Made by a program: the position numbers and the translations under genes | The notes under the pieces: model-generated | Told to the model about the DNA's origin: nothing | The model's database searches: none | What the model saw: only the letters and a program-made list of their open reading frames with translations | DNA from: an uncultured Clostridium sp. | GTDB lineage: Bacteria; Bacillota; Clostridia; TANB77; CAG-508 | Assembly (NCBI GenBank): GCA_964608075.1 | Contig: CAZSMG010000002.1 | Coordinates: 5,154-69,153, forward strand | Length of the DNA: 64,000 bases | Direction: 5' to 3' | Shown here: positions 1 to 64,000 of the stretch, piece by piece | How positions within the stretch are numbered: position 1 is the first letter of the stretch | How the letters are laid out: each line of letters begins with the position of its first letter

Positions 1-8
1 TTAAAAAA

Positions 9-54
9 TTTTTAATAAAATTTTTAATAAAAAAATAATGACTATTTTTATATA
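9..54. repeat. About 46-bp AT-rich direct repeat, copy 1 (copy 2 at 841..886, 5 mismatches)
   Basis: The two copies align by eye: tttttaataaaatttttaataaaaaaataatgactatttttatata vs attctaataaaatttctaataaaaaaataatgacaatttttgtata. Confidence 0.6.
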
Positions 55-840
55 TTATAGTATTAGAATATGTGTATAAAAAGTATGACCTATTATTAAA
101 CTCAATAAATAAATTTAAAAATACATATATAAAATTTCAGCATAAAAAATCTTAGTTTAAATTCAAAAACTAATAAAAATTTTTATAATAAGATAATATA
201 GTAATTTTTTATCTATAACAAATTTTATATGTAGGCTAAAAAACGAAAAGATTTTTTAGAAGTCTTTTATAATAATTTTATTAAAAGAGAAAAAATAAAT
301 ATTAAGATAACTAAAATATTTTTAAAGATAATATTAATAAATTTAATATTATATAAAAAATAATTTAAATATAATTAATAATAATTTTAAATTAATAAAT
401 AAAAAATAATAATAAATAAAATACAAAGAATTAAAAAATAAATTATAAAATTAAATTTAAAAATTAAATATAATTAATATAAAATTATTATAAGAATATT
501 TTAAATATTAATTATAAATTGGAAAAATAATGTGAGACGATTTATAAAAATGATTAACATAAAACAATTAAATTGTAAGTTTATTATTTTAGTAAAACTA
601 AAAAAATTATACTTTTGTTTTTAAAAACAAAGAAAACTCGAGTTGTTAAAATATGATAAAAGAAGTTAAAAACTATTTTAGAAGATTATATAGAAAAGAG
701 TAAAAAATCTATAAAATATTTGTTGAAAATTGCCTAAAAAAATCAAATAAAAACACAAAAAATTTTTTAAAATTTTAATCTATGTAAATATAGAGTTATA
801 TATGGTTAGAGGCAAAAATTATTCTAAAAAATTCTAATAA

Positions 841-886
841 AATTTCTAATAAAAAAATAATGACAATTTTTGTATAACTTAGTATA
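841..886. repeat. About 46-bp AT-rich direct repeat, copy 2
   Basis: See copy 1. Both copies lie in a 1.5-kb ORF-free stretch with very high A+T. Confidence 0.6.
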
Positions 887-1555
887 AAAATATTTATAGA
901 AAAAGTATAGATTTTGATAAAATTATATAGCTAAATTTAAAAATGTATTTATAAGATTTAGGTATAAAAAATTTTGATTTAAAGTGAAGGATGAGTTTAA
1001 GGAAACTTTAAAGTAATATAGTAAAATTTTTTAAAAGGTTAGACAAAAAAAGGTATACATAATATTAAACAAAATAAAGATTTTTAATTAAAGATTAGAA
1101 AATAATTTTTATTTTAGATATAACTTTAAAATAAAAATATGTTATAAGGTCAAAAAAATTTTTAGGTAAAATAATTAATAATAAAATTGATAAATAAAAA
1201 ATTAGCAAAAATAATTTTCCTGAAATTTAATAAATGAAAATGTTAAGATATTAAAAAATAATTTTTAATTATAAAATTTTAATTAAGAAGATTTATAAAA
1301 AGAAATAAAAAAATTATAAGGTAAAACCAAAAACTAATTAAAAAGAATTTAAGAGAAAGTTTATAAGAAATTTGTGAAAGCACTCTGAAAAAAAGTAATA
1401 AAAAAAGTAAGAAAATTTTACAAAAAATCACAAATTTTTTACATAAATAAAACTACTATCATTAGTGGTTTTGCAGAAAAAATACTAATAAAAAATTTAG
1501 CAAAAAAAACAACAAAAATATTTTAAAATTTTATAAAATTATACGAGGAGGAATT

Positions 1556-2284
1556 ATGGAAATAGAAAATAATAATATAGAAAAAAATAATGATATAAAT
1601 ATTCAAAAAAGTTTATCAAATCAAAAGTCTCAAAATTCGTTTTTAAATTCAGCTTTATGGAAGACAATAAATACTGGAATTGATATAGGACTTAGAAGTT
1701 TATTACCAGATTTATTAGAAGATCAAGTGATAAATTTAAAAGATAATTTGTTAAATTATGGTTTTAAGGAGGGTATAAATAAATCAATAAAAGAAGCAAT
1801 AAACTTAGGAAAAAGCGCACTAGGAATAATTACTGGAGATTTTGAAAATATTTCTCAAATGCAAGCTGCAATACAAAATGGTGGTATTTTAGATTCAGTA
1901 GATAATTTATTAAATGTAGCAATAAATAAGACAAGAAATAGTGGAATTATAAGTATTAATACTGCTAATTTAATAAAAAATGGCAAAAATATTATTTTAG
2001 ATAATATAGAAAGAAATATAGAAAAGGAATTTACTAATCAGCTTCAAAGTTTAGAGAATGTAAATGGATATATTGATAATTGGAAAACTTATTATAATAG
2101 TAAGGATTTTTCTAATATGGAGAAAGAGTATAATAAAATAGAAAGAGAATTAAAAAATTTAGTACCAATGGAAAAAACTTTATTAGAAGCTAGAAAAGTA
2201 GAAAATATTCATAATTTAATTAAAAATAATGGTTTGAATTTTGATGTTTCAGAAGATGCAATAGCTTTGGCAGAAAAATTATAA
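1556..2284 (+). CDS. Hypothetical protein, 242 aa, N/K/E-rich, no recognisable motif
   Basis: Long ORF with an AGGAGG Shine-Dalgarno 7 nt upstream of the ATG (1543-1548). The codon usage is typical of this genome. Confidence 0.6.
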   Translation: MEIENNNIEKNNDINIQKSLSNQKSQNSFLNSALWKTINTGIDIGLRSLLPDLLEDQVINLKDNLLNYGFKEGINKSIKEAINLGKSALGIITGDFENISQMQAAIQNGGILDSVDNLLNVAINKTRNSGIISINTANLIKNGKNIILDNIERNIEKEFTNQLQSLENVNGYIDNWKTYYNSKDFSNMEKEYNKIERELKNLVPMEKTLLEARKVENIHNLIKNNGLNFDVSEDAIALAEKL

Positions 2285-2329
2285 AAAATAATATAAATAA
2301 AGTTTTGAGTAGTTTTTAACCGATTTTTC

Positions 2330-2358
2330 TTGCATATTTTTTTTAGGTTTAGTATAAT
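2330..2358 (+). promoter_or_regulatory. Sigma-A type promoter upstream of gyrA
   Basis: TTGCAT at 2330-2335, a 17-nt spacer, then TATAAT at 2353-2358. Confidence 0.5.
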
Positions 2359-2394
2359 ACGAGTGTAAATATTTAAGAAGAAAGAGGTAAAATA

Positions 2395-4842
2395 ATGGAA
2401 CCACAAGATGAAAGAATTATACAAAGAGACATTGAAATGGAAATGAGAACTTCTTACATAGATTATGCAATGAGTGTTATTGTTTCTAGAGCATTGCCAG
2501 ATGTAAGAGATGGACTAAAACCAGTTCATAGAAGAATTTTATATGCAATGCATGAAGATGGAATAACAGCAGATAAACCATATAGAAAATGTGCTAATAC
2601 TGTAGGATCAGTTTTAGGAAGATATCATCCTCATGGAGATAGTTCAGTATATGACGCTATGGTTAGAATGGCACAAGATTTTTCAATGAGATATATGCTA
2701 ATTGATGGTCATGGAAATTTTGGATCAATAGATGGTGATGGCGCTGCTGCTATGAGGTATACAGAAGCTAGAATGTCTAAGATTTCTGAATATATGCTTA
2801 CAGATATTGAGAAGAACACAGTTGATTTTATGCCAAACTATGACGATAGATTACAAGAGCCAACTGTTTTACCAGCAAAAATACCAGCATTATTAGTAAA
2901 TGGATCATCAGGTATTGCTGTAGGTATGGCAACTAATATTCCACCACATAATTTAACAGAAGTTATAAATGGAATTATAAAAATAATTGATGAAGATGAA
3001 GTAACTGATGAAGACTTAATGAGTGTTATAAAGGGACCAGATTTTCCTACAGAAGGAATAATATTAGGTGTTGAAGGAATAAAACAAGCTTATACTACGG
3101 GAAAAGGTAAAATAACTGTTAGAGCCGAAGCTGAAATTGAAGAAATGAGCGGGAACAAACAAAGAATTATTGTTTCTTCTTTACCATATCAAGTTAATAA
3201 AGCAAAATTAATAGAAAATATAGCAAGACTTGTTAGGGAAAAAAGAATTGAAGGAATTTCTGAAGTACGAGATGAATCAGACAGAATTGATAGAGTTAGA
3301 ATAGTTATCGAATTAAAAAGAGATACAAATGCTCAAGTCGTTTTAAATCAATTATACAAAAATACTCAAATGCAAGATACTTTTGGAATTATAATGTTAG
3401 CTTTAGTTAAAGGTGAACCTAAAATATTAACATTAAGACAATGTTTAGATTGTTATATAGACCACAGAAAAGATGTTATATTACGTAGAACAAAATTTGA
3501 ATTAGATAAAGCTTTAGCAAGAGCTCATATTTTAGAAGGATTAAAAATAGCTTTAGATAATATTGATGAAGTAATTAGCATTATTAGATCATCATATGAT
3601 GATCCTAAAGAAAAATTAATTGAAAGATTTAAATTAACAGATATACAAGCACAGGCCATATTAGATATGAGACTAAAAACTTTATCTGGATTGCAAAGAG
3701 AAAAAATTGAAGAAGAATACAATGAATTAATGAAATTAATTGCTTATTTAAAAGAAGTTTTAAGTAGTGAAACATTAGTATTTAATATTATAAAAGAAGA
3801 ACTTATTCAAATAAGAGATAAATTCGGAGACGAAAGAAAGACAAAAATTGTTGCTGCCGAAGGGGAAATTAATATTGAAGACTTAATAGAAGATGAACAA
3901 AATGTAATAACTTTAACCCACTTTGGATATATTAAAAGAATGCCAATAGATACATATAGAAGCCAAAAAAGAGGTGGAAAAGGTATTACAGGAATAGCAA
4001 CAAGAGAAGAAGATTTTGTAAAACAAATATTTACAGCTTCTACACATGATACTGTATTATTTTTTACAAATAAAGGAAAATTATATAGATTAAGAGGATA
4101 TGAGATACCAGAAGCTGGTAGAACAGCTAAAGGAACAGCAATTGTAAATTTATTAAGCCTAGATCCTGGTGAAAAAGTTTCAGCAGTTATACCAATACAG
4201 AATTTTGCTGAAGGAAAATATCTTCTTATGGCTACAAAAAATGGATTAATTAAGAAAACATCACTTGTTGAATATAATTCTGCAAGAAAGACTGGATTAC
4301 AAGGAATTACATTAAAAGATGATGATGAACTTATTTCTGTAAGATTAACAGATGGACAAGATAATGTTGTATTAGTTACAAATAATGGAATGAGTATAAC
4401 ATTTGATGAAAAAGATGTAAGACCTATGGGAAGAGTTTCACAAGGAGTTATAGGAATAAGATTAGATGACGATGATGCAGTAATAGGGATGGAATCAATA
4501 ATAGCTGGTGGAAGAGCAACATTACTTGCAATAACAGAAAATGGATTTGGAAAGAGAACTGAATTAGATGAATATAGAGTGCAAAATAGAGGTGGAAAAG
4601 GAGTAGTAACATATAAAATAACTCCAAAGACAGGGAAACTAGTAGGTATAAGGATAGCAACTGAAGAAGAAGATGTAATGCTTATTACAGATACAGGAAT
4701 TATTATTAGAATTAGTGTTAAAGATGTAAGTGTCTTAGGTAGATCAACTCAAGGAGTTACATTAATGAGAACAAATGATGGAGGAAAAGTAGTAAGTATA
4801 GAAACATTAAGACCAGATATTGAAGATTCAATAGATGAATAA
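2395..4842 (+). CDS. gyrA: DNA gyrase subunit A
   Basis: 815 aa. It has the N-terminal [28 protein letters not shown] motif, the catalytic Tyr in the AAMRYTEAR region, and C-terminal beta-pinwheel repeats. Confidence 0.97.
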
Positions 4843-4848
4843 AAAAAT

Positions 4849-4885
4849 AAAGATTTCATTTGAAATCTTTATTTTTTGTTTTTAA
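4849..4885. terminator. Bidirectional rho-independent terminator between gyrA and the convergent DnaC-like gene
   Basis: Hairpin aaagatttca-tttg-aaatcttt flanked by T-runs. Confidence 0.5.
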
Positions 4886-5873
4886 ATCTAATATCGTCAC
4901 CAAAAAAATAATAAATATCATAAAAGCCTGCAATTCTTGAACCTATTCTTTCCTCATAATTAGAAAATATATTATTCATACTTAAATTAGTTGAAATTAT
5001 TGTTTTTGTAACTTTAGAATTTAAATTTAATAGTCTTGTATTTAAGATCGTAAATAATTCACTTAATTTCATACTATTTAAACATTCGGTTCCTAAATCA
5101 TCAATAATTAATAAATCAACTTCTAATACATCTTTATAAAAGTCATCTAAAGTATTCTTTGATTTATTCAATTTATTATCAATAATGGTTTCTAATAATA
5201 CTGGCGCTGTTTGATAAAGAACAGTTTTTCCTTTTTTTAGTAACTCATTTGCTATACAATTAGACATAAATGTTTTTCCAAGACCAGTATTTCCTGTAAA
5301 TAATAAATTATTTTGTTCTGGATTATCAAAATTACTTACAAATTTTATACATTTATCTTTTATATTAATCATATTAGTTCTAGGAGATATATTTAATTTA
5401 TATTTTGATATATCAACTTCATTTGAAAATAGATTTTCATTAAAATTATCAAAATTTTCTTTATTTAGATTTGATATATTTGATTTATTATAAGAAATAT
5501 TGAGTAATTTTTGTTTTAAACAACTACAAAGTTCAGTTCTATTATTATTTAATACATACCCAGTATCTTTGCAAATAGAGCATTCATAAATTGGTTTTAG
5601 ATAATTAGAAGATAAAGTGTTTTCTTTTAATATTTTATCTCGTTCCACTTTTAACAATTCTACTTTTTTATATAAATCATTTAAAGAAGAAGCATTATTT
5701 ACAAGTAAATTTTTTGCAGTATTAATTGCAAAATTATTTAATTCATCTTCGATTTCTTTAAGTCTAGGTATAGAAGAATATAATGAGATTTTTCTATCTT
5801 CTAAATCTAGCTCTGCTTTTATTCTTTTTTGATCATATTCTTTTAATAAATTATTTAAAATTTCATTAGACAT
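4869..5873 (-). CDS. DnaC/DnaI/IstB-like AAA+ helicase-loader ATPase with an N-terminal Cys4 zinc-finger-like segment
   Basis: Walker A GNTGLGKT, Walker B LLIIDDLG, and CSICKDTGYV...CSC upstream. It overlaps the upstream DnaD-like gene by 8 nt. Confidence 0.8.
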   Translation of the reverse strand: MSNEILNNLLKEYDQKRIKAELDLEDRKISLYSSIPRLKEIEDELNNFAINTAKNLLVNNASSLNDLYKKVELLKVERDKILKENTLSSNYLKPIYECSICKDTGYVLNNNRTELCSCLKQKLLNISYNKSNISNLNKENFDNFNENLFSNEVDISKYKLNISPRTNMINIKDKCIKFVSNFDNPEQNNLLFTGNTGLGKTFMSNCIANELLKKGKTVLYQTAPVLLETIIDNKLNKSKNTLDDFYKDVLEVDLLIIDDLGTECLNSMKLSELFTILNTRLLNLNSKVTKTIISTNLSMNNIFSNYEERIGSRIAGFYDIYYFFGDDIRFKNKK

Positions 5874-6852
5874 TGGAGTCTCCTTCTAGTTTTTTATTTG
5901 CATATAAAAAGTCTAAATTATCATATTGCCTTTGTTCAAAAGATTCTTTTGATACTTTTTTTGTTAAAGATTTAATATCTTTTGATTGTTTCTTTCTTTC
6001 TTCTAAAAACTTAAGTATATCATTTGGATTTTTTAATTTTCTATCATGCCAATCAGTTATAACATTGTTTAAATATTCAAAGTTTGCATTTGATTTATAA
6101 GTAGTTCTCTTTAGTGCGATTTCAATAACATCAAATTCATATCCAAAATCAAATACCCATTTTTCTATATAAGCTTCTTCGTATTGAGTTAGACCATCAT
6201 ATTTACCAAGTTTTTTACAGATTATTTTTTTAATTTTATTTATCTTTTCTTGTTTTTGGTAATATAAATCTAAATCATTCCATGTTTGAATTTTATTTAA
6301 TCCCCAAGCTTCTGCAACTGTTTGAACGTAATTTTTATGAAGAGCAGATCTATTAAAACAATATTCAAATAATGCAATCATTACTTGCTCATCAAAGTTA
6401 TATTTTCTAAACCATAAATCAATATCATTATACCAAGATGGTCCCATAATTCCTTGGAAATATTTATTATTTATATGTTCAATTGCTTTTGCTCTTGATT
6501 GATTTTTTGAATTCTCTTTAATTTTTTCTGCAGACATAGTTAAATTAGGTTTATATAATTTATGAAGAATTTCTTCTTGTAAATCAACGATAACATAGCC
6601 AGTTGTTTTCTTAATTATAAAATTGTTTTCTTCTAAAAATTTTAACCCATCATTAATCGTTTTTAATGGAAGCGAAAGCTTTTTAGATAAATCATTTAAT
6701 TTAACATCTTTGTTATATTTTGATAAAAATACAATATATAAATATATTTTTATATAATCACCTGGCAATTGTGATAAGTGTTCAGCAAAAAAAACATCAG
6801 GTAAAGACGTATTTGAAAATAATAATGGTTTTTCTGATTGTTCTAACTTCAT
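5866..6852 (-). CDS. DnaD/DnaB_2-domain replication initiation / membrane-attachment-like protein
   Basis: The C-terminal DnaD-type domain (YEEAYIEKWVFDFGY...VITDWHDRKL) is recognisable. The start was moved to the second ATG (MKLEQ), which has an AGGAGA RBS 6 nt upstream. The track ORF begins at 6891. Confidence 0.7.
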   Translation of the reverse strand: MKLEQSEKPLLFSNTSLPDVFFAEHLSQLPGDYIKIYLYIVFLSKYNKDVKLNDLSKKLSLPLKTINDGLKFLEENNFIIKKTTGYVIVDLQEEILHKLYKPNLTMSAEKIKENSKNQSRAKAIEHINNKYFQGIMGPSWYNDIDLWFRKYNFDEQVMIALFEYCFNRSALHKNYVQTVAEAWGLNKIQTWNDLDLYYQKQEKINKIKKIICKKLGKYDGLTQYEEAYIEKWVFDFGYEFDVIEIALKRTTYKSNANFEYLNNVITDWHDRKLKNPNDILKFLEERKKQSKDIKSLTKKVSKESFEQRQYDNLDFLYANKKLEGDSNV

Positions 6853-6998
6853 AAACATTCTCCTAAAACAAAATAAGTAAGATAAAATCAAACTTTGTAA
6901 AATTATATCATGTTATATATATAAAATCAAATTAAAAATAGATAAGTTTTAAAGAGAAAAGAATATAAAAACAATAGGAAAATTAATGTTTTTAAAAT

Positions 6999-7283
6999 TT
7001 AATCTTTTCTAAAAAAATAAATTTTCTGTTTAAAAATATATTTAAAAACGTATATAAAAAAATATGTTATATTTTCACCATTAAAGCCTAATATACTAAA
7101 TAGTAATAATGGAAGAGAAAGAGATATAAAAATAAAAATTTTTAAACTTAAATCCTTAAAAAATATATGTAATATTGTCAATATCAGCCCTGACCATATA
7201 ACATTTAATATAGCTGTTGAATAGTCAATAAAGCCTAATATTTTACTACTGAAATTGTAATTTTGTGGAAATATAAATTTCAA
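6999..7283 (-). CDS. Small polytopic membrane protein (94 aa)
   Basis: Hydrophobic segments throughout. Co-directional with the coupling-protein cluster. Confidence 0.45.
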   Translation of the reverse strand: MKFIFPQNYNFSSKILGFIDYSTAILNVIWSGLILTILHIFFKDLSLKIFIFISLSLPLLLFSILGFNGENITYFFIYVFKYIFKQKIYFFRKD

Positions 7284-7300
7284 GATATCCTCCTTTTAAA

Positions 7301-8179
7301 TTATTTTTTAAAGAAGCTATTCACATTTAGCGAAAAATCTGTGGATGGACCTCCTATAAAATCTCTTACAAAAGAATTTACTTTTATTAATGCATAAATT
7401 GCGCCTAAAAATATAAATTTTAATACAAGCTTAGCGGATGAAAAATCCATTGAAAATAGAATTAATAAAATAATAGATACTAATATTTGAATAAAAAATA
7501 ATGAAAAAAAGTTTCTAAGCCAAGCTTTAAAAAACCATGAAGTATTTTCTAAGCATAATGAAAGAAAAGCAAAGGGCGTTAGTAATATAAATATTTTAAC
7601 CATTATGTATCTAAGTGCATAAGAAAAAACTAAATTAAGTAAAGAAATTGTAAGAGCTCCTTTAATTAAGCCATCAATAGAAAATATATTTATAGTGTTA
7701 GAATTAATTGTTATTGAATTATTTATTTTATTTATTAAATTAGAAAAACATATTTCTGTATTAAAAAGATTTTCACCTAACTCTCTAATTGCTAAAGAAA
7801 TATTAGAGAGTAAAAATATTGAGCGTTCAACAATAATTCCTGATAAATTCATGCATAAACCAAAAATTATTAATTTAAAAATAAATTGTTTGGGAGATTC
7901 TATAGGAGAATATGTTAAACTAGAAAATAGAAACTTTGCAGCAAAATATAAGATAAAACCAACTAATAGAGAATTTGCAATTAATAATAAACCATTTGAA
8001 GAAGAACTTCCAAATATTTTATCAAAATATGGATCATCAAGAATATTAGTATTTATAAAAGTTATATCATCTAAAATTGAATATAAACTATTATCTATTG
8101 ACGAAAATAGATTTTCAAAAATTGTATTTATTGTATTAATTATTGTATCAGTAATATTTGTATTTAACGTTTCTTCCAA
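7301..8179 (-). CDS. Polytopic membrane protein (292 aa), VirB6/TrbL-like topology (tentative)
   Basis: Five or more predicted TM segments. Its position downstream of the coupling protein suggests a conjugation channel component. No diagnostic motif seen. Confidence 0.4.
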   Translation of the reverse strand: MEETLNTNITDTIINTINTIFENLFSSIDNSLYSILDDITFINTNILDDPYFDKIFGSSSSNGLLLIANSLLVGFILYFAAKFLFSSLTYSPIESPKQFIFKLIIFGLCMNLSGIIVERSIFLLSNISLAIRELGENLFNTEICFSNLINKINNSITINSNTINIFSIDGLIKGALTISLLNLVFSYALRYIMVKIFILLTPFAFLSLCLENTSWFFKAWLRNFFSLFFIQILVSIILLILFSMDFSSAKLVLKFIFLGAIYALIKVNSFVRDFIGGPSTDFSLNVNSFFKK

Positions 8180-8190
8180 TAATGCACCAC

Positions 8191-8523
8191 CTATCCAATT
8201 AATGATTCAATTGCAGATAAAATTAAGTCAATTGCTAAAATAAAAGCATATGCAAAAAGAGAATTTTTGACAAGCTTTTTTCCTGTCCTAATTCTTTCTT
8301 CATCTCCAAAACTAAATTTTTGCATAAACATTCCAGTAGCAACTGCCACTGCAGCAGCAGGTGTTGCGATTTTTAGAAGCCAACTTTTAATTTCTTTGAA
8401 AGCTTTTGTTATTGTTTTTACAAGTGCAGGTTCTCTAGCATATGTATAAGTAGATAAAGATAAAAATAATATAATTGAAAATATTAAAATAAAAATAATA
8501 TAAAAAATTTTTTTGTTTTTCAT
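8191..8523 (-). CDS. Secreted/membrane small protein (110 aa), VirB2/TrbC-like topology (tentative)
   Basis: N-terminal signal peptide ending in YA-R, followed by two hydrophobic helices (IATPAAAVAVATG and LFAYAFILAIDLILSAI). Confidence 0.4.
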   Translation of the reverse strand: MKNKKIFYIIFILIFSIILFLSLSTYTYAREPALVKTITKAFKEIKSWLLKIATPAAAVAVATGMFMQKFSFGDEERIRTGKKLVKNSLFAYAFILAIDLILSAIESLIG

Positions 8524-8558
8524 AAGTACTTCCTTTCTTGATTATAATTATAAAATAA

Positions 8559-10266
8559 TTAAGTTTTATTTAAAAAATATGGATACATATTTATTTTTTT
8601 AGGTGGTAATATTTTATTTCCATCAGACAAAAAGCAAATAGAAGAAAATGTTTCTAAATCTTGTGTAAAGAATTTAGTATCATATTTAAAATCTGTTTGT
8701 AAATATGAATTTATACTTTCTGATATATTAGAATTTTTTGAATTTAAAGTATTTGTTATATAACTAAACTTAGTTTCTCTGGCATTTTCCGAAATTGTAT
8801 AAGAAGTTTTTTTCTTTTCTTCTTTACCTAATTGTTTTTGTGCCTCTTCTATTGTGAAGATATCATCTGTTCTAAACCAAATTTTATTTATTAAATTTTG
8901 GCATATAACTTTAACTGATGTTTCATCTTTCAAAGTATTTTTTAATGATGAATAACTTTGTGTACTAATAATATTTATACATTTTGCTTCTCTACTTAAT
9001 GAGAAAAATTCACAATCATTTTTAGTTACATATTCAGAATATTCATCACATATAAAAGCAGATGGTTTAACATTATCAATTGATAAGTTATACATTATTT
9101 CAGATTGAAAATCTAATTTTAAATATGCTGCTACAATTTTTGATAAGTTACGATATTCTGCAATGTTCATTTTTAGTACCACAATTTTTCCTTGACTTAT
9201 AATTTCTGAAAAACCTAATAAATTAATGTCATTTTTTTTAGGACAAAAAGTATTTAATACTTCATAATCAGAAATAAAAGTGTTTGTAATTCTTGTAATT
9301 TCAGATTTTAAAATAGCTAGAGTTCTAGAGTCTAATGAAAAGTATTCTTTTTCAAAAAAATCTAATGAACTATTTAATTCATAAATATCTTTTTGAGATA
9401 ATTTAGAAGAAGTAAATAATTCTCTTAACTTTTCAATTTTTTCTTTATAATAATTAGGATAAGTAATTAGTTTATGAATTTCTAAGAAAGTAACATATCC
9501 ATCGTTATAAAGTCTGCAAAGCTTTATGCATTCTGTAATTATTTGTTCAGCTTTATCTAGCCAATATGATTCAGAGTTATTTTCAGAAAAAAGTGTTAAG
9601 ATTGTTTTTAATCTATTACTTAAAATTGCAGGATTTAGATTTGGTTTATGAAGTGGATTATATTTTATATTTGAATTTAGCTCAATTGTAATTAAGTCAT
9701 TTTGCATATTATATTTTTCTAAATAATTGTAAACTTGATTATAATAATTACCTTTAACATCAAGAATTAACATACTAATTTTTTTATTTGGATTTAAAAA
9801 GTTATATTTTATTAATTGCTCTGTAAGTGGATACATTGCAGAACTTGTCTTCCCAGATCCTATAGTTCCTGTTATTAAAAAATTCTGATATAGACCTAAT
9901 TCAGAAACATAGATGTCTTTATTCTCATTATCATCATGACCAATTAATAGGCTTAAACCATCTTCATTATTTAAATTTTGCTGTTTTTCTTTATGATTTT
10001 TTTTAAAAGAATTTTCTTTTTTAAAAATTTTTGAGTATATAGAGTTCGAAATAATAATGTTTGAAAAAATAAAACATGGAATATATATGATCTTAAGATA
10101 TAACCACAGATCGGGATCTTTTTGACATATATCAAATGGTTTTATACCATATCTAATAATTATTGTATCTGAAATATATAATGGATAAAGGAAATAATAA
10201 AATATAATACTTAGAATACTTAAAAAAATGATGCAAAATATGAAACGTCTTAATAAAAATTTAATA
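8559..10266 (-). CDS. VirD4/TraG-family type IV coupling protein (T4CP); the N-terminal TM domain and Walker A lie in-frame upstream of the annotated ATG with no canonical start codon
   Basis: The track ORF is 8559..9836 (MYPLTEQ...). The same frame continues upstream with no stop as ...FIFCIIFLSILSIIFYYFLYPLYI...IIYIPCFIFSNIIIS...LITGTIGSGKTSSA-MYPL. These are two TM helices plus a GSGKT Walker A. Walker B-like FICDEYSEY and the T4CP motif IISTQSYSSL lie downstream. AGGAGG is at about 10275-10280. The only plausible initiator is ATT at about 10264-10266. A stop is at about 10303-10305. Confidence 0.6.
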
Positions 10267-10539
10267 AAAAAGACCTCCTTATATATTTTTGTTTTTAATT
10301 TTTAATTTTGAACCTTGAAGATTATGAAATATTTTAATATCAAAAAAAGTATAAATTGAATACAAAGTTATAAAAAGATTAATAATAAAAGAAATAAAAA
10401 ATAAATTGATTAAATTTGAAATAAACTCACCACCTTACAATTTTTTCCATAATACAATATTTTTTTTATTTTGTCTATACTTTTTATATAAAATATGGTA
10501 AAATATTTAAATAGAGTTTATTAAGAAAGGAGGAAAACC

Positions 10540-10725
10540 ATGAAGATAACTAAGGATACAAAGATTGGTGAAATTTTAGAAATAGCTCCAGAAAAAGCTG
10601 AAATATTATTAGAAATAGGAATGCATTGTCTAGGATGCCCAGCATCTCAAATGGAAACATTAGAAGAAGCATGTGAGGTACATGGAATAAATGTTGAAGA
10701 AGTTGTAGAAAAACTTAATAACTAA
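10540..10725 (+). CDS. DUF1858-type small redox protein (hybrid-cluster-protein-associated disulfide domain)
   Basis: 61 aa with a CLGCP motif. GGAGG RBS. Confidence 0.6.
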   Translation: MKITKDTKIGEILEIAPEKAEILLEIGMHCLGCPASQMETLEEACEVHGINVEEVVEKLNN

Positions 10726-10753
10726 TAAAAATGATAAATTTTTAACAAAGATA

Positions 10754-10782
10754 TTGACAATTGCGTAAAAATATTGTAATAT
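10754..10782 (+). promoter_or_regulatory. Sigma-A promoter for the tRNA Lys-Glu-Thr operon
   Basis: TTGACA, a 17-nt spacer, then TAATAT. Confidence 0.5.
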
Positions 10783-10814
10783 ATAAAAGTGTTGTGGATT
10801 TTCTGCAATAATTT

Positions 10815-10890
10815 GGGCTATTAGCTCAGGTGGTAGAGCACTTGACTTTTAATCAAGTTGTCCCGCGTTCGAGTCGCGGATAGCTCACCA
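10815..10890 (+). tRNA. tRNA-Lys (anticodon TTT)
   Basis: Cloverleaf read by eye. Acceptor gggctat/atagctc, anticodon loop cTTTTaa, encoded CCA. Confidence 0.85.
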
Positions 10891-10938
10891 AAAGAACTAA
10901 ATAATTGAAACACATTATTTAGTTCTTTAAAATTATAA

Positions 10939-11013
10939 GGCCCGTTGGTCAAGCGGTTAAGACATCGCCCTTTCACGGCGGAGACATGGGTTCGATTCCC
11001 GTACGGGTCACCA
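10939..11013 (+). tRNA. tRNA-Glu (anticodon TTC)
   Basis: Acceptor ggcccgt/acgggtc, anticodon loop cTTTCac, encoded CCA. Confidence 0.85.
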
Positions 11014-11016
11014 ATT

Positions 11017-11093
11017 GCCACTTTAGCTCAGTTGGCCAGAGCACCGCACTTGTAATGCGGGGGTCCTCAGTTCGAATCTGAGAAGTGGCTCCA
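11017..11093 (+). tRNA. tRNA-Thr (anticodon TGT)
   Basis: Acceptor gccactt/aagtggc, anticodon loop cTTGTaa, T-arm ctcag-ttcgaat-ctgag, encoded CCA. Confidence 0.8.
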
Positions 11094-11160
11094 TTAAAGG
11101 TTAGTAGTTTTGAGTATACTCTTAATTATTGACTTTTATTTTTTTATTAAGGAGTATTAT

Positions 11161-11892
11161 ATGGAAAAAGTTATTATAGTAACAGGAGCATCAAGAGGGA
11201 TAGGAAAAGACATAGCAATTACACTTGCAAAAAAAGGATATAAAGTTATTGCAAATTACAATAAATCTGAAAAAGAAGCTATATTATTAAAAGAAGAATT
11301 AGATAAACAAAATATAGATATAGACATATTTAAAGCAGATGTATCTTTAAGAGAAGAAGGACATAAATTAGTAGAATATTCTTTGAAAAGCTATGGAAGA
11401 ATTGATGTTTTAATTAATAATGCAGGAATTGCTGAATATAAAATGTTTCTAGATGAAACAGATGAAGACTGGAATAGAGTAATAAATACTAATTTGTATT
11501 CTGCATTTATGATGTGCCAAGAAGTTATACCTAGTATGATACATAATAAGTCCGGAAATATTATAAATATTTCATCAATTTGGGGTATGGTAGGGTCATC
11601 ACTAGAAGTAATATATTCAGTTTCTAAAGCTGGGATAGATGGATTAACTAAAGGTTTAGCAAAAGAACTTGGACCATCAAATATAAGAGTAAATTCAGTT
11701 GCGCCAGGAGCGATTGATACGGATATGAATAAGGATTTAACTAAAGAGGAATTAATAGAGTTAGAAAACCAGACACCTCTTGGAAGAATTGGAAAGCCCC
11801 AAGATATTACTAAATGTGTTTGTTGGCTAATTGAAGATGATTTTACAACCGGACAAGTAATTTCACCAAATGGTGGATGGGTAATTATATAA
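11161..11892 (+). CDS. Short-chain dehydrogenase/reductase, FabG-like 3-oxoacyl-ACP reductase
   Basis: TGASRGIG NAD(P)-binding motif, NNAG, and the catalytic YSVSK (YxxxK) motif. The start is set at MEKVII, which has an AAGGAG RBS. The track ORF starts at 11110. Confidence 0.85.
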   Translation: MEKVIIVTGASRGIGKDIAITLAKKGYKVIANYNKSEKEAILLKEELDKQNIDIDIFKADVSLREEGHKLVEYSLKSYGRIDVLINNAGIAEYKMFLDETDEDWNRVINTNLYSAFMMCQEVIPSMIHNKSGNIINISSIWGMVGSSLEVIYSVSKAGIDGLTKGLAKELGPSNIRVNSVAPGAIDTDMNKDLTKEELIELENQTPLGRIGKPQDITKCVCWLIEDDFTTGQVISPNGGWVII

Positions 11893-12131
11893 ATGTAAAA
11901 TCCTCCATAAAGAAGTGACAATATAGTTACTATAAACATCGCGTGAATTCCATCATCACACATATTTGTAAATGAAGGATGCAAAGAAGCAATTATCGGA
12001 TATATAAGATAGTATATGCAATTTCATAATCTAGTAGAAATAAATAAAAAAGCAAAAAAGTTGGACTTTAAGTAGATTACAATAATGTCGTATAAAAAAC
12101 AAGACCTATTCATTTTGAATAGGCTTTATTT

Positions 12132-12599
12132 TTATTGTTCTGTTATTTTTCTTTTATAATTTCCAGATATAATTTTTGGTAGATAAGTAATTAATTTATA
12201 AACTGCTAAACGAACTTTTTTACTCCATAAATATGAACGTCTTAATTTTTTTGCAACACCTAAAGAAGTTGGCTCATCATCTAATACAATTAATTCATTT
12301 TTAGTTTTTTCAATAGGAAAAACATAATTTTGACCTTCATTATTATCCCATTGTTCTAAATTATTTTTGAAACAAAAATTAAAAGAGTCTCCTTCTGGTA
12401 AGTCTATTTCTGTTTGAAAACCTAATTCTGTTTTTTCCATTTTTATATCATTTAAATTATCCCAATTTAATCCAAAGCCATAGTGAATAAAAACATCCTC
12501 AGAGTCATCTTGAAAAAACTTACCTGTGTAAGATATTTTTACTTTACTATTTTCAATTAATTTATCTGTGTTAAAAAATATATTTTTTGTAAGTTCCAT
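12132..12599 (-). CDS. Hypothetical protein (155 aa), possible carbohydrate-binding-like beta domain
   Basis: ORF with an RBS. It has aromatic-rich motifs (YGFGLNWDN, NEGQNYVF). No firm family assignment. Confidence 0.4.
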   Translation of the reverse strand: MELTKNIFFNTDKLIENSKVKISYTGKFFQDDSEDVFIHYGFGLNWDNLNDIKMEKTELGFQTEIDLPEGDSFNFCFKNNLEQWDNNEGQNYVFPIEKTKNELIVLDDEPTSLGVAKKLRRSYLWSKKVRLAVYKLITYLPKIISGNYKRKITEQ

Positions 12600-12838
12600 T
12601 TAAAATTCTCCTTTTTGTCTTTAGTTAGCAACATTATAATATTAAATTCTACATAGTTCAAGTATTTTTTCGAAAAAATATAAAAATTTTCCACAAAGTG
12701 AGTTTTTTAAAATAAGTAAATTGTGTAATAAAATAATAAAAAAATCATAAATATTTAATATATAAAATTATTTAAAATATTGTAAAAAAATATATATTAT
12801 GGTAATATTTTATCAAATGAATATTTAAATAAAGAGGT

Positions 12839-14578
12839 ATGTTTATGGAAGATAATTCTAAGGAAGAAAAAAACAAAAATATATATAGCAATTATGATGG
12901 AGTAGTAAAATTGAACAAAAAAAGAAAAAATAAAATTTTATTAATTATATTATTAGTAATTCTTTTTATTTCAATTGTAATATTTTCAGTAATATTTTCT
13001 TTTTTAAATATAAATAATGAAAATATTATAAGTGGAGTTTCTATTAATGGAATTGATGTATCTGGATTATCAATGCAAAATGCAAAAAAGAGACTTGAAA
13101 ATGTTTTTAGTGAAAAAATAAATAAGGAAATAAAGGTTATATATGGAGAATATGAATCAACTATAAATCCAACATTAATTGAGGCTAAATTTAATATTGA
13201 TAAATCTGTAGAAGAAGCATATAAAGTAGGAAGAAGTGGTAATATTATAACAAATAATTATAGTATATTATTTACTATAATTGGCAAGAAAGATATTAAA
13301 ACAGAGCTTACGATAAATGAAGAAGATGCTAAAGAGATAATAAAAGATATAAGTATAAGCTTACCAGGAGCTATAGTTGAAAATAGTTATTATATAGAAG
13401 ATGATAATTTGATAATTACAAAAGGTAAAGAGGGATTGACTATAAATGAAGACAAGTTAATGAAATTAATTTATGATGAATTAAATAATAATATAAGTGA
13501 AGGATATATAGAATTACCAGTTACTTCAAAGAAGCCTAATGATATAGATATACAAAAAATACATGATGAAATATACAAAGAAAAGAAAAATGCATACTAC
13601 ACAGAAAATCCATTTAAGATATATCCAGAAGTTGAAGGTATAGATTTTGATGTAAATGTTGCAAAGGAACAATTAAAAGAAGAAAAAGATGAATATATAA
13701 TTAAACTAACAATTACAAAGCCAGAAATAACAATAAATAAAATTGGAACAGAGGCTTTTCCAGATGTTTTATCTACATTTACAACTAAATATGATAGAAC
13801 AAATATAAATAGAACAACAAATTTACAATTAGCAATTAATAAAATAAATGGTATAGTAATACTTCCAGGAGATGAATTTTCATATAATAAAGTTGTTGGG
13901 GAAAGAACAATTGCAGCAGGATATAAAGAAGCAAAAGTATATTCAAATGGTGAAGTTGTAGATGGATTAGGAGGAGGAATTTGTCAAATTTCATCAACAT
14001 TATATAATACTGCATTATTAGCAAATTTAGAAATTACTTCAAGAAGAAATCACCAATTTGTAACTTCATATCTTCCAGCAGGAAGAGATGCAACAGTTGT
14101 TTACGGATCTCAAGATTTTAAATTTAAAAATAATAGAACATATCCTATAAAAATAGAAGCATCACTAAATAGTGGTATTGTAAGAATTTCTTTACATGGT
14201 TTAAAAGAAGAAAAAGAATATAGTGTTACATTTGAAACAAAAACAATTTCTGCAATTCCTTATAAAACTAAATATATTGATGATAGTTCACTAGAAGAAG
14301 GTACAGAAAAAGTAAAGCAGAAAGGAACTAATGGATTAGTTACAGAAACATATAAGATATTAAATTATAATGGAGCAGTTGTATCTAAAACATTACTATC
14401 TAAAGATACATACAATGCAATGCAAAAAGTTGTATTAAGAGGTACTAAAAAAGTAAAAAAACCAGAAGAAAATAAAGATAAAAACAAAGATGAAAAGGAA
14501 GAAAAAGACAATAATAAAGATACAGAAACTAGAGAAGATAAAGATAATGAAAAAGAAGAAACTAAAAAAGAAGAATAA
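12839..14578 (+). CDS. VanW-family protein with an N-terminal TM anchor, a C-terminal G5 domain and a K/E-rich tail
   Basis: VanW core (GGGICQISSTLYNTALLANLEITSRRNH). G5-like segment (EGTEKVKQKGTNGLVTETYKI). Low-complexity KDKNKDEKEEKD tail. Confidence 0.8.
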   Translation: MFMEDNSKEEKNKNIYSNYDGVVKLNKKRKNKILLIILLVILFISIVIFSVIFSFLNINNENIISGVSINGIDVSGLSMQNAKKRLENVFSEKINKEIKVIYGEYESTINPTLIEAKFNIDKSVEEAYKVGRSGNIITNNYSILFTIIGKKDIKTELTINEEDAKEIIKDISISLPGAIVENSYYIEDDNLIITKGKEGLTINEDKLMKLIYDELNNNISEGYIELPVTSKKPNDIDIQKIHDEIYKEKKNAYYTENPFKIYPEVEGIDFDVNVAKEQLKEEKDEYIIKLTITKPEITINKIGTEAFPDVLSTFTTKYDRTNINRTTNLQLAINKINGIVILPGDEFSYNKVVGERTIAAGYKEAKVYSNGEVVDGLGGGICQISSTLYNTALLANLEITSRRNHQFVTSYLPAGRDATVVYGSQDFKFKNNRTYPIKIEASLNSGIVRISLHGLKEEKEYSVTFETKTISAIPYKTKYIDDSSLEEGTEKVKQKGTNGLVTETYKILNYNGAVVSKTLLSKDTYNAMQKVVLRGTKKVKKPEENKDKNKDEKEEKDNNKDTETREDKDNEKEETKKEE

Positions 14579-14645
14579 TAAGAATCCCAAAAGGGGTTTT
14601 TATTATTTTATAAGTTATTTTAGAATTTAATTTTGAAATAAAAAC

Positions 14646-14673
14646 ATTGACAAAGTGAAAAAAAGTAGTATAA
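14646..14673 (+). promoter_or_regulatory. Sigma-A promoter for tRNA-Lys(CTT)
   Basis: TTGACA, a 16-nt spacer, then TATAAT. Confidence 0.55.
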
Positions 14674-14688
14674 TATAAAATACTTGCA

Positions 14689-14764
14689 TGGGTTATTAGC
14701 TCAGTTGGTAGAGCAGCAGACTCTTAATCTGAAGGTCCGGGGTTCGAGACCCCGATGACCCACC
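14689..14764 (+). tRNA. tRNA-Lys (anticodon CTT)
   Basis: Acceptor gggttat/atgaccc, anticodon loop cTCTTaa, T-arm ccggg-gttcgag-accccg, encoded CCA. Confidence 0.7.
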
Positions 14765-14768
14765 AATT

Positions 14769-14804
14769 TTACCTATCTAAAGTGAAATTTAGATAGGTAT
14801 TTTT
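14769..14804 (+). terminator. Rho-independent terminator after tRNA-Lys(CTT)
   Basis: Perfect hairpin acctatctaaa-gtgaaa-tttagataggt followed by TTTTTTT. Confidence 0.8.
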
Positions 14805-14984
14805 TTGATTATACAATTCTAATTGTTCTTCAGACAAATTATCCCAGGTTTCAGAGTTTTTCTCAGGATCTACTTTGATACATACTATATGTAAAAAAGC
14901 AAATGGTAGCAAATTAAACATTGTATGTATATTATGTTTAAAATAATATAAAAAGGATAAAATAATATATATAATTTTATTGGA

Positions 14985-16115
14985 GTGATATTTTTGAGAA
15001 AAAAGAAAAGAATATTAAAAAGAACAATTATTATATTTATTATTTTATCTATATTATGTAGTGTAGGATATTATATATACGATACATACCAAAATATCGA
15101 AATAGATTCAGATTATGAAGCCAAAAGAACAGAATATATAACAAATAGCGCACAAACTGTGGAAAGTATAGAAGAAAATAGTAAAAATATTGCAGATATT
15201 ATTGAAGATGTAACTAAAAGTGTAGTAGGAATATCTAAATTAAAAAATAATAGAGCTTCTATATTTTCTAAAAATACAGAAGAAGAACTTGGAATGGGAA
15301 CAGGGGTAATTGTGACGGACAATGGATATATATTAAGTAATAGTCATGTGACAGGAGAAAAATATAGCACATGCTATGTAACATTGGAAAATGGATATAC
15401 TTATGATGGAACTGTTATGTGGTCTGATACGGATTTAGATTTATCAATTACAAAAATAAATGCTAAAAATTTAAAATATGTAACCTTAGGTGATTCTGAA
15501 AATGTAAGAGTAGGAGAAGCTGTATATGCAATAGGAAATCCAATAGGATTTGAATTTAGAAGAACAGTAACATCTGGAATAATAAGTGCTAAAAACAGAA
15601 CCATAAAAATTGAAAATCAAGAAAATGCATCATATATGTCTGATTTAATTCAAACAGATGCTACTATAAATCCAGGAAATAGTGGAGGGCCATTGATACT
15701 TTCTAATGGTAAAGTTATAGGAATAAATACTGTAAAGATATCTTCTGCAGAAGGAATAGGATTTGCTGTTCCAATAGATATTGTAAAAACAATAATTAAT
15801 TCATTTAAAGAAAATGATAAATTCGAAGAAGCAAAAATCGGAATTTATGCATATGACAAAGAAGTAATTCCATATTTATCTTCAAATACTAATTTTGAAA
15901 AAGGAATATATGTCGCACAAATTACAAAAAATGGACCAGCAGAAAATAGTGATTTAAAGGAAAGAGATATAATTAATTCTATAGATGGAATAAAATTAAA
16001 CACAATGAATGAACTTAAAAAATATATTTATACAAAGAATATAGGTGATGATGTAACCTTAAATATATCAAGAGGAAAAGTAAATAAGGATATAATAATA
16101 AAGTTAGGTGAATAA
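14985..16115 (+). CDS. htrA: HtrA/DegP-family trypsin-like serine protease with a PDZ domain and an N-terminal TM anchor
   Basis: Catalytic triad context SNSHV, DLDL, GNSGGPL. C-terminal PDZ-like region. Confidence 0.9.
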   Translation: MIFLRKKKRILKRTIIIFIILSILCSVGYYIYDTYQNIEIDSDYEAKRTEYITNSAQTVESIEENSKNIADIIEDVTKSVVGISKLKNNRASIFSKNTEEELGMGTGVIVTDNGYILSNSHVTGEKYSTCYVTLENGYTYDGTVMWSDTDLDLSITKINAKNLKYVTLGDSENVRVGEAVYAIGNPIGFEFRRTVTSGIISAKNRTIKIENQENASYMSDLIQTDATINPGNSGGPLILSNGKVIGINTVKISSAEGIGFAVPIDIVKTIINSFKENDKFEEAKIGIYAYDKEVIPYLSSNTNFEKGIYVAQITKNGPAENSDLKERDIINSIDGIKLNTMNELKKYIYTKNIGDDVTLNISRGKVNKDIIIKLGE

Positions 16116-16199
16116 AGTATGATTTTAAATCATACTTTTTTGTTGAAATTAATAGAAAAAAATTATATAATAAAAATTATAATAAAAAGGAGATTTAAT

Positions 16200-18698
16200 A
16201 TGAAATTTATTAAGGAAATTTATTTAGATAAAGAAAAAGATATAATAATTAAATTATATGAAGAAGGAGAAGATAAAATAACATATGTTTTGGAAACTCC
16301 CAATCATAATACAGGTAATTTGATAACTAATCTAGCAAAGATTTGTAACTTAGAGACTATAAAAAATAAAGAAGATATGAAAATTATTACAGGAGAAATA
16401 CCAGCAAGTATTAATGGTGATAATGAAGAAGTATATATTTTAAGACTAGGTGGAATAAAAATTGCAAATATATATAAGGATGGAAAGATAGAATTAAAAG
16501 CAAAAATACCTTCAATAATGAAAACATTAATGTCACAGACAAAACAATATAAATTTAGAGTAGATAAAACAATAATAAAATCATATTTATTTAAGAAAAC
16601 AAAATTTAGAACCGATTTACATACTCATATGAATGCAAATTTATCTCCAGATATATTAATTGCATTAGGTATAAGTCATCAAATAAGGTATCCGTTATAT
16701 TATATAAAAAAATTAAATCTTAAATTAACAAAAAGTCAAGAAGAAAAAATATATAAACAAAGAGAACAAGTAGAAAAGGATTTTAAAGATTCGGAATTAA
16801 AAGGAACATATTTAGAAAGAAGAATTAATGATTATACATTTATAAATTTTGCAGATTTTATTTTAAATAATTTAGAAAATGCAAAAGAAAATATTGAAAA
16901 AATAAGAGCGAGTTTAGCGATTTTAAAAGATGGTCAAGCAGTTTTTACCAATTTGGAAAAAGTATATTTATATAGATATGTTTTTGCAAAAGGTGTACAA
17001 AGCAAAGAAAAAATAAAATTAGATAAAAGGAAAATAGATAAAATTTATCAGAAGGACATAAAAGATGCAGTATATAAGATGCTAGAAGATAAGAAAAAAG
17101 GTAGCCCATATGAAAAAAATAATTTAAGACAAGATAAATTACTATGGATTGCAAGAGATTATCAAAAACAAGGAATTAAATATGTAGAAATTACAGATAC
17201 CACATTAACAAAAAAAGGATTGCCAGCAGTAGAATTATTGGAGGATATTCATGAAGTAATGCCTAAAATTGAAAAAGAGACAGGAGTCGCAATTAGATTT
17301 TTAGTAGGAATAAGAAGAATTCCTCTTACAATTATTAAAGACCATGTAACAAGTAGTAATTATTTAAGGGAAAATTTGAATGTTTTAAAATCTGTAGCAA
17401 AAAGCCCATATGTAGTTGGAAGTGACTTTATTGGTGAAGAAATAAATGATATATCAGAGCTAAAACCAGTTATAAAAGAAATAACACAATATGCTGTAAA
17501 TGAAGATAAAGGATTTACAATAAGAATACATGCAGGAGAAAATGATAGCTTAAAAGATAATGTATATAAATCAATTGAATGTGTAAAAAGTTCTTTAAAT
17601 ACTGGAGAAGATATTCCAAAAATAAGAATAGGTCATGGTTTATATACACCAAATTTAGATTCGCCAGAAGGCAAAAAATTAATTAGGTTAATTAAAAAAT
17701 CAAAAGCTATTATGGAATTCCAATTAACTTCAAATGTTAGATTAAACAATTTAAGTAAAATAGATAAGCATCCAATAAAAAAATATTTATTAAATGATGT
17801 TAAATGTATTCAGGGAACTGATGGATGTGGACTTTATGGTACAGACACTATTGATGAACAACTAGCATTACACAATTTAATAGGTTTAACAGAAGAAGAC
17901 TTTGAAAAGATGAAAAAGGTTGAAGATGATATAATAGAAGATAGCAAAAAATATTTTGCCATAAAGTCTAAAAAGTTTAATAAATTTCTAAATGGAAGGA
18001 CAATAAGATGTGCTATTTTAGAAGAGGAAGAAAAAATATTTAAAGCCAATGAAAAAAGAAATATTAGATTGAGGATAAATAACAATTACAATGCAGAAGA
18101 TGTTTTAAAAGATATAATAAGAGAACTTCCTCTTGATAAAGTCCCAATTGTAGTTGCAGGAGGAAGCTTCAATGGTAAGAATATAGAAACACAAGTAGAC
18201 AAAAGAGGAATAAAAATATTAGAAGATTTAGTAAAAAATTTAGATAATAAAAAAGTGTTTTTTGTTGTAGGACATAAATTACAAGGATATGAGAAAATAG
18301 TATTAGATTTATGTAATAAATCAAGAAAAAAATTTAAAGTATATTCTATTGTGCCTAAACTAATATCAAAAGAAAATAAAGAAAGATTATTAAGTTCTAA
18401 GATTTCAGGTGTACGTATATCTACAGAAAGTGAAGAATTTGGTATATATAAAAGCTTTAATTATGAAATTTTTGAAAGGAGATTTTCAATAGTTATTGCA
18501 TTTGATGGAAACTCTCCTGTATCAAATTTAGTGCAAGAAGCTAAAAATGGAAAAGCTAAGTCTAAAATATATGTAAATGCAGAACATGAAAATTTAAAAT
18601 ATAAGGCAAGGACATTAGGAGGATACATAGAAACATTTGGATTAGATGATGTCCTTTATAAAACAATACTTGAAGAAAATAAGGAGATATTAAATTAA
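16200..18698 (+). CDS. Large adenosine/AMP-deaminase-family metallohydrolase fused to an N-terminal unknown domain and a C-terminal Rossmann-like (LOG/SLOG-like, tentative) domain
   Basis: ADA-family motifs in order: DLHTHMNANL (HxH), RIHAGEN (HAGE), RIGHGLY, GTDGCG. C-terminal VVAGGSFNG...FFVVGH...IAFDGNSPVSNLVQEA. The start is set at MKFIKE, which has an AAAGGAGA RBS. The track ORF starts at 16119, immediately after the htrA stop and without an RBS. Confidence 0.75.
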   Translation: MKFIKEIYLDKEKDIIIKLYEEGEDKITYVLETPNHNTGNLITNLAKICNLETIKNKEDMKIITGEIPASINGDNEEVYILRLGGIKIANIYKDGKIELKAKIPSIMKTLMSQTKQYKFRVDKTIIKSYLFKKTKFRTDLHTHMNANLSPDILIALGISHQIRYPLYYIKKLNLKLTKSQEEKIYKQREQVEKDFKDSELKGTYLERRINDYTFINFADFILNNLENAKENIEKIRASLAILKDGQAVFTNLEKVYLYRYVFAKGVQSKEKIKLDKRKIDKIYQKDIKDAVYKMLEDKKKGSPYEKNNLRQDKLLWIARDYQKQGIKYVEITDTTLTKKGLPAVELLEDIHEVMPKIEKETGVAIRFLVGIRRIPLTIIKDHVTSSNYLRENLNVLKSVAKSPYVVGSDFIGEEINDISELKPVIKEITQYAVNEDKGFTIRIHAGENDSLKDNVYKSIECVKSSLNTGEDIPKIRIGHGLYTPNLDSPEGKKLIRLIKKSKAIMEFQLTSNVRLNNLSKIDKHPIKKYLLNDVKCIQGTDGCGLYGTDTIDEQLALHNLIGLTEEDFEKMKKVEDDIIEDSKKYFAIKSKKFNKFLNGRTIRCAILEEEEKIFKANEKRNIRLRINNNYNAEDVLKDIIRELPLDKVPIVVAGGSFNGKNIETQVDKRGIKILEDLVKNLDNKKVFFVVGHKLQGYEKIVLDLCNKSRKKFKVYSIVPKLISKENKERLLSSKISGVRISTESEEFGIYKSFNYEIFERRFSIVIAFDGNSPVSNLVQEAKNGKAKSKIYVNAEHENLKYKARTLGGYIETFGLDDVLYKTILEENKEILN

Positions 18699-18701
18699 GA
18701 A

Positions 18702-18735
18702 AAAACCTTTACTTTTTGTAAAGGTTTTTAAATAT
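18702..18735 (+). terminator. Rho-independent terminator
   Basis: Hairpin aaaacctttac-tttttg-taaaggtttt plus an AT-run. Confidence 0.65.
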
Positions 18736-18843
18736 TTGTATATAATATTAACATATCATAAAAGTAATAATAATTAAAAATATTACCAAAAAGACTTGAA
18801 AATTATATTATTATATGATATTATTATTATTGTTATTTTAAGA

Positions 18844-18920
18844 CCGAGGTGTAGCGCAGTTGGTAGCGCGCGTGGTTTGGGACCATGAGGTCGCAGGTTC
18901 GATCCCTGTCACCTCGACCA
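18844..18920 (+). tRNA. tRNA-Pro (anticodon TGG)
   Basis: Acceptor cgaggtg/cacctcg, anticodon loop tTTGGga, encoded CCA. Confidence 0.75.
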
Positions 18921-18958
18921 GAAAATACCATTGAAAAGATGGTATTTTTTTTATAAGT

Positions 18959-19035
18959 GTACCCGTAGTTTAGTTGGATAGAATGCAAGGCTACGAACCT
19001 TGAGATCGGGGGTTCGAATCCCTCCGGGTACACCA
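18959..19035 (+). tRNA. tRNA-Arg (anticodon ACG)
   Basis: Acceptor gtacccg/cgggtac, anticodon arm caagg-ctACGaa-ccttg, T-arm ggggg-ttcgaat-ccctc, encoded CCA. Confidence 0.8.
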
Positions 19036-19131
19036 AGCATATAAATAAATTTGAGGTATAATAAAAATAAATAATCCGTAGCAGAAGCTTGAAATAGTCA
19101 ATAAAAAGTAGATACAAAAAATATTTATTTA

Positions 19132-19172
19132 AACCCAAATTGAATTTTATATTCAATTTGGGTTATTAATTT
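19132..19172 (+). terminator. Rho-independent terminator after the Pro-Arg tRNA pair
   Basis: Hairpin aacccaaattgaat-tttata-ttcaatttgggtt followed by an AT/T-run. Confidence 0.7.
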
Positions 19173-19285
19173 TGTAGCTAATGTTTAAAATACAGCATAT
19201 TGCTTAATTATATAGTATAATTATAAAAAATAGAACCTTGTACACAAGGTTCTAAATATCTTATTAAAGATACGGATGAAAAGTA

Positions 19286-19468
19286 CTAAGACGCATAGTA
19301 AAAAGCAGCCATTATAGAAAAAGACCCATTGAAAAATAGAATTCCTTCTAAGCTGTCTTTTTCTTGGGTAGTTACTTTATTAGAAGAATAATATTTTAGA
19401 AAGTTATCAAATCCTCCTAACATCTCTATAAGAGTCTTTACTTTTTCTTTTTCTTGAGATGTAACCAT
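19286..19468 (-). CDS. Small hypothetical protein (about 60 aa)
   Basis: AGGAGG RBS with a 7-nt spacer to the second in-frame ATG. A hairpin terminator (agaaccttgt-gta-caaggttct) lies downstream at about 19225-19250. Confidence 0.4.
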   Translation of the reverse strand: MVTSQEKEKVKTLIEMLGGFDNFLKYYSSNKVTTQEKDSLEGILFFNGSFSIMAAFYYAS

Positions 19469-19726
19469 TTTCATTCCTCCTACATAAATGATTATGGATA
19501 ATATCATATATAGAATAAAGCTATACGAACTTTGCGTAAATAATGGTTTTTTATATATAAAAGTTAATTATATAAATTGACAAAAAAATAAAGAACTAGA
19601 TAACTGATTAAGAAGCAATCTAGTTCAATAAACAAAAAATAAAGCATATAAATATATGATTTATATTGGTATTGTAGCAAAAACTCGAATATAAGTCAAT
19701 AAAAAATTTAAAAAAATAATCGAATT

Positions 19727-21229
19727 TTAAATATTTATATCAAAAATATCCAGATTTTTAAATGCAGGATCATAAATATTTTTGCCAGTATAATCAAATC
19801 TAGAACCATGACAAGGGCAATCCCAAGTTTTATCAGCATCATTCCAAGCTAGTAAGCACCCTAAATGGGTACATATTGGTTTAACTGCAAATATTTTTCC
19901 GTTTTGGTCTTTATAAATACCAATTTTAATTCCATCTATTTCTATAATAGCACCACTATCGTTTTTTATATTTTCAAAATGATTTTTACTTTCCTTTAAT
20001 TTATTTAATAATAATGAATAAGAACTTTCTTTTATAATATTTTTCATTTCCCATCTATTTTTAATAGGACTCATTCTTGTTGAAGAAAATACATCAGCAT
20101 ATTTATTTAATCTACCTTCTATTAAATCCACTATAATATTTGCAGCAACATTTGAAGAAGTCATTCCCCATTTATTAAATCCAGTACCAACGTACATATT
20201 AGGCATAAGATTAGAAAACTTACCAATATAAGGAACCTTATCTAAAGTAATGCAATCTCTTGTATTCCATCTATAAAGTATCTCACTATCAGGATAAATT
20301 TTTTTAATTTCTTTTTCTAGAATTCCATAGCTAGAATTAAAATCTGATCCCTGTCCAGTTTTATGGCCTGCACCACCAAATAATAATATTTTATCATCAT
20401 TATATTTGGCAGTTCTAAAAGAAAAAGTAGGGTGTTCAGCATTTATATACATACCATCAAAAAGTTTAGAATTTGTTTTTACACCTAATACATAAGATGT
20501 ATCTTGATACATTTTAGTAAAATAAAATCCAGGAATGTTAATAAAAGGATAATGACAAGCAAGTACAACGTATTTTGATATAATTTTATTAGTATTTGTG
20601 TAAGTTATATAATTATCACTTTCTTTTTCTACATTTGTAACAAGAGTATCAGTAAATATTTTTCCATTATTTTTTAATATACTATTTGCTAATCCTAACA
20701 TATATCGTCTTGGATGAAATTGTGCTTGATTTTCGAATTCAATACCTCCTAGATTTTTAATAGGTAAATTAACATTTTTAACAAGTTTTGCTCTAAACCC
20801 TAATGAATTAACTGAGTCTACTTCTTCTTCAATTTTTTTTAGTTCATCAGGGCTATTTGTATAAACAAAATTACTTTGTTTTTCAAAATCACAATTGATA
20901 TTTTCCTTATTAATAATATTTTCTATATTAGTAATAGCTTCTTGATTTGCTTCTAAATATTTTTTAGCAAAATCAAATCCAAATGAATTTATTAGATAAG
21001 TATAAATAAGTCCATGCTGACTAGTTATTTTAGCAGTGGTATAACCACTTGTCTTTTTTCCTATATTATCTTTATCTACAACTATTACATTAAATCCCTT
21101 TTTTGATAGGTAATATGCTGTAGTAAGTCCAAAAATTCCACTACCAATAATACAGACATCAGTAGCTAAATCTTCATTTAAAGAATCAAGATTTAAATCT
21201 TTTGTTTGATCTATCCATAAAGATTTCAA
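19727..21229 (-). CDS. FAD-dependent oxidoreductase with a C-terminal Rieske [2Fe-2S] domain
   Basis: N-terminal dinucleotide-binding fold (VCIIGSGIFGLTTAY...VVDK). C-terminal CTHLGC...CPCHGSRFD Rieske motif. Confidence 0.8.
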   Translation of the reverse strand: MKSLWIDQTKDLNLDSLNEDLATDVCIIGSGIFGLTTAYYLSKKGFNVIVVDKDNIGKKTSGYTTAKITSQHGLIYTYLINSFGFDFAKKYLEANQEAITNIENIINKENINCDFEKQSNFVYTNSPDELKKIEEEVDSVNSLGFRAKLVKNVNLPIKNLGGIEFENQAQFHPRRYMLGLANSILKNNGKIFTDTLVTNVEKESDNYITYTNTNKIISKYVVLACHYPFINIPGFYFTKMYQDTSYVLGVKTNSKLFDGMYINAEHPTFSFRTAKYNDDKILLFGGAGHKTGQGSDFNSSYGILEKEIKKIYPDSEILYRWNTRDCITLDKVPYIGKFSNLMPNMYVGTGFNKWGMTSSNVAANIIVDLIEGRLNKYADVFSSTRMSPIKNRWEMKNIIKESSYSLLLNKLKESKNHFENIKNDSGAIIEIDGIKIGIYKDQNGKIFAVKPICTHLGCLLAWNDADKTWDCPCHGSRFDYTGKNIYDPAFKNLDIFDINI

Positions 21230-21341
21230 ATTTAAAACCTCCTTTTTAGATTAGTATTTCCTAAAGTTTGGAATAAATTCTTAAAAGTATGGAAAAATAA
21301 TAATCAAAGTGATATACTATAAAAAAATTAGGAGGTAAATT

Positions 21342-22739
21342 ATGGAAGAAAAATTGTCAGATAAGCTTTTTAACAAAAAAGAAATAGGTTGGGATAAACT
21401 AAATGAAGAAGAAAAAGGAAATATATTTTCTTTTTGTGATGGATATATTGACTTCTTAAATAATGCGAAAACAGAAAGAGAAGCAATAGCTGTTGCAAAA
21501 AAAATAGCAGAAACAAATGGTTATAGGGATATTAATACTTTTGAAAGATTAGTTCCAGGTGATAAAGTATATTTTATAAATAGAGAAAAAAGTATGTATT
21601 TAGCAATTATAGGATCAGAAAAAATAGAAAGTGGATTGCATATAATTGGATCACATGTTGATTCGCCAAGATTAGATTTAAAACCAAATCCATTATATGA
21701 AGATGGAGGATTTGCATATTTTAAAACTCATTATTATGGCGGAATTAAAAAATACCAATGGACAACAATACCAATTAGTATACATGGTGTAATTGTGAAG
21801 CCAAATGGGGAAAGAATAACAATAAATATTGGAGAAGATGAAGAAGATCCAATATTTACGATAACAGATTTATTGCCACATTTAGCACAAGAACAAATGC
21901 AAAAGAAATTAAGTAATGCTATTGATGGAGAAGATTTGAATTTATTAATTGGAAGTATTCCATATGATAATAAAGATGAAAAAGAAAAGGTAAAACTAAA
22001 TATTCTAAAAATTTTAAATGAAAAATATGGAATAGTAGAAGCAGATCTTTTAAGCAGTGAAATAGAATTAGTCCCTGCTTTTAGAGCAAGAAGTTTAGGA
22101 TTTGATAAATCAATGGTTGCATCATATGGACAAGATGATAGAGTATGTGCATATACATCTTTAGCTGCTATGATGAGTTTACAAAGTGTAAAAAATACAG
22201 CTGTATGTATTTTGGCTGATAAAGAAGAAATAGGAAGTATGGGAAATACTGGTATGGAATCTCATATGTTTGATTATTTTGTATCAGAATTATTAAACAA
22301 AGCTGGAGAAAATAGACCTAATTTATTAGATAAAGTATTTTGCTATTCAAAAATGTTATCATCAGATGTTGATGCAGGATTTGATCCAATATATGCATCA
22401 GTTTCAGATAAAAACAATGCAGGATTTTTAGGAAGAGGTTTAGGACTTTGTAAATATACAGGAGCAAGAGGAAAGTCAGGAGCTTCTGATGCAAATGCTG
22501 AATATGTTGCATGGGTTAGAAATGTATTAGAAAAAAATGATATTAGATACCAAATATCAGAACTTGGAAAAGTTGATATTGGTGGCGGTGGTACAATCGC
22601 ATATATACTAGCTAATAAAGGTGTAGATGTAATAGATTGTGGAGTACCCGTACTTTCAATGCATGCACCATATGAGGTAACAAGCAAATATGATATATAT
22701 TCTGCATATAGAGCATATAAAGCTTTTTGGCAAGAATAG
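21342..22739 (+). CDS. M18-family aminopeptidase
   Basis: GSHVDSPRL motif and conserved acidic/His metal-ligand regions. 465 aa. Confidence 0.75.
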   Translation: MEEKLSDKLFNKKEIGWDKLNEEEKGNIFSFCDGYIDFLNNAKTEREAIAVAKKIAETNGYRDINTFERLVPGDKVYFINREKSMYLAIIGSEKIESGLHIIGSHVDSPRLDLKPNPLYEDGGFAYFKTHYYGGIKKYQWTTIPISIHGVIVKPNGERITINIGEDEEDPIFTITDLLPHLAQEQMQKKLSNAIDGEDLNLLIGSIPYDNKDEKEKVKLNILKILNEKYGIVEADLLSSEIELVPAFRARSLGFDKSMVASYGQDDRVCAYTSLAAMMSLQSVKNTAVCILADKEEIGSMGNTGMESHMFDYFVSELLNKAGENRPNLLDKVFCYSKMLSSDVDAGFDPIYASVSDKNNAGFLGRGLGLCKYTGARGKSGASDANAEYVAWVRNVLEKNDIRYQISELGKVDIGGGGTIAYILANKGVDVIDCGVPVLSMHAPYEVTSKYDIYSAYRAYKAFWQE

Positions 22740-23019
22740 AATAATAGATTTCTTAAGTGTTGTTAAAATGTTAAAAGATATAACATTTTGATGGCACTTT
22801 ATTAGTAATTTAATTATTTTCTTCTTTTAAATTTTCTAGAGCAGCTTTTACAGCTTCTACTACAAAAGCAGTAAGAGTACAAAAATTTGTCCAAATTGCG
22901 GAAAATAAAAAAGAAACTTTTCTAATAGCAATATATATTATTAATGTTCAAATTTCAATGAAAACATAGAAATATTATAGATTTTATGATATGATATAAA
23001 AAATTAAGGAGGAATATAA

Positions 23020-24162
23020 ATGGAAGAAGTTTTTGATATATATAATCGCGAGGGAGAATATTTAGGACGAAAAGAAAAATCAATATGTCATAGTCAAAAT
23101 CCTGGATTTTATCATAAGCCAGTTTGGATTTGGATTATTAATAGTAACAATGAAATTTTAGTTCAAAAAAGGTCAAAAAGTAAAAAAAATTTTCCGGATC
23201 TTTGGGATATGCCTAGTGCAGGTCATGTTGTTGCAGGAGAAACTTCTATTGAAGGAGCTATAAGAGAAACATATGAAGAACTTGGAATTAAAACTAAAAA
23301 AGAAGATTATATTTTTGTAAAAGAATATATATATGACCAATTCTTTGAAATTGCACAGGTATATTTACTAAAATTAGATATAAAGATTTCAGATTTTAAG
23401 CTACAATCTGAAGAAGTTGAACAAGTAAAGTGGTTAACATTAGATGAATTTCAAAAATTGTTTTATTCTAAAGAATTTGTTCCTTTTAATAATGATTATA
23501 GATTAATGGTTATTAATCTTTTTAGAAAAGAATTTAAAAAATATAATATGATTTTAACCTCAAGTGGCTATAATGATGTTAATAATTACGTATCTGAAGA
23601 TATGATAAAGTTGTTTAAGAGTATTTCAAGAAATAAAAAAATAATGATAATTTCAAATGCTGCTCCTGAAGGTACAGGAAATTATATTGCAAGAGAAAAT
23701 GTTAAAAGTAATTTTTTGAATATTGGTGCAAGTAAAGTTGATATAGTAGATATTAATGAAGCAAATATACATTCTATACTTGACTATGACATTATTTATT
23801 GTTTGGGGGGTAATCCAACATATCTTATTGAACTGAATGATAAATTACCTTTAAAGAAATATCTAATTGAATTTTTGAAACAAGGTATTTATATCGGTGA
23901 ATCAGCAGGAAGCATAATTTTATGTGATGATTTAAAATGGGTTTATAAAATAAAAAAAGGGACTAAACCAAAGTATGATATTGAACTTGATACATATGAA
24001 GGATTAAACTTAACTAATAATAAAGTTTTACCTCACTATAATAAACTTACAGAAATAGTTAAACAAAAATTAATTACTTATGAAAATGAAAATAACACTA
24101 AAATTACAAGGCTAGAAGATGGAGAATATATTTTAGAATATTATGAAAAAATGCCCCTATAA
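23020..24162 (+). CDS. NUDIX hydrolase fused to a peptidase S51 (dipeptidase E-like) domain
   Basis: N-terminal Nudix box GHVVAGETSIEGAIRETYEELGI. C-terminal S51-like region (ILTSSGYN...GGNPTYL...GESAGSII). Confidence 0.65.
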   Translation: MEEVFDIYNREGEYLGRKEKSICHSQNPGFYHKPVWIWIINSNNEILVQKRSKSKKNFPDLWDMPSAGHVVAGETSIEGAIRETYEELGIKTKKEDYIFVKEYIYDQFFEIAQVYLLKLDIKISDFKLQSEEVEQVKWLTLDEFQKLFYSKEFVPFNNDYRLMVINLFRKEFKKYNMILTSSGYNDVNNYVSEDMIKLFKSISRNKKIMIISNAAPEGTGNYIARENVKSNFLNIGASKVDIVDINEANIHSILDYDIIYCLGGNPTYLIELNDKLPLKKYLIEFLKQGIYIGESAGSIILCDDLKWVYKIKKGTKPKYDIELDTYEGLNLTNNKVLPHYNKLTEIVKQKLITYENENNTKITRLEDGEYILEYYEKMPL

Positions 24163-24286
24163 AAGGAGCATTTTTTGTAACAGGAACTTTCATTCAGGGA
24201 AATCATCATCAAGACCTTCTGCCCAATATTCAAATTCCATTCGATCATTAAAGTTTTTCATCCGATGATATGTAACTAAACCATAA

Positions 24287-24469
24287 ATGATAGCTACTAT
24301 TCCAACTAAACTTGGAATTAAAAGCGGTATGCAACCAAAGGCATTGCAAAAAATATTAGGGCATAAAAAGATACAAACAACACTTGGTACATATACATCA
24401 GTTTTTGAAGAATTTAGTCAAAATGAACTTGAAAAGGTAACACAATATTTTGAAGCACAAGGATTATAA
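24287..24469 (+). pseudogene. Tyrosine recombinase (integrase) C-terminal remnant
   Basis: The 60-aa ORF carries the recombinase box II (ILGHKKIQTTLGTYTSV, catalytic Tyr context). It begins directly after a stop codon. No intact N-terminal catalytic region was found in any frame upstream. Confidence 0.65.
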
Positions 24470-24547
24470 AGAAGTCTGTTGCAGTAAAAAACACAAAATA
24501 AAAGTCTACTATCTAGCATTTAAGCTACTTGTAGACTTCTTATTGTA

Positions 24548-24624
<77 letters not shown>

Positions 24625-24729
24625 AAGTTCCTAACACAACAAATATAATAACATAAAAATAAGTCAAAGTCAATAATTGCCAAAAAAAATTTTTTGTAGT
24701 AAAATCATATAATAACATAGGAGGATAAA

Positions 24730-25428
24730 ATGGAAGAAAGAAATGAACTAAAGATATACAATCTAATATGGTATTTTATAATATTTAGCATATTAGGAAT
24801 GATAGTAGAGACGCTTTATTGTTATATTACAACAGGTGTTATAGAAAGTAGACAAGGTTTAATATGGGGACCATTTTGCCCGGTATATGGAGTAGGAGCA
24901 ATTATATTAGTTGCTGGATTAGACAAATTTAATGAAAACTGGATAACACTTTTTATAGCAGGGTTTGTTCTAGGAAGTGTAGCAGAATATTTATTAAGTT
25001 TTGGTTTAGAAGCGGTATATGGAATTAGATTTTGGGATTATTCATATATTGCAGAAAATATAAATGGAAGAATATGCTTGCCATATTCGATATTTTGGGG
25101 AGTTCTTTCAATATTTTTAATGAGACTTGGAAAACCTTTAATAGATAAATTAATAAATATAATACCAAGAAAAATTGGTAAAAATATTCAAATATTAATA
25201 ATAACATTTTTAGTTGTTGATTGTTTTGCTACAATATGGGCAATTGAGAAATGTAAAACTGATGTATTAAAACCAGTAGATAGAATCATGCAAGAAAAGA
25301 ATTATTTTGAGCAAACAAAAACAAATGTAGAAGAAATGTTATTTCCTACAGAAAGAGTATTAAAAATATTTCCAAATTTAAGAATAATACAAGATGGAAG
25401 AGAAGTATTTATAAGAGATATAATATAA
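24730..25428 (+). CDS. Polytopic membrane protein, CmpB/DUF1113-like (tentative)
   Basis: Conserved WGPFCPVYGVGA segment and multiple TM helices. GGAGG RBS. Confidence 0.5.
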   Translation: MEERNELKIYNLIWYFIIFSILGMIVETLYCYITTGVIESRQGLIWGPFCPVYGVGAIILVAGLDKFNENWITLFIAGFVLGSVAEYLLSFGLEAVYGIRFWDYSYIAENINGRICLPYSIFWGVLSIFLMRLGKPLIDKLINIIPRKIGKNIQILIITFLVVDCFATIWAIEKCKTDVLKPVDRIMQEKNYFEQTKTNVEEMLFPTERVLKIFPNLRIIQDGREVFIRDII

Positions 25429-26088
25429 AAGAGTATAGATTTTTCTATACTCTTTTAAAATATTAAATTTGCATTTGATAAAAATAACATTATTAATCCG
25501 AATAAATCCAAAACAAATAAAAATACAATTAGATATAAATTCAATTAATCCTGTAGGAAGCTTATTTCCGAGCAATTTACCAAAAAATATTGCAATTGCA
25601 TCACTTATAACCATACCTAAAATTGCACCTAAAATTAGTGAAATCTTATAATTTGGATATTGAAGTCCAAGTCCTAAGGATGCTAAAAAAGTTTTATCTC
25701 CTATTTCTCCGACCATTATAGTAAATGCAACAATAAAGACATAATTTAAAGAAATAAGTTTAATTTTATCAAGAAATTTAGATTTTTTATTATTATCTGA
25801 TATAGAATCTTTTTTTGGTAAAAACCCAATTATACCAAATAATAAAAATGTTATATATGTAATTACTTTAAAAATAAAATGCAAAGAATTGTTTTCTAAA
25901 CTTCCAAGCTTACTACCAAATAAAATTGCAATTCCATGGCTAAAAAATGTACCTAAAGCAATTCCTAATAATATATTTTTTGTTTTGCTTTTTGAAGAAA
26001 AAGAAATTACGAGTAATTGAGTTTTATCTCCAAGCTCTGAAAAAAATATAAAAGCAAATGCTATAAAAAATGGATAAATATATTCCAT
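25378..26088 (-). CDS. UPF0016 (Gdt1/TMEM165/MneA-like) cation transporter
   Basis: Two E-x-G-D-K-T/S motifs (ELGDKTQ and EIGDKTF), one in each half-repeat. The start is set at MEYIYPFF, which has a GGAGG RBS. The track ORF starts at 26151. Confidence 0.8.
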   Translation of the reverse strand: MEYIYPFFIAFAFIFFSELGDKTQLLVISFSSKSKTKNILLGIALGTFFSHGIAILFGSKLGSLENNSLHFIFKVITYITFLLFGIIGFLPKKDSISDNNKKSKFLDKIKLISLNYVFIVAFTIMVGEIGDKTFLASLGLGLQYPNYKISLILGAILGMVISDAIAIFFGKLLGNKLPTGLIEFISNCIFICFGFIRINNVIFIKCKFNILKEYRKIYTLLYYISYKYFSSILYYS

Positions 26089-26267
26089 ATATCCTCCTTG
26101 TATAAATTTAAACTTAATAAATAGATATTCAAAACAAGAAATAATATACATACTACGGAAATCAAAGTTTAAAAATGAATTTGTGTGAAAAGTTTGTGAA
26201 AGTTATTTACAACCAAATACATAAATGATAATATCTACAAAGAAAATTTATTAAGGAGGAAACTTTT

Positions 26268-27209
26268 GTGATTAAAGTAAAAAACATTACGAAAAAATAT
26301 GGAAGTTTTACAGCTGTAGATAACATTAATTTTGAAATTAAAGAAGGAGAGATTGTTGGCTTGCTTGGAGCAAATGGTGCTGGAAAAACTACGACAATGA
26401 ATATGATAACAGGTTTTATTGAACAAACAGATGGAAATATATTAATAGACGATATAGATACATTAAAAAAACCTAAAAAGGCAAAAGGTAAAATTGGGTA
26501 TATGCCAGAGGGTGTACCACTTTATACAGATTTAACAGTTAAAGAATTTGTTTCATATATGGCAGAAATAAAAAAGGTAAATAAAAAAATAAGAAAAGAT
26601 AAAGTGTCTGAAGTTTTAAAAGAAACTGGGTTAATGGATGTTCAAAATAAATTAATAAAAAACTTATCAAGAGGGTATAAACAAAGAGTAAGCTTAGCAG
26701 GAACATTAGTTAGTGATCCAGAAGTACTAATTTTAGATGAGCCAACTGTTGGATTAGACCCAAAACAAATAACAGAAATAAGAAGTTTAATAAAAAGGTT
26801 AGGAAAAAATCATACAGTAATTTTAAGCTCACATATATTATCTGAAGTTAGCCAAATATGTGACAAAGTAATAATTATAAATAAAGGAAAGATTGTCGCT
26901 ATAGATACACCAAAGAACCTAGAAGAAAAGGTTTCTAATGATAATATAGTATATGTAACAATCGAAGATACAGAAAATAAGATAGAATCAATTAAAGAAA
27001 AGATAGAATCAATTAAAGATATAAAATTTGTAGAGGAAAATGATGATAAAACTAAAAAATATATGATAACAGGTAAAAAAGGTTTAGACCTAAGGAAAAA
27101 TATATTTGAAGTATTTGCAAAAGAAAATATAACAATACTAGAAATGAAAAAGGTAGATACGACATTAGAAGATGCATTTATGAAATTAATTGAAGGAGGA
27201 GAAGAATAA
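26268..27209 (+). CDS. ABC transporter ATP-binding protein
   Basis: Walker A GANGAGKTT, signature LSRGYKQR, Walker B ILDEPTVGLD. GTG start with an AAGGAGG RBS. Confidence 0.9.
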   Translation: MIKVKNITKKYGSFTAVDNINFEIKEGEIVGLLGANGAGKTTTMNMITGFIEQTDGNILIDDIDTLKKPKKAKGKIGYMPEGVPLYTDLTVKEFVSYMAEIKKVNKKIRKDKVSEVLKETGLMDVQNKLIKNLSRGYKQRVSLAGTLVSDPEVLILDEPTVGLDPKQITEIRSLIKRLGKNHTVILSSHILSEVSQICDKVIIINKGKIVAIDTPKNLEEKVSNDNIVYVTIEDTENKIESIKEKIESIKDIKFVEENDDKTKKYMITGKKGLDLRKNIFEVFAKENITILEMKKVDTTLEDAFMKLIEGGEE

Positions 27210-27886
27210 TGTTAGCAGTTATAAAAAAAGAATTAAAAGGTTATTTCTTATCACCAATTGGATATATATTTATAGGTCTTTTCCTAATAATGATGAGTTT
27301 AATATTTGCATCAGAAATATTAAATTATTATCAATTATTTGAGTATATATTTTTCTCTGGAGCTACAATTTTAACATTTGTAATTCCAGTAATAACAATG
27401 AGAACATTTTCAGAAGAGAGAAAAAATGGAACAGAACAATTATTAATTACATCACCACTTAGTATAAGTAAAATTGTAATAGCAAAATTTATAGCAGCAA
27501 CAATAGTTGTAATAATAACTTTAATATGTACTTTATTGTATTTTGCAGTACTTGCATATTATGCAATGCCAAATATTCCTATTGCATTATGCACTTTAGG
27601 AGGATTTTTGTTGCTTGCAATGTCATATATATCATTTGGTATATTTGCATCTAGTATAACAGAAAATCAAATTGTGGCATTTGTAATTACAGTAGGATTT
27701 TTTATAGCATCATGGTTTTTACCACAAGTTAGTTCAATATTTGATAATTTTTCTTTGATTAATATATTTTCAGGATTTCCTTATGGACAAATAAATATAG
27801 CTGACACTATTACACTAGTTTCATTTATAGTTTTATGTTTGATATTAACCATAATAGTGTTACAAAGAAGAAAAAGTGTACAATAA
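27209..27886 (+). CDS. ABC-2 type transporter permease
   Basis: Six hydrophobic TM segments. Translationally coupled to the ATPase gene. Confidence 0.8.
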   Translation: MLAVIKKELKGYFLSPIGYIFIGLFLIMMSLIFASEILNYYQLFEYIFFSGATILTFVIPVITMRTFSEERKNGTEQLLITSPLSISKIVIAKFIAATIVVIITLICTLLYFAVLAYYAMPNIPIALCTLGGFLLLAMSYISFGIFASSITENQIVAFVITVGFFIASWFLPQVSSIFDNFSLINIFSGFPYGQINIADTITLVSFIVLCLILTIIVLQRRKSVQ

Positions 27887-27903
27887 TTTGAAAGGAGAAA
27901 ATT

Positions 27904-29394
27904 ATGAAAAATATATTTAAAAAGATTTCAAATGGATTTAAAAAAGTGATATCAGTAATAAAGAAAAAGTGGCTTGCAAAAATGACAACAACAATTATAT
28001 TAATGGCGATATTTATAGCATTATTTATTTTATTAAACTCAGTAATGCATTCACTAAACTTAAATCCTATAGATATAACGTCAGAAGGAATAAATTCTAT
28101 TACTGATGAAACAAAAACAAAATTATCAAATATAGATAAACCTATAAATATTTTAATGATGAATTTTTCGGAAGATAGCAAAATATATAAAATTGTAAAA
28201 CAATACGAAAATGTAAATAAAAATATAAAAACTGAATTAGTAGATTTATCAGCAAGAACTGATTTAGCTCAAAACTATAGTGTAGGCACTCAAGATGGAC
28301 CAACAATAGTAATTATATGTGGTGATAAAAACAAAAAAATATCAAGCTATGAATTAGCCACATATGATTATACAACTGGAGAAGAAATTGATTTGACGGA
28401 AGAAAGAGTTACTGCAACAATTTTAGGACTAATTGCAGAAAAACTTTCTAATGTGTATGTTATAGATAATTATGCAGATGAATATTTTAGATTAGATACA
28501 TATATGAATTTGCTAAATAGTTATATAACTAAAGAAGCTATGAATGTAAATAAACTTGACATATTAGTTTCAGGAAAAGTTCCAGATGATTGTGATTTAC
28601 TATTAATAGTATCTCCACTAAAGGATTTTGAAGCACAAACAACAGATGAAATAATAAAATATATAAACAAAGGAGGAAACATTTTATGGCTACAAGGTGC
28701 ATATGGTAAAGATTTAAGTATGCCAAATGTACAAAAAGTGTTAGATTTATATGGAATTAATGCATTTACAACAGGATGTGTATTAGAAACAAATGCAAAT
28801 AATAGGTTATCTGAAGATCCTAGGGCGCTAGTAATAAACGTTTCACCAAATGATATAATAGGAACAGAAAATTTAAAAGTAGCATTTTTTGTATCGACAA
28901 GAATTAGTACAAAAAATGATGAGGATTTACAAAATTTAAAAGTAACAAAGACAAATCTTGTAACTACAGAATCAACAGCATTATTTAGAAAAGATTTTAC
29001 ATCTACATCTATAAGTAAAATAGATTCAGATGAAGAAGGTCCACTTACATTAGGAGCTATGTTTGAAAAAGAGATTAGTGGCAAAGAAGAAAATAAAATA
29101 AATTCAAAATTAGTAATGTATTCAAATGAATGTTTTGCATCAAGCATACCATATTCACAAAACTATCAAGATGGGTGGATTGATTTAGGTAATAATAAAG
29201 ATTTGGTTTTAAATACATCTTTATATTTAACAAATAGTGAAATAGATATAAATATAAGAAAAAATACCAATATTAAACATTTTACAATGACAGATACACA
29301 ATACAGAGTAATACTTGCAATAATATTTATTGTACCAGTTTTAATTATTATACTTGGAATTGTTATATGGCAAATAAGAAGAAGAAAAAAATAG
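27904..29394 (+). CDS. GldG-like ABC transporter auxiliary component
   Basis: N- and C-terminal TM anchors flank a large extracytoplasmic domain. Third gene of the ABC operon. Confidence 0.6.
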   Translation: MKNIFKKISNGFKKVISVIKKKWLAKMTTTIILMAIFIALFILLNSVMHSLNLNPIDITSEGINSITDETKTKLSNIDKPINILMMNFSEDSKIYKIVKQYENVNKNIKTELVDLSARTDLAQNYSVGTQDGPTIVIICGDKNKKISSYELATYDYTTGEEIDLTEERVTATILGLIAEKLSNVYVIDNYADEYFRLDTYMNLLNSYITKEAMNVNKLDILVSGKVPDDCDLLLIVSPLKDFEAQTTDEIIKYINKGGNILWLQGAYGKDLSMPNVQKVLDLYGINAFTTGCVLETNANNRLSEDPRALVINVSPNDIIGTENLKVAFFVSTRISTKNDEDLQNLKVTKTNLVTTESTALFRKDFTSTSISKIDSDEEGPLTLGAMFEKEISGKEENKINSKLVMYSNECFASSIPYSQNYQDGWIDLGNNKDLVLNTSLYLTNSEIDINIRKNTNIKHFTMTDTQYRVILAIIFIVPVLIIILGIVIWQIRRRKK

Positions 29395-29442
29395 AATAAA
29401 TTTTAAAAGTCTCTCATAAAATATTATGGGAGATTTTTTAAT

Positions 29443-30480
29443 ATGAATAATGTAATAAAAGTTGTTTTTGTAATAATAGGAACAATTATAGGAGCAGGAT
29501 TTGCTTCAGGACAAGAATTATATACATTTTTTTATTCATATGGATTAAATGGAATATTAGGATTATTTTTATGTAACATACTAATTAGCATAATAATATA
29601 TAAAGTTTTAATAATAATATATAAAAATCAAAAAATAGAAAATTATAAAGAATTTTTAGATGAGATAACAGGACTCTACCCTACAAGAAAATATTTAAAT
29701 ATTAATTTTATAATAAATTCAATAATTAATATATTTTTAATTATTAGTTTTTATATAATGATTGCAGGATTTGGAGCATACTTTTTTCAAGAGTTAGGAA
29801 TAAGTAGCTTAATTGGATGTGCCATTATAAGTATCATATCATTTATTGTATTTATGACAAATGAAAAAGGAGTAGTTAAAGTAAATGAAATATTAACACC
29901 AATTCTCATAGTATTTATAATATTTATAGGAATATTAAATTTTATCAAATTAGATTTAGCAAATATTACTAGAAATATTACAATAACTAATGAAGGTAGC
30001 TGGATATTAAGTAGTATTTTGTATTGTAGTTATAATTCAATACTACTTATTCCAGTTTTAATAACATTAAAAAAGTACATATTAAACAAAAAAAATATTG
30101 TATTAATCTCAAGTATATCAGGAATTATAATTTTTTTAATTGCTTTATCAATATTTTTTATACTATCTAAGATAGATAATAATGTATTAGAATTAGAAAT
30201 GCCAGCAGTATATGTAATAGGAAAGTTTTTTGGAGGTTTTAAAAAAATATATGGAATTATAATATTATTTTCTATATTTACAACTACTATATCAATAGGA
30301 ATAAGCTTTCTAAATAATGTAGCAAAAACAAAAAAAAGTTATATACATATTGCAATTTATATGTGCATAAGTAGTTTGCTAATTTCAAAAATGGGATTTT
30401 CTAAATTGGTTACATTGCTTTACCCCATATTTGGTTATTTGGGATTAATTCAGATTTTTAAAATATTAATAAAAAAGTAA
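29443..30480 (+). CDS. Polytopic membrane protein, YkvI/spore-germination-permease-like (tentative)
   Basis: IIGAGFASGQE N-terminal motif. About 10 TM segments. Confidence 0.45.
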   Translation: MNNVIKVVFVIIGTIIGAGFASGQELYTFFYSYGLNGILGLFLCNILISIIIYKVLIIIYKNQKIENYKEFLDEITGLYPTRKYLNINFIINSIINIFLIISFYIMIAGFGAYFFQELGISSLIGCAIISIISFIVFMTNEKGVVKVNEILTPILIVFIIFIGILNFIKLDLANITRNITITNEGSWILSSILYCSYNSILLIPVLITLKKYILNKKNIVLISSISGIIIFLIALSIFFILSKIDNNVLELEMPAVYVIGKFFGGFKKIYGIIILFSIFTTTISIGISFLNNVAKTKKSYIHIAIYMCISSLLISKMGFSKLVTLLYPIFGYLGLIQIFKILIKK

Positions 30481-30547
30481 TACTATATATTGAAAAAAAA
30501 CAAGAAAACTGATATAAGTATAATAATCATAAAATTAGGAGAAATAT

Positions 30548-31738
30548 ATGAAGGATTATTGGAAGGAAACTATAAAACCTGTAAGAAAACTTAATAAAAA
30601 GAAGATATCAGTTATTATTTATGCGTTTTTGATAATTATTTCTTTAATTATATTAATTTCTTTATATGTATCAAGCCAGGGATTTAGAAATTGGATTGAC
30701 AAAAATATTTTAAGAAAAGAAATAACGCAAAATAATGTTACAATAATAGACTTGGATGCAAAAGATAATTATGACATATATGCATATGATAAATATATTA
30801 CTATACTAAATAGAAATATACTAAGTATATATAATGAAAGTGGAAAAGAAGAGAAAAAATTAGATATTGATATAAATAATGCTATATTTGAAGCAAATAA
30901 TAAATTTTTAGCCATAGCAGAAGAAAAGGGAAAGAAAATATATCTACTATCAGGTACAAGTGTTTTATGGACAAGTCAAGTAGAAGGAGATATTTCACAA
31001 ATATATATTAATAAAAATGGATATATGGCAGTAGTAATTACAAATACTAGTTATAAAGCAGTAATAAATATATATGCTCCAAATGGAGATGGAAAACCAT
31101 TATTTAGTACATTTGTATCAAGTACTAGAGTAGGGGATGTAAGTATTTCTAATGACAATAAGTATTTAGCAATAGCAGAAATAGATAGTTCAGGAACATA
31201 TATACAATCAAATGTAAAAATTTTCTCTATAGAAAAGGCAATAAAAAATGAAAAGGATTATATTTTATATATACATAAGGCAGATGCAAATCAACTATTA
31301 GTTAAATTACAATATCAAGATAAAAATAATTTAGTATGTATGTATAATGATAAAATAGAAATTATAAATGGAGAAGATAGAAAAACATTATTAGATATGC
31401 AAAACAAAAAGATAACATTTATGTCTGTAAAATTATCAAATAATATTGTAGCAGTAGAAGAAAAATCATCTGGACTATTTTCAGCAGACTCAATTGTAAA
31501 CATTATTAGCACATCAAATAAAAGTGAGAGCATTTACAAATCATCTGAGGTTGCAAAAGAAATCATTACACATGGTAAGATAATTGCTCTAAACTTTGGA
31601 ACTCAAATACATTTTATTAATACAAATGGATGGTTAGTTAAGAAATATATTGGAGGCCAAGAAATTACAAATGTTGTATTATCTAATAATATAGCTGGAA
31701 TAATTTATAGAGATAAAATAGAAATAATTAATTTATAG
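30548..31738 (+). CDS. Hypothetical membrane-anchored protein (396 aa), beta-rich repeat architecture
   Basis: Single N-terminal TM helix. AGGAGA RBS. Confidence 0.5.
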   Translation: MKDYWKETIKPVRKLNKKKISVIIYAFLIIISLIILISLYVSSQGFRNWIDKNILRKEITQNNVTIIDLDAKDNYDIYAYDKYITILNRNILSIYNESGKEEKKLDIDINNAIFEANNKFLAIAEEKGKKIYLLSGTSVLWTSQVEGDISQIYINKNGYMAVVITNTSYKAVINIYAPNGDGKPLFSTFVSSTRVGDVSISNDNKYLAIAEIDSSGTYIQSNVKIFSIEKAIKNEKDYILYIHKADANQLLVKLQYQDKNNLVCMYNDKIEIINGEDRKTLLDMQNKKITFMSVKLSNNIVAVEEKSSGLFSADSIVNIISTSNKSESIYKSSEVAKEIITHGKIIALNFGTQIHFINTNGWLVKKYIGGQEITNVVLSNNIAGIIYRDKIEIINL

Positions 31739-31747
31739 GAGGAAAAA

Positions 31748-32371
31748 ATGGGAATAATTATAGATATAGTAGTTTTAGCAATACTTGTACTTACAATATT
31801 TTTAGGATATAAAAGAGGATTAGTAAAAGTAGTATTTAAAATGTTTGCTTTTTTAGTTGCATTAATTGTAACATTAGTTTTATATAAACCAGTAACAAAC
31901 TTAGTTATAAATAATACTACGTTAGATGAAACAATATCAAATATAATAATTGAAAATGGAACAATAGAAAAGACTAAAGATGAAAAATCTAATACAGTTG
32001 ATAAATATATAGAGAATGCAAAAAACGATATTCAAAATAGTGTTGTAACTTCAGTTGCTGATACTGTTGCAGTAAATCTTGTTAGTATAATTGTTATTAT
32101 AGCTTTATTTATAGTTACTAGATTATTATTAATACTTGTAAGTTTTTTTGCAGATTCTTTAGCAGAATTGCCAATAATAAAACAATTTAATAAAGCTGGT
32201 GGAATTATTTATGGTGTTTTACAGGGTATTGTAATTATACTTGCAATACTTACAATTATATATTTTATATCAACTACTGTAAAAGACTTTGCTGTAGCTA
32301 AGTTAATAAATGAGTCTATAATAACAAAGATAGTTTATTATAATAATCCAATTTTAAATATTATTTTTTAA
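31748..32371 (+). CDS. CvpA-family membrane protein
   Basis: N-terminus MGIIIDIVVLAILVL...GYKRGL is typical of CvpA. Four TM helices. Confidence 0.6.
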   Translation: MGIIIDIVVLAILVLTIFLGYKRGLVKVVFKMFAFLVALIVTLVLYKPVTNLVINNTTLDETISNIIIENGTIEKTKDEKSNTVDKYIENAKNDIQNSVVTSVADTVAVNLVSIIVIIALFIVTRLLLILVSFFADSLAELPIIKQFNKAGGIIYGVLQGIVIILAILTIIYFISTTVKDFAVAKLINESIITKIVYYNNPILNIIF

Positions 32372-32400
32372 TAATTTAAATTAAATAGAGGTGGAATAAT

Positions 32401-33732
32401 TTGAGAAAGATTCAAAATTCAATGTATTCAGATTTTCCCCAAAATAGAAAGAACAAAAAGATTAAGAAATCAAAAATATTTTTAATAGTAGTTTTATTTA
32501 TATGTATAATTATAGCAAGCTTTGTAGCATATAGTACTTTCAAAAATGGATGGGGATTAAGAGGAATGCTTGCAACTGCGGTGGGACATAATGCACAAAC
32601 GAAAGATAATTTAGAAGAATTTAAAGTATTATTACTTGGAGTAAGTCAAGACATATCATCAAATCTTTCAGATACAATAATAGTTGCTTCATATAACCCT
32701 AAAATGCAAAGAGGAACGCTGCTTTCAATACCAAGGGATACTTATATTGGAAACAATGAAAAAACGGCAGATTCATATGATAAAATAAACGCAGTATATA
32801 AAAAAGGACCAGATGAGATACTAGATAAAGTAAATAATATAACAGGATTAGATATAAAATATTATGTTGTAATAGAAACAGAAGCTTTAGCTAAACTTGT
32901 AGATACAATTGGAGGAGTTGAATTTGATGTCCCAATTGAAATGGACTATGATGATCCAACACAGGATTTGCATATACATTTAGATAAAGGATCTCAAATA
33001 TTAAATGGAAAACAAGCAGAACAAGTGGTAAGATTTAGACATAATAATAATGGGACAACTTATTCATCAGAATATGGAGATAATGACATAGGAAGGATGA
33101 AGACACAAAGAGCATTTCTAACCCAAGTTTTAAAACAGACAATAAATATAAAAAATATATTTAGAATAAATGAACTATTAGATATAGCATATGAAAATGT
33201 TCAAACAAATATTGATTTAGAGTCTGTAAAAGACTATATTCCATATGTTATAGAATTTGATATCAATAATTTACAAACAGGAGTACTTCCTGGAGAGCCT
33301 AAGAGAATTAATAATTTATGGTTTTTTAAGTATAATAAGAGTAAAACAAAAGAGCTTATAGAAAAAATGTATGATTATAAAGATATACAAGACGATGTTG
33401 AAAATGATTTTGATGTAACTAAAGAAAATACAACATTAAATACATTAGGTGTAAAAAGTAAAGAAGATGTTAAAATAGAAGTGTTAAACGGAAGCGGAAA
33501 AAGTGTCAATTTGACTAAAGTAGTAAATATTTTAAAAGACGAAGGATATAATGTATACAAAACAGGAACGACTGCTACAACAAGTAATACTGAGATAAAA
33601 AATAGGACAAATTGTAGCTTAAGTATTTCTTCGAACATAAGAGATACCTTAGGAGTAGGATCTATAAAATCTAGTTATAATGCAAATAGTACTATAGATT
33701 ATACAATTATAATTGGAAAAGATTATAAATAA
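32401..33732 (+). CDS. LytR-CpsA-Psr (LCP) family cell-wall polymer ligase
   Basis: Single TM anchor, LCP core (LLLGVSQD...IIVASYNP...LLSIPRDTY) and a C-terminal LytR_C-like domain. TTG start with a GAGGTGG RBS. Confidence 0.8.
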   Translation: MRKIQNSMYSDFPQNRKNKKIKKSKIFLIVVLFICIIIASFVAYSTFKNGWGLRGMLATAVGHNAQTKDNLEEFKVLLLGVSQDISSNLSDTIIVASYNPKMQRGTLLSIPRDTYIGNNEKTADSYDKINAVYKKGPDEILDKVNNITGLDIKYYVVIETEALAKLVDTIGGVEFDVPIEMDYDDPTQDLHIHLDKGSQILNGKQAEQVVRFRHNNNGTTYSSEYGDNDIGRMKTQRAFLTQVLKQTINIKNIFRINELLDIAYENVQTNIDLESVKDYIPYVIEFDINNLQTGVLPGEPKRINNLWFFKYNKSKTKELIEKMYDYKDIQDDVENDFDVTKENTTLNTLGVKSKEDVKIEVLNGSGKSVNLTKVVNILKDEGYNVYKTGTTATTSNTEIKNRTNCSLSISSNIRDTLGVGSIKSSYNANSTIDYTIIIGKDYK

Positions 33733-33746
33733 AAGGAGGAGAGTAA

Positions 33747-34076
33747 ATGGAAGATATATTACTTAAAAAAATAGAAAAAATATTAGACAATAAAAAAGCA
33801 CAAAACATTACAATTATTAATACAAAAGAAAAGAGTTCACTTGCAGATTATTTTGTTATAGTTACAGGTACTTCCAGTACACATATAAAATCCTTGTCTG
33901 ACAATGTTGAGCAAGATTTAAAAAAAGAAAATATATATCCAAGAAAAATAGAAGGATATAATACTGGAACATGGATACTTATGGACTACAATGAAGTTAT
34001 TGTAAATATATTTACAGAAGAGGAAAGACAAAAATATAACTTAGAAGAGCTTTTAGAGAAAGCTCCACATATATAA
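33747..34076 (+). CDS. rsfS: Ribosomal silencing factor RsfS (Iojap)
   Basis: DYFVIVTGTS...WILMDYNEVIVNIF, about 110 aa. Confidence 0.85.
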   Translation: MEDILLKKIEKILDNKKAQNITIINTKEKSSLADYFVIVTGTSSTHIKSLSDNVEQDLKKENIYPRKIEGYNTGTWILMDYNEVIVNIFTEEERQKYNLEELLEKAPHI

Positions 34077-34087
34077 AATAAAACATA

Positions 34088-34116
34088 GAATAGAAAATTT
34101 TTCTATTCTATGTATA
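34088..34116. terminator. Bidirectional terminator hairpin
   Basis: catagaatagaaaa-ttt-ttctattctatg lies between convergent genes. Confidence 0.7.
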
Positions 34117-34153
34117 TATTAATTTACTTATATTCAAAATATATTTTAAAATC

Positions 34154-35422
34154 TTAATATAATATTTTTATCCTTTTTGATTTCCTTTTTGTTTTATTAC
34201 TCGAAGTAATCATTTTATATAAAAGAAATAGTACTATTGCTAACAAAATGATTTGGAATAATCTTACACCAAATTTTGATTTTTCTACATCATTTGCTGC
34301 TAATAAATCAGCAGAATATTCTATTCCATCAATTTTATATTTAATATTTCCGATAATTGCACCTTTTGAAATTGGAGCAGATATATTTTCATTTATTGTT
34401 ATTGTAGGTAAAATATCATTACTATTTTCAGATTTTGAAACTAATGCAGTTATATCTGAAGACATACATAAATTTAAACTTTTTGTGTCTCTTGTAGCTT
34501 TTGGAATGTCTATTTGAGTTACAATATCATCTTTTGATTTTATTTTTCTTATTGTGTAATTTTCATATCCATATTCAAACATATTCCTTGAATCAATATA
34601 TCTAGCACTTAAACCTTCTTGAGTTTGAGTAGCCCCTAAAACAACACTTATTAATTCAAATCCGTCTTTATTGCTAGCTGAAACTAAGCAGTTTTTGGCT
34701 TGACTTGTGTATCCTGTTTTTATTCCAATAGCATATTTATAATAATAGTTATCTTTTCTAGTAGTATTATTAAGTTTTAATAAATCATTTGTTGTATTAA
34801 ACATTCTCTCTTCATATTTATTAGTTGCAGGTATTGTACAAGATTTTTTACATACTATATTTCTAAATGTAGTATTTTGCATACAATATTTAGCAATTAA
34901 AGCTAAATCATAGGCAGTAGTATAATGGTTTTCATCATGTATTCCACTTGGGTTTGTAAAATGAGTATCACTACATCCTATTTCCAAAGCCTTAGTGTTC
35001 ATCATTGTAGCAAAACTTTCTACAGATCCTCCAACGTGTTCTGCTAAAACATAACCTGCTTCATTTGCAGAATGAACAAGAAAAACTTCTAATAATTGTT
35101 TTATTGTTAATTCTTCTCCAACTTGAATTGCTGCATTTGAATATCCTGAAGGTATAGCCATAACAGCATCATAACTTGCAGTTACTTTATCATCTAAGTT
35201 ACAATTTTCTATAGCTATTATTGCAGTTAGTATTTTTGTAGTACTTGCTGGATATCTTTTTTCTTTAGAATTTTTTTCGAAAAGTATTTTCCCAGTTGAA
35301 GAATCCATTAAAATTGCTGCTTCTGAATTAATTGTTAATTCTGTATCTGCAGCAAAACTATAATTACTAAATAAAAGTATTATTACGAAAAATAATGTAA
35401 AAATTAATCTTTTGAATTTCAT
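34154..35422 (-). CDS. D-alanyl-D-alanine carboxypeptidase (PBP5/DacB-like, peptidase S11)
   Basis: SxxK (ASTTK), SxN (HSANEA) and KTG (KTGYT) motifs. Signal peptide. The start is set at MKFKRL, which has a GGAG RBS. The track ORF starts at 35542. Confidence 0.85.
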   Translation of the reverse strand: MKFKRLIFTLFFVIILLFSNYSFAADTELTINSEAAILMDSSTGKILFEKNSKEKRYPASTTKILTAIIAIENCNLDDKVTASYDAVMAIPSGYSNAAIQVGEELTIKQLLEVFLVHSANEAGYVLAEHVGGSVESFATMMNTKALEIGCSDTHFTNPSGIHDENHYTTAYDLALIAKYCMQNTTFRNIVCKKSCTIPATNKYEERMFNTTNDLLKLNNTTRKDNYYYKYAIGIKTGYTSQAKNCLVSASNKDGFELISVVLGATQTQEGLSARYIDSRNMFEYGYENYTIRKIKSKDDIVTQIDIPKATRDTKSLNLCMSSDITALVSKSENSNDILPTITINENISAPISKGAIIGNIKYKIDGIEYSADLLAANDVEKSKFGVRLFQIILLAIVLFLLYKMITSSNKTKRKSKRIKILY

Positions 35423-35522
35423 ATTAAAATCTCCTAAAAATAATATAGAACTAATATATATTATTTTTAGACAAAATTCAATCTTTTTTATTAAAAATAT
35501 ACAAATTATAAGGAGGAAAAAA

Positions 35523-36170
35523 ATGAATAACTTAAATAACAAAAAAATTACAATTGTAGTGGTGATAATTATTATAGGGGTAATAGGATATTTTTTATAT
35601 AATTATTTTGGATATGGAGGAATGCAAGAAAATATATTAGAAGAAAATAATATTTTACTTTCATATAATGAAGAAAATATTAGTGAGAAAACAAATAGTA
35701 GTAAGCAAGAAAATACAATATTTGTACATATTGTAGGAGAAGTAGCAAACCCTGGAATTATTGAACTTAAAGAGGGAGATAGAGTATTTAATGCTATTTC
35801 TAAAGCAGGAGGAACTACAAAAAATGCAGATACATCTAAAATAAATTTAGCAGAATTAGTAGAAGATGGAATGAAAATAAAAGTTCCTAATGTTAATGAT
35901 AAAGATGAGAATAATGAAAATATATCAGAAAAAGAAATATCTATTAATAAGACTCAAAAAACTGAAAAAGAAATAAAAGTTATAAATATAAATACAGCAA
36001 CTAAAGTAGAACTTGAAACACTTCCAGGAATAGGAGAAGCTACTGCTTTAAAAATTATATCTTATAGAAAGGAAAAAGGGAAATTTTCTAAAATAGAAGA
36101 TATTAAGAATGTAAGTGGAATAGGAGATTCAAAGTTTGAGAAAATTAAAAAATATATAAGTGTAAAATAA
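35523..36170 (+). CDS. comEA: ComEA-like DNA-binding protein (SLBB plus tandem helix-hairpin-helix)
   Basis: TM anchor, SLBB-like segment (VHIVGEVANPG...), and a C-terminal HhH pair (LETLPGIGEATALKII...IKNVSGIGDSKFEKIK). The start is set at MNNLNN, which has a GGAGG RBS. Confidence 0.8.
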   Translation: MNNLNNKKITIVVVIIIIGVIGYFLYNYFGYGGMQENILEENNILLSYNEENISEKTNSSKQENTIFVHIVGEVANPGIIELKEGDRVFNAISKAGGTTKNADTSKINLAELVEDGMKIKVPNVNDKDENNENISEKEISINKTQKTEKEIKVININTATKVELETLPGIGEATALKIISYRKEKGKFSKIEDIKNVSGIGDSKFEKIKKYISVK

Positions 36171-36172
36171 AA

Positions 36173-36203
36173 GACAAGTCTACAAGATAAAAAGCAGACT
36201 TGT
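36173..36203. terminator. Bidirectional terminator between comEA and maf
   Basis: Hairpin acaagtct-acaagataaaaag-cagacttgt. Confidence 0.6.
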
Positions 36204-36210
36204 TCTAGTA

Positions 36211-36768
36211 TTAGTTTATATATTCCTTAATAAAATCGTATAGTTTATGCATAGGAAGTCCAATAACAGTTGTGTAATTTCCTTCAATCTTATCTACATA
36301 TATACAAAATTCACTTTGGATAGCATAAGCACCAGCTTTGTCAAAAGGATTGCCAGTTTTTATCCATTTTTCTATTTCTTCATCTGACATATCTTTTAAG
36401 TATACATTTGCAATATCTACATCTGTTTTTTGAGTATAATTTTGGCCATCTTGAATAAGAACTGGTAAACTTGTAATTACTTGATGTTTAGCATTCTTCA
36501 GGGTATTTAACATTTTAATTGCATCTTCTTTATCTTTTGGTTTTCCATATATTTTATTATCTTTAATAACCATCGTATCAGAGCCTATTACTATTTTATC
36601 AAAGATTGCTTTTGCTTTTATGTATGCTAATCTTTTTGATTGCTCTTTTATAGATAATCCATCTTCAAATGTTTCATCTACATTGCTTACCTTAATTTCA
36701 TAATTTATTTTTAATAAGTCCATAAGGTCTTTTCTTCTTGGGGATTGTGATGCTAATATAATTTTCAT
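36211..36768 (-). CDS. maf: Maf nucleoside-triphosphate pyrophosphatase / septum-formation protein
   Basis: N-terminus MKIILASQSPRRKDLM and a conserved Maf core. 185 aa. Confidence 0.9.
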   Translation of the reverse strand: MKIILASQSPRRKDLMDLLKINYEIKVSNVDETFEDGLSIKEQSKRLAYIKAKAIFDKIVIGSDTMVIKDNKIYGKPKDKEDAIKMLNTLKNAKHQVITSLPVLIQDGQNYTQKTDVDIANVYLKDMSDEEIEKWIKTGNPFDKAGAYAIQSEFCIYVDKIEGNYTTVIGLPMHKLYDFIKEYIN

Positions 36769-36787
36769 TTTAAAATCTCCTTATATA

Positions 36788-36822
36788 AAAAAAAGAAGAG
36801 ATAGATACACCGTATCTATCTC
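36788..36822 (-). terminator. Rho-independent terminator of the SCIFF gene
   Basis: Hairpin gagatagatac-acc-gtatctatctc followed (on the minus strand) by a U-run. Confidence 0.75.
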
Positions 36823-36846
36823 CTCGAACATGGTTGCCTCTATAAA

Positions 36847-37002
36847 TTACCTAGAGGTATTTTCGCAAGTCTGATTTCCTACGGTACAAGAAGTTTTGCA
36901 TGCACTCTGACAAGAAGTTTGGCACTCGCCACATCCGCCTTTATGCAAGGTATTATTCATTGTACTTGTAGTCAATGTTTTAATATGCTTTATTTCTTTC
37001 AT
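36847..37002 (-). CDS. scfA: SCIFF (six-Cys-in-forty-five) ribosomal peptide precursor, not present in the ORF track
   Basis: Minus-strand translation gives MKEIKHIKTLTTSTMNNTLHKGGCGECQTSCQSACKTSCTVGNQTCENTSR. It has an AAAGGAG RBS, a terminator immediately downstream, and the six-Cys C-x2-C-x3-C-x3-C-x3-C-x6-C pattern characteristic of SCIFF. Confidence 0.8.
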   Translation of the reverse strand: MKEIKHIKTLTTSTMNNTLHKGGCGECQTSCQSACKTSCTVGNQTCENTSR

Positions 37003-37100
37003 GTTCTGTGCTCCTTTCATATACAAAAGGGTCTACAAGCTACTACATAATGGTAACATTATGACTACAATATGATATAACTTTTAAATTGAATTGTCAA

Positions 37101-38624
37101 CTAGATTTCATTTATACTATTATATTTTGGTGTATATTTGTTATTGTTATACTTTTTTTTGATATATTGTAAATCAAGCTGTTGTAATTTTTTTGAAGCA
37201 TTATTTATTGATATATTATATGATTGCCAAGAATCATGTTTTTTAATATTTTTTTTGCTATTAAATAAATAATTGTTTACTTTTCTATTTAAGTCTTCAT
37301 CATCTTTTATATTATTCAATAATCTAGTAACTTCTAAAATTACATCGGTAGTATCTAAATCTTCTATATAATCAAAGTCTATTTTGCCAGTTTGGAAATA
37401 TAAATCTATATTTCTTTTTGCTATTAATTTATCAATGTTTATAAAATTAAGTAATACATACATTGTAAGTGCTATTGCTAAATAGCTTTGAAATAGTTTT
37501 ATTTTTTTCTCTAATATATATAATATTGTAGGAATTATTAGTAAACATTCAGTTACAAGTGCAGTATATACAAATAGTCTTAATCTTGTATATCCATATT
37601 TTGCCTCATACATGTTCATTTTTCCAAATGATACAATGATTAAAATAACTGTAAATACAACCATTAATATATTCATAAGTTTTTTATAATTTTTTGAACT
37701 ATTGCTTTCTTCAAATTTATTTATTTTTGACACTATTACTAATACTAAATTTATAAAAGATAATAACATAAGTTGGAAAAAGCCTTGTCTTGCACTTTGA
37801 GAATATACCTGTGTACCAGTTTTATCAAATAAATTTAATAATTGTACAATACTAAAGATAAAATATATTACATTTAGTATTGTTAGCACAGTATTTATTG
37901 TAAATATATCTATTTTTATTTCTTTTGGTCTTGATATATTATCCATTACATTTAAAGAGCTATGCTCATTAACTAAATTATATATGAAACTTACAAAATA
38001 TATAAATAATACAAAGATTATAAATAATCTTAATAATAAATATAAAAATTCCATGCTTGTAAATAATTCTATAATATAATCTGAAACCCAACTAAACATT
38101 CTAGCAAAGCTATCATCTGCAGATATTAATAAAAATAATACTATTAATACAATAGGTATTGATATTAATATTGCTTTTATTATTTTTTTAGTAAGTACGG
38201 TTTTAGGATTATCTTTTTCTTTATTAGTTACTATAGCTTTTTTCATTAGTTTAAAAGCTTCATTTATAAATTCGAGAGATCCAAATATTATACTAAATAT
38301 TTTAGAAAGTAATAATGAAATTTTAATATTATCATGTAACATCCATAGTACCATTGTTGCAAACGTTCCAAGTATTACAAATAAATTGGCTATGTTAAAT
38401 AGCGGATTATTAAAAATAAAATATGTAGCACTTAAAAGTATTATTGGAATTGATAATATTAGTGCTTTTTTGTTTTTGATTTTTTTAAGTTTGTCTAATA
38501 CGATGTATAATCCTATAATTACTGAGATAGAAAACAATACTGCAGATATTCCTACACTTTGTCTGTAAAATAGTACAGAATGGATTATACTTAAAATTAA
38601 ACTTACAATTAATGCTAGTTGCAT
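37101..38624 (-). CDS. Large polytopic membrane protein (507 aa), DUF4173-like (tentative)
   Basis: More than 10 TM segments. No radical-SAM CxxxCxxC motif. Confidence 0.5.
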   Translation of the reverse strand: MQLALIVSLILSIIHSVLFYRQSVGISAVLFSISVIIGLYIVLDKLKKIKNKKALILSIPIILLSATYFIFNNPLFNIANLFVILGTFATMVLWMLHDNIKISLLLSKIFSIIFGSLEFINEAFKLMKKAIVTNKEKDNPKTVLTKKIIKAILISIPIVLIVLFLLISADDSFARMFSWVSDYIIELFTSMEFLYLLLRLFIIFVLFIYFVSFIYNLVNEHSSLNVMDNISRPKEIKIDIFTINTVLTILNVIYFIFSIVQLLNLFDKTGTQVYSQSARQGFFQLMLLSFINLVLVIVSKINKFEESNSSKNYKKLMNILMVVFTVILIIVSFGKMNMYEAKYGYTRLRLFVYTALVTECLLIIPTILYILEKKIKLFQSYLAIALTMYVLLNFINIDKLIAKRNIDLYFQTGKIDFDYIEDLDTTDVILEVTRLLNNIKDDEDLNRKVNNYLFNSKKNIKKHDSWQSYNISINNASKKLQQLDLQYIKKKYNNNKYTPKYNSINEI

Positions 38625-38637
38625 GATTTTATTCCTC

Positions 38638-39258
38638 CTATATTAAAATATTTACTTTCTTATTTTTTATTAATTCTTTAAAATTAATAGCATCTTCTTT
38701 ACTTCCTATTAGTTCCCCATAATGAGTAGGAATTACTATTTTTGCATGGATTTTATTTGCAAGGTCTGCAGCTTCTTCATAGTTCATAGTAAATTTTCCA
38801 CCAACTGGGATTAATGCTATATCACATTTTATGTTTTGAATTTCTTTTATATTATCAGTATCTCCTGCTATATAATATTTAGTAGAGTCTATATTTATTA
38901 GATAGCCAACCCAGTTATTTTCTTTTGGGTGAAATGGCTTATTTTCATTATATGCATATGTTGTTTCAAATTCTAAGTCATCTATTTTATAAGAATATCC
39001 AGGTTCTACTAAAAGTAAATTTTTCTCTTGTACTAATTTTAATGCTTCTTCTTTAGAAGATTTTACTATTATTATTTTGGTTTCGTTGTTTATAATTTTT
39101 TGTATGTCTTCACTTGAAAAATGATCATAGTGTGAGTGTGTACAAAATATATAATCTGCATCATGTGCTGCATTTTTTATTCTAAACGGATCTATGTATA
39201 TAGTCTTTGACGCATTTATTTTTATACTACTATGACATAAAAGATCTAAGTTTTCCAT
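38638..39258 (-). CDS. MBL-fold metallo-hydrolase
   Basis: HxHxDH motif (THSHYDHFS). 206 aa. Confidence 0.75.
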   Translation of the reverse strand: MENLDLLCHSSIKINASKTIYIDPFRIKNAAHDADYIFCTHSHYDHFSSEDIQKIINNETKIIIVKSSKEEALKLVQEKNLLLVEPGYSYKIDDLEFETTYAYNENKPFHPKENNWVGYLINIDSTKYYIAGDTDNIKEIQNIKCDIALIPVGGKFTMNYEEAADLANKIHAKIVIPTHYGELIGSKEDAINFKELIKNKKVNILI

Positions 39259-39319
39259 ATGACCTCCTTTTAATTTAGTATATTATATCAATTTAATATT
39301 TATATGTCTAGTTTTATAA

Positions 39320-39350
39320 AAAATAAAAAAGCAAGAAAACTTGCTTTTTA
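39320..39350 (-). terminator. Rho-independent terminator after rubredoxin
   Basis: Hairpin aaaaagcaag-aaaa-cttgcttttt. Confidence 0.7.
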
Positions 39351-39355
39351 AAAAA

Positions 39356-39496
39356 TTATTCCTCTATTTTTTTAAACATATCTTTTCCAACTCCACATAA
39401 TGGACATACCCAATCATCTGGTAGGTCTTCAAATCTTACACTTTCTGCTTCATCATCATAAATATAACCACAAGCAATACATTCATATTTTGCCAT
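39356..39496 (-). CDS. Rubredoxin (46 aa), not present in the ORF track
   Basis: Minus-strand translation gives [46 protein letters not shown]. It has the CxxCG...CPxCG motifs and an AAGGAGG RBS. It lies immediately downstream of the flavodiiron gene. Confidence 0.85.
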
Positions 39497-39512
39497 AATA
39501 TCACCTCCTTAT

Positions 39513-40685
39513 TTATTTTTGTAATATTTCGTCTGCTAATATTTCAAGTTCTTTAGTAGTGTCTTTTTTCATTCTTGATTTTATTGTAACCATTTTATCA
39601 CAAATTGTTATATCTTTCATATTATTTAAGATTTCAAGAATACATTTTCCTGCAGTAGGTGCCCAAGTTCCATTTTCAATTATTCCAACTCTACGATTTT
39701 GATAGTTTTTACTTTTTAAATGGTTTAAAAATTGTTCCATAGGTGGAAAAACTTCAGCATTATAACTTGATGCTGCTAATATTAATTTATCATATCTAAA
39801 GGCATCTTCTATAGATTCTGCCATATCGTTTCTTGATAAATCTGCTATAGATACTTTTCTTACACCTTTTTGTTTTAAAATTTTAGCAAATTCTTTAGCA
39901 GCTTCTGCAGTATTTCCATGTATAGATGCGTATGCTATAAATACCCCATCATCTTCCGGTTTATAGCTACTCCAAATATCATATTTATTAATATAATGAT
40001 TTAGGTTTTCTTTAAGTATTGGCCCATGAAGCGGACATATAATTTTAATATCTAAATTTGATGCTTTTTTTAAAACATTTTGTACTTGAATGCCATATTT
40101 TCCGACTATATTAAAATAATACCTACGAGCTTCACAATCCCAGTCTTCATCAGTATCTAGACAGCCAAATTTACCAAATGCATCAGCTGAAAATAGTACT
40201 TTTTCACTTTCTTCGTATGTGAACATTACCTCAGGCCAATGTACCATTGGTGCCATAATAAATGTAAGAGTATGTTTACCAATGTTTAGAGTATCTCCTT
40301 CATTTACAACTACTTTTCTGTCTTCTAAATTTGTGATATCAAAAAATTGAGGCATATATGTAAATGTTTTTGAATTTCCTACAATTTTCATGTTTGGATA
40401 TTTATTTGCAATTAATTCTATGTTATAAGCATGGTCTGGTTCCATATGTGATACTACTAAATAATCTGGCTTCTCGCCTGCAAGTTCCCTTTCTAAATTT
40501 TCTAACCATTCTTTAGTTGCTCTTTTATCAATAGTATCCATTATAACATTTTTTTCATCTTTTATCAGATATGAGTTATATGATATCCCATTTGGTACAA
40601 TATATTGACTTTCAAAAAGGTCAATTGTTTTGTCATCAGCTCCTATATATTTTATTGAATCAGAAATGATTATATTACTTTTCAT
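39513..40685 (-). CDS. Flavodiiron protein (FprA-type O2/NO reductase)
   Basis: N-terminal MBL-like di-iron domain (HMEPDHAYN). C-terminal flavodoxin-like domain (FIAYASIHGNTAEAAKEF). Confidence 0.85.
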   Translation of the reverse strand: MKSNIIISDSIKYIGADDKTIDLFESQYIVPNGISYNSYLIKDEKNVIMDTIDKRATKEWLENLERELAGEKPDYLVVSHMEPDHAYNIELIANKYPNMKIVGNSKTFTYMPQFFDITNLEDRKVVVNEGDTLNIGKHTLTFIMAPMVHWPEVMFTYEESEKVLFSADAFGKFGCLDTDEDWDCEARRYYFNIVGKYGIQVQNVLKKASNLDIKIICPLHGPILKENLNHYINKYDIWSSYKPEDDGVFIAYASIHGNTAEAAKEFAKILKQKGVRKVSIADLSRNDMAESIEDAFRYDKLILAASSYNAEVFPPMEQFLNHLKSKNYQNRRVGIIENGTWAPTAGKCILEILNNMKDITICDKMVTIKSRMKKDTTKELEILADEILQK

Positions 40686-40809
40686 ATATTTTCTCCTTTT
40701 TACTTAGAATTTATTTGCTTAAAAAGTAAAAATTCTATTAGAGTTTTCCACAATTTGTAACTCTTTTGTGAATTATTACTTTTATTTTTTAGTGTTTTTG
40801 AAACTTAAA

Positions 40810-40941
40810 TTAGTCTTTTTTAGGGTCTTTTTTTTCTTTATTAGTTTCTATTTCAAATCCATAGCCATCTAATAATTTATTTACTGATTTCATAATGTCA
40901 TCTATATTTTCATCATAATCATCTTTTACTAAATTAAACAT
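40810..40941 (-). CDS. Small acidic hypothetical protein (43 aa), not in the ORF track
   Basis: MFNLVKDDYDENIDDIMKSVNKLLDGYGFEIETNKEKKDPKKD, with a GGAGG RBS 6 nt upstream. Confidence 0.35.
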   Translation of the reverse strand: MFNLVKDDYDENIDDIMKSVNKLLDGYGFEIETNKEKKDPKKD

Positions 40942-40984
40942 ACATAACCTCCATTTATAGTAAAAGAGAAACTTTTTGTTTCCC

Positions 40985-41539
40985 TTATTTATTTTCTTCT
41001 TTATTAAATTTATTCAAAATTGTTCCAACTACATGTACAATTGCAGTTGAATTTTTATTTGCTATTTCTTTTCCAGCGGCTTTGCCACTTATTGTAATTG
41101 AAGCAACTAATGCGCTTGCAAATATTTGAACATTTGAATCTAATCCAAAGCTTTCAGATATTTTTATAGCTATCATGGCACTTAATGCACCACTTAATAC
41201 TCCACATATATCCCCAATTACATCTGCACATATATTAGCAACTTTAGCTGAGTTTTTAATAAGCTTTAATGATTTTTTAGATCCTTCAACTTTTTTTGTT
41301 GCCTTTGCATGGAATTCATCTTCATTTGCAACTGTTACTGCTACACCTATTATATCAAATATGATACCTAATACAATTACTAGAAGTAAAATTAGTATTG
41401 CTCCTATTATTGATAATTTAGATACTACATTTGAAGATATAAATGAAAAAAATAAAGATAGTGTAAAAGCAATAAAAAATACTTGTATACACCATTTTTT
41501 ATTAGAATCTTTATTTTTCGAGTCTGCATTATCTTTCAT
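40985..41539 (-). CDS. Small four-TM membrane protein (184 aa), possibly OapA-like
   Basis: Four hydrophobic helices, about 20 kDa. Directly downstream of, and co-directional with, the about 700-nt ORF-free structured region. Confidence 0.5.
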   Translation of the reverse strand: MKDNADSKNKDSNKKWCIQVFFIAFTLSLFFSFISSNVVSKLSIIGAILILLLVIVLGIIFDIIGVAVTVANEDEFHAKATKKVEGSKKSLKLIKNSAKVANICADVIGDICGVLSGALSAMIAIKISESFGLDSNVQIFASALVASITISGKAAGKEIANKNSTAIVHVVGTILNKFNKEENK

Positions 41540-41569
41540 GTGTTTATTTATTCTCCTTAAAATTATATA

Positions 41570-42290
41570 ATGTTTTAGATGGTAAAGTCTAAGTAAATTT
41601 TACGGTTTAGGTCTAGTCGAATTTCTCTATTTTCCACTTGGCATTACTGCCATAGCCGTTTCCGTTTAAAGAAAATATCTACTATGTATAAAAGCAGACA
41701 CCAGATCGCCACTCAAATCCGTACCTTAATCCTTAGACTTTTATGCTTCTATCGAAGCAAACACTCTAGAAGTTTTCCTTGATATACTTTTAATTATTAT
41801 TAGTTTCTTTTGCAAATGTAATTTCATACCTGAAAACAAATAATAATTGGCCTAATTAATATTTGTTCAGTTGGAGGTAATCCCAGTACATTCACTCAAA
41901 ACAGGCTACACTATGCTTTGTGTCTTGGCACTTAGCATAGGTTATACTTAAAAAAATATTTAAGCCTCCGCGAAATCAGGGGGTTATATGTATGCCATTA
42001 CATACTACCCTAATTTCTTTACTCCCTGAAAGCACGCAAAACTGGCATCTCGCGCACAAACAAGAAACTTCAACGATGTGCCCTTTAGTGGATTTTTAGC
42101 CCCACCCTCATAATAATTAGTATAACTAGAATAATGCACCATCGATATTATTATACCAAATTTTGTTAAATTTTCAAATATTTAATCAAACATGATTAGG
42201 TTGTTTTTACTTATATTATTTTGAAATTCAAACATTTTTCTGATTTTATAATAATATCTAATTTATTCTTTATTTTTCTTCCATTTTCTT
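41570..42290 (-). ncRNA. Candidate large structured non-coding RNA (OLE-like?), strand inferred from the downstream gene
   Basis: About 720 nt contain no ORF of 60 aa or more in any frame. G+C is visibly higher than in the flanks. Many local inversely complementary segments are present (e.g. atgtatgccattacat, gcctccgcgaaatcagggggttat). The region lies between two co-directional minus-strand genes. Confidence 0.3.
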
Positions 42291-42294
42291 CTAT

Positions 42295-42870
42295 TTAGAA
42301 ACCGATAAAATTTCTTAAGGCATCTTTTGTTTTTTCTATATCTCCATCGTTTGCAATTTCCAGTACATTTATATTTGGATATTTTTCTTGTATTTCTTTA
42401 GACATTTCTAAATATACTCTTTGTTGTTTTATACTATTTTCTGCCTTAAATTTGGCATATTCAGGAACAGCCTTTCCTTCTCTTTGTAGCCTTTTGTTAT
42501 ATAAATCTTCATCTTTTAGATATAAAGTTATGTAATATATGTCAAAGTCTAATTTACTAAAACTATCTAATAATTTTTCATAGACTTTAGTAAATGAATA
42601 TTCTTTTAATCCTAATCTGCAGTAATTTTCTTCTGTAAAAAATGTTCTATCAAATAATAGGTTTATACTTGTATTTTCGAGCTTTTGTAAATAGTCTAAT
42701 AAATCTATATACATTTTTTCAGCCTTTTTTAAACCTTCTGGAGAACTATCTGAGGTTCCACTTAATCTATATAAGTTTGTGTATTTTAAACTATGTCTTA
42801 AGAAATCTGTTATTGTTGTTTTTCCTGCTCCTTGTGCTCCTTCTACTACTATTAATCTTGAATTTGCCAT
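42295..42870 (-). CDS. P-loop nucleoside/nucleotide kinase-like protein (dNK/Tmk-like fold)
   Basis: Walker A VVEGAQGAGKTT and a LID-like basic region. 191 aa. Confidence 0.6.
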   Translation of the reverse strand: MANSRLIVVEGAQGAGKTTITDFLRHSLKYTNLYRLSGTSDSSPEGLKKAEKMYIDLLDYLQKLENTSINLLFDRTFFTEENYCRLGLKEYSFTKVYEKLLDSFSKLDFDIYYITLYLKDEDLYNKRLQREGKAVPEYAKFKAENSIKQQRVYLEMSKEIQEKYPNINVLEIANDGDIEKTKDALRNFIGF

Positions 42871-42968
42871 AATTAATCCCCCTATCTTTAAACGTATTAT
42901 ATATTTTTTAATAGCTTCTGTAAAGATATTTTTTTAGTTATATTTTTACAGATTTTCCATATAATATA

Positions 42969-42997
42969 GATAAGGTATTGACATTACAAAAAAAAAG
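42969..42997 (+). promoter_or_regulatory. Sigma-A promoter of the initiator tRNA gene
   Basis: TTGACA, a 17-nt spacer, then TATAAT. Confidence 0.6.
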
Positions 42998-43023
42998 AGT
43001 TATAATGACCAAGTACTAAATAT

Positions 43024-43099
43024 CGCGGGGTGGAGCAGTTGGCAGCTCGTCGGGCTCATAACCCGAAGGTCGATAGTTCGAGTCTATCCCCCGCAACCA
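43024..43099 (+). tRNA. Initiator tRNA-fMet (anticodon CAT)
   Basis: C1 is opposite A72 (cgcgggg...ccccgcA). Three consecutive G-C pairs in the anticodon stem (tcggg-ctCATaa-cccga). Encoded CCA. Confidence 0.85.
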
Positions 43100-43110
43100 A
43101 GAATTTTATT

Positions 43111-43145
43111 AGAGTCGCAAGAGATTGTGGACTCTTATTTTTTTG
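43111..43145 (+). terminator. Rho-independent terminator after tRNA-fMet
   Basis: Hairpin agagtc-gcaagagattgtg-gactct followed by TTATTTTTTT. Confidence 0.7.
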
Positions 43146-43171
43146 ACCTTAAGCGTAATTTTGGCGTAAGT

Positions 43172-43189
43172 GGGGACAATTTGGGGACA
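43172..43189 (+). repeat. Arm-type repeat GGGGACAATTTGGGGACA, left copy
   Basis: Matches 59696-59713 (GGGGACAAATTGGGGACA) in the same orientation. Confidence 0.6.
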
Positions 43190-43293
43190 GTCCCTACATT
43201 TTTATGCATTAAATAGCATATTTTAGCCTAACTAATTTATATTAAACTTTGAAAATCAAAAAAGTAATTTTCGAGAAATTTTGAAAAGAGTTT

Positions 43294-44481
43294 TTATACG
43301 AGCATCTCCTCTAAAACATTACCAGCTTCTTTATTATGAGCTTCAACTGGATGTACATAGAAGTTTAAGGTAGTAGTTATTTGAGCATGCCCTAATCTTG
43401 ATGCTACAACAGCTACATCTACATTTTTAGATATAAGCAAAGTAGCATTTGTGTGTCGCAAACCATGAAAAGTAATTTTTGGTAAGTTGTTCTTTTCAAT
43501 AAAAGAACGAAACCAATCTGTAACTGTATCAGGATGCATTGGATTACCATTCCAAGTAACAAATAGCCTGTTTGAGTCATTCCATAAATCGCCAAATCTT
43601 TCTTTTTCAGCATCATACCAAGTTTTGTACTTATTAAGCATATTTATAACAATATCCGGAATTCCGACTTTTCTTATTGAACTATGTGTTTTTGGATCTT
43701 TTACGAAAATGCCTTTTTCAGATGTGTATTGACTTGCCTTAGTAATATTAACAAAACCTTCTTTAAAATCAATATCTGACCATTCTAAGCCTAATACTTC
43801 GCCTCTACGCATACCAGTAAACAATGTTAATATAACAATAGTTTGAAATTTGATTTCTTCATTTTCTAATGCTTCTAATAATTGTTTACATTGAATATCA
43901 TCGTAGTATTTAATTTGAGGTCTTTGGTGTTTAGGTGGCTTAACTCTGTCAGCTGGATTAAAGGGAAGTATTTGCCAATATACTGCGTTTTGTAGCATTG
44001 CATGTAGTAAACGATGATGCTCTAGTATTGTTTTAGAAGATAGACTCTTCATTACAGTCTTTCCATTATGATTTTTACATCTTTTTAATTGATGATCTTT
44101 TGAAAGATCATCGTAAAAATTCATAATGTGCGGTGGCTTGATATCGCATAACTTATAATGCCCAAAGTATGGAAGAATTCGAGATTCTAGCATTCCTTTA
44201 TATCTTTCATAAGTTTTTGGCGATAATTCCTTTTTGCCATAATTTTTAGCCCATAAATCTGTAAATTCTTTAAATGTCATTGAAGAGTTTTGCAAAACGA
44301 TACCATTTTCAACTTCATAAACAAAGTTCACAAGTTCTTTATCTGCTTCACGCCTACTATTTGCTTTGATGCTCTTAGTATATTTGATTCTGTTACCATA
44401 GCTGTCAAAACCATGTGATACAATTAATCTCCATGAGCGTTTGCCTCTCTTTTCAAGATACCCTGCCATTACTTTTTTCAC
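43294..44481 (-). CDS. int: Tyrosine-type site-specific integrase
   Basis: C-terminal catalytic region GLRHTNATLLI...LGHAQITTTLNFYVH (R, H-x-x-R, Y). N-terminal SAM-like domain. Adjacent to the tRNA. Confidence 0.9.
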   Translation of the reverse strand: MKKVMAGYLEKRGKRSWRLIVSHGFDSYGNRIKYTKSIKANSRREADKELVNFVYEVENGIVLQNSSMTFKEFTDLWAKNYGKKELSPKTYERYKGMLESRILPYFGHYKLCDIKPPHIMNFYDDLSKDHQLKRCKNHNGKTVMKSLSSKTILEHHRLLHAMLQNAVYWQILPFNPADRVKPPKHQRPQIKYYDDIQCKQLLEALENEEIKFQTIVILTLFTGMRRGEVLGLEWSDIDFKEGFVNITKASQYTSEKGIFVKDPKTHSSIRKVGIPDIVINMLNKYKTWYDAEKERFGDLWNDSNRLFVTWNGNPMHPDTVTDWFRSFIEKNNLPKITFHGLRHTNATLLISKNVDVAVVASRLGHAQITTTLNFYVHPVEAHNKEAGNVLEEMLV

Positions 44482-44525
44482 CTCCTTTCAGCATACCTAT
44501 GGCAAGGATTTTAAGTAATATTAAA

Positions 44526-44936
44526 TTAATATAAAATCATTCCAGAACCTAAAGCTTCATTAGGTCTTGAAATAAATCCAAATTTTTCATAAAAAGATTC
44601 TTTTCCTTTTGATGCACCTAAATAAGTTCTAATATTAGGATTAATCTTTTTATATTCTTTTATTTGAGTTAATAAGTTTTCCATTATTCCAGTGCCAATA
44701 TGTTTATTTTGATACTCAGGAATTACCATTATATCTTGAATATATAAAAATATAGTTTTATCCCCAATGATTCTTCCATATCCAATTAATTTATTATCAT
44801 CATAAACACATAATGAATATAAGGTATTCTCTAAAGCTGTTTCGACTATTGAATTTTCTCTAATTCCCCAACCTACAGAATCTGTTAAATAATTAAATTC
44901 TTCTGCAGAAGGAGTATGCATTATATATTTAATCAT
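44526..44936 (-). CDS. GNAT-family N-acetyltransferase
   Basis: Acetyl-CoA binding motif (QNKHIGTGIMENLL). 136 aa. Confidence 0.75.
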   Translation of the reverse strand: MIKYIMHTPSAEEFNYLTDSVGWGIRENSIVETALENTLYSLCVYDDNKLIGYGRIIGDKTIFLYIQDIMVIPEYQNKHIGTGIMENLLTQIKEYKKINPNIRTYLGASKGKESFYEKFGFISRPNEALGSGMILY

Positions 44937-44952
44937 ATTCTATACCTCTTTC

Positions 44953-46164
44953 TTAATAATTCTTTCTAGTTTCTTCTATCCATTTTTTAAATTCTTCTTC
45001 TGTTTTCAATCCGTTTTTAATATCTTTCTTAAATTCATTAGCTTCATTTTTCCATTGCTCATATTTTTCTAAATACATTGGAATATCAGGATTTCTATTC
45101 GCTAACATTTTTTTTGCTGATAAGGTTTTCCTATATAAAGAATTTATTTCATCTTTTTTTAACTTTTCATTATAAGTAATCATTGCTCCAATTTCTTGGC
45201 ACGTTTTGCTATGTTCATATATGTTGTTACAATATAAAGTATTCTTTTTTGAAGAAGGTATAAAGTAATTACCACAATGTTTACAAATGTATATTGGTGT
45301 ATTATTTTTTATTAATTCTAAAATACTTATAAAACAAGCAGTTTCAATTACATGACAGTTAAAACAAAGAGATGTAAAAAAATCATCATCATATTCTGTA
45401 GGATAATTTCTTATATATTCTGAAATTGCCTTGGCATTTTCTTCAAAATTGCCTGTATTAGGACATGAACCTATATTTAGAAATTTCATTGGTTCAACAT
45501 CATATGTAAGAGTTATATATGAACTTAATATTATGGACATGTCTGAATAATTAGTAAAATCAGCTTGCTTGTATATAAAAAATCTTTCTGCAATGGAAAA
45601 GTTTTCTAAATACTCTAAATTTGATAAGTTATTTATAAAATTGATGATTGTTTTAAACTGAAATTGATAGTCTATTAAAATTTTCTTTCGTTTTTCATAA
45701 TTGTTTTTACAAACCAAAATGAAGTCTTTTTCAGTTAAAAAAATATTTTCTTTATCGTTAGTAATATTTAATTTTGTATATTCATTAAAGGGGTTACCAA
45801 TATCTTCATCATCACTATTAAAGACTAAAGCTGGTAATCCATAATTATATATAAATTCTAAAAAAGAATTAAAATCTGTAAAATCATAGTTTAAAAATTT
45901 TAATAAAGTTGTTCCTAGTTTATTTTTTTCATCAGTAAAATCAGATTTATATAATTTGCAAATACTATCAGAATAGGTTGAAAGATACTTGGTATATTCT
46001 TTTTTTGTTTTAAATTCATCTCTTTCTTTAAGTAATGTATATGTGTCGTCTGCTTTATTATATATTGCATTTACTGTAGAAAAAGCGTCTCTTGTAAAAA
46101 GTTCCATATCATTTATGGTTGACATTTTCATATAATAGATTCTGGATACAACATCAAATTTCAT
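44953..46164 (-). CDS. Hypothetical protein (403 aa) with a C-terminal Cys-rich zinc-finger-like region
   Basis: CFNCH...CKHCGNYF...C pattern. No family assigned. Divergent from the xis-like gene. Confidence 0.5.
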   Translation of the reverse strand: MKFDVVSRIYYMKMSTINDMELFTRDAFSTVNAIYNKADDTYTLLKERDEFKTKKEYTKYLSTYSDSICKLYKSDFTDEKNKLGTTLLKFLNYDFTDFNSFLEFIYNYGLPALVFNSDDEDIGNPFNEYTKLNITNDKENIFLTEKDFILVCKNNYEKRKKILIDYQFQFKTIINFINNLSNLEYLENFSIAERFFIYKQADFTNYSDMSIILSSYITLTYDVEPMKFLNIGSCPNTGNFEENAKAISEYIRNYPTEYDDDFFTSLCFNCHVIETACFISILELIKNNTPIYICKHCGNYFIPSSKKNTLYCNNIYEHSKTCQEIGAMITYNEKLKKDEINSLYRKTLSAKKMLANRNPDIPMYLEKYEQWKNEANEFKKDIKNGLKTEEEFKKWIEETRKNY

Positions 46165-46195
46165 ATAATCCTCCCTGTTAGCAATTTAATTTTTG

Positions 46196-46300
46196 CAAAA
46201 TATGTTGTTAACTGATATCGAAAATCAACAAAGATTATTGACTAATCAAAAATTAACAATTAAAATACAAATTATAAAATTGTTAACAACATTATACACA
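46196..46300. promoter_or_regulatory. Divergent promoter/operator region with three TTGTTAAC-type palindromic motifs
   Basis: ttgttaac at 46205-46212, ttaacaa at 46253-46259, and the perfect 10-bp palindrome ttgttaacaa at 46280-46289. They lie between the divergently transcribed 403-aa ORF and the xis-like gene. Confidence 0.45.
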
Positions 46301-46356
46301 GCTAATTTTAAATTGTCAATACAAAATTTAAAATTTAGCGATTTAAAAGATGGGAG

Positions 46357-46572
46357 GTGATTAATATGGCAATAGAGAGAATGCAAAGGACAACTTTAAC
46401 AGCTAAAGAAGCAGCAGAATATTTAGGAATATCTTATTGGTTAATTACACAATTAGTTAAAAGAAAACAAATTCCGTGTTCTAGAGTTGGAAAAAGAATT
46501 TTATTTAGAAAAGAAGCATTAGATATTTATCTAAGCAAAAAAGAAAATGATTCTGTAGAAGAATCTTGTTAG
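46357..46572 (+). CDS. xis: Excisionase/Xis-like helix-turn-helix DNA-binding protein
   Basis: HTH_17-type motif LTAKEAAEYLGISYWLITQLVKRKQIPCSRVGKRILF. 71 aa. Confidence 0.7.
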   Translation: MINMAIERMQRTTLTAKEAAEYLGISYWLITQLVKRKQIPCSRVGKRILFRKEALDIYLSKKENDSVEESC

Positions 46573-46586
46573 AAAGAAGGGAGGAA

Positions 46587-47054
46587 ATGGGACAAGTTGG
46601 ATGGATAAAAGTAAATACAAATATATTTTCAAATAGAAAAATTAAAATCCTGCTAAAAGAAAGGGAAGGGGACACTTATTTTAGAATATGGATTCAAATT
46701 TTAACTATTGCTGGAGAATGTAACAGAGATGGTGGTTTATATATTAGTGATAATACACCATTTAAAATCAGAGATTTTACAAATATTATTGGAAAATCTT
46801 CGAAAACATTTACGAAAATCTTACAAAAATTTATTGATTTAGGAATGCTAATTTATAAAAATGATACATACTTCGTAAAGAACTGGAGCAAGTATCAAAG
46901 TGCCGATAAACTTAAGAAAATTGGAAAATCAAATAAAGTGATTGAAGAAAATTTAATTGAAAAAAGTTTTAATAATACAGAAGAAAAGATAAGAAAAGAA
47001 GAAAATAGAAAGGAGACCAGAGTAGATGAATCAAATTTTGAAACCCTCGATTAA
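46587..47054 (+). CDS. Phage replisome-organiser / DnaD-like N-terminal domain protein
   Basis: The winged-helix-like N-terminal region resembles phage replisome organisers. The start is set at the internal ATG (MGQVGW), which has an AGAAGGGAGG RBS. The track ORF uses a TTG at 46566 that overlaps the xis stop. Confidence 0.55.
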   Translation: MGQVGWIKVNTNIFSNRKIKILLKEREGDTYFRIWIQILTIAGECNRDGGLYISDNTPFKIRDFTNIIGKSSKTFTKILQKFIDLGMLIYKNDTYFVKNWSKYQSADKLKKIGKSNKVIEENLIEKSFNNTEEKIRKEENRKETRVDESNFETLD

Positions 47055-47895
47055 TAAAGATGATTTTATTGAGTGTGAATACTGCCAAAATAAATTATAT
47101 AGAAAAACAATTGAGTGGGAATTATATGGGACAAAAAGAACAATAGAATTAGATTATGAAAGATGTAATTGTAATGATGCACAAGCATACTGGAATGAAT
47201 ATGATTTAAATAAAATAAGGACGCTAGAGGAAGAAAAAAAACTAGAATTAATGCAAGAATTTTCAAAAAGAGTTGAGAGAATTATAAAAAATAGCAAGAT
47301 GAGTAAAAGAAATTTAAGTTATAAATTTAATAATTTTGAGCCAAATAATAGTAATAGAAAAATATTTAATAATTTGAAAAACTATAGTGAAAAATTAGTA
47401 AATGGTATAGAGAAAAAGGGATTAATTTTGGTAGGAAATAATGGAATTGGTAAGACACATTTAGCTTGTAGTATTGCAAATAAATTAATTGAAAATGGAA
47501 CACCAGTAATATATGGTACATTAATTAATTTATTAGCAGAATTAAGAAATTCATATGATACAGATAATAATATTTCAGAGATGGAAATTATCAAATTGTA
47601 TGAAAATGTTGACTTATTAATCATAGATGATTTAGGAAAAGAAAAACCAAGTGAATGGGGATTAGAAAAGTTATTTACTATTGTAAATAGTAGATATGAA
47701 AATAATTTACCAGTAATTATAACAACAAATTATAATCAAAATTCTTTAATGGAGAGACTAAGTTTAAATGGAGAAATTGAGACAGCAAAGTCAATTATTT
47801 CAAGATTATATGAGATGTGTTATCTTGTAAAAATAGATGATATAGATCATAGAATTCAAAAGAAAAAAGTTAGTAATTGCGACAACAATGACTAA
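47026..47895 (+). CDS. DnaC/IstB-like AAA+ helicase-loader ATPase with an N-terminal Cys-rich zinc-finger-like segment
   Basis: Walker A GNNGIGKTH, Walker B LLIIDDLGKE, and CEYCQN...CNCND upstream. It overlaps the preceding gene. Confidence 0.8.
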   Translation: MNQILKPSINKDDFIECEYCQNKLYRKTIEWELYGTKRTIELDYERCNCNDAQAYWNEYDLNKIRTLEEEKKLELMQEFSKRVERIIKNSKMSKRNLSYKFNNFEPNNSNRKIFNNLKNYSEKLVNGIEKKGLILVGNNGIGKTHLACSIANKLIENGTPVIYGTLINLLAELRNSYDTDNNISEMEIIKLYENVDLLIIDDLGKEKPSEWGLEKLFTIVNSRYENNLPVIITTNYNQNSLMERLSLNGEIETAKSIISRLYEMCYLVKIDDIDHRIQKKKVSNCDNND

Positions 47896-47979
47896 CTAAA
47901 AAGATTACTTTTTTAAATGTTTTCTATAAAAATTATAAATTATTTTTTCAAAAAAGTAAATAAAAATTGATAAAAAATT

Positions 47980-48220
47980 AGGACAAGCAAGTAGCAAAAT
48001 ATTTACACACTTGTCCTAATTTTTAAAAGAAAATGAATAAAAGATGAACAAAAAAGATCCCTCGGAGAGCCAAAAGGGTATTAGGGCATTTTGCCCTAAA
48101 CAGCAAAAAGGGTGTCAAGACACCATGCTGGCGAATAAAGGGCACTTAAAAATCCACTTTATTCGGAGCAAATAAATTTGCTCAAATTTTCTGAAATTCG
48201 CTTTCGCTATTTCAGAAAAT
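47980..48220. promoter_or_regulatory. Cluster of five consecutive inverted repeats (candidate oriT / single-strand origin / operator array)
   Basis: aggacaag...cttgtcct (47980-48017), tagggcattttgcccta (48082-48098), ggtgtcaagacacc (48111-48124), gagcaaataaatttgctc (48166-48183), ttctgaaattcgctttcgctatttcagaa (48189-48217). Local G+C is elevated. Confidence 0.45.
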
Positions 48221-48245
48221 ATAAGATCAGAAATGGAGAAAAAAT

Positions 48246-48866
48246 ATGAGAGTAATTATGGATGAATTTGATCATGTCTTTTTACCTTATTGGAAAATAC
48301 TAGACAAATTAAAAATATTAAATATAAAAACTAAAAATGGAAAAGAGATAAGTCATAAAGATTTGCGAAAGGCAATATCTGTTATGATAAAAAAACATCC
48401 TACATGTAGATGGAGAAGTGAAAAAATTAGAAGTAAAAGATATTACATTTTGTTTGAAGGATATCTATGGTTAATATACGTATATTTTCAATCAGAAAAG
48501 AAACAAATAGATGCTGATGTAGATTTTTTCAAACTGAGAATAGGAGTATATGAAGAATTTTTAAAAGTAAATCCTGAATCATTATGGAATGAAGATATAA
48601 GTTTTTCGGATTTAGAAAATTATTTTCACAGAAAGAAAGATACAATACATAGAGCAATGGTGAAAATGGCTAAAGAAAATTTTGGAAATACTTTTACTTA
48701 TTATGATAATGATAAATTACTTGTTTCAAAAGAAGGCATTGAATGGCTATGTAAAAATTGTTTCAAGCAAAAGTATTTGGAATTATTAGAAGAATACAAA
48801 ATGGAATTAACAGAAAAATACATTGAAGCAGGATATGTTTATGATGAATTTTTTGGAATGAATTAA
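48246..48866 (+). CDS. Hypothetical protein (206 aa)
   Basis: ORF immediately downstream of the hairpin cluster. No recognisable motif. Confidence 0.5.
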   Translation: MRVIMDEFDHVFLPYWKILDKLKILNIKTKNGKEISHKDLRKAISVMIKKHPTCRWRSEKIRSKRYYILFEGYLWLIYVYFQSEKKQIDADVDFFKLRIGVYEEFLKVNPESLWNEDISFSDLENYFHRKKDTIHRAMVKMAKENFGNTFTYYDNDKLLVSKEGIEWLCKNCFKQKYLELLEEYKMELTEKYIEAGYVYDEFFGMN

Positions 48867-48880
48867 AGGAGGTATCGATT

Positions 48881-49282
48881 ATGAAACATTATTTAAATCC
48901 AGATCAAAGAAGAAAAAGTATAAAAGTATGGGTTTCTGATGAAGAAAGAGCTTTAGTTGAAGCTAAAGCATACAATTATGGCTATAGAAGGATTGCACCA
49001 TATATTAGAGATGCAGCAATTTATGAAAGAGTAACTAATGTAGAAGTAAAAGGAGAAAAAGAAATTCTTAATGCATATGCTGAGAATACTAGAGAAGTTA
49101 AAAGTATCGTTAAAGATATAAGACATATTTGTAAATTTGCTACACAAATTTCTGAAAGAGATAGACAGGAACTTTTACATCTAATGAAAGCCATATATAA
49201 AAAGCAAAATAAAATGCTAGATCTTATTGATAAAAAACTTGATTTAGAGGTATGGCAAGAAGTTAATCGTAATAAAAATTAA
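48881..49282 (+). CDS. MobC-like ribbon-helix-helix mobilisation/relaxosome accessory protein (tentative)
   Basis: N-terminal RKSIKVWVSDEERALVEAKAYNYGYRRIAPYIRDAAI pattern typical of MobC/RHH proteins. AGGAGG RBS. Confidence 0.5.
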   Translation: MKHYLNPDQRRKSIKVWVSDEERALVEAKAYNYGYRRIAPYIRDAAIYERVTNVEVKGEKEILNAYAENTREVKSIVKDIRHICKFATQISERDRQELLHLMKAIYKKQNKMLDLIDKKLDLEVWQEVNRNKN

Positions 49283-49354
49283 AAATAAATAATGTGTAAT
49301 TTATTGAGAAAAAAAGATTATTATGATAGAATAACAAAAGTTAAGAGGTGAAAT

Positions 49355-50356
49355 ATGATAGAATTAGGAGAGATATATAATCAAAAGTTGAAAAATAAAA
49401 AATTTATAGATTTATTTTGTGGACTTGGTGGATTTAGATTGGCCTTAGAATCTTATGGCGCAAAATGTGTATTTAGTTCAGACATAGACAAACATGTAAG
49501 TAAGACATATGAAAATAATTTCGGAGATTATCCATTAAGTGACATAACAAAAGTTGATGAGAAAGATATTCCTAAACATGATATTTTATGTGCGGGTTTT
49601 CCATGTCAAGCATTTAGTATATCTGGAAAGCAAAAAGGATTCGAAGATACCAGAGGGACTCTATTTAGAGAAGTTGTGAGAATTGCTAGTTATCATCAAC
49701 CAGAATTATTATTATTAGAAAATGTAAAGAATTTAGAAAAACATGATAGTGGAAGAACTTTTAAAGTAATAAAGGAAAATATAGAAAACATCGGATATAA
49801 TATGTATTCAAAGGTTATAAATGCTTCTAGATATGGTATTCCTCAATCAAGAGAAAGAATTTACATGGTATGCATTAGAAAAGACTTAGATAATAATAAT
49901 TATAAGTTCCCTCTGCCTGTAAATAAAGAAAGATGTGTTAATGACATACTACTTAATAACGGGGAAGAAAAACAATATATCATTAACAAACCATATAAAT
50001 TAAAAGAGAGAAATCAGCAAATAAAAATGTTTAAAGTTTATGACAAGCCAGTAAGAATTGGAACTGTAAATAAAGGTGGACAAGGCGATAGAATATATGA
50101 TCCAATGGGACAAGCAATAACATTGTCGGCAGAAGGTGGAGGAACTGGTTCTAAAACGGGATTATATTACATAAATAACGAGGTTAGAAAACTACATCCT
50201 AGGGAATGTGCAAGATTGATGGGATATCCAGAAAATTATATTATTGATGAATCAGTTAATCAAGCACAAAAACAATTCGGCAACAGTGTAGTTGTAGATG
50301 TTTTGCAATATGTAATAAAAAGTATCATAGATGAGGGGAGTATAAAAAATGGATAG
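49355..50356 (+). CDS. DNA (cytosine-5)-methyltransferase, M.HhaI-like
   Basis: Motif I FCGLGGF, motif IV GFPCQAFS, motif VI LLENV, and the C-terminal RKLHPRECARLMGYP...QFGNSVV. Extensive collinearity with M.HhaI as recalled from memory, including the TRD segment GKGGQG-RIY...ITLSA-GGG. Confidence 0.9.
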   Translation: MIELGEIYNQKLKNKKFIDLFCGLGGFRLALESYGAKCVFSSDIDKHVSKTYENNFGDYPLSDITKVDEKDIPKHDILCAGFPCQAFSISGKQKGFEDTRGTLFREVVRIASYHQPELLLLENVKNLEKHDSGRTFKVIKENIENIGYNMYSKVINASRYGIPQSRERIYMVCIRKDLDNNNYKFPLPVNKERCVNDILLNNGEEKQYIINKPYKLKERNQQIKMFKVYDKPVRIGTVNKGGQGDRIYDPMGQAITLSAEGGGTGSKTGLYYINNEVRKLHPRECARLMGYPENYIIDESVNQAQKQFGNSVVVDVLQYVIKSIIDEGSIKNG

Positions 50357-51092
50357 TTCAGGGGGTTCAAAAATAGCAAAAGATGGATTTGAAAATGAAA
50401 AGGATATTGCTAATAAATTTATTAATTGGAAAGATGATATAGAAGCACAACAATGGTTAAAAACCATGGGATATAATCTAAATGATATTGAATATGTTTA
50501 TGCAGAAGTTTTACATGGATATAAAACGGATGTACAAGTTCAAGTAACAATAAAACTCAAAAATATTATTGATGCACAAAATTTACAAGTAAAGTTAGTA
50601 AGTAATGCAAAAGGATTCAATCAAATAGATAAAAGATGGATAAAAAATTATGCTGAAATGTGGGAAATGCCTGATAATATAGTTAGATTGCTAAAATATT
50701 ATACGGGAGAGTTTGAACCATATAAGAAAGATACAAGAGATAAAAGAAGAATGTTTATGGATGAATTTTCAGAACAAGAACAAAATGAAATATTAGAATA
50801 CTTTGAACAAAATAAAATGCTTATTATCTTAGACATTGTAAAAGGAAGGGGAAAATTTGCAGCCGAATGGATTTTAGTTGCACAAAAGTATGAAGATATA
50901 TTTAGATGGATATTGAAGCCTATAAATGTTGCTATTAATCATTATAGTGAAGGAAAAGTAGAAATAACTAATAGAGGAAACTTGAAAATTGGAAGAATTG
51001 GAATGCAGAGGAAGGGTGGAGATGCGGGAAGAGAAACCGCAAATATGTTACAGTTTAAAGTAGATCCAATTGAATTGTTTAATTTAAATTAA
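50349..51092 (+). CDS. Putative cognate Type II restriction endonuclease (247 aa)
   Basis: Its start overlaps the methyltransferase stop by 8 nt (translational coupling). The size is typical of small Type IIP enzymes. A terminator hairpin follows at 51108-51145. Confidence 0.5.
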   Translation: MDSSGGSKIAKDGFENEKDIANKFINWKDDIEAQQWLKTMGYNLNDIEYVYAEVLHGYKTDVQVQVTIKLKNIIDAQNLQVKLVSNAKGFNQIDKRWIKNYAEMWEMPDNIVRLLKYYTGEFEPYKKDTRDKRRMFMDEFSEQEQNEILEYFEQNKMLIILDIVKGRGKFAAEWILVAQKYEDIFRWILKPINVAINHYSEGKVEITNRGNLKIGRIGMQRKGGDAGRETANMLQFKVDPIELFNLN

Positions 51093-51164
51093 TATAATTT
51101 TAGTACAAAAGAAAAGTAGAATGAGAAGAAATCATTCTACTTTTCTGGTCTAAAGGGGAGAAAA

Positions 51165-54100
51165 ATGGAAGAGAACACAAATTATGAAGTATTAATTCCT
51201 AATAATATGATTGAAAATAAGGCAGAAGACGCATTAGAATTTGCATTAAAAAATGAGAAGATAAGAAATGTTGCGATAACTGGGCAATATTCTTCAGGAA
51301 AATCAAGTATGATACAATCATATTTTGGTAAATATTGTAAAGAAAAGGAATATTTAAATATATCATTAGCGACATTTGAGAAAAAAGAAAATGCAAATGA
51401 ACCTATTGAAGAATCTAATTCATTGGAAAGAGTTATAATAGAAAAGTTATATTATTCTTTTTTAAAAAAATATGATAAACAAGAAAATATAAAAGAATCT
51501 ATACTAACAGGTATTCTTGTTGCATTTATTAATATAGGAATATACTTATTTAATATTGAAGCAATAAGAAATAGTTTAAATGATAACTTTTGGACAACTC
51601 TAATATTTATTTTCTTAGAAATAATATGTTTAACAAGCATAATAGGATGTTCTATATCATTTGTAATGAATTTTCAGAAGATTAAATTGAAACTAGGAGA
51701 TGTTGAAGTAGAAGTAAATCATAATAGTAAAGAAACTAGCCGTAATTTATTAAATGAGGAAATAGATTTTATTGTAAAAATTATGAGTATTGCTAAATAT
51801 AAGTATATTGTATTTGAAGATTTAGATAGATTTCAAAATCCAAAGATATTTGAAAGATTGAGGGATTTAAATATTACATTAAATTCGACATTAAAGAATA
51901 AAGTGAAATTTATATATGCGATAAAAGATGAAATGTTTATTGCAGACAATAGAACTAAATTTTTTGATTTTATTATACCTGTTGTGCCATATGTGTCTTA
52001 TGAAAATTCAGGAGAAGAATTGTTAAAAATAATAAGAAAGCATGGATTGGAGAATGAACTGTCCGAAGATTTTATTTTAGATATTGCACTATATATACCT
52101 GATATGAGAATATTAAAAAACACAATAAACGAATACATTATTTATAAGAAAACTCTTGATAAGAAGCCACCAAATTATGAGAAATTATTTTCTATTTTAT
52201 TATATAAAAATACTTGTTCACAGGATTTTGCCAAACTACAAAATAAAGACGGTGAAGTATATAAATGTTTTTCTAAAAAAAGCGAAGTAATCGAGAAATA
52301 TATTGAAGAAAAACAAGAAGAAATTGAAGACAAAAAGAAAGAACATAAAGAACTAGAAAAGAATTTAATATCCAAAAACAGTATTAAAGAACTTGCAGTA
52401 TATTATATGAAAAGTATATCTAAAGATTATCAAGTGACATTAAAAAGCATAGAGGGAAAAGAAGTAAGAATACAATTAGGTATGAATGTAGAGAATATTT
52501 CAGATAACATTTTATTTTCAGACAATACAACAATAGAATATGTATATAATGGAAGTTGGAAAACAGAAAATTTATCTAATTTTTTCAAAGAAAAGTGCCC
52601 AGGATTTTTTGAACAATATGAGATTTTTAGAGAAGGTGTAGATGATATAAAAGAAAAAATTAGCATGGAAATAGGAAAGATAAACGAAGAGATTGATAAG
52701 ATAAGAGAATGTACATTAAGTGAACTATTGCAAGAGAATGGAAAAATTGTAACAGTAAGTTTAGGGAAATATAGTGATTTAATTAAATATTTGCTAAATA
52801 ATGGCTATATTGATGAAAATTATAGTACATATATTAATAAATTTCACGAAGGAAGTATTACAGAGAATGATTATAATTTTATAATGAATGTAAGAAATGG
52901 AAAACAAAATAATTATAAAGATAAATTAGACAATACTATAAAAATAATAAAAAGACTAAAAAATGCAGAATTCAAAAAAGAAGAAATATTGAATATAGAT
53001 ATATTAGATGTTCTGATTGAAAATGATCTATATGTTGAGAAAAAGAATATATTTTTTTCAACACTAATAAAATCAAATAGATATGTAGAATTTATTAAAT
53101 ATTGTATATGTGAATCAGAAACATTTAAAAACAAAAATAAAATGATTACAAATTTATGCAAATTAGATAAGGACATATTGAACAAAGTGCAAGATTCTAA
53201 AATTGAAAATAGATATAAAAATTTCATTCTGGAAGATATTATAATAAAAATAGAAATAGATAATTTAAAAGAACTAAATAATATAGATGAGATACTTAAA
53301 TATAGTGAAGAAAACAACCTACTAAAAAAGGCAAAAATAGTTGATATAAAAGATAAAATTGACCAATTTGATATAAAGTATAATAATATTTCTGAATTTA
53401 AAGATAATATTGATTTATATAAATACATTGTAGAGAATAATAAATATAAGATTAATTATGAAAATATATTAGAAATACTTATGAACGAAAGTAAGAGTAA
53501 TAAAGATGAAATAGAAGAAGAGAACTACTATAGTATATCTAAAAATAAACAGTTAAAAAAATATATAGATGAAGATATAGAATTTTATATTGGTAATGTA
53601 TATAGTAAATTACCTAAAAAACAAAAGAATCCTATAGGGATAGTAGTAGATCTACTAAATAATTCTAATATGAATGCTGAAAGTAAACGAAAAATTATAA
53701 TAAAAGAAATTAACAAAATTGAAGACATATCAGAAATACAAGACAGTGGCTTATGGAAAGTTATATTTGACAATAATTTAGTAAAATTAGGATGGAAAAA
53801 TATAAACAATTATTATGAGAAATTAGGATTAGATGAAACATTAATAAATATATTTAATGACAAAGAAAAAAGAAAGTTATTATTACAAGATAATATAAAA
53901 ATTGAAGATAATAGTAATTCAGAATTTATAAGAGATTTATTGTTATCTAATAATTTAAATGAAGAGGCACATAGTTTAATATTAAAAAATAGTGAATACA
54001 AATTAAGTAATGTTGAAATAAGCGAATTAAAAGAAGAGAAACTTCTGAAATTAGTAAATAATAAAAGAATTGAATTTAGCAATGAGATGATAGAAAAGGT

Positions 54101-54635
54101 GAGGGCTTATTCAGTAAAAATGCTAATAGCATTTATAAAGAATAATTATAATAATTTTTATAAAGAAATTGATAATGATAGTATTGTATTTAATTTGGAA
54201 GAAATAAATGGAATTCTTGAATCAGATGTTACACCAAATATGAAAAATAAGTGTATTAATATGATTCGAAATGATGAAATAGAAAGTCTACCAATAGTTT
54301 TATTAGAGAATATTTCATTAGTATCTATAAATAATAACTTAAAAGATAATATAAGTGAAGAAATTCTATTAAAGATTATTATGAATATACAAAATATAGA
54401 ATCAAAGATAAAATTGATAAACTTAAATTTTAGTAAAGTAAGTAGAGATAATATAGATATATTACTAAAAAGTTTAGGTGAGGATTATTATAAAATAATT
54501 GTTAACAGAACAAGGCCAAGTTTAAAACATAATGAATCTAATATATTACTATTAGAAAATATCAAAAGTTTAGGATATAAAATTAAACATGAAACTAATG
54601 GGCAAACTATAAAATTAAAAAATACAATTAGATAA
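51165..54635 (+). CDS. KAP-family P-loop NTPase (1156 aa) with TM helices inserted in the NTPase domain and a long K/E/N-rich helical C-terminal region
   Basis: Walker A ITGQYSSGKSS, Walker B KYIVFEDLDRF. Two to four hydrophobic helices (ILTGILVAFINIGIYLF, TTLIFIFLEIICLTSIIGCSISFV) lie between them. This is the KAP hallmark. Confidence 0.8.
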   Translation: MEENTNYEVLIPNNMIENKAEDALEFALKNEKIRNVAITGQYSSGKSSMIQSYFGKYCKEKEYLNISLATFEKKENANEPIEESNSLERVIIEKLYYSFLKKYDKQENIKESILTGILVAFINIGIYLFNIEAIRNSLNDNFWTTLIFIFLEIICLTSIIGCSISFVMNFQKIKLKLGDVEVEVNHNSKETSRNLLNEEIDFIVKIMSIAKYKYIVFEDLDRFQNPKIFERLRDLNITLNSTLKNKVKFIYAIKDEMFIADNRTKFFDFIIPVVPYVSYENSGEELLKIIRKHGLENELSEDFILDIALYIPDMRILKNTINEYIIYKKTLDKKPPNYEKLFSILLYKNTCSQDFAKLQNKDGEVYKCFSKKSEVIEKYIEEKQEEIEDKKKEHKELEKNLISKNSIKELAVYYMKSISKDYQVTLKSIEGKEVRIQLGMNVENISDNILFSDNTTIEYVYNGSWKTENLSNFFKEKCPGFFEQYEIFREGVDDIKEKISMEIGKINEEIDKIRECTLSELLQENGKIVTVSLGKYSDLIKYLLNNGYIDENYSTYINKFHEGSITENDYNFIMNVRNGKQNNYKDKLDNTIKIIKRLKNAEFKKEEILNIDILDVLIENDLYVEKKNIFFSTLIKSNRYVEFIKYCICESETFKNKNKMITNLCKLDKDILNKVQDSKIENRYKNFILEDIIIKIEIDNLKELNNIDEILKYSEENNLLKKAKIVDIKDKIDQFDIKYNNISEFKDNIDLYKYIVENNKYKINYENILEILMNESKSNKDEIEEENYYSISKNKQLKKYIDEDIEFYIGNVYSKLPKKQKNPIGIVVDLLNNSNMNAESKRKIIIKEINKIEDISEIQDSGLWKVIFDNNLVKLGWKNINNYYEKLGLDETLINIFNDKEKRKLLLQDNIKIEDNSNSEFIRDLLLSNNLNEEAHSLILKNSEYKLSNVEISELKEEKLLKLVNNKRIEFSNEMIEKVRAYSVKMLIAFIKNNYNNFYKEIDNDSIVFNLEEINGILESDVTPNMKNKCINMIRNDEIESLPIVLLENISLVSINNNLKDNISEEILLKIIMNIQNIESKIKLINLNFSKVSRDNIDILLKSLGEDYYKIIVNRTRPSLKHNESNILLLENIKSLGYKIKHETNGQTIKLKNTIR

Positions 54636-54750
54636 TAATTATTGTATAAAATTTCAATATATAAGATATTAACTTAAATTCATTTCGTTGTCAAAAGGTG
54701 TTATTTATGATAGAATGCTATCAAATAATTATATTTTTAGGAGACCAATT

Positions 54751-54936
54751 ATGAAAATTAAGTGTTTAATTTGTGGAAACATAATAGAATCAAAAAGTGT
54801 ACATGATTTAGCATCTTGCAAATGTGAATCGTGTTATATTGATGGTGGAAGTTATTATGCACATATAGGTGCAAGAGACTTTAATAAAATTGTTAAAATT
54901 TTGGATGATGGAATAGAAGTTAAATGTTGCAATTAA
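54751..54936 (+). CDS. Small zinc-ribbon protein (about 61 aa)
   Basis: CLICGN...CKCESC...CC pattern. AGGAG RBS 7 nt upstream of the MKIKCLICG start. The track ORF starts at 54688. A terminator-like hairpin (gcaaaata...tattttgc plus T-run) follows. Confidence 0.5.
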   Translation: MKIKCLICGNIIESKSVHDLASCKCESCYIDGGSYYAHIGARDFNKIVKILDDGIEVKCCN

Positions 54937-55091
54937 TATATGAATAACAAAAGAAAGGCAAAATAGTAATGTGATTAATTTTACAAGATTATTTTGCTTT
55001 TTTTGATAATTAATTACAAGTTTCGACAAATTATTTAATTAAAAAGTAATATAATATTAAAGTAATAATATATGTAAAAGGAGTCAAGTAA

Positions 55092-57440
55092 ATGAATATT
55101 GTAGAAAATGGAGTAAAAGTAGATTTTCACATACATTCTATTGCATCTAAACATAAAGAAGAGTCAGGAAAAGTTGAAAATTCGACAATTGATAAATTGG
55201 ATATATTAATAAAAAATCTAAATGATAGACAAATCAATATGTGTTCAATTTCTGATCATGATAATTTTGATATAAATATTTATAAAGCTTTAAAGAAACA
55301 AGAAAACAAAGGATCTATAAAGAAAGTTTTACCAGCAGTAGAATTTTCAGTAAAGTATGATTCAAAAGTAATACATATTATTACAATTTTTGAAGATAAT
55401 GATGACAATAAATTGGAGAATATTAACAAACTTATATTTGATAATAAGAAAAATATTCCATTATATGACCAAGAAATGTCATTTTCAGAAGAAAAATTTT
55501 TAGAGATATTAAAGAAAATAGATTTAAATGTTGTTATGATTGCACATCAAAAAGAAAGTTTAACAAGTAATAAAATAAGAAACAATGATGTTATGTCTTT
55601 AGGAAAAGAAAAATTTAATGAATTAGTATTTATAGATTATTTTGAATCTTTTGAATTCAAAAACAAAAGAAATGAAATATTTAATAAATATTATATAGAA
55701 AATAATCAAGAAAATTTAAATAGTGAAGATTTAAGATTTATTACTGGAAGTGATTGTCATAAATGGAGTGAGTATCCATTAGAAGATGAAAAATTCTCTT
55801 TTACTTATTTAAAATGTTTGCCAACATTTAGAGGATTGGCAATGGCAATTACAAATACTAAAAGAATAAAATTAGTAAATAGCTTTTTTTCAAATAGTGA
55901 TAATAAAGTTGATAGTATAAAGATTTCGATTAATGGTAAGGAAAAAAATATTCCTTTATCAAGAGGAATAAATGCGATCATAGGAGATAATTCAATAGGA
56001 AAATCATTATTACTTCATAAAATAACTAATTATGAATACTTAAAAGATTCAAAAATAGAAAAGAAGTATGAAGAGTATTTAAACAAAAATAATATTCAAC
56101 TTGAAACATCTATTTCACAAGATAAAATATATAGAGTTGATAAACAGGGTGCAGTAAGGGAAATGTTTGAAAAAAAGACTTTTAATGTAAATGGATTTTT
56201 AAATGAATATTTTCCTCCTGTACCAAATGTTGAAAAATATAAAACTAAGGTAAAGGATGAAATACATAGATATATACAAGATATAAAGGATAATTATGAT
56301 TATAGAGAAAATAAAAAGAAAATATCTAGTTTTTATATAAAATATTTTGAAGAAAATGCAAAATCATTAAATCTTCAAAAAACTAGAAAGAATTTTAAAG
56401 CTAAAATCCAAAAACTAAATAATATTATAGCTGAGTTTGAAGATATTAATTTGAAGCTAGATAAACTAATTAAAAATAAAGATGTTTTTGAAGATGATGT
56501 TAAATTATTGGAAGAACAGAAGAATATTTATTATAAATTGATAGATAAATATAATCAAGAAATTGAAAGGTGGAAATTTGAAAATAGTAAGATTAAGATT
56601 GTAAATGATTGCTTAGGAAAATTGGCACAGAAGTTACAGAAATCTAAAACTGATAATACAAAGGCAATAGAAAATTACGAAAACACATTAGAGACATTCG
56701 AAGATAATATCGTAAATTTATATTTGCAATCAAAAAAAGAAAGAATCTATTCTGCGAATATAAAGAAGGAAATAATTCCTATAGAATATAATAATGTTGG
56801 TACATATAGATTTATTAATAAATGTGATGTTGAAGAAGTATCAAATGAGTATATTATAAAAAGTATTCAAAAGGTATTAGGCAAAAAAATTAAAGATATA
56901 AATACTTTAACAGAAGATAATATTTCAGAGAAGCTAGAAGGAGAAGACTTTTACGAAAAATTAGATAATTTAGAGAAAGAAATATACAAAAAGATTGAAT
57001 CAGACTTTAAATACAAGCCAATAATAAATAACTTAGAGGATAAAGATATTACTAAAGAATTGTCAGCTGGATTTAATTCAAAGATATATTTTGATATATT
57101 ATCCGAACAAAGTCAAAAAGATGGTATATATATAATAGATCAACCAGAAGATGATGTATCACAAAAGTCAATTAAAGAGTATTTGTTAGAAGATTTTTAT
57201 AATATGAGTCAAAATAGACAAATTATCTTAGTAACGCATAACCCTCAATTTATTGTAAATTTAGATGTTGATAATGTCATTTATCTAGGAAAGAATGAGG
57301 ATAATGAAATTATAGTACAAAGTGGAGCATTGGAGTATTTTAATGAAGAATATGATATGTTAAAAATTGTGGCAGATAATATAGATGGAGGAATTAGTTC
57401 TATTAATGAAAGGTGGAAAAGATATGAAAAAAATATATAA
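55092..57440 (+). CDS. PHP-domain phosphoesterase fused to an ABC-type (OLD/Rad50-like) ATPase with a coiled-coil insert
   Basis: N-terminal PHP motifs DFHIHSIAS and SISDHDN. Walker A GDNSIGKS. A long coiled-coil segment of about 300 aa. Signature-like LSAGFN, Walker B IYIIDQPEDD, H-loop ILVTHNPQF. Confidence 0.8.
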   Translation: MNIVENGVKVDFHIHSIASKHKEESGKVENSTIDKLDILIKNLNDRQINMCSISDHDNFDINIYKALKKQENKGSIKKVLPAVEFSVKYDSKVIHIITIFEDNDDNKLENINKLIFDNKKNIPLYDQEMSFSEEKFLEILKKIDLNVVMIAHQKESLTSNKIRNNDVMSLGKEKFNELVFIDYFESFEFKNKRNEIFNKYYIENNQENLNSEDLRFITGSDCHKWSEYPLEDEKFSFTYLKCLPTFRGLAMAITNTKRIKLVNSFFSNSDNKVDSIKISINGKEKNIPLSRGINAIIGDNSIGKSLLLHKITNYEYLKDSKIEKKYEEYLNKNNIQLETSISQDKIYRVDKQGAVREMFEKKTFNVNGFLNEYFPPVPNVEKYKTKVKDEIHRYIQDIKDNYDYRENKKKISSFYIKYFEENAKSLNLQKTRKNFKAKIQKLNNIIAEFEDINLKLDKLIKNKDVFEDDVKLLEEQKNIYYKLIDKYNQEIERWKFENSKIKIVNDCLGKLAQKLQKSKTDNTKAIENYENTLETFEDNIVNLYLQSKKERIYSANIKKEIIPIEYNNVGTYRFINKCDVEEVSNEYIIKSIQKVLGKKIKDINTLTEDNISEKLEGEDFYEKLDNLEKEIYKKIESDFKYKPIINNLEDKDITKELSAGFNSKIYFDILSEQSQKDGIYIIDQPEDDVSQKSIKEYLLEDFYNMSQNRQIILVTHNPQFIVNLDVDNVIYLGKNEDNEIIVQSGALEYFNEEYDMLKIVADNIDGGISSINERWKRYEKNI

Positions 57441-57699
57441 TTTTGAAGAAAATGAGGAAGCATATGCAATTTTTTTTGAAGAAACAGAAGTATATACAAT
57501 TAATAAGGATAATTTAAAGGTAGATGGAACTAGATTTTATGAAACTTTTTTTAGCGAATACTCTATTGGCGATACCATAGAATTAAATAAAGGCAATAGT
57601 GTTGATAATAGCAATAAACTATCAATTGCTATTTATGATACTATAAACAAATTGATAAATGAGATAATTAAAAAAATAGATGAAGAAAAAGAGGAGTAA
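57424..57699 (+). CDS. Small acidic protein (91 aa) translationally coupled to the PHP-ATPase gene
   Basis: ATG at 57424 overlaps the last 17 nt of the upstream gene in another frame. A terminator follows directly. Confidence 0.5.
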   Translation: MKKIYNFEENEEAYAIFFEETEVYTINKDNLKVDGTRFYETFFSEYSIGDTIELNKGNSVDNSNKLSIAIYDTINKLINEIIKKIDEEKEE

Positions 57700-57727
57700 G
57701 AAGGCGAAACAATCGCCTTCTTTGAGA
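57700..57727 (+). terminator. Rho-independent terminator
   Basis: Hairpin gaaggcg-aaacaa-tcgccttc followed by TTTG. Confidence 0.7.
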
Positions 57728-57732
57728 GTATA

Positions 57733-59197
57733 GAAAAAGTTGTGTAAATAAATCCTTCCGTGATAAAATATAAAATATCAAGGAGGGATTTTTTCTATGG
57801 GTAAAAAAGTAGAAAAAGAAAAAAATGAATTAGTAGAGGAGTTTTTTAGAAGAAATGATCCAAAAAATATTAAATCTATGAATGATATGTATGCAGCATG
57901 GAAAGATTTCTTTGCTCCTGCTTTCCAACAATTGCTAGATGCAGAAATGGAGGCTAAAATTGGTTATTCTAAAAATGAAAGAACAGATAATAACAATTAT
58001 CGAAATGGATATTATCCAGAAAGAACTGTAGCAACAGAAATGGGAGATATTCCAGTAAAAGTACCTAGAGATAGAAATGGAGAAATTGACTCTAATTTAG
58101 TTCCTAAATATTCACGAACAGCAAATGGATTTGATGAAAAGGTAATATCTATGTATGCTTTAGGAATGTCTGATAAAGATATTCAAGAACAAATAAAGGA
58201 AATATTTGGTTGTAATCTTTCACCAGACATGATAAGTGATATAACAGATAAGATTATACCAGAAATACAAGAATGGCAAAAAAGGAAACTAGAAAGTGTT
58301 TATCCAATAGTATTCATAGATGCAACACATTTCCATGTCCGCGATAACGGACAAATAGTAAAGAAAGCTGCATATGTAGTGTTAGGAATTGATAAAGATG
58401 GAATGAAGAAAGTATTAACAATAACAATAGGAGAAAATGAAAGTGCAAAATATTGGATGACAGTATTAAATGAACTCAAAAATCGAGGAGTACAAGATAT
58501 TCTAGTATTATGTGCAGATGGACTAACAGGACTAAAAGATGCAATATCAGCTATTTATCCTAAAACAGAATATCAAAGATGTATAGTACATCAAATAAGA
58601 AACTCATTAAAGTATGTTCCATACACAGATAGAAAAGAATTAGCTAATGACTTAAAAACAGTTTACAAGGCAAGTACAGAAGAAATCGGCTATACAAATT
58701 TATTAGAATTAGAAGAAAAATGGAAAAATAAATATCCTGGTGCAATTCAAAGTTGGATAGATAATTGGGATGTACTTTCCGTATTTTTCAAATTCTCAGC
58801 AGAAATACGAAAAATAATGTATACAACAAATGCAATAGAAAGCTTAAATAGTACATATAAAAGGATTAACAGAAATAGAAATGTATTTCCAACAGATATG
58901 TCTTTACTAAAAGTTCTTTATCTTTCAACATTGAAAGCAGAGAAAAAATGGTCAAGAATGGTTGATAAATGGGACTTATGTTTGTCCCAATTTAGAATTA
59001 TGTATGAAGGTAGAATATAGTTAAAAGCCTAAAATAATAGGCTTAAGAAGAAATTTTCTTAAGTCCTATTAATTTTACACAACTTTTTCTAAAAAATTGA
59101 TTTTTTAGAAAAATATTATTAAAATAAACATAGTTATAAAAATATTAATTTTTTCAAGTTATCAATCGGAAGGAAATCCGATTTACACAACTTTTAC
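57733..59197 (+). mobile_element. IS256-family insertion sequence, with a second nested copy of the right inverted repeat
   Basis: Left IR gaaaaagttgtgtaaataaatccttcc (57733-57759). Right IR-like ...tcctattaattttacacaactttttc (about 59063-59090). A second IR copy ggaaggaaatccgatttacacaacttttac (59168-59197). A mutator-type transposase gene lies between them. Confidence 0.8.
57797..59020 (+). CDS. IS256-family (mutator-type) transposase
   Basis: 407 aa. Conserved DDE region (VFIDATHFHVRDNG...LVLCADGLTGL...YQRCIVHQIRN). Confidence 0.9.
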   Translation: MGKKVEKEKNELVEEFFRRNDPKNIKSMNDMYAAWKDFFAPAFQQLLDAEMEAKIGYSKNERTDNNNYRNGYYPERTVATEMGDIPVKVPRDRNGEIDSNLVPKYSRTANGFDEKVISMYALGMSDKDIQEQIKEIFGCNLSPDMISDITDKIIPEIQEWQKRKLESVYPIVFIDATHFHVRDNGQIVKKAAYVVLGIDKDGMKKVLTITIGENESAKYWMTVLNELKNRGVQDILVLCADGLTGLKDAISAIYPKTEYQRCIVHQIRNSLKYVPYTDRKELANDLKTVYKASTEEIGYTNLLELEEKWKNKYPGAIQSWIDNWDVLSVFFKFSAEIRKIMYTTNAIESLNSTYKRINRNRNVFPTDMSLLKVLYLSTLKAEKKWSRMVDKWDLCLSQFRIMYEGRI

Positions 59198-59271
59198 GAT
59201 ATTCTCCTTCCTTTCTCCTTTTTGACATTTTAAAGTGCAATTTTATATTTTTAAAGTGCAAATTTTGCACT

Positions 59272-59577
59272 TTAAAATGAAACATTATTATTACAACATC
59301 CCATAATCAACTGCACCCCATCTACAAAACCATTCCTATAATACTTCTCATTCCAATAATCAATATAATTCATAAAATTCTCATCAAGAAAACCAAGCTG
59401 TTTTTGAACATATTTCCTATCTTTTTTAGGAACACGTTTTAAAATCCTTTCAGAAATCTCATCAAAATAAATATGATGTTTTCTATCCTCATCACAAGTC
59501 AAAGAACATAAATCCTCCTCTCTAAAATTTAACCAATCTTTTAAAATATCATTATTAACCTCTCTAAAATTATTCAT
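59272..59577 (-). CDS. Hypothetical protein (about 101 aa)
   Basis: GGAGG RBS with an 8-nt spacer to the MNNFREV start. The track ORF begins at 59607. Confidence 0.45.
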   Translation of the reverse strand: MNNFREVNNDILKDWLNFREEDLCSLTCDEDRKHHIYFDEISERILKRVPKKDRKYVQKQLGFLDENFMNYIDYWNEKYYRNGFVDGVQLIMGCCNNNVSF

Positions 59578-59695
59578 TGTTAAAACCTCCATTTTTATAA
59601 ATTTCAAAATTTAACACATCAAAACACAATAAAACTTGCAAATACAAATTCAAAAATCCATTGAAATTTCATGTATTTGATGCCTCAAAAAACTG

Positions 59696-59713
59696 GGGAC
59701 AAATTGGGGACAA
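59696..59713 (+). repeat. Arm-type repeat GGGGACAAATTGGGGACA, right copy
   Basis: Matches 43172-43189. Confidence 0.6.
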
Positions 59714-59830
59714 TGCTAGCAAAAATAGACCTATTTTAACCTAATTCATAATCACACCAATTTGCTATAACCCTATTAAAACCAATAAAAACTCAAGTTA
59801 ACAAAATTTCTCAAAAACACTTATTAAATT

Positions 59831-59845
59831 CTCATAACCCGAAGG
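59831..59845 (+). other. Putative attR core: 15-nt exact copy of the tRNA-fMet anticodon stem-loop segment
   Basis: ctcataacccgaagg is identical to 43055-43069. The following sequence only weakly resembles the tRNA 3-prime half. Confidence 0.5.
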
Positions 59846-60101
59846 CTACAAGTTTGATTTTTATTCTGCAAACACTAAAAATAAAAAATAGGAGTGACTA
59901 CTTATGTTTTTTTGCCGATTTATAGAAAATTTTAAAAATTTGTGATATAAGATATAATAGAATTAGAAAATAATGAAATTTGTTAAAGATAGAGATTGAT
60001 AAAAATCTAATATAACAAAAAAATCTACCTAACTCAATAAAAACTGTTGAATTATTAGAAGCTTTCCAATGGAATAATAAGTAATAAAGGATGAAGAATA
60101 T

Positions 60102-63032
60102 ATGAACGAAAAGGAATTAATATACGAAGGAATTGAAACTGCGTTTATTAACTATAATAATCAATCGAATGTAGCATATAAACCACAATTTATATCAAAT
60201 GATTATAAAGAAGGAAGAAAGGTAATATCAACTCTAGAAGACGAACTATTAAAATGTGATAAATTTGATATTAGTGTAGCATTTATAACAGATGGAGGAA
60301 TTGCACCATTATTACAAACATTAAAATTACTAGAAAGCAAAAATATTAAAGGAAGAATTCTAACAACTGATTATTTAGGTTTTAATGATCCTAAAGCATT
60401 AAAAAAATTAACTCAATTCAAAAATATAGAATTAAAAATGTATATGACAGAAAGTTCTGGAGAAGGATTCCATACGAAAGGATATATGTTTAAAAACAAA
60501 GATATATACAGAATAATTATTGGAAGCTCTAATATGACTCAAAAAGCATTATCTGTTAATAGAGAATGGAATACTAAAATTGTATCAACAGAACAAGGAG
60601 AGTATGCGAAAGAAATTCTTAGTGAATTTGAAGGATTATGGGAATCAAAGTATACCTTAGCGTATGAAGATTTTATTGAAAAATATGAATTAAAATATAA
60701 AATAATAAAAGAACAAAGAAGAATTGCGAGCTCTAAGGCAATACCAACTATTAAAGAATATAAATTACAGCCTAATGCTATGCAAGTAAGTTTTATAAAT
60801 AATTTAAATAAAATAGTGGAAATGGGAGAAAATAAAGCTTTATTAATTTCAGCTACTGGTACTGGAAAAACATATGCTTCAGCTTTTGCGTTAAGAGATG
60901 CAAAACCAAGAAGAGCACTATTTTTAGTACATAGAGAGCAAATTGCAAAACAAGCGATTGAAAGTTACAAGAAAATATTTGGAAAAACAAAAACTTTTGG
61001 ATTGCTTTCTGGAAATTCTAAAGATTTTAAAACAGATTATTTATTTTCTACAATGCAAATGATGAGTAAAGAGGAGATATATACTAAATTTAAAAAGGAT
61101 GAATTTGATATAATTGTTATAGATGAAGCACATCGAGTAGGCGCTAGTAGTTATCAAAAACTTATACAATATTTTAAGCCAAAGTTATTATTAGGAATGA
61201 CTGCATCACCTGAAAGGACGGATGGATATGATGTGTATAAAGAATTTAACTATAATATAGCATATGAAATTAGATTGGAACAAGCATTAGAAGAAAATTT
61301 TCTATGCCCTTTTCATTACTTTGGAATAACTGACCTAGAATTTGAAGGGGAAACGATAAATGAAGAAACAAAATTAAGGGACTTCGCAAAATTAACAAGT
61401 GATGAAAGAGTTAAATATATAATAGAGCAAATAGAATTTTATGGACATTCTGGTACAAACATAAATGGACTCGTTTTCTGTAGCTCTAAAAAAGAAGCTC
61501 AGATACTAAGTAATAAATTTAATGAAAAAGGATATTTCACAGTAGCACTTACTGGAGAAGATTCACAAGAAAAGAGAGAAGAAGCAATTAATAGATTAAC
61601 TTCTAAAAATATTGAAGAAAAGATAGATTATATTTTTACAGTAGATATTTTTAACGAGGGTGTTGATATACCAGAAATTAATCAAATAATAATGTTAAGG
61701 CCAACAGAATCTCCAATTGTATTTGTACAACAATTAGGAAGAGGGTTAAGAAAAGCATCAGACAAAGAATATGTAGTTATACTTGATTTTATAGGAAATT
61801 ATAAAAATAACTTTATGATTCCAATAGCATTATCAGGAGACCGCAGTTATAATAAAGATAATATACGTAGGTATGTGTTAGAAGGAGATAGAGTTATTCC
61901 AGGATCTTCAACGATTCATTTTGATGAAATATCTAAAAAAAGAATATTTGAAGCGATTGATAGCGCTGATTTTACTGATATAAAATTAATTAAAGAAAAT
62001 TATACTAATTTAAAAAATAAATTAGGGCATATTCCGTCATTGTTAGATTTTGATAAATATGGTGAAATGGATGTATTAAAAATTTTTGATAATAAGAGTT
62101 TAGGCTCGTATTATAAGTTTTTAACAAAATATGAAAAAGATTATAAAGTTAGATTATTAGAGAATGAAGAAAAAGTTATTGAATTTATATCTAAAAAGTT
62201 AGCAAGTGGAAAAAGAATACATGAATTAGAATTATTAAAAATTATGATTACAGAAGATGTTCAATTATTTACAAAACTTAGGGATAAACTTTCAAAGATA
62301 TATAATATAAATATTACAGAACAAGAAGAAAGAAGCGTTATAAATATATTGACTAATAATTTTGCTTCGGGTTCAAGTAAAAATACATATAAAGAATGTG
62401 TTTTTATTGAAGAAAAAAATAATAATGATTATAGTAAAACAGAATCATTTAAAAATATGTTAAATAATCAAGAATTTAAGAAGATCTTTGAAGAACTAAT
62501 TGAATTTGGAATTAGTAGATATAATCAAAATTATAGTAAAAAATATCAAGATACTCAGTTAGTAATATATCAAAAATATACATATGAAGATGTATGTAGA
62601 CTATTAAATTGGAGAAATAACGAAGTTCCACTTAATATAGGTGGATATAAATTTGATAAAGATACAAAAACATTTCCTGTTTTTATTAACTATGATAAAA
62701 ATGATGAAATTAATGATAGTATAAAATACGAAGATCACTTTGAAAGTAGTAATAAATTAATAGCTATCTCCAAAAGTGGAAGAAATATAAATTCAGAAGA
62801 TGTACAAAATCTTATTAATGCAAAAGATAGGGGAATAAAAGTTGAATTATTTGTTAGGAAAAATAAAGATGATAAAATCTCAAAAGAATTTTACTATTTA
62901 GGTAGAATGAATGCTACAGGAAAAGTTAGAGAATTTATTATGCCTAATACAAATAAAACAGCAGTAGAGATAGAGTGGATATTAGAAGCGCCTGTAAGAG
63001 AAGATATATATGAATATATAATAGATTGTTAA
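60102..63032 (+). CDS. SauUSI-like Type IV (modification-dependent) restriction enzyme: PLD-family nuclease, SF2 helicase/ATPase and a C-terminal specificity domain
   Basis: N-terminal HKD motif (HTKGYMFKNKD...GSSNMT). Helicase motifs I (ISATGTGKT), II (VIDEAHRV) and III (TASPER). A C-terminal domain of about 250 aa. 976 aa. Confidence 0.75.
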   Translation: MNEKELIYEGIETAFINYNNQSNVAYKPQFISNDYKEGRKVISTLEDELLKCDKFDISVAFITDGGIAPLLQTLKLLESKNIKGRILTTDYLGFNDPKALKKLTQFKNIELKMYMTESSGEGFHTKGYMFKNKDIYRIIIGSSNMTQKALSVNREWNTKIVSTEQGEYAKEILSEFEGLWESKYTLAYEDFIEKYELKYKIIKEQRRIASSKAIPTIKEYKLQPNAMQVSFINNLNKIVEMGENKALLISATGTGKTYASAFALRDAKPRRALFLVHREQIAKQAIESYKKIFGKTKTFGLLSGNSKDFKTDYLFSTMQMMSKEEIYTKFKKDEFDIIVIDEAHRVGASSYQKLIQYFKPKLLLGMTASPERTDGYDVYKEFNYNIAYEIRLEQALEENFLCPFHYFGITDLEFEGETINEETKLRDFAKLTSDERVKYIIEQIEFYGHSGTNINGLVFCSSKKEAQILSNKFNEKGYFTVALTGEDSQEKREEAINRLTSKNIEEKIDYIFTVDIFNEGVDIPEINQIIMLRPTESPIVFVQQLGRGLRKASDKEYVVILDFIGNYKNNFMIPIALSGDRSYNKDNIRRYVLEGDRVIPGSSTIHFDEISKKRIFEAIDSADFTDIKLIKENYTNLKNKLGHIPSLLDFDKYGEMDVLKIFDNKSLGSYYKFLTKYEKDYKVRLLENEEKVIEFISKKLASGKRIHELELLKIMITEDVQLFTKLRDKLSKIYNINITEQEERSVINILTNNFASGSSKNTYKECVFIEEKNNNDYSKTESFKNMLNNQEFKKIFEELIEFGISRYNQNYSKKYQDTQLVIYQKYTYEDVCRLLNWRNNEVPLNIGGYKFDKDTKTFPVFINYDKNDEINDSIKYEDHFESSNKLIAISKSGRNINSEDVQNLINAKDRGIKVELFVRKNKDDKISKEFYYLGRMNATGKVREFIMPNTNKTAVEIEWILEAPVREDIYEYIIDC

Positions 63033-63044
63033 TGGAGGAGTAAA

Positions 63045-63431
63045 ATGAAGGATATAAAAGTTGTTGCAGCAATTATTATTGATAAGAATAAAATATTTGC
63101 TACTCAAAGAGGATATGGAGAATTTAAAGATGGCTGGGAATTTCCAGGAGGAAAAATAGAAGAAGGAGAAACGGCAGAAGAGGCACTACTTAGAGAAATA
63201 CAAGAAGAGTTAGATACTAAAATAAGTATTAAAGGTAAAATTGATACAGTAGAATATGATTATCCAAAATTCCATCTTTCAATGGATTGTTTTGTATGTA
63301 ATATAATAGAGGGAGATTTAATATTGAAGGAACATGAAGCGGCAAAATGGCTTTCAAAAGATGAATTATACAGTGTTGATTGGTTACCAGCTGATAAAGG
63401 ATTAATCGAAAAAATCAAAAGTTATATATAA
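63045..63431 (+). CDS. NUDIX hydrolase (MutT/NudG-like (d)NTP pyrophosphohydrolase)
   Basis: Nudix box GGKIEEGETAEEALLREIQEELD. 128 aa. 12 nt downstream of the Type IV enzyme gene. Confidence 0.8.
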   Translation: MKDIKVVAAIIIDKNKIFATQRGYGEFKDGWEFPGGKIEEGETAEEALLREIQEELDTKISIKGKIDTVEYDYPKFHLSMDCFVCNIIEGDLILKEHEAAKWLSKDELYSVDWLPADKGLIEKIKSYI

Positions 63432-63493
63432 AATGAATATAATGGTAAATAAAGATAGCATAGATAAGTAAAAAATAGAAAGGAAATTTAAAA

Positions 63494-64000
63494 TGCTAAC
63501 CCAAACACAAAAATTAAAATCAATATTTAATGAACAACAGATAAATGCAATTAATGATATAATTGAAGAAATAGAAAAAGATGGACAAGAATATAAAACA
63601 ATAAACTTATGGAAATTTGATCAAACTATTGGAGGAATAGGAGGATATAGTCAAGGGTGCGATCCTGCACGCTCAAATCCGCTTCAAGGAACAGAATTTA
63701 GAAATGCATATAGATGTTTACAGTATATTAGAAGTTATATTGATATATTAAATATCAACTATACAGCAAGAGATATAATAGAAAATTGTGGACATCATTT
63801 TGAAGAATCAATAAAAATATATTTAAAAAGAACCAAGAAGGTTAAGTGGATAAAAGTTAGTAGATATCCATTAGGGAAACTATTAATTTATATAGCTGAT
63901 AAAAATATATTTGAAGAAGAAATTACAGAAGCATTAAAGCTATTTGTCGATCTATATAATATATCAAAGCATGAAATATTATCAAATGATGAATTAGATA
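63494..64000 (+). CDS. Hypothetical protein, 3-prime-truncated by the window end
   Basis: ORF with an AGGAAA RBS. It runs off the window. No motif recognised. Confidence 0.4.

What the first reader, a model, noticed from the sequence alone, without database searches (positions are those of the whole stretch)
47980..49282. Five consecutive hairpins followed by a MobC-like RHH protein: candidate oriT or single-strand origin
An about 240-bp GC-enriched non-coding stretch carries five inverted repeats in a row: ggacaag/cttgtcc, agggca/tgccct, ggtgtc/gacacc, gagcaaa/tttgctc, ttctgaaat/atttcagaa. It lies upstream of a 206-aa unknown protein and a MobC-like ribbon-helix-helix protein. Such arrays are typical of transfer origins or sso elements. 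No relaxase is visible, so the island may be mobilised in trans, or the 206-aa protein may be an unrecognised relaxase or Rep.
Basis: partly seen in the sequence, partly recalled or inferred. Interest (0 to 1): 0.55.

Follow-up and report, generated by a model that had tools for sequence, protein, structure and literature searches.

The report
Transfer origin of a relaxase-less island
The hairpin-rich stretch is most likely the transfer origin (oriT) of a small integrated element that has lost its own nicking enzyme and must borrow one from a related element, which is a recently recognised but ordinary way for gut-bacterial islands to spread.

Summary
The hairpins are real. The stretch has 45% GC against a 25% background and folds far better than shuffles (z = -6). 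The first hairpin (47973-48024) is a separate terminator-like stem. The conserved unit is a ~160-nt, seven-helix motif at 48058-48219. It is not in Rfam. It occurs once, in one orientation, in more than 150 gut Clostridia loci, with strong compensatory changes. Both strands fold equally well. In elements lacking the 206-aa gene it sits between a terminator and a promoter, so it acts as DNA rather than as an mRNA leader. In relatives the gene order is motif, ORF206, NikA/MobC-like RHH, PF03432 relaxase (nearest characterised relative: Tn1549, MOBP). The motif's left half shares a 15-specified-base core (a 17-nt pattern) and a GGG/CCC palindrome with the region upstream of Tn1549 mobC. It survives in a distant element where an ORF206-like domain is fused to MobC, and it is replaced where a MOBV relaxase sits instead. 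The window's island has an integrase, Xis and a replication module but no relaxase. Best reading: an oriT mobilised in trans. ORF206 is a predicted winged-helix DNA binder, not a relaxase or Rep. The ssoA criteria fail. The role of the covarying right half (P5-P7) is open.

The parts
43024..43099 (+). tRNA-Met gene next to the island's integrase. It is the probable integration site.
   Evidence: ARAGORN. A 15-nt repeat of its anticodon region lies at 59831, giving a tentative right end.
43294..44481 (-). Tyrosine integrase of the island.
   Evidence: PF00589 E = 3.9e-26, PF14659.
46357..46572 (+). Xis-like HTH_17 / Tn916-Xis protein.
   Evidence: PF12728 E = 1.3e-11, PF09035.
46566..47895 (+). 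Replication module: phage replisome organiser (46566-47054) and an IstB/DnaC-like ATPase (47026-47895).
   Evidence: PF09681 E = 3.5e-23; PF01695 E = 8.8e-23.
47973..48024 (.). Terminator-like hairpin (15-bp perfect stem flanked by an A-run and a T-run). It is separate from the conserved motif.
   Evidence: I2. A hairpin plus T-run lies within 80 nt upstream of 97 of 122 distinct motifs, with different sequences in different element classes.
48058..48219 (+). Conserved multi-hairpin motif (P0/P1 to P7). It is the proposed oriT region.
   Evidence: CM R1 scores 190.8 bits here and finds one copy per locus on one strand. 92.4% of cells are paired, and 26 pairs carry compensatory changes.
48081..48099 (.). 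P2 palindrome TTAGGGC-ATTTT-GCCCTAA. Its sequence is nearly invariant.
   Evidence: The same TYRGGG-N-CCCYRA palindrome lies upstream of mobC in Tn1549, in a C. perfringens plasmid and in L304. It occurs only twice in 1.1 Mb of unrelated DNA.
48101..48130 (.). P3 (CAGCA/TGCTG) enclosing hairpin P4 (GGTGT-CAAG-ACACC, 48111-48124). It is the proposed relaxase recognition core.
   Evidence: Covariation. The core is retained in the distant locus L304 (CM E = 1.4e-8). A 17-nt pattern derived from L304 hits Tn1549 once, upstream of mobC, and 0 of 200 shuffles match.
48121..48135 (.). Most invariant block, CACCA-N-GCTGGCGAA. It is the candidate nic region (inferred only).
   Evidence: Invariant columns A71-A84 of alignment A2. 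The junction in the MOBV hybrids L001 and L030 falls at G|YTGG.
48132..48219 (.). Right half: P5 (48132-48165), P6 (48166-48183) and P7 (48187-48219, loop TCGCTTTCGCT). The stems covary strongly and the function is unresolved.
   Evidence: Helices 6-8 carry 20 pairs with compensatory changes. The right half is retained without the left half in L001 and L030, and is absent in L304.
48246..48866 (+). ORF206 (family F0). A conserved unannotated protein, predicted to be a winged-helix DNA binder and a probable relaxosome accessory factor.
   Evidence: 1969 homologue clusters, none with a Pfam domain. AF2 pLDDT 87.5. Only weak Xis/wHTH fold matches. An F0-like::MobC fusion lies upstream of a relaxase.
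48881..49282 (+). ORF133. A NikA/MobC-like ribbon-helix-helix relaxosome accessory protein.
   Evidence: PF21983 E = 3.3e-6. 24% identity to Tn1549 MobC, E = 6e-5. Its orthologues (F1) directly precede the relaxase F4 in 20 loci.
49355..51092 (+). Cargo next to the motif: a C5 DNA methylase and an R.HinP1I-type endonuclease (restriction-modification system).
   Evidence: PF00145 E = 1.7e-94; PF11463 E = 2.1e-89.

Best explanation
The motif at 48058-48219 is the origin of transfer of a ~17-kb integrative mobilisable element inserted beside tRNA-Met. The element keeps its oriT and two DNA-binding accessory proteins, ORF206 and the RHH protein ORF133, but has no relaxase and no mating apparatus.

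Proposed mechanism (all steps inferred):
1. Int and Xis excise the element as a circle.
2. ORF133, and probably ORF206, bind the sequence-conserved left half: the P2 palindrome and the two GC-AAAAA-GGGT repeats.
3. They recruit a Tn1549-like MOBP relaxase made by a co-resident sister element of the type 'motif-ORF206-RHH-relaxase'.
4. The relaxase recognises the P3/P4 stem-loop and cuts in or next to the invariant CACCA-N-GCTGGCGAA block.
5. The single strand is exported through a helper's type IV secretion system.
6. In the recipient the hairpins reform on the single strand, for relaxase-mediated closure and possibly for priming.
7. The element's replisome-organiser/DnaC module and integrase then establish it.

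Shown here: the structure is conserved, the site acts at the DNA level, it is syntenic with relaxase modules, and it shares sequence hallmarks with the Tn1549 mobC-upstream region.

Inferred: nicking, which strand is cut, supply of the relaxase in trans, and the roles of ORF206 and of P5-P7.
For: 1. The motif is conserved as structure. It occurs in 51 of 61 loci found through ORF206, always on the same strand and once per locus. 92.4% of cells are paired, against 80% in shuffles and 39-50% in slid controls. There are 284 double-change cells against 99 expected, with 0 of 500 shuffles as high.
2. It acts as DNA, not as an mRNA leader.
   - There is no strand asymmetry. The mean dG(+) minus dG(-) is 0.008 kcal/mol, and G-U cells number 55 against 49 A-C cells outside P0.
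   - 97 of 122 distinct motifs have a terminator-like hairpin just upstream.
   - In serine-recombinase elements without ORF206, the motif is followed by a strong promoter, TGnTATAAT or TTGACA-17-TATAAT.
3. Synteny. In relatives the order is motif > ORF206 > (HTH) > RHH > PF03432 relaxase (E = 6.9e-34) > methylase > integrase, with no other sizeable non-coding gap.
4. The relaxase's nearest characterised relatives are Tn1549 MobC plus relaxase, typed MOBP.
   - A 17-nt core pattern (CAAGCANAGGGNGTGTA) and the TTRGGG...CCCYAA palindrome recur upstream of mobC in Tn1549.
   - The same nested P3/P4 topology is predicted there.
5. Natural 'swap' cases.
   - A distant element with an ORF206-like::MobC fusion followed by a relaxase keeps only the left half, P2-P4.
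   - In L001 and L030 a Mob_Pre (MOBV) relaxase (E = 6.5e-44) is present instead, and exactly the left half is replaced.
6. The window has no relaxase.
7. Published precedent.
   - 'iOriT' islands with defence genes near the oriT (bioRxiv 10.64898/2026.01.13.699239).
Against: - There is no experimental nick site, and no match to any curated oriT could be run because oriTDB was not available.
- The covariance model of the whole motif does not score the Tn1549 region significantly (6.6 bits, E = 0.29). The link to Tn1549 rests on short shared blocks, and the order of the palindrome and the P3/P4 core differs.
- That the mapped Tn1549 oriT lies in exactly this interval is recalled from Tsvetkova et al. 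2010, which could not be read.
- Seven helices with heavy covariation are more than a typical oriT needs.
- In ORF206-adjacent loci only 20-35 nt separate P7 from the start codon and no promoter was located. The motif may therefore be transcribed there, and an RNA role is not excluded.
- No sister element with a relaxase is seen in this 64-kb window.
Confidence: 0.68

Rival explanations
1. The motif is a structured RNA. It would be either a 5' leader that controls the ORF206-RHH(-relaxase) operon by protein binding, riboswitch-like sensing or antitermination, or a small RNA read from the minus strand that ends at the P1 stem plus U-run.
For: - It has multiple helices with strong covariation and A-rich linkers, as curated RNA families do.
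- It always faces the same way as the downstream genes and ends 20-35 nt before the ORF206 start in most loci.
- No convincing promoter was found between motif and gene in those loci.
- The putative outer helix P0 uses T-G pairs that work only on the plus strand (58 GU against 3 AC).
- On the minus strand, P1 followed by a T-run looks like a terminator.
Against: - No Rfam family matches, even at E <= 10.
- The two strands fold equally well and wobble pairs are rare and symmetric, which is unusual for RNA.
- A terminator sits just upstream in 97 of 122 motifs, with little room for a promoter.
- In elements lacking ORF206 a strong promoter lies downstream of the motif, so the motif is outside that transcript.
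- The halves behave as separable DNA modules that track the relaxase type.
- The known conjugation antitermination system conAn has the opposite order and a PF17362 protein that ORF206 does not match.
Confidence: 0.14
2. The motif, or its right half P5-P7, is a single-strand or vegetative replication signal. It would be either an sso-like priming site that converts the transferred or rolling-circle strand to duplex, or the origin used by the adjacent replisome-organiser/DnaC module.
For: - In the window's class it lies directly after the replisome organiser and DnaC-like genes.
- P5-P7 are conserved as structure only, as sso elements are.
- P5-P7 persist when the left half is swapped for a MOBV-associated block.
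- The P7 loop reads TAGCG(A/T) on the minus strand in the window, like the ssoA CS-6 (consensus from PMC4598088).
- Sso elements are known to sit beside oriT in pMV158 and in ICEBs1 (from memory).
Against: - The ssoA hallmark RSB is absent from the whole window, with 0 matches at up to 3 mismatches.
- The CS-6-like loop is present in only 16 of 42 sequences.
- An sso works on one strand only (PMC5703833), yet no strand bias is seen.
- There are no iterons and no AT-rich unwinding region. The stretch is the GC-richest of the island.
- Class-A and class-C elements carry the motif without the replisome-organiser/DnaC module.
- This reading does not explain the left half, which tracks the relaxase.
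Confidence: 0.12
3. The hairpins are ordinary terminators and operators of neighbouring genes and have no role in DNA processing.
For: - Hairpin 1 (47973-48024) does look like a terminator.
- P6 is flagged as terminator-like on the plus strand, and P1 and P4 on the minus strand.
- P2 is a perfect palindrome that could be an operator for the RHH protein or ORF206.
Against: - Terminators are not conserved as a fixed seven-helix array with invariant junction sequences across elements whose proteins are only 56-60% identical.
- The array persists in elements with unrelated flanking genes.
- It shares specific blocks with the mobC-upstream region of Tn1549.
Confidence: 0.04

Closest known systems
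Tn1549-type (MOBP7) mobilisation module: oriT upstream of mobC, an RHH MobC, and a PF03432 relaxase
   Same: - The relaxase of sister elements is 34.5% identical to the Tn1549 relaxase over 246 aa, and the record is typed MOBP.
- ORF133 aligns with Tn1549 MobC (E = 6e-5).
- The non-coding region upstream of the accessory gene holds several stem-loops.
- It shares CAAGCA-N-AGGG-N-GTGTA and a TTRGGG...CCCYAA palindrome.
   Different: - An extra conserved gene, ORF206, sits between the site and the RHH gene.
- The palindrome precedes rather than follows the P3/P4 core.
- Three further covarying hairpins (P5-P7) are added.
- The whole-motif covariance model does not detect the Tn1549 region.
- The window's element has no relaxase at all.
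Relaxase-less integrative elements that carry only an oriT ('iOriT' islands; MGEs with the MOBP7-IME oriT in Faecalibacterium)
   Same: - It is an island with an integrase and no relaxase or mating genes.
- It carries the same cis site as relaxase-encoding sister elements.
- Defence genes lie next to the site, as described in bioRxiv 10.64898/2026.01.13.699239 and PMC12084326. The window shows this.
   Different: - The window's element still keeps two putative accessory proteins.
- Its host clade is uncultured gut Clostridia of about 25% GC.
- The oriT family was not covered by those studies, as far as could be checked.
pMV158 oriT with neighbouring ssoU/ssoA, and ICEBs1 oriT with sso1 (transfer origin next to a single-strand origin)
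   Same: There are several inverted repeats, hairpin-dependent processing is implied, and a structure-only module lies beside a relaxase-specific module.
   Different: - The relaxase family differs (MOBV or MOBT there).
- The RSB and CS-6 hallmarks are not met.
- This comparison rests partly on memory.
conAn processive antitermination system of pLS20-type conjugation operons
   Same: A GC-rich structured element plus a small conserved protein sit at the head of a transfer operon in Firmicutes.
   Different: - The conAn2 RNA lies downstream of conAn1, and ConAn1 carries PF17362 (PMC8191782).
- ORF206 has no such domain.
- The motif behaves as DNA.

Membership tests
oriT of a MobC/MOBP (Tn1549-like) mobilisation module | It lies in the non-coding region at the head of the accessory-protein/relaxase operon. 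| tested here: met
   In class-A relatives the motif directly precedes ORF206-RHH-relaxase. In the window it precedes ORF206-RHH, but the relaxase gene is missing.
oriT of a MobC/MOBP (Tn1549-like) mobilisation module | Sequence similarity to a characterised oriT of the same relaxase clade. | tested here: inconclusive
   - A 17-nt core pattern and the GGG/CCC palindrome are shared with the Tn1549 mobC-upstream region.
- The same nested fold is predicted there.
- The whole-motif CM is not significant there.
- The published minimal oriT could not be read.
oriT of a MobC/MOBP (Tn1549-like) mobilisation module | An inverted repeat next to a conserved nick sequence. | tested here: met
   Hairpin P4 is followed by the invariant CACCA-N-GCTGGCGAA. 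The nick itself is not known.
oriT of a MobC/MOBP (Tn1549-like) mobilisation module | It is nicked by the cognate relaxase and is sufficient in cis for mobilisation. | not testable with these tools
   This needs a nicking assay and a mating assay.
ssoA-type single-strand origin | The conserved RSB sequence TTATGCCGAGAAAATTT. | tested here: not met
   There are 0 matches in the window at up to 3 mismatches. The consensus comes from PMC4598088.
ssoA-type single-strand origin | CS-6 (TAGCGT) in the terminal loop, and function on one strand only. | tested here: not met
   TAGCG[AT] occurs in the P7 loop (minus strand) in only 16 of 42 sequences. There is no strand asymmetry in pairing.
Any curated RNA family (Rfam 15) | A covariance-model match. 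| tested here: not met
   Only four chance-level hits, with E = 5-9 and scores far below the gathering thresholds.
conAn antitermination system | A ConAn1 protein with the PF17362 domain, and the RNA element downstream of it. | tested here: not met
   ORF206 has no Pfam hit, and the order is reversed (PMC8191782).
RHH relaxosome accessory protein (NikA/MobC-like), for ORF133 | An N-terminal RHH domain, and a gene directly upstream of a relaxase. | tested here: met
   - PF21983 scores 27.6 bits against a cutoff of 27, which is marginal.
- The pairwise E-value against Tn1549 MobC is 6e-5.
- Orthologues precede the relaxase in 20 loci.
- In the window itself the relaxase is absent.
HUH relaxase or Rep, for ORF206 | An HUH or 3H metal-binding motif with catalytic Tyr, on an alpha/beta nuclease fold. 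| tested here: not met
   - There is no Pfam, PHROG, NCBIfam or PDB sequence hit.
- Only one His is invariant (H51).
- The AF2 model is helical with two small beta-hairpins.
- Fold matches are only weak wHTH/Xis-type hits.

The most novel reading that the evidence does not exclude
ORF206 and the structure-only right half (P5-P7) together form a separate, undescribed single-strand-DNA module. An example would be an establishment or priming signal read by a new winged-helix protein family. This module can be coupled to different relaxase-specific nick modules, MOBP-type here and a MOBV-associated block in L001 and L030. Under this reading the element's core is 'ORF206 + hairpins' rather than 'relaxase + oriT'.
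Probability: 0.2. Interest if true: 0.65.

Novelty: new member of a known kind. Interest (0 to 1): 0.4.

Why it matters
If correct, this defines an uncharacterised oriT family and a new relaxosome-associated protein family (about 2,000 clusters at 90% identity, none with a Pfam domain). Both are very common in human and animal gut Clostridia. It would also show that many small islands there are relaxase-less hitchers sharing one transfer origin. These islands carry restriction-modification and other defence cargo. The motif's covariance model could be used to find such islands, and its invariant block gives a concrete candidate nick site to test. It does not change the concepts of conjugation.

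Tried and rejected
- Rfam scan at E <= 10: nothing.
- DNA search of 47900-49300 against PLSDB plasmids and INPHARED phages: no match.
- tblastn of ORF206 against the same collections: no match.
- Viral contig scans. The 14-base core gave only chance hits, 0 of the 80 loci tested by CM. The 20-base pattern gave none.
- conAn antitermination: rejected on domain and gene order.
- ssoA: rejected on RSB and CS-6.
- ORF206 as relaxase or Rep: rejected.
- RNAalifold on the MAFFT alignment recovered only part of the structure because of register shifts. It was replaced by a hand-drawn structure, a covariance model and a re-alignment.
- Whole-motif CM on the Tn1549 region: not significant.
- The Tn1549 oriT paper (PMC2812457) is not held, so its mapped minimal oriT could not be compared.
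- Promoter of the ORF206 operon: not located. The simple scan found none next to the motif, and hand inspection was inconclusive.
- An att repeat at the 3' end of tRNA-Met was not found. Only a 15-nt repeat of the anticodon region at 59831 turned up.
- The resemblance of CATGCTG|G to the MOBP nick consensus YATCCTG|Y is from memory and weak, because the T is not conserved. It is kept only as a lead.
Full report
**Observation**

All five listed inverted repeats are present. Two more helices were overlooked: CGAATAAAGG/CTTTATTCG at 48132-48165 and CTC-GGA-GAG at 48061-48069. GC content rises to 0.45 at 48050-48149 in a background of about 0.25. The 216 nt from 48030 to 48245 fold at -60.7 kcal/mol, against -37.6 +/- 3.8 for dinucleotide shuffles (z = -6.1, 0 of 200 as good). 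The complementary strand folds just as well (z = -5.7). ORF206 (48246-48866) and ORF133 (48881-49282) follow.

**Context in the window**

The stretch lies inside an island inserted beside tRNA-Met (43024-43099). The genes, in order, are:
- a tyrosine integrase, a GNAT and a DUF6076 protein;
- an Xis-like HTH_17 protein, a phage replisome organiser and an IstB/DnaC-like ATPase;
- the hairpins, then ORF206 and ORF133;
- cargo: a C5 methylase with an R.HinP1I endonuclease, a YobI NTPase, a TrlF-like ATPase and an IS256-family transposase.

ORF133 hits Pfam NikA-like (PF21983, E = 3.3e-6, just above the cutoff). ORF206 hits nothing in Pfam or PHROGs, only a far-sub-threshold chance match in NCBIfam, and only chance-level matches among PDB sequences. 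No relaxase is encoded anywhere in the window; the best tblastn hit with 21 relaxases has E = 0.17.

**The motif is a conserved family**

ORF206 belongs to a large unannotated family: 1969 clusters at 90% identity, none with a Pfam domain. A scan of one genome per species returned 61 loci, all from uncultured low-GC gut Clostridia or Bacilli.

The same hairpin array lies upstream of the ORF206 homologue even where the protein is only 56-60% identical. I drew a seven-helix structure (P0/P1 to P7), built a covariance model from it, and re-aligned the sequences.
- The model finds exactly one copy per locus, always on the ORF206 strand, in 51 loci.
- On 42 distinct sequences, 92.4% of cells are paired, against 80.3% in column shuffles and 39-50% when partners are slid.
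- 26 pairs show compensatory changes, and 284 cells are changed on both sides against 99 expected (0 of 500 shuffles).
- Single-base indels in loops show that the 43-codon ORF across the stretch is not a gene.
- Rfam has no match.
The 28 loci checked with the covariance model were genuine, two (L213, L232) are chance matches, and most of the remainder have the family's flanking genes. The loci whose record names state a source are human-gut assemblies. The same pattern found none in viral contigs.

Hairpin 1 (47973-48024) is not part of this unit. Its sequence differs between element classes, but a stem plus T-run lies within 80 nt upstream of 97 of 122 distinct motifs, so it is a terminator-like boundary.

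**DNA or RNA?**

Three results point to DNA.
1. The two strands fold equally well across 36 sequences. The mean difference is 0.008 kcal/mol, and the plus strand is better in 16 of 36. Outside the doubtful helix P0, wobble cells (55) are no commoner than A-C cells (49), among 1789 Watson-Crick cells. Functional RNAs normally show a clear bias.
2. The motif is usually preceded closely by a terminator-like stem.
3. A class of small elements ends in a large serine recombinase (Resolvase + Recombinase + Zn ribbon) and carries the full motif without ORF206. In these, a strong promoter (TGnTATAAT, or TTGACA-17-TATAAT) lies downstream of the motif. The motif therefore sits in an untranscribed spacer.

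An RNA role is not excluded for the ORF206-adjacent loci. There only 20-35 nt separate P7 from the start codon, and I could not place the promoter.

**Link to conjugative DNA processing**

I clustered the neighbouring genes of all loci. This gives a canonical order in the more distant relatives: acidic unknown proteins, an LPD1 polyvalent-protein domain and a DUF1281/Api92-like protein; then the motif; then ORF206, sometimes a small HTH protein, the RHH protein, a 543-aa protein, a DNA methylase and a tyrosine integrase.
- The 543-aa protein is a MobA/VirD2-type relaxase (PF03432, E = 6.9e-34; HIDKGHIHNHI motif).
- An annotated 20-kb example shows a ~12-kb mobilisable element with no type IV secretion genes.
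- The motif is the only sizeable non-coding region of that operon.

The window's class (integrase, DUF6076, Xis, replisome organiser, DnaC-like, motif, ORF206, sometimes RHH, then defence cargo) never has the relaxase.

**Link to Tn1549**

The relaxase's closest plasmid-borne relatives are the MobC-relaxase pair of Tn1549 on pMG2200, at 34.5% identity and typed MOBP. ORF133 aligns along its length with Tn1549 MobC (E = 6e-5). [quoted passage not shown] The putative oriT of MOBP7 IMEs lies upstream of mobC and recurs in relaxase-less islands (PMC12084326).

**Dissecting the motif with natural variants**

A profile search of 1.84 billion representatives shows that the ORF206 family is compact: 192 hits, and full-length members are 170-212 aa. 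It has one telling variant, P0226. There an ORF206-like region (hhalign probability 98%, E = 1.8e-13) is fused to a MobC domain (PF05713, E = 1.3e-11), and the gene overlaps the start of a PF03432 relaxase gene.

The 280-nt region upstream of that gene contains a diverged left half of the motif: TCAGGGG-CTA-CCCCTGA, CAAGCA...TGCTTG, GGTGT...ACACC and CACCATGCTTG. The model scores it at 31.3 bits, E = 1.4e-8. It has no P5-P7.

The converse occurs in L001 and L030. A divergently oriented Mob_Pre (MOBV) relaxase (E = 6.5e-44) lies upstream. The left half (P1-P4) is replaced by a different conserved ~70-nt block, with the junction at G|YTGG. P5-P7 and ORF206 remain.

So the left half travels with the PF03432 relaxase, and the right half is a separable module.

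**Sequence hallmarks shared with Tn1549**

A 17-nt pattern taken from the fusion locus, CAAGCANAGGGNGTGTA, occurs once in 5.7 kb of Tn1549 sequence. It lies in the mobC-upstream spacer, and 0 of 200 shuffles match. The Tn1549 stem carries a compensatory T-A to A-T change. As single-stranded DNA, that spacer is predicted to form the same topology: an outer CAAGC/GCTTG helix enclosing a GGGAGTG/CACTCCC hairpin.

A TYRGGG-N2-7-CCCYRA palindrome like P2 lies within 60 nt upstream of mobC in Tn1549 and in a C. perfringens plasmid. It is also present in the fusion locus, in L303 and in the window. It occurs twice in 1.1 Mb of unrelated DNA.

The whole-motif model does not score Tn1549 significantly, and the order of the blocks differs. 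This is therefore distant relatedness, not identity.

**ORF206**

The AlphaFold model is confident (pLDDT 87.5, pTM 0.83). It consists of helices and two small beta-hairpins, arranged as two winged-helix-like modules joined by long helices. Foldseek finds no significant full-length match. It gives only weak local matches to Xis/HTH_17, MarR-type winged helices and the oriT-proximal DNA binder TraN of pIP501. Distant family members give sub-threshold HTH_17, Mor and HTH_11 hits at the second module. Only one histidine is invariant. ORF206 is not an HUH enzyme. Together with the MobC fusion, the best reading is a DNA-binding relaxosome accessory or regulator.

**Alternatives tested**

- The ssoA single-strand origin is defined by RSB and CS-6 (PMC4598088; PMC5703833). 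RSB is absent, and a CS-6-like loop appears in only 16 of 42 sequences.
- conAn antitermination has the reverse order and a PF17362 protein.
- A vegetative origin is unlikely. There are no iterons, only a two-copy GC-AAAAA-GGGT repeat 34 nt apart. The site is GC-rich, and it also occurs in elements without the replication module.

**Conclusion**

The array at 48058-48219 is most likely the oriT of a relaxase-less integrative mobilisable element, of the kind recently called iOriT (bioRxiv 10.64898/2026.01.13.699239). It would be served in trans by the Tn1549-like relaxase of sister elements.

Still inferred: the nick position (candidate 48125-48135), the transferred strand, the role of ORF206, and above all the function of the strongly covarying P5-P7 half. 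I put the oriT reading at about 0.68. It is a new family within a known kind. It is worth a mobilisation test, but it is not conceptually surprising.

Noticed in passing
L001:5099-6000 and L030:3364-3918: A Mob_Pre (MOBV) relaxase gene lies divergently upstream of a motif that keeps only P5-P7. The left half is replaced by a different ~70-nt block that is conserved between the two loci (ATAATTATAGTYGAAG...GTCATAAGRAAATGTCAAG). It may be a MOBV-type oriT fused to the same right half.
   Followed up: partly
L304:2276-2938: P0226 is a 220-aa protein in which an ORF206-like region is fused to a MobC (PF05713) domain. It lies directly upstream of a PF03432 + DUF6040 relaxase. It is seen on a single 4.2-kb contig, so an assembly or frameshift artefact is not excluded.
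   Followed up: partly
window 59831-59845: A 15-nt exact repeat (CTCATAACCCGAAGG) of the anticodon-loop region of tRNA-Met (43055-43069) is followed by a weakly tRNA-like tail. It may be the island's right attachment site, which would put the island at about 43055-59845.
   Followed up: partly
window 49355-63431: Defence-type cargo lies downstream of the motif: an M/R.HinP1I-like restriction-modification pair, a YobI P-loop NTPase (1156 aa), a TrlF-like AAA ATPase (782 aa) and an IS256-family transposase. Beyond the tentative island end lie a PLD/helicase/DUF3427 protein and a NUDIX hydrolase.
   Followed up: partly
L249, about 7560-7690 (in the orientation used): A strong promoter (TTTACA-17-TATAAT) drives a ~70-nt GC-rich transcript that ends in a terminator (GGGAGAAG...CTTCTCTC-TTTTT), immediately upstream of an orphan motif. 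This possible small RNA or leader was not examined.
   Followed up: no
window 48209-48226 and the equivalent columns of alignment A5: A -10-like TAnnnT hexamer sits in the 3' arm of P7 in all motif classes (for example TATAAT in L037 and TACAAT in L047). The ORF206 promoter may overlap the end of the motif, but no matching -35 was found.
   Followed up: partly
window 48068-48088 and 48102-48122: There are two direct copies of AGC(C)AAAAGGGT-N-T..., 34 nt apart and 76% identical. Each spans the 3' side of one helix and the 5' side of the next, and they could be binding sites for the RHH protein.
   Followed up: no
window 10767-10936: A weak covariance-model hit (19.5 bits, E = 0.006) overlaps the tRNA-Lys/Glu cluster. 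I judged it spurious.
   Followed up: yes
Loci L015/L029, L009/L036, L017/L048, L025/L034, L028/L056: Several metagenome-assembled genomes carry two different motif-bearing elements. This is consistent with families of elements sharing one cis site. A relaxase-bearing and a relaxase-less pair in the same genome was not demonstrated.
   Followed up: no

Follow-up and report, generated by a model that had tools for sequence, protein, structure and literature searches.

The anti-phage system Tmn was reported first by Gao et al. in 2020 (as listed in PMC11846954). A mechanistic account of the Escherichia coli protein was given in a 2026 preprint by Wu et al., in which Tmn was described as forming a decamer in the membrane and detecting a phage protein with its alpha-solenoid arms, after which ATP is turned over, Mg2+ is exported and plasmolysis sets in (PMC13001434); the map presented in that preprint has a resolution of 11.6 Å. 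The same work found that E. coli Tmn works on its own, reported independently that there is no conserved operon architecture for Tmn, and identified G66/K67, Y262, D276/R279, N297, K325/F326 and R374 as essential residues (PMC13001434). Tmn has been assigned by some to a broadly defined KAP family (PMC11846954), and elsewhere KAP is treated as a separate family with four transmembrane (TM) helices (PMC13001434). For the setting in which such genes are carried, the nearest described counterparts are the P2/P4 hotspots of phage satellites and integrative elements, ascribed to Rousset et al. 2022 in PMC13552941.

The locus examined here lies in a 64,000-nucleotide stretch of DNA (the window) and encodes a 1156-aa membrane NTPase followed by a small cysteine-rich protein of family DUF7695. 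The best explanation of the locus, to which we assign a probability of about 0.82, is that the large protein is a clostridial Tmn not described before, and so a member of an already known kind of single-gene anti-phage membrane ATPase, standing next to an independent DUF7695 module.

The NTPase and its family

The gene (51165..54635, plus strand) appears in the ORF listing of the window with an ATG start, and was identified as a YobI-family Tmn by Pfam, PADLOC and a homologue search. Residues 21-366 matched positions 2-363 of the 363-position YobI profile (PF20693) at 290.6 bits, the cut-off being 27 (E=3e-86), residues 188-950 matched positions 251-1061 of 1273 in the PADLOC Tmn model PDLC02220 (E=1e-55), and more than 1000 homologues were retrieved, the majority full length. 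Walker A (GQYSSGKS, residues 40-47; 51282..51305) was located by regular expression on the translation, and Walker B (FEDLDR, residues 217-222; 51813..51830) by motif search and homologue conservation. As G45, K46, S47, D219, D221, R222 and F223 were invariant in an alignment of 87 homologues, the P-loop is not degenerate. Between the two motifs, hydropathy and AlphaFold2 point to a TM hairpin (51501..51656) made of two 19-residue hydrophobic segments, TM1 at residues 113-131 and TM2 at 146-164, with Kyte-Doolittle means of 2.12 and 2.49; long helices were modelled in this region (H80-129, H131-140 and H142-175), and the same two-TM arrangement was seen by hydropathy in 19 of 20 diverse homologues. 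Upstream of the gene, a leader (51093..51164) that travels with it according to DNA homology carries a 15-bp-stem hairpin (51110-51146; fold -22.7 kcal/mol, z=-5.7), a terminator-like site on the minus strand and the ribosome-binding site AAGGGGAG.

The original prediction had described a P-loop NTPase with TM helices inserted between Walker A and Walker B and belonging to a family recurrent in defence islands, and in these respects it was borne out. Its naming of the protein as a KAP NTPase holds for the general type, a membrane P-loop NTPase, and fails for the Pfam family KAP_NTPase: residues 1-400 gave no match to PF07693 at E<=10, although above about 0.1 the majority of matches are discarded by the HMMER filters, and a precomputed PF07693 match was present in one of the 120 listed homologues (P0104). 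The Pfam KAP_NTPase identity was accordingly rejected in favour of YobI. The description of the protein as poorly characterised has likewise been overtaken, Tmn being a known single-gene system with a mechanistic preprint (PMC13001434).

In a BLASTP comparison, the protein was 27% identical over 706 aa (E=3e-55) to the E. coli plasmid Tmn WP_096058004.1, which bears the RefSeq name "anti-phage transmembrane ATPase". The essential E. coli residues G66/K67, D276/R279, N297, K325/F326 and R374 correspond to G45/K46, D219/R222, N240, K265/F266 and R315 and are all conserved, whereas the essential Y262 aligns to K205 and is not; altogether, conservation extends to six of the seven mutation sites that were tested in the NTPase domain of E. 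coli Tmn. Where the alignment is weak, Y541/R544 are replaced conservatively by F474/K477. In the AlphaFold2 model (mean pLDDT 84.6), the P-loop core is accompanied by a helical hairpin, by a coiled coil that holds an alpha/beta insert, and by a solenoid. The predicted proximal arm (52254..52706) is a coiled coil of H364-399 and H479-514 around a small alpha/beta insert (strands 424-469), in agreement with the proximal arm described for E. coli Tmn (PMC13001434). The predicted distal arm (52764..54500; residues 534-1112) is an alpha-solenoid of about 45 short helices, mostly with pLDDT above 90, which in Foldseek gave weak matches alone, to karyopherin/ARM/HEAT solenoids; by analogy with E. 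coli Tmn, this arm is the presumed phage sensor (PMC13001434). What had been taken for an approximately 800-aa low-complexity helical tail is thus helical as proposed, but low complexity is contradicted by these pLDDT values, by homologues that span 97-100% of the query, tail included, and by alignment columns that are invariant (D569, N610) or nearly so (G547, Y553, Y800, N832, N898). The tail is rich in I, K, N and E because the genome has a GC content of about 25%.

The DUF7695 gene and the mobile element around it

The DUF7695 gene (54751..54936, plus strand) encodes a zinc-ribbon-like protein of 61 aa with seven cysteines, assigned to PF24749 with 57.1 bits against a cut-off of 25 (E=1.5e-15), and has GGAG 8 nt before its ATG. 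A longer frame in the ORF list (54688-54936) reflects an upstream TTG start. In a 21-sequence alignment, C5, C8, C25 and C28 were invariant and C23 nearly so, forming a CxxC ... CxCxxC pattern. The AlphaFold2 model is all-beta (pLDDT 70), and although its top PDB matches were zinc-ribbon proteins (2jny, LysW), at E values of about 4-5 none was significant; the comparison yielded no counterpart for its fold or function, and a literature search on DUF7695 found nothing. The module is closed by an intrinsic-terminator-like hairpin (54951..55004, plus strand; fold -21.1 kcal/mol, z=-5.96) that is preceded by an A-tract and followed by a U-tract; a simple terminator scan missed it because of the long loop. 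The predicted order of a cysteine-rich 61-aa ORF and then a terminator was therefore correct.

The pairing of this gene with the NTPase had been proposed as a possible distinct two-gene system, to be refuted if the two genes did not recur together in other genomes, and no such recurrence was found. The DUF7695 gene was detected in none of 80 YobI loci of other genomes with an HMM built from close homologues (62-91% identity), which very distant relatives could escape, and a YobI gene was detected in none of 99 DUF7695 loci. No comparable double-CxxC small ORF was present in the 75 of the 80 YobI loci with at least 400 bp downstream, which argues against overlooked distant relatives. The genes downstream of YobI were heterogeneous across the 80 loci, and Tmn has no conserved partner gene. 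A sister element (L181/L182) lacks DUF7695: L181, whose Tmn is 92% identical, shows 91.5% DNA identity over 48005-54736 and then diverges, 15 bp before the DUF7695 start codon, into MazG-like and helicase genes. The spacer between the two genes (54636..54750) contains a recombination junction (54736/54737), and the adjacency of Tmn and DUF7695 is attributed to cassette exchange. Scans of the spacer gave a promoter-like TTGTCA-17-TAGAAT with upstream TG (54688-54716), which is not above shuffle expectation, and no terminator (fold z=-0.01), so the two genes may be co-transcribed here.

DUF7695 is distributed far more widely than its neighbour, with 506 members in its 90%-identity cluster versus five for the window Tmn, and is 80-91% identical over hundreds of contigs with unrelated upstream genes. 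Irrespective of the cargo, its ATG lies -4 to +44 bp from the stop codon of the upstream gene in 37 of the 48 close loci, and its DNA homology blocks are sharp-edged, starting at 54747-54750 in most loci and extending in many as far as about 55032-55079. The neighbours of distant homologues are genes for phage replication and nucleotide metabolism and not for defence. On these comparative grounds, DUF7695 with its terminator is, to all appearances, an independent, widespread mobile-element module and not a partner of Tmn.

The window Tmn is cargo of a mobile element integrated at tRNA-Met in a low-GC Bacillota-type, probably clostridial, host. The element carries a Xis-like HTH_17 protein, Phage_rep_org_N and a DnaC-like protein, and at the tRNA-Met gene a tyrosine integrase; genes of the Xis-like, replisome-organiser-like and DnaC-like types are those of the element family, to which the integrase is added in the window. 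No description of this family was found in a literature search. In a neighbourhood survey, a 206-aa gene (48246..48866, plus strand; 379 members in its 90%-identity cluster) emerged as the left anchor of a variable R-M slot. Among the 23 close DUF7695 loci whose upstream sequence reaches 9 kb or more, 18 have this gene upstream in the same orientation, at a spacing of 3.07-8.98 kb. A 111-aa ORF on the minus strand (59272..59607) forms the right anchor of a second variable slot, its DNA being conserved in about 28 DUF7695 loci, with L181 homology returning at 59212-59843. In related elements the cargo upstream of DUF7695 is mostly R-M, and the hypervariable slot downstream holds Avs2, pAgo, DRT2, AbiU, AriA (PARIS-like) and HamA (Hachiman-like) together with uncharacterised genes. 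In the window, as had been described, an R-M pair lies upstream and a 782-aa PHP+ATPase protein downstream, among defence genes that also include type IV restriction and PDC-S07. The R-M pair consists of a C5 cytosine methyltransferase (49355-50356, plus strand; PF00145, E=1.7e-94; PADLOC MTase_II) and an R.HinP1I-family endonuclease (50349-51092, plus strand; PF11463, E=2.1e-89; PADLOC REase_II), from whose family name the HhaI-like specificity for GCGC is inferred.

Alternative readings of the locus

That Tmn and DUF7695 form a dedicated two-gene defence system, with the small protein as sensor, regulator or antitoxin-like partner, would accord with their shared strand and 115-bp spacing, and with a strong terminator that follows the pair while none separates its members. 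The reciprocal absence from 80 and 99 loci, the 92%-identical Tmn of the sister element whose homology stops short of the DUF7695 ATG, the persistence of DUF7695 behind unrelated upstream genes and the solitary action of E. coli Tmn (PMC13001434) make this the least credible of the readings, and it was rejected. A strain-specific interaction is conceivable on the comparative data, but Tmn most probably does not need DUF7695. Since DUF7695 is appended closely to any cargo and has sharp recombination edges, it could instead be a cargo-agnostic regulator or a landing pad for cassette exchange, that is, an operon-terminal zinc-ribbon regulator or recombination site behind any upstream cargo, Tmn included. 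The short distance to diverse cargo in 37 of 48 loci, the edges at 54747-54750, the conserved terminator behind and the variable defence genes on both sides favour such a role, which we nonetheless consider unlikely, given that L181 dispenses with the gene, that distant homologues do not sit with defence genes and that the searches brought up no fold, function or literature for DUF7695. A somewhat better, though still tentative, proposal from the comparisons is that DUF7695 and its terminator may be a portable junction module marking a two-sided defence hotspot in a widespread integrative-element family of gut Clostridia.

The genes upstream of Tmn raise another possibility, namely that a HinP1I-type R-M pair and Tmn act as one functional unit in which Tmn would serve as a second layer if restriction fails, or as a responder to ATP or DNA damage. 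A cassette of M.C5, R.HinP1I and Tmn (49284..54638, plus strand), whose homology ends 3 bp past the Tmn stop codon, aligns without interruption to L002 and L004 at 79% DNA identity, to L005 at 81% over the portion present there and to L181 at 91.5%. The backbone of L002, L004 and L005 differs from that of the window in having a RepL-like protein and serine recombinases, and L185 keeps M, R and Tmn in identical order on a different mobile backbone; the upstream pair thus accompanies this lineage of Tmn in two different backbones. Synergy of Tmn with other defences has also been reported in the literature. However, L002, L004 and L005 share about 99% identity and so count as one independent observation, this R-M was found in none of the other 75 YobI loci, and a strong hairpin, that of the leader, lies between R and Tmn. 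Moreover, L001 and L003 (Tmn 60-63% identical) share the Tmn module only, from 51097 (L001) or 51072 (L003) to 54651 or 54586, and the linkage may be plain hitch-hiking in defence cargo, all of which renders a functional unit distinctly improbable. A housekeeping or element-maintenance role for a YobI-family membrane NTPase, in place of defence, was also considered. Bacillus subtilis YobI itself is not known to have a published function; even so, the PADLOC Tmn match, a setting of R-M, PHP-ATPase, type IV restriction and PDC-S07 genes within a mobile element, and a five-member 90%-identity cluster with relatives in unrelated mobile contexts, as is typical of defence cargo, leave this reading very little room.

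Proposed mechanism and comparison with described systems

If the clostridial Tmn behaved like its E. coli counterpart (PMC13001434), it would oligomerise in the membrane, its solenoid arms would bind an early phage protein, and this binding would raise ATP turnover. The complex would then export Mg2+ or another ion, the cytoplasm would collapse by plasmolysis and phage development would stall, while the drop in ATP may also activate nearby ATP-sensing defences. Both the exported ion and the trigger could be different ones in an envelope of Gram-positive type. Identifying the NTPase as a described single-gene Tmn, for which the zinc-ribbon gene is no partner, removes a false lead, and a divergent clostridial Tmn with mostly conserved essential residues could be used to test Mg2+ export and plasmolysis in such an envelope. 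The element family, with its 206-aa, DUF7695 and 111-aa anchors around an R-M slot and a hypervariable slot, may be the more useful by-product, as the bracketed slots are a place to seek new defence systems in gut Clostridia; should the junction-module proposal hold, DUF7695 would be a practical bait for them.

With E. coli Tmn, the window protein has in common a complete YobI NTPase domain in which two TM helices lie between Walker A and Walker B, the predicted proximal (coiled-coil) and distal (alpha-solenoid) arms, and its occurrence as a single gene on mobile DNA in the company of other defence genes. It differs in being only 27-30% identical to the Tmn tested in E. coli, with the BLAST alignment confined to about the first 700 residues, in its length (1156 versus about 1270 aa), in its Bacillota-type host of about 25% GC and in a lineage that travels with a HinP1I-type R-M pair. 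With the KAP NTPases (PF07693; Kidins220/ARMS, PifA) it shares a membrane P-loop NTPase with TM segments tied to the NTPase domain and a role in conflict or defence, but the P-loop domain of YobI contains two TM helices. The combination of an NTPase core with a repeat or solenoid sensor that would recognise a phage protein recalls the Avs/STAND antiviral NTPases; Foldseek matches of Tmn to Avs3 and Avs4 were weak and not significant (E values of 3.5e-3 or higher), and, unlike those proteins, Tmn belongs to another NTPase family, is without a separate effector domain and is membrane-embedded. As in the P2/P4 hotspots, slots whose nearly all-defence contents change between otherwise similar elements are flanked by conserved genes, here those for the 206-aa protein, DUF7695 and the 111-aa minus-strand ORF, whereas the element in the window, with its tyrosine integrase at tRNA-Met, belongs to a different family that has gut Clostridia as its hosts.

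An intact membrane NTPase of the YobI family

The NTPase Tmn (1156 aa) is encoded at 51165-54635 on the + strand, with an ATG start, in a window of about 25% GC; GC content is extremely low at window positions 1-2000 (first kb 11.8%, second kb 18%; about 25% in the rest). Between its Walker A (GQYSSGKS, residues 40-47) and Walker B (FEDLDR, residues 217-222) motifs lie two 19-residue stretches of strong hydrophobicity (113-131 and 146-164), a layout also seen in 19 of 20 diverse homologues, and the membrane helices that the original prediction placed between the two motifs were thus borne out by hydrophobicity. Degeneracy of the P-loop was not observed, as the Walker residues were intact and G45, K46, S47, D219, D221, R222 and F223 were invariant in an 87-sequence alignment. 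The C-terminal 790 residues, previously described as a low-complexity tail, proved not to be of low complexity: homologues span 97-100% of the query, invariant columns were found deep in the tail of the 87-sequence alignment, and the region was modelled with a pLDDT above 90.

The family itself had to be reassigned. The protein had been described as a KAP NTPase, but a search of residues 1-400 with KAP_NTPase (PF07693) gave no match even at E≤10, and the only significant Pfam family was YobI-ATPase (PF20693, E=3e-86, entire profile covered). PADLOC recovered its Tmn model (E=1e-55), while an NCBIfam search of Tmn and of the neighbouring small protein returned no family for either. More than 1000 homologues of Tmn, mostly of 1150-1280 aa, were found in Bacillota, Bacteroidota, Campylobacterota and Spirochaetota, and are called 'YobI family P-loop NTPase' where the source names them. 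A tblastn search against plasmids yielded 628 records, mostly from Escherichia, Klebsiella and Salmonella plasmids, some of which carry the annotation 'anti-phage transmembrane ATPase'; the sole near-DNA plasmid match (176 bp, 75%, a Fusobacterium record) was uninformative, and a look-up of contigs by the exact window Tmn sequence gave no record.

The small Cys-rich gene downstream of Tmn

As originally described, Tmn is followed by a 61-aa ORF (54751-54936, + strand) containing seven Cys residues, with GGAG 8 nt before its ATG, and then by a terminator-like hairpin at 54951-55004 (-21.1 kcal/mol, z=-5.96) that lies between an upstream A-tract and a downstream U-tract and that a simple terminator scan had missed because of its long loop. 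The small protein belongs to DUF7695 (PF24749, Pfam E=1.5e-15), in whose homologues C5, C8, C25 and C28 are invariant and C23 nearly so. AlphaFold2 gave an all-beta model of it (pLDDT 70), for which Foldseek found no match in the PDB at E≤1e-3, and a literature search for DUF7695 returned no paper that mentions the family. Sigma-70-like sites were not in excess in this AT-rich DNA (46 found versus 43.6 expected from shuffles), so that the putative DUF7695 promoter (54688-54716) constitutes weak evidence.

The original prediction suggested that the NTPase and the zinc-ribbon protein may form a distinct two-gene system. Co-occurrence was examined in both directions. Eighty loci of YobI homologues from other genomes, each with up to 10 kb on either side, were searched with an HMM of 120 DUF7695 homologues, which matched none of them (0/80), its sole match being the window's own copy. 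The genes downstream of YobI vary in size and strand, and no comparable small double-CxxC ORF was present there, in the 75 loci with at least 400 bp of downstream DNA. A scan for small double-CxxC ORFs within 1 kb of the 80 YobI genes recovered nothing but one spurious ORF and, in two Lachnospiraceae MAGs that are related to each other (L057 and L072), a Cys-rich protein of 120 aa that is unrelated. In the reverse test, a YobI protein was encoded in none of 99 DUF7695 loci. The 90%-identity cluster of DUF7695 has 506 members, as against five for that of the window Tmn.

A direct comparison was provided by two metagenome contigs (L181 and L182) that carry the same element, with a Tmn 92% identical to that of the window. 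Over window 48005-54736 they are 91.5% identical in DNA sequence; this stretch holds a 206-aa gene, a NikA-like gene, the R-M pair, Tmn and 100 bp past the Tmn stop codon, and the similarity ends 15 bp short of the DUF7695 start codon. MazG-like, ResIII/SLFN-helicase and other genes, but no DUF7695, fill the following 4.3 kb, before similarity restarts at window 59212-59843. On this alignment, the two contigs are a natural deletion with respect to DUF7695. Taken together, the forward and reverse tests, the difference in abundance and the natural deletion indicate that DUF7695 is not a partner of Tmn. This lack of conserved co-occurrence is the outcome that the original prediction had itself named as refuting it. 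The reading of Tmn as a defence NTPase was retained, and that of a new two-gene system was abandoned.

Element architecture, cassettes and variable slots

A tyrosine integrase gene (43294-44481, - strand) comes after a tRNA-Met gene (43024-43099), and beyond it lie GNAT, DUF6076, Xis-like HTH_17, Phage_rep_org_N/replisome-organiser-like and DnaC-like genes, a gene set that identifies an integrative element inserted at tRNA-Met. As the window contained no attR repeat of the 3' end of tRNA-Met, the right end of the element must lie beyond position 64000, making it longer than 21 kb. A full-length OLE (ornate large extremophilic) RNA was also detected at 41563-42158 (- strand; 366.6 bits versus a gathering score of 50), which suggests that the host is a Bacillota of anaerobic or extremophile type. 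The cargo comprises the R-M pair, Tmn, DUF7695, a PHP+ATPase protein, an IS256-family insertion sequence, a type IV restriction enzyme and a PDC-S07 Nudix protein. The predicted position of the NTPase between an R-M system and a PHP-ATPase module was correct, with a C5 methyltransferase (49355-50356) and an R.HinP1I-family endonuclease (50349-51092) upstream and the 782-aa PHP+ATPase protein (55092-57440, + strand) downstream, the latter followed by an overlapping 104-aa ORF (57385-57699, + strand). The insertion sequence (57724-59206; Transposase_mut ORF 57797-59020, E=1.9e-110) lies within the second cargo slot and is bounded by 26-bp inverted repeats (57724-57749 and 59181-59206, 88% complementary). 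Beyond it, at 60102-63431 (+ strand), PADLOC identified a type IV methyl-directed restriction enzyme (mREase_IV, E=8e-232) and then a MutT/Nudix protein (candidate PDC-S07, E=5e-51). A search of 43-64 kb for integron-like or repeated junction sequences returned only chance-level AT-rich repeats and the IS inverted repeats.

The methyltransferase, endonuclease and Tmn genes (49284-54638) showed unbroken DNA identity of about 79% with two comparison loci (L002 and L004), stopping 3 bp past the Tmn stop codon, and of 81% with a third (L005) up to its contig end; as these three are about 99% identical to one another, they count as one independent observation. The gene order of L004 (RepL-like, methyltransferase, R.HinP1I, Tmn) recurs in L185 and L186, whose Tmn is 66% identical, and the backbone of L004 and L185 differs from that of the window in having a RepL-like protein and large serine recombinases. 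In L004 (4580-6279 and 16608-18048) and L185, the cassette lies between two Endonuclease_NS_2 + DUF3006 pairs, and this arrangement adjoins large serine recombinase genes, which suggests a recombinase-borne element inserted into or beside an Endonuclease_NS_2 + DUF3006 locus. Directly 3' of Tmn in L002 (13498-14100), and partly also in L004, are sequences of window 48069-48212 and 48863-49284, the former from upstream of the 206-aa gene (48246-48866) and the latter from the NikA-like gene; this hints that elements differ in the side of the NikA-like gene on which the cassette was placed. Two further loci (L001 and L003; Tmn 60-63% identical) have only the Tmn module in common with the window, from 51097 or 51072 and thus including a leader hairpin at 51110-51146. 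From these Tmn-only matches and the shared R-M cassettes, it was concluded that Tmn is self-contained and in this lineage often hitch-hikes with HinP1I-type R-M systems, in agreement with the lack of a conserved operon architecture reported for Tmn (PMC13001434).

DUF7695 relatives of 62-91% identity recur in one architecture, in the order DUF6076 (- strand), HTH_17/Xis-like, Phage_rep_org_N, IstB/DnaC-like, 206-aa gene, variable slot, DUF7695, variable slot and a small minus-strand gene. A same-strand 206-aa gene was present, at a spacing of 3.07-8.98 kb, in 18 of the 23 close DUF7695 loci for which 9 kb or more of upstream sequence was available. Window DNA was similar to these loci in five blocks only: the GNAT gene (44500-44900), matched in no more than 5-7 loci; the HTH_17 gene together with the beginning of the replisome-organiser gene (46300-46900); the 3' part of the DnaC-like gene plus the 206-aa gene (47500-48870); DUF7695 with its terminator (54747 to about 55032-55079); and 59270-59607. 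In most loci the DUF7695 block began at 54747-54750, and DUF7695 starts -4 to +44 bp after the upstream gene, whatever its type, in 37 of 48 close loci. The last block corresponds to a 111-aa minus-strand ORF (59272-59607) that matches no Pfam family. Conserved at the DNA level in about 28 related loci and in L181, this ORF looks like the right-hand anchor of the hypervariable slot.

The slot upstream of DUF7695 is occupied mostly by type I or type II R-M systems. The downstream slot (loci L081-L142) holds Avs2, AbiLi, AriA, CapP, pAgo, DRT2, AbiU, HamA, RnlA/RnlB, DUF8370/8371 with RloB, unknown genes and many proteins without a match; on gene content, it is a hypervariable defence hotspot and could be mined for new systems. 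About 130 bp (54947-55076), comprising the terminator and the DNA ahead of the next gene, also occurs separately, 2.4-4.3 kb 3' of DUF7695, in L109, L117, L125, L128, L133 and L089-L091, indicating that additional cargo can enter between DUF7695 and that junction. Since distant homologues are located among phage-type genes (SSB, AAA_24, dUTPase, GmrSD and integrase), DUF7695 was considered a small mobile-element or phage protein whose adjacency to Tmn is circumstantial. Of all the observations, this defence hotspot, anchored by DUF7695 in integrative elements of Clostridia, most merits further study.

Comparison with E. coli Tmn and other defence proteins

Among the annotated plasmid matches, WP_096058004.1 (1273 aa) was 27% identical to the window Tmn over 706 residues (E=3e-55), and its numbering fits the protein mutagenised in the preprint of Wu et al. 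2026 (PMC13001434), so that residues could be transferred; the Tmn phylogeny of that preprint has ten clades. Conserved positions (E. coli Tmn to window Tmn) were G66/K67 to G45/K46, D276/R279 to D219/R222, N297 to N240, K325/F326 to K265/F266 and R374 to R315. Y262 is not conserved (K205), and Y541/R544 show a conservative change to F474/K477 in a part of the alignment that is weak.

In the AlphaFold2 model, built from the 87-sequence alignment (mean pLDDT 84.6), the P-loop core is alpha/beta, the TM segments fall within a long hairpin of helices (H80-175), a coiled coil (H364-399 and H479-514) flanks a small alpha/beta insert, and residues 534-1112 form about 45 short helices. Foldseek returned nothing from the PDB at E≤1e-3, its weak matches being to karyopherin/ARM/HEAT solenoids and Avs/ORC/RFC-type ATPases. 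The model thus predicts both of the arms known from Tmn (PMC13001434), the 'proximal arm' as well as the 'distal solenoid arm'. The window protein is a YobI-family member with intact catalytic motifs and a TM hairpin, independent of its neighbouring genes. E. coli Tmn is a membrane decamer (PMC13001434), and by analogy with it the window Tmn would form a membrane oligomer whose solenoid arm would bind an early phage protein; ATP turnover would then rise, Mg2+ export and plasmolysis would ensue, phage development would be arrested, and neighbours that sense ATP depletion might be activated. The signature of E. coli Tmn is a loss of Mg2+ and a collapse of ATP, with no depolarisation.

Given this possible activation, the adjacent PHP+ATPase protein, with its PtuA-like ATPase part, is speculatively a candidate for synergy, and might sense ATP as a system primed by Tmn. 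It combines an N-terminal PHP domain with a C-terminal AAA ATPase, and L133 encodes a homologue of it (E=2e-71) at a distance of 2.4 kb on the downstream side of DUF7695. PADLOC gave weak PDC-M49A and PtuA matches, and the protein resembles both TrlF (NCBIfam family, E=1e-45, below the cut-off) and the C-terminus of the anti-phage protein Ppl (E=6e-11).

What the first reader, a model, noticed from the sequence alone, without database searches (positions are those of the whole stretch)
55092..57727. Single-chain PHP-nuclease / Rad50-like ABC ATPase with a translationally coupled 91-aa partner: candidate defence module (Ppl-like?)
The 782-aa protein joins an N-terminal PHP phosphoesterase domain (DFHIHS, DHD) to an ABC ATPase. 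The ATPase Walker A (GDNSIGKS) and Walker B/H-loop (IIDQPEDD, VTHNP) are separated by a roughly 300-aa coiled-coil insert. This is an SbcCD/Mre11-Rad50-like or OLD/GajA-like logic, with PHP replacing the usual Mre11 or Toprim nuclease. A small acidic ORF overlaps its 3-prime end by 17 nt, so the two form a two-gene unit. It sits in a defence-island context (R-M, KAP NTPase, integrase) and ends at a terminator just before an IS256-family insertion. From memory it resembles the PHP-ATPase Ppl family reported in large defence screens. I cannot verify that here, and the coupled small protein may be a new partner.
Basis: partly seen in the sequence, partly recalled or inferred. Interest (0 to 1): 0.8.

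Follow-up and report, generated by a model that had tools for sequence, protein, structure and literature searches.

The report
Two-gene PHP-nuclease/ABC-ATPase defence candidate
This is an intact two-gene cassette in a defence island: a nuclease fused to a Rad50/SMC-like ATPase plus a tiny acidic partner, an undetected and untested relative of the known anti-phage protein Ppl and of the candidate system PDC-M49.

Summary
ORF 55092-57440 (782 aa) has a complete PHP metal site fused to an ABC ATPase with every ABC motif and a coiled-coil insert of about 170 aa. The model is confident (pLDDT 91). A 91-aa acidic ORF (57424-57699) overlaps it by 17 nt and has its own Shine-Dalgarno sequence.

The pair was found together in every locus read, in all 13 loci checked by hand and in 8 more where it was gene-called. 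In these loci the large protein is 27-95% identical to the window's. The small ORF is under purifying selection. It folds confidently (pLDDT 93) into a beta-beta-beta-alpha-beta-alpha domain with no significant solved relative.

The cassette has its own hairpins and moves between R-M, Tmn, Avs-like and Abi neighbourhoods on mobile elements.

It fails the curated cut-offs for Ppl (41 vs 1000 bits) and TrlF (157 vs 350 bits), so it is not a member of either. It does belong to the same PHP-ABC superfamily (hhalign probability 99.3-99.8%).

The idea of a small partner is not new. PADLOC's untested candidate PDC-M49 has the same layout, including an acidic, overlapping partner of 94-100 aa. The window's pair is essentially invisible to those models.

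Verdict: a new variant of a known kind. The defence role and the mechanism are inferred, not shown.

The parts
54951..55004 (+). Stable hairpin followed by a T-run, between the upstream DUF7695 gene and the cassette. It insulates the cassette on its 5' side.
   Evidence: Fold -21.1 kcal/mol, z = -7.5. Sequence. The stretch is conserved in close relatives.
55023..55052 (+). Promoter-like site, TCGACA-18 nt-TAATAT. This is inferred, not shown.
   Evidence: Consensus scan. TTTCGACAAATT and TATAAT are conserved in W, L001, L005, L003 and L024. Promoter-like sites are not enriched over shuffles in this AT-rich DNA.
55077..55083 (+). Ribosome-binding site AAAGGAG, 8 nt upstream of the ATG of the large gene.
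   Evidence: Sequence read directly.
55092..57440 (+). Large gene, 782 aa: a PHP phosphoesterase fused to an SMC/Rad50-type ABC ATPase.
   Evidence: ORF. A family of 234 or more 50%-identity clusters at E<=1e-30, nearly all 760-820 aa. AF2 pLDDT 91.4. dN/dS 0.08-0.12.
55092..55877 (+). PHP domain (aa 1-262) with a full set of metal ligands: H13, H15, D55/H56, E84, H95, H152, E188, D221, H223.
   Evidence: Invariant or nearly invariant columns. Foldseek matches to the PHP esterase 3o0f (E 1.2e-5), RNase AM 9etk/7ug9 and Cv1693 2yb1. Weak NCBIfam hits to RNase RNM and pAp phosphatase.
55914..56171 (+). ABC ATPase N-lobe (aa 275-360). It holds Walker A GDNSIGKS (aa 298-305, nt 55983-56006) and the Q-loop Q352.
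   Evidence: Invariant G298, N300, G303, K304 and Q352. A profile search of the PDB matches the AriA, Rad50 and SMC P-loop regions.
56232..56732 (+). Helical coiled-coil insert (aa 381-547). It is poorly conserved in sequence and has no CxxC hook at the apex near residue 518.
   Evidence: AF2 helices 381-409, 436-460, 467-516 and 521-547. Conservation profile. Foldseek matches to RecN, SMC, Rad50 and AriA heads with coiled coils.
57012..57437 (+). ABC ATPase C-lobe (aa 641-782). It holds the signature LSAG (657-660), Walker B and D-loop IYIIDQPEDD (679-688), the H-loop THNP (715-718), and a conserved C-terminal extension (N723, D725, G745, G766, G767, R774, Y778).
   Evidence: Invariant columns. 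This is the only stretch that the Ppl models match.
57411..57416 (+). Shine-Dalgarno AGGTGG for the small gene. It lies inside the last codons of the large gene (the R-W of RWKRY), 7 nt upstream of the small gene's ATG.
   Evidence: Sequence. The same arrangement occurs in relatives.
57424..57699 (+). Small gene: 91 aa, acidic (pI 4.4, net charge -10), overlapping the large gene by 17 nt. The predicted fold is beta-beta-beta-alpha-beta followed by a long alpha helix.
   Evidence: Present and overlapping in 13 of 13 loci checked by hand, with 8 more gene-called. The start methionine is invariant. dN/dS 0.10-0.43. AF2 pLDDT 93.4. The acidic character is conserved.
57698..57722 (.). GC-rich hairpin directly after the small gene's stop codon. 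It is terminator-like and marks the 3' edge of the cassette.
   Evidence: Scan. Fold -14.5 kcal/mol, z = -4.7. An equivalent hairpin occurs in L001 and L005. The T-tail on the + strand is short.

Best explanation
This is a self-contained, horizontally mobile two-gene anti-phage or anti-foreign-DNA module.

Subunit A is a Ppl/TrlF-superfamily enzyme. A PHP trinuclear-metal phosphodiesterase, the nuclease effector, is fused to an SMC/Rad50-type ABC ATPase. The ATPase heads should dimerise around two ATP molecules, and its short coiled coil should provide the clamp or lever.

By analogy with Ppl, the nucleotide state of the ATPase, and probably of the PHP site, would hold the nuclease off in healthy cells. 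DNA ends or abnormal DNA, together with NTP depletion during infection, would switch on exonucleolytic degradation.

Subunit B is the translationally coupled 91-aa acidic protein. It is proposed to be a stoichiometric, non-catalytic regulatory subunit. Most likely it is a safety catch or adaptor bound to the ATPase head or coiled coil, gating the nuclease.

What is shown here: the architecture, the intact catalytic motifs, the conservation of the pair, purifying selection, and the defence and mobile-element context. What is inferred: defence activity, substrate, nuclease polarity, the trigger, and the role of B.
For: - Complete PHP and ABC motif sets are invariant across 120 homologues.
- The model is confident, and its folds match PHP esterases or RNase AM, and AriA, RecN, SMC or Rad50.
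- Family members match the Ppl, TrlF and Spaf_1101 models.
- hhalign gives probability 99.8% to a TrlF protein and 99.3% to a bona fide PDC-M49A, in both cases over the full length.
- The small gene accompanies the large one in every locus examined, down to 27% identity.
- The cassette, from about 54947 to 57707, is bounded by hairpins and moves as a unit. Its neighbours differ from place to place: type II R-M plus Tmn plus a type IV REase plus PDC-S07 in the window; type IIG R-M plus AbiU2 plus AAA_21/RloB in L001; type I R-M in L004; nSTAND3 and an SLFN-like helicase in L024-L027; AbiGi, PemK, MazE, integrases and Mob genes elsewhere.
- Ppl is an experimentally supported anti-phage exonuclease regulated by NTPs and 3'-OH ends (PMC12904381; PMC13434339, citing Xu et al., Mol Cell 2026).
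Against: - No experiment exists on this family, and none on PDC-M49, which is explicitly untested.
- The protein falls far below the curated cut-offs for Ppl, TrlF and Spaf_1101, so transferring Ppl's mechanism is an extrapolation across less than 25% identity.
- The nearest PHP folds are RNase AM and pAp phosphatases. These act 5'-3' on RNA or small oligonucleotides, so the substrate and polarity could differ from Ppl's.
- Nothing here shows that B binds A. B has no conserved charged catalytic or ligand residues; only Y39 and L77 are nearly invariant.
- Some neighbourhoods of the 56%-identical relative are not obviously defensive, for example radical-SAM genes and an OpuA transporter.
Confidence: 0.62

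Rival explanations
1. It is an addiction (toxin-antitoxin-like) module that stabilises the mobile element. A is a nuclease toxin, and the acidic B is its labile antitoxin or DNA-mimic inhibitor. Any phage protection would be a side effect.
For: - B is small, acidic and translationally coupled, and it evolves faster than A.
- The cassette rides on integrative elements and plasmids, next to PemK/MazE, Fst and RES toxins.
Against: - The gene order is large gene first, which is unusual for type II TA systems.
- The solo relatives TrlF and Ppl exist without B, so A-type proteins are not intrinsically lethal.
- A carries a full ATP-driven regulatory engine of its own.
- The cassette is repeatedly embedded among R-M and Abi genes.
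Confidence: 0.15
2. It targets other mobile elements, such as plasmids or conjugative DNA, rather than phages. It would be a Wadjet- or Lamassu-like SMC-type sensor of foreign DNA topology or ends, used in conflicts between mobile elements.
For: - The ATPase fold is nearest to SMC, RecN, Rad50, AriA and JetC.
- TrlF and PDC-M49 relatives are concentrated on conjugative or mobilisable plasmids.
Against: - The coiled coil is very short, about 50 residues per arm, and has no hinge or hook. Loop extrusion is therefore unlikely.
- The characterised relative, Ppl, acts against phages.
Confidence: 0.13
3. It is a housekeeping DNA-repair or RNA-processing enzyme, an analogue of SbcCD or RNase AM, that happens to lie in the island.
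For: - Structural similarity to Rad50 and RecN, and to RNase AM.
- Weak NCBIfam hits to RNase RNM and pAp phosphatase.
Against: - The distribution is patchy.
- An identical protein sits in different neighbourhoods.
- The cassette is always on islands or plasmids, with integrases or Mob genes nearby.
- The cassette carries its own hairpins and is exchanged as a unit.
Confidence: 0.05
4. The small ORF is not a functional partner. It would be a chance ORF, or a relic that persists only because it overlaps the 3' end of the large gene.
For: It has no hit in any family library and no significant structural match.
Against: - Only 17 of its 276 nt overlap the large gene.
- It is present in every locus, down to 27% identity of the large protein, with a conserved start, length, charge and hydrophobic pattern.
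- dN/dS is 0.10-0.43.
- AF2 pLDDT is 93.
- The analogous gene is annotated in RefSeq plasmids and modelled by PADLOC as PDC-M49B.
Confidence: 0.03

Closest known systems
PDC-M49 (PADLOC phage defence candidate, A+B; Payne et al., bioRxiv 10.1101/2024.01.29.577857)
   Same: - The two-gene layout is identical: a PHP-ABC ATPase followed by an overlapping (20-23 nt), acidic partner of 94-100 aa on the same strand.
- The A proteins are homologous over their full length (hhalign probability 99.3%, E 2.6e-20).
- Both are carried on plasmids or islands.
   Different: - PDC-M49A is about 100 aa shorter (about 680 aa).
- The window's A scores only 20.7 bits (E 2.7e-5) against the PDC-M49A model.
- The window's B has no hit to PDC-M49B at E<=1.
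- B-to-B profile similarity is at best marginal (hhalign P 0.003, probability 10%, collinear).
- PDC-M49 itself is untested.
Ppl (E. coli single-gene PHP+ATPase anti-phage system; NCBIfam NF042955, PADLOC PDLC02208)
   Same: - The domain order is the same: an N-terminal PHP domain and a C-terminal ABC-type ATPase.
- The conserved C-terminal lobe matches the Ppl models.
- Both are found in defence contexts.
   Different: - Only residues 680-777 match (41 bits against a cut-off of 1000).
- There is no hit to the PADLOC Ppl model for the window protein.
- Ppl is about 880-890 aa and works as a single gene, whereas this family always has the small partner.
- Ppl's reported 3'-5' ssDNA exonuclease activity and NTP gating are not tested here.
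TrlF family AAA-like ATPase (NCBIfam NF045780); also Spaf_1101 family (NF045781)
   Same: - TrlF is the best-scoring named family (156.6 bits, E 1.2e-45).
- hhalign probability to a Listeria plasmid TrlF is 99.8%, E 3e-30, over 735 columns.
- The PHP and ABC motifs are the same.
- TrlF genes are plasmid- or island-borne, next to HEPN, RES and PemK genes.
   Different: - The score is below the curated cut-off (350 bits).
- TrlF proteins are 860-940 aa, with a longer helical insert.
- The two TrlF loci read have no overlapping downstream small ORF.
- No paper on TrlF function was found in the library.
Mre11-Rad50 / SbcCD, and RecN/SMC heads
   Same: - An ABC ATPase head is split by an antiparallel coiled coil and works with a metal-dependent nuclease.
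- Rad50, SMC and RecN are top sequence-profile and fold matches.
   Different: - The nuclease is a PHP domain rather than an Mre11/SbcD calcineurin-like phosphoesterase, and it is fused in cis.
- The coiled coil is about 170 aa in total, with no zinc hook or hinge.
- It is not a conserved housekeeping locus.
ABC-ATPase defence pairs: PARIS AriA/AriB, Septu PtuA/PtuB, Gabija GajA/GajB, OLD nucleases
   Same: - The ATPase is of the same broad class: AriA is the top PDB hit (4.9e-9 by profile, 2e-6 by fold), and there are weaker PtuA, GajA and mad3 hits.
- All are two-component logic in defence islands.
   Different: - In those systems the partner, or a fused Toprim domain, is the nuclease or helicase effector.
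- Here the effector (PHP) is already fused to the ATPase, and the partner is a 91-aa protein with no catalytic signature and no Toprim, HNH or helicase domain.

Membership tests
Ppl (NCBIfam NF042955 / PADLOC PDLC02208) | Full-length match to the curated Ppl model above its cut-off | tested here: not met
   41.1 bits against a cut-off of 1000, and only residues 680-777 align. No PADLOC Ppl hit at E<=0.1. Relatives match only their C-terminal 100-130 aa or so.
Ppl (NCBIfam NF042955 / PADLOC PDLC02208) | N-terminal PHP domain plus C-terminal ATPase in one chain | tested here: met
   Motifs and folds.
Ppl (NCBIfam NF042955 / PADLOC PDLC02208) | Single-gene system | tested here: not met
   A conserved, translationally coupled small gene is present in all loci. 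Ppl is described as single-gene in PMC11482910.
Ppl (NCBIfam NF042955 / PADLOC PDLC02208) | Anti-phage activity; NTP-inhibited 3'-5' ssDNA exonuclease activated by 3'-OH ends | not testable with these tools
   Known for E. coli Ppl only from the literature. The primary paper is not held.
TrlF family AAA-like ATPase (NF045780) | Score at or above the curated cut-off (350 bits) | tested here: not met
   156.6 bits, E 1.2e-45, residues 9-554. Homology itself is clear (hhalign probability 99.8%).
PDC-M49 (PADLOC candidate) | Gene A matches a PDC-M49A model | tested here: inconclusive
   E 2.7e-5, 20.7 bits, spanning residues 9-746. A bona fide PDC-M49A scores 1211 bits. hhalign of the family against that protein gives probability 99.3%.
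PDC-M49 (PADLOC candidate) | Gene B matches a PDC-M49B model | tested here: not met
   None of 35 small-protein homologues hit PDC-M49B at E<=1. hhalign probability is 0.5-10%.
PDC-M49 (PADLOC candidate) | Large PHP-ABC gene followed on the same strand by an overlapping gene of about 95 aa | tested here: met
   17-nt overlap in the window, and 20-23 nt in the S. equorum, E. faecalis and Rhizobium PDC-M49-type loci.
PHP (polymerase and histidinol phosphatase) phosphoesterase domain | HxH, D/H, E, H, H and DxH metal ligands on a (beta/alpha)7 barrel | tested here: met
   H13, H15, D55/H56, E84, H95, H152, E188 and D221/H223 are conserved. Foldseek matches 3o0f, 9etk, 7ug9 and 2yb1. The Pfam PHP model itself did not hit at E<=0.1.
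SMC/Rad50-type ABC ATPase | Walker A, Q-loop, signature, Walker B, D-loop and H-loop, with a coiled coil inserted between the N- and C-lobes | tested here: met
   Invariant motifs. AF2 helices 381-547. Profile and fold hits to Rad50, SMC, RecN and AriA.
SMC/Rad50-type ABC ATPase | Zinc hook (CxxC) or hinge dimerisation domain at the coiled-coil apex | tested here: not met
   The apex near residues 516-521 (QKSKTD) has no Cys pair and no globular domain.
OLD / GajA family | ABC ATPase fused to a Toprim nuclease domain | tested here: not met
   There is no Toprim domain. Only the ATPase C-lobe gives weak GajA and OLD matches.

The most novel reading that the evidence does not exclude
The PHP-ABC defence nucleases may split into solo enzymes (Ppl, TrlF) and a large, unrecognised two-subunit branch made up of this family and PDC-M49. 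In that branch a tiny, fast-evolving acidic protein would be the switch. It has a beta-beta-beta-alpha-beta-alpha fold with no significant solved relative. It could act as a DNA-mimicking safety catch or as a phage-sensing adaptor on the ATPase head or coiled coil, and its displacement would license the nuclease. That would be an activation logic not yet described for SMC/Rad50-like immune nucleases.
Probability: 0.3. Interest if true: 0.65.

Novelty: new variant of a known kind. Interest (0 to 1): 0.5.

Why it matters
Ppl has recently become a model for nucleases gated by nucleotide depletion and DNA ends. This window shows an abundant relative that always travels with a small acidic subunit. 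The family has at least 234 clusters at 50% identity and comes mostly from gut Clostridia and Bacilli. Current Pfam, NCBIfam and PADLOC thresholds miss it, so defence-system censuses under-count it. Testing the pair with and without the small gene would do two things. It would validate or reject PDC-M49-type candidates in one step. It would also show whether a 91-aa protein can regulate an SMC-like nuclease. The stakes are moderate. The enzyme class, the defence-island logic and even the two-gene layout are already catalogued, so this extends a known kind rather than founding a new one.

Tried and rejected
- Pfam gave nothing significant for either protein. AAA_21 scored E 0.05 and there was no PHP hit, probably because of the Lys/Asn/Ile-rich composition.
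- PHROGs gave nothing.
- A single-sequence search of the PDB gave only noise.
- Literature searches for 'TrlF', 'TrlF family', 'Spaf_1101', 'PDC-M49' and 'PHP-ATPase' found nothing relevant. I therefore could not establish what TrlF is known to do.
- The primary Ppl paper (Xu et al., Mol Cell 2026) is not held. Ppl's mechanism is cited second-hand from PMC12904381 and PMC13434339.
- Homology between this small protein and PDC-M49B could not be established.
- I looked for an attR repeat of the tRNA-Met 3' end to delimit the island and found none within the window.
- An OLD/GajA (Toprim) reading was rejected, because there is no Toprim domain.
- I considered the 111-aa convergent ORF (59272-59607) as a third component. 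It accompanies only close relatives and sits with TnpV-type element genes, so I treat it as a neighbour.
- No complex (A+B) prediction was possible with the tools.
Full report
**1. The observation**

The window carries an ATG-initiated ORF at 55092-57440 (+) of 782 aa. A second ORF follows on the same strand. If it starts at the ATG at 57424, it encodes 91 aa ending at 57699 and overlaps the large ORF by 17 nt.

AGGTGG lies 7 nt upstream of that ATG, inside the last codons of the large gene. The methionine at this position is the only invariant column when the small proteins of 12 diverse loci are aligned. That supports the 91-aa start over the upstream in-frame ATGs that gene callers often choose.

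A stable hairpin with a T-run (54951-55004; -21.1 kcal/mol, z -7.5) precedes the cassette. A GC-rich hairpin (57698-57722; -14.5 kcal/mol, z -4.7) follows it. A promoter-like TCGACA-18-TAATAT at 55023-55052 and an AAAGGAG ribosome-binding site lie between the upstream hairpin and the large gene. The promoter is only a consensus match in very AT-rich DNA.

**2. The large protein**

Pfam gives nothing significant. A search of 1.84 billion cluster representatives finds 1858 relatives at E<=1e-3 and 234 at E<=1e-30. Nearly all of these are full-length proteins of 760-820 aa.

In a 120-sequence alignment running down to 23% identity, the invariant or nearly invariant residues are exactly the catalytic sets of two domains:
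- PHP ligands: D11, H13, H15, D55/H56, E84, H95, H152, E188, D221/H223.
- ABC ATPase motifs: Walker A G298-x-N-xx-G-K304-S, Q-loop Q352, signature S-A-G660, Walker B and D-loop D683-Q-P-E-D, and H-loop T715-H716.
- A conserved C-terminal extension: N723, D725, G745, G766, G767, R774, Y778.

AlphaFold2 on this alignment gives pLDDT 91.4 and pTM 0.77. The model has a beta/alpha barrel at residues 1-262, an ABC N-lobe, long helices at 381-547, and an ABC C-lobe.

Foldseek against the PDB splits the model accordingly. The N-terminal part matches the PHP esterase BAD_1165 (3o0f), RNase AM (9etk, 7ug9) and Cv1693 (2yb1). The rest matches AriA of PARIS, RecN, SMC heads, Rad50, JetC and PtuA. A sequence-profile search of the PDB agrees, with AriA at 4.9e-9 and Rad50 at 1.7e-7. 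No solved chain has the whole architecture.

The coiled coil proper is about 170 aa rather than 300, and it lacks a hook or hinge.

**3. The small protein**

The small gene is real, and it is an obligate companion of the large one. An overlapping ORF of 88-111 aa follows the large gene in all 13 loci I read by hand. In these loci the large protein is 27-95% identical to the window's. They include two where the gene caller had missed the small ORF. The small gene is also called in 8 further places.

The small proteins align collinearly. They keep their hydrophobic pattern and stay acidic, with net charge between -5 and -11 in 11 of 12. They are under purifying selection, with dN/dS of 0.10-0.43 against 0.08-0.12 for the large gene.

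A profile search of 5.8 billion proteins finds only 60 relatives. All are 83-121 aa, unnamed and without a Pfam domain.

With no conserved acidic catalytic residues, I read this as a small non-enzymatic alpha/beta domain. Its topology resembles half of an RNase-H-like fold, but I do not read it as a nuclease.

**4. Context and mobility**

The window from about 43.1 kb onward is an island next to tRNA-Met (43024-43099). In order, it carries:
- an integrase, phage-type replication genes and a NikA-like gene;
- an M/R.HinP1I-type type II R-M pair;
- a YobI/KAP NTPase that matches PADLOC Tmn;
- a DUF7695 ORF, then the cassette, then an IS256-family element;
- a type IV methyl-directed restriction enzyme (8e-232) and PDC-S07.

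DNA comparison shows that 54947-57707 is shared as a block with relatives at 79-94% identity. In five of these relatives, window position 57707 is joined almost directly to 59285. The IS element, at about 57724-59206 with imperfect terminal inverted repeats, is therefore a later insertion that does not disrupt the cassette.

Elsewhere the same cassette sits in quite different company:
- a type IIG R-M, AbiU2 and an AAA_21/RloB pair in L001, and a type I R-M in L004;
- an nSTAND3 (Avs-like) protein and an SLFN-like helicase in L024-L027;
- AbiGi, PemK, MazE, integrases and Mob genes in other loci.

One 56%-identical relative occurs with identical sequence in several different neighbourhoods, some of them not obviously defensive. 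This is the signature of mobile defence cargo. It is evidence by association only.

**5. Comparison with known families**

NCBIfam places the protein nearest the 'TrlF family AAA-like ATPase' (156.6 bits, cut-off 350). Next come Spaf_1101 (50.5 bits, cut-off 475) and Ppl (41.1 bits, cut-off 1000, residues 680-777 only). PADLOC's Ppl model does not hit the window protein at all at E<=0.1. It hits relatives only over their C-terminal lobe. The protein is therefore not a Ppl or TrlF member by the curated definitions.

It is unambiguously homologous over its full length. hhalign gives probability 99.8% (E 3e-30) to a Listeria plasmid TrlF and 99.3% (E 2.6e-20) to a PDC-M49A protein.

The two bona fide TrlF genes I read have the same motifs but no overlapping small ORF. 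They are 862 aa (Listeria plasmid) and 893 aa (Klebsiella plasmid). Ppl is described as a single-gene system.

The one full-length plasmid hit was in Staphylococcus equorum. It is a 684-aa PHP-ABC protein with an overlapping 94-aa ORF. These score 1211 bits and 140 bits against PADLOC PDC-M49A and PDC-M49B.

The same layout occurs on Enterococcus and Rhizobium plasmids, with 20-nt overlaps and acidic partners of 98-100 aa.

PDC systems are 145 untested candidates derived by 'guilt-by-embedding' in BREX, DISARM and type I R-M loci. PDC-M49 is defined as one A family paired with either of two different B families. This fits the fast divergence of the partner seen here.

Profile comparison of the window's small-protein family with PDC-M49B is marginal. 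It gives P 0.003 at probability 10% for the N-terminal 39 columns, and a separate in-register match of the C-terminal helix. Homology of the partners is plausible but unproven.

**6. Most likely mechanism**

What is shown:
- an intact PHP trinuclear-metal site;
- a complete ATP-sandwich ABC motif set, with a short coiled coil;
- a conserved, co-translated acidic partner;
- a mobile cassette with defence neighbours.

What is inferred: by analogy with Ppl, the ATPase and nucleotide state keep the PHP nuclease off until infection supplies DNA ends and/or depletes NTPs. Ppl is reported as a 3'-5' ssDNA exonuclease. It is inhibited by NTPs bound to both its domains and activated by 3'-OH overhangs.

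The role of the small subunit is the weakest step. I favour a stoichiometric regulatory subunit, either a safety catch or an adaptor. The reasons are that the effector is already fused to the ATPase, the partner has no catalytic signature, it is acidic in both paired clades, and translational coupling ties its synthesis to that of the nuclease.

Polarity and substrate are open. The nearest PHP folds, RNase AM and Cv1693, act 5'-3' on RNA or short oligonucleotides.

The rivals are an addiction module, a function against plasmids or other mobile elements, a housekeeping repair enzyme, and a spurious small ORF. Each is weighed in its own section.

**7. Verdict**

It is a new, currently undetected variant of a known kind: the Ppl/TrlF-type PHP-ABC nucleases, in the two-gene form already flagged computationally as PDC-M49. 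Its value lies in three things: the size of the unannotated family, the universal small partner of unknown fold class, and the clean experiment this suggests. Interest is 0.5.

Noticed in passing
window 57724-59206 (transposase ORF 57797-59020): An IS256-family (Transposase_mut) element with imperfect terminal inverted repeats of about 26 nt. It is inserted just after the cassette's hairpin and is absent at this junction in five related loci. No clean target-site duplication was found.
   Followed up: partly
window 51165-54635: A 1156-aa YobI-like KAP P-loop NTPase (Pfam 3e-86) that matches PADLOC Tmn (1e-55). It is a separate single-gene defence system directly upstream.
   Followed up: partly
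window 54688-54936: A small Cys-rich DUF7695 ORF between Tmn and the cassette. Homologues (67-73% identity) lie upstream of the cassette in L001, L002 and L004, but at different distances. Its function is unknown.
   Followed up: partly
window 59272-59607 (-): A convergent ORF of about 100 aa. It directly follows the cassette in close relatives (51-82% identity in L001-L005 and L024-L027). In L027 it is duplicated next to TnpV genes. It gives no PADLOC hit. It probably belongs to the backbone of a transposon-like element rather than to the module.
   Followed up: partly
window 60102-63431: A PLD-helicase-DUF3427 protein that matches PADLOC type IV methyl-directed restriction enzyme (8e-232). 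It is followed by a 128-aa PDC-S07 homologue (5e-51). The same PLD-helicase-DUF3427 gene type recurs near the cassette in L027.
   Followed up: partly
window 43024-51092: The island starts at tRNA-Met (43024-43099) with a tyrosine integrase (43294-44481, -). It also carries a GNAT gene, DUF6076, a phage replisome-organiser plus a DnaC/IstB-like pair, a NikA-like gene, and an M/R.HinP1I-type type II R-M pair (49355-51092). No attR repeat lies within the window, so the island runs past position 64000.
   Followed up: partly
L017 (Listeria plasmid NZ_CP028184.1) and L018 (Klebsiella plasmid NZ_CP147547.1): TrlF-family PHP-ABC genes are common on conjugative plasmids. A tblastn search hit 439 plasmid records, 306 of them typed as conjugative. 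The genes sit beside PemK/MazE, HEPN, RES and other conflict genes, yet no paper on TrlF function was found in the library.
   Followed up: partly
window 55092-57440 versus PADLOC and Pfam models: 36 of 39 family members hit PADLOC's Ppl model, but the window protein does not, even at E<=0.1. It also misses the Pfam PHP model. This is probably an effect of composition or bias filtering on this 24%-GC, Lys/Asn/Ile-rich sequence. It is a caution for automated defence annotation of very AT-rich genomes.
   Followed up: no
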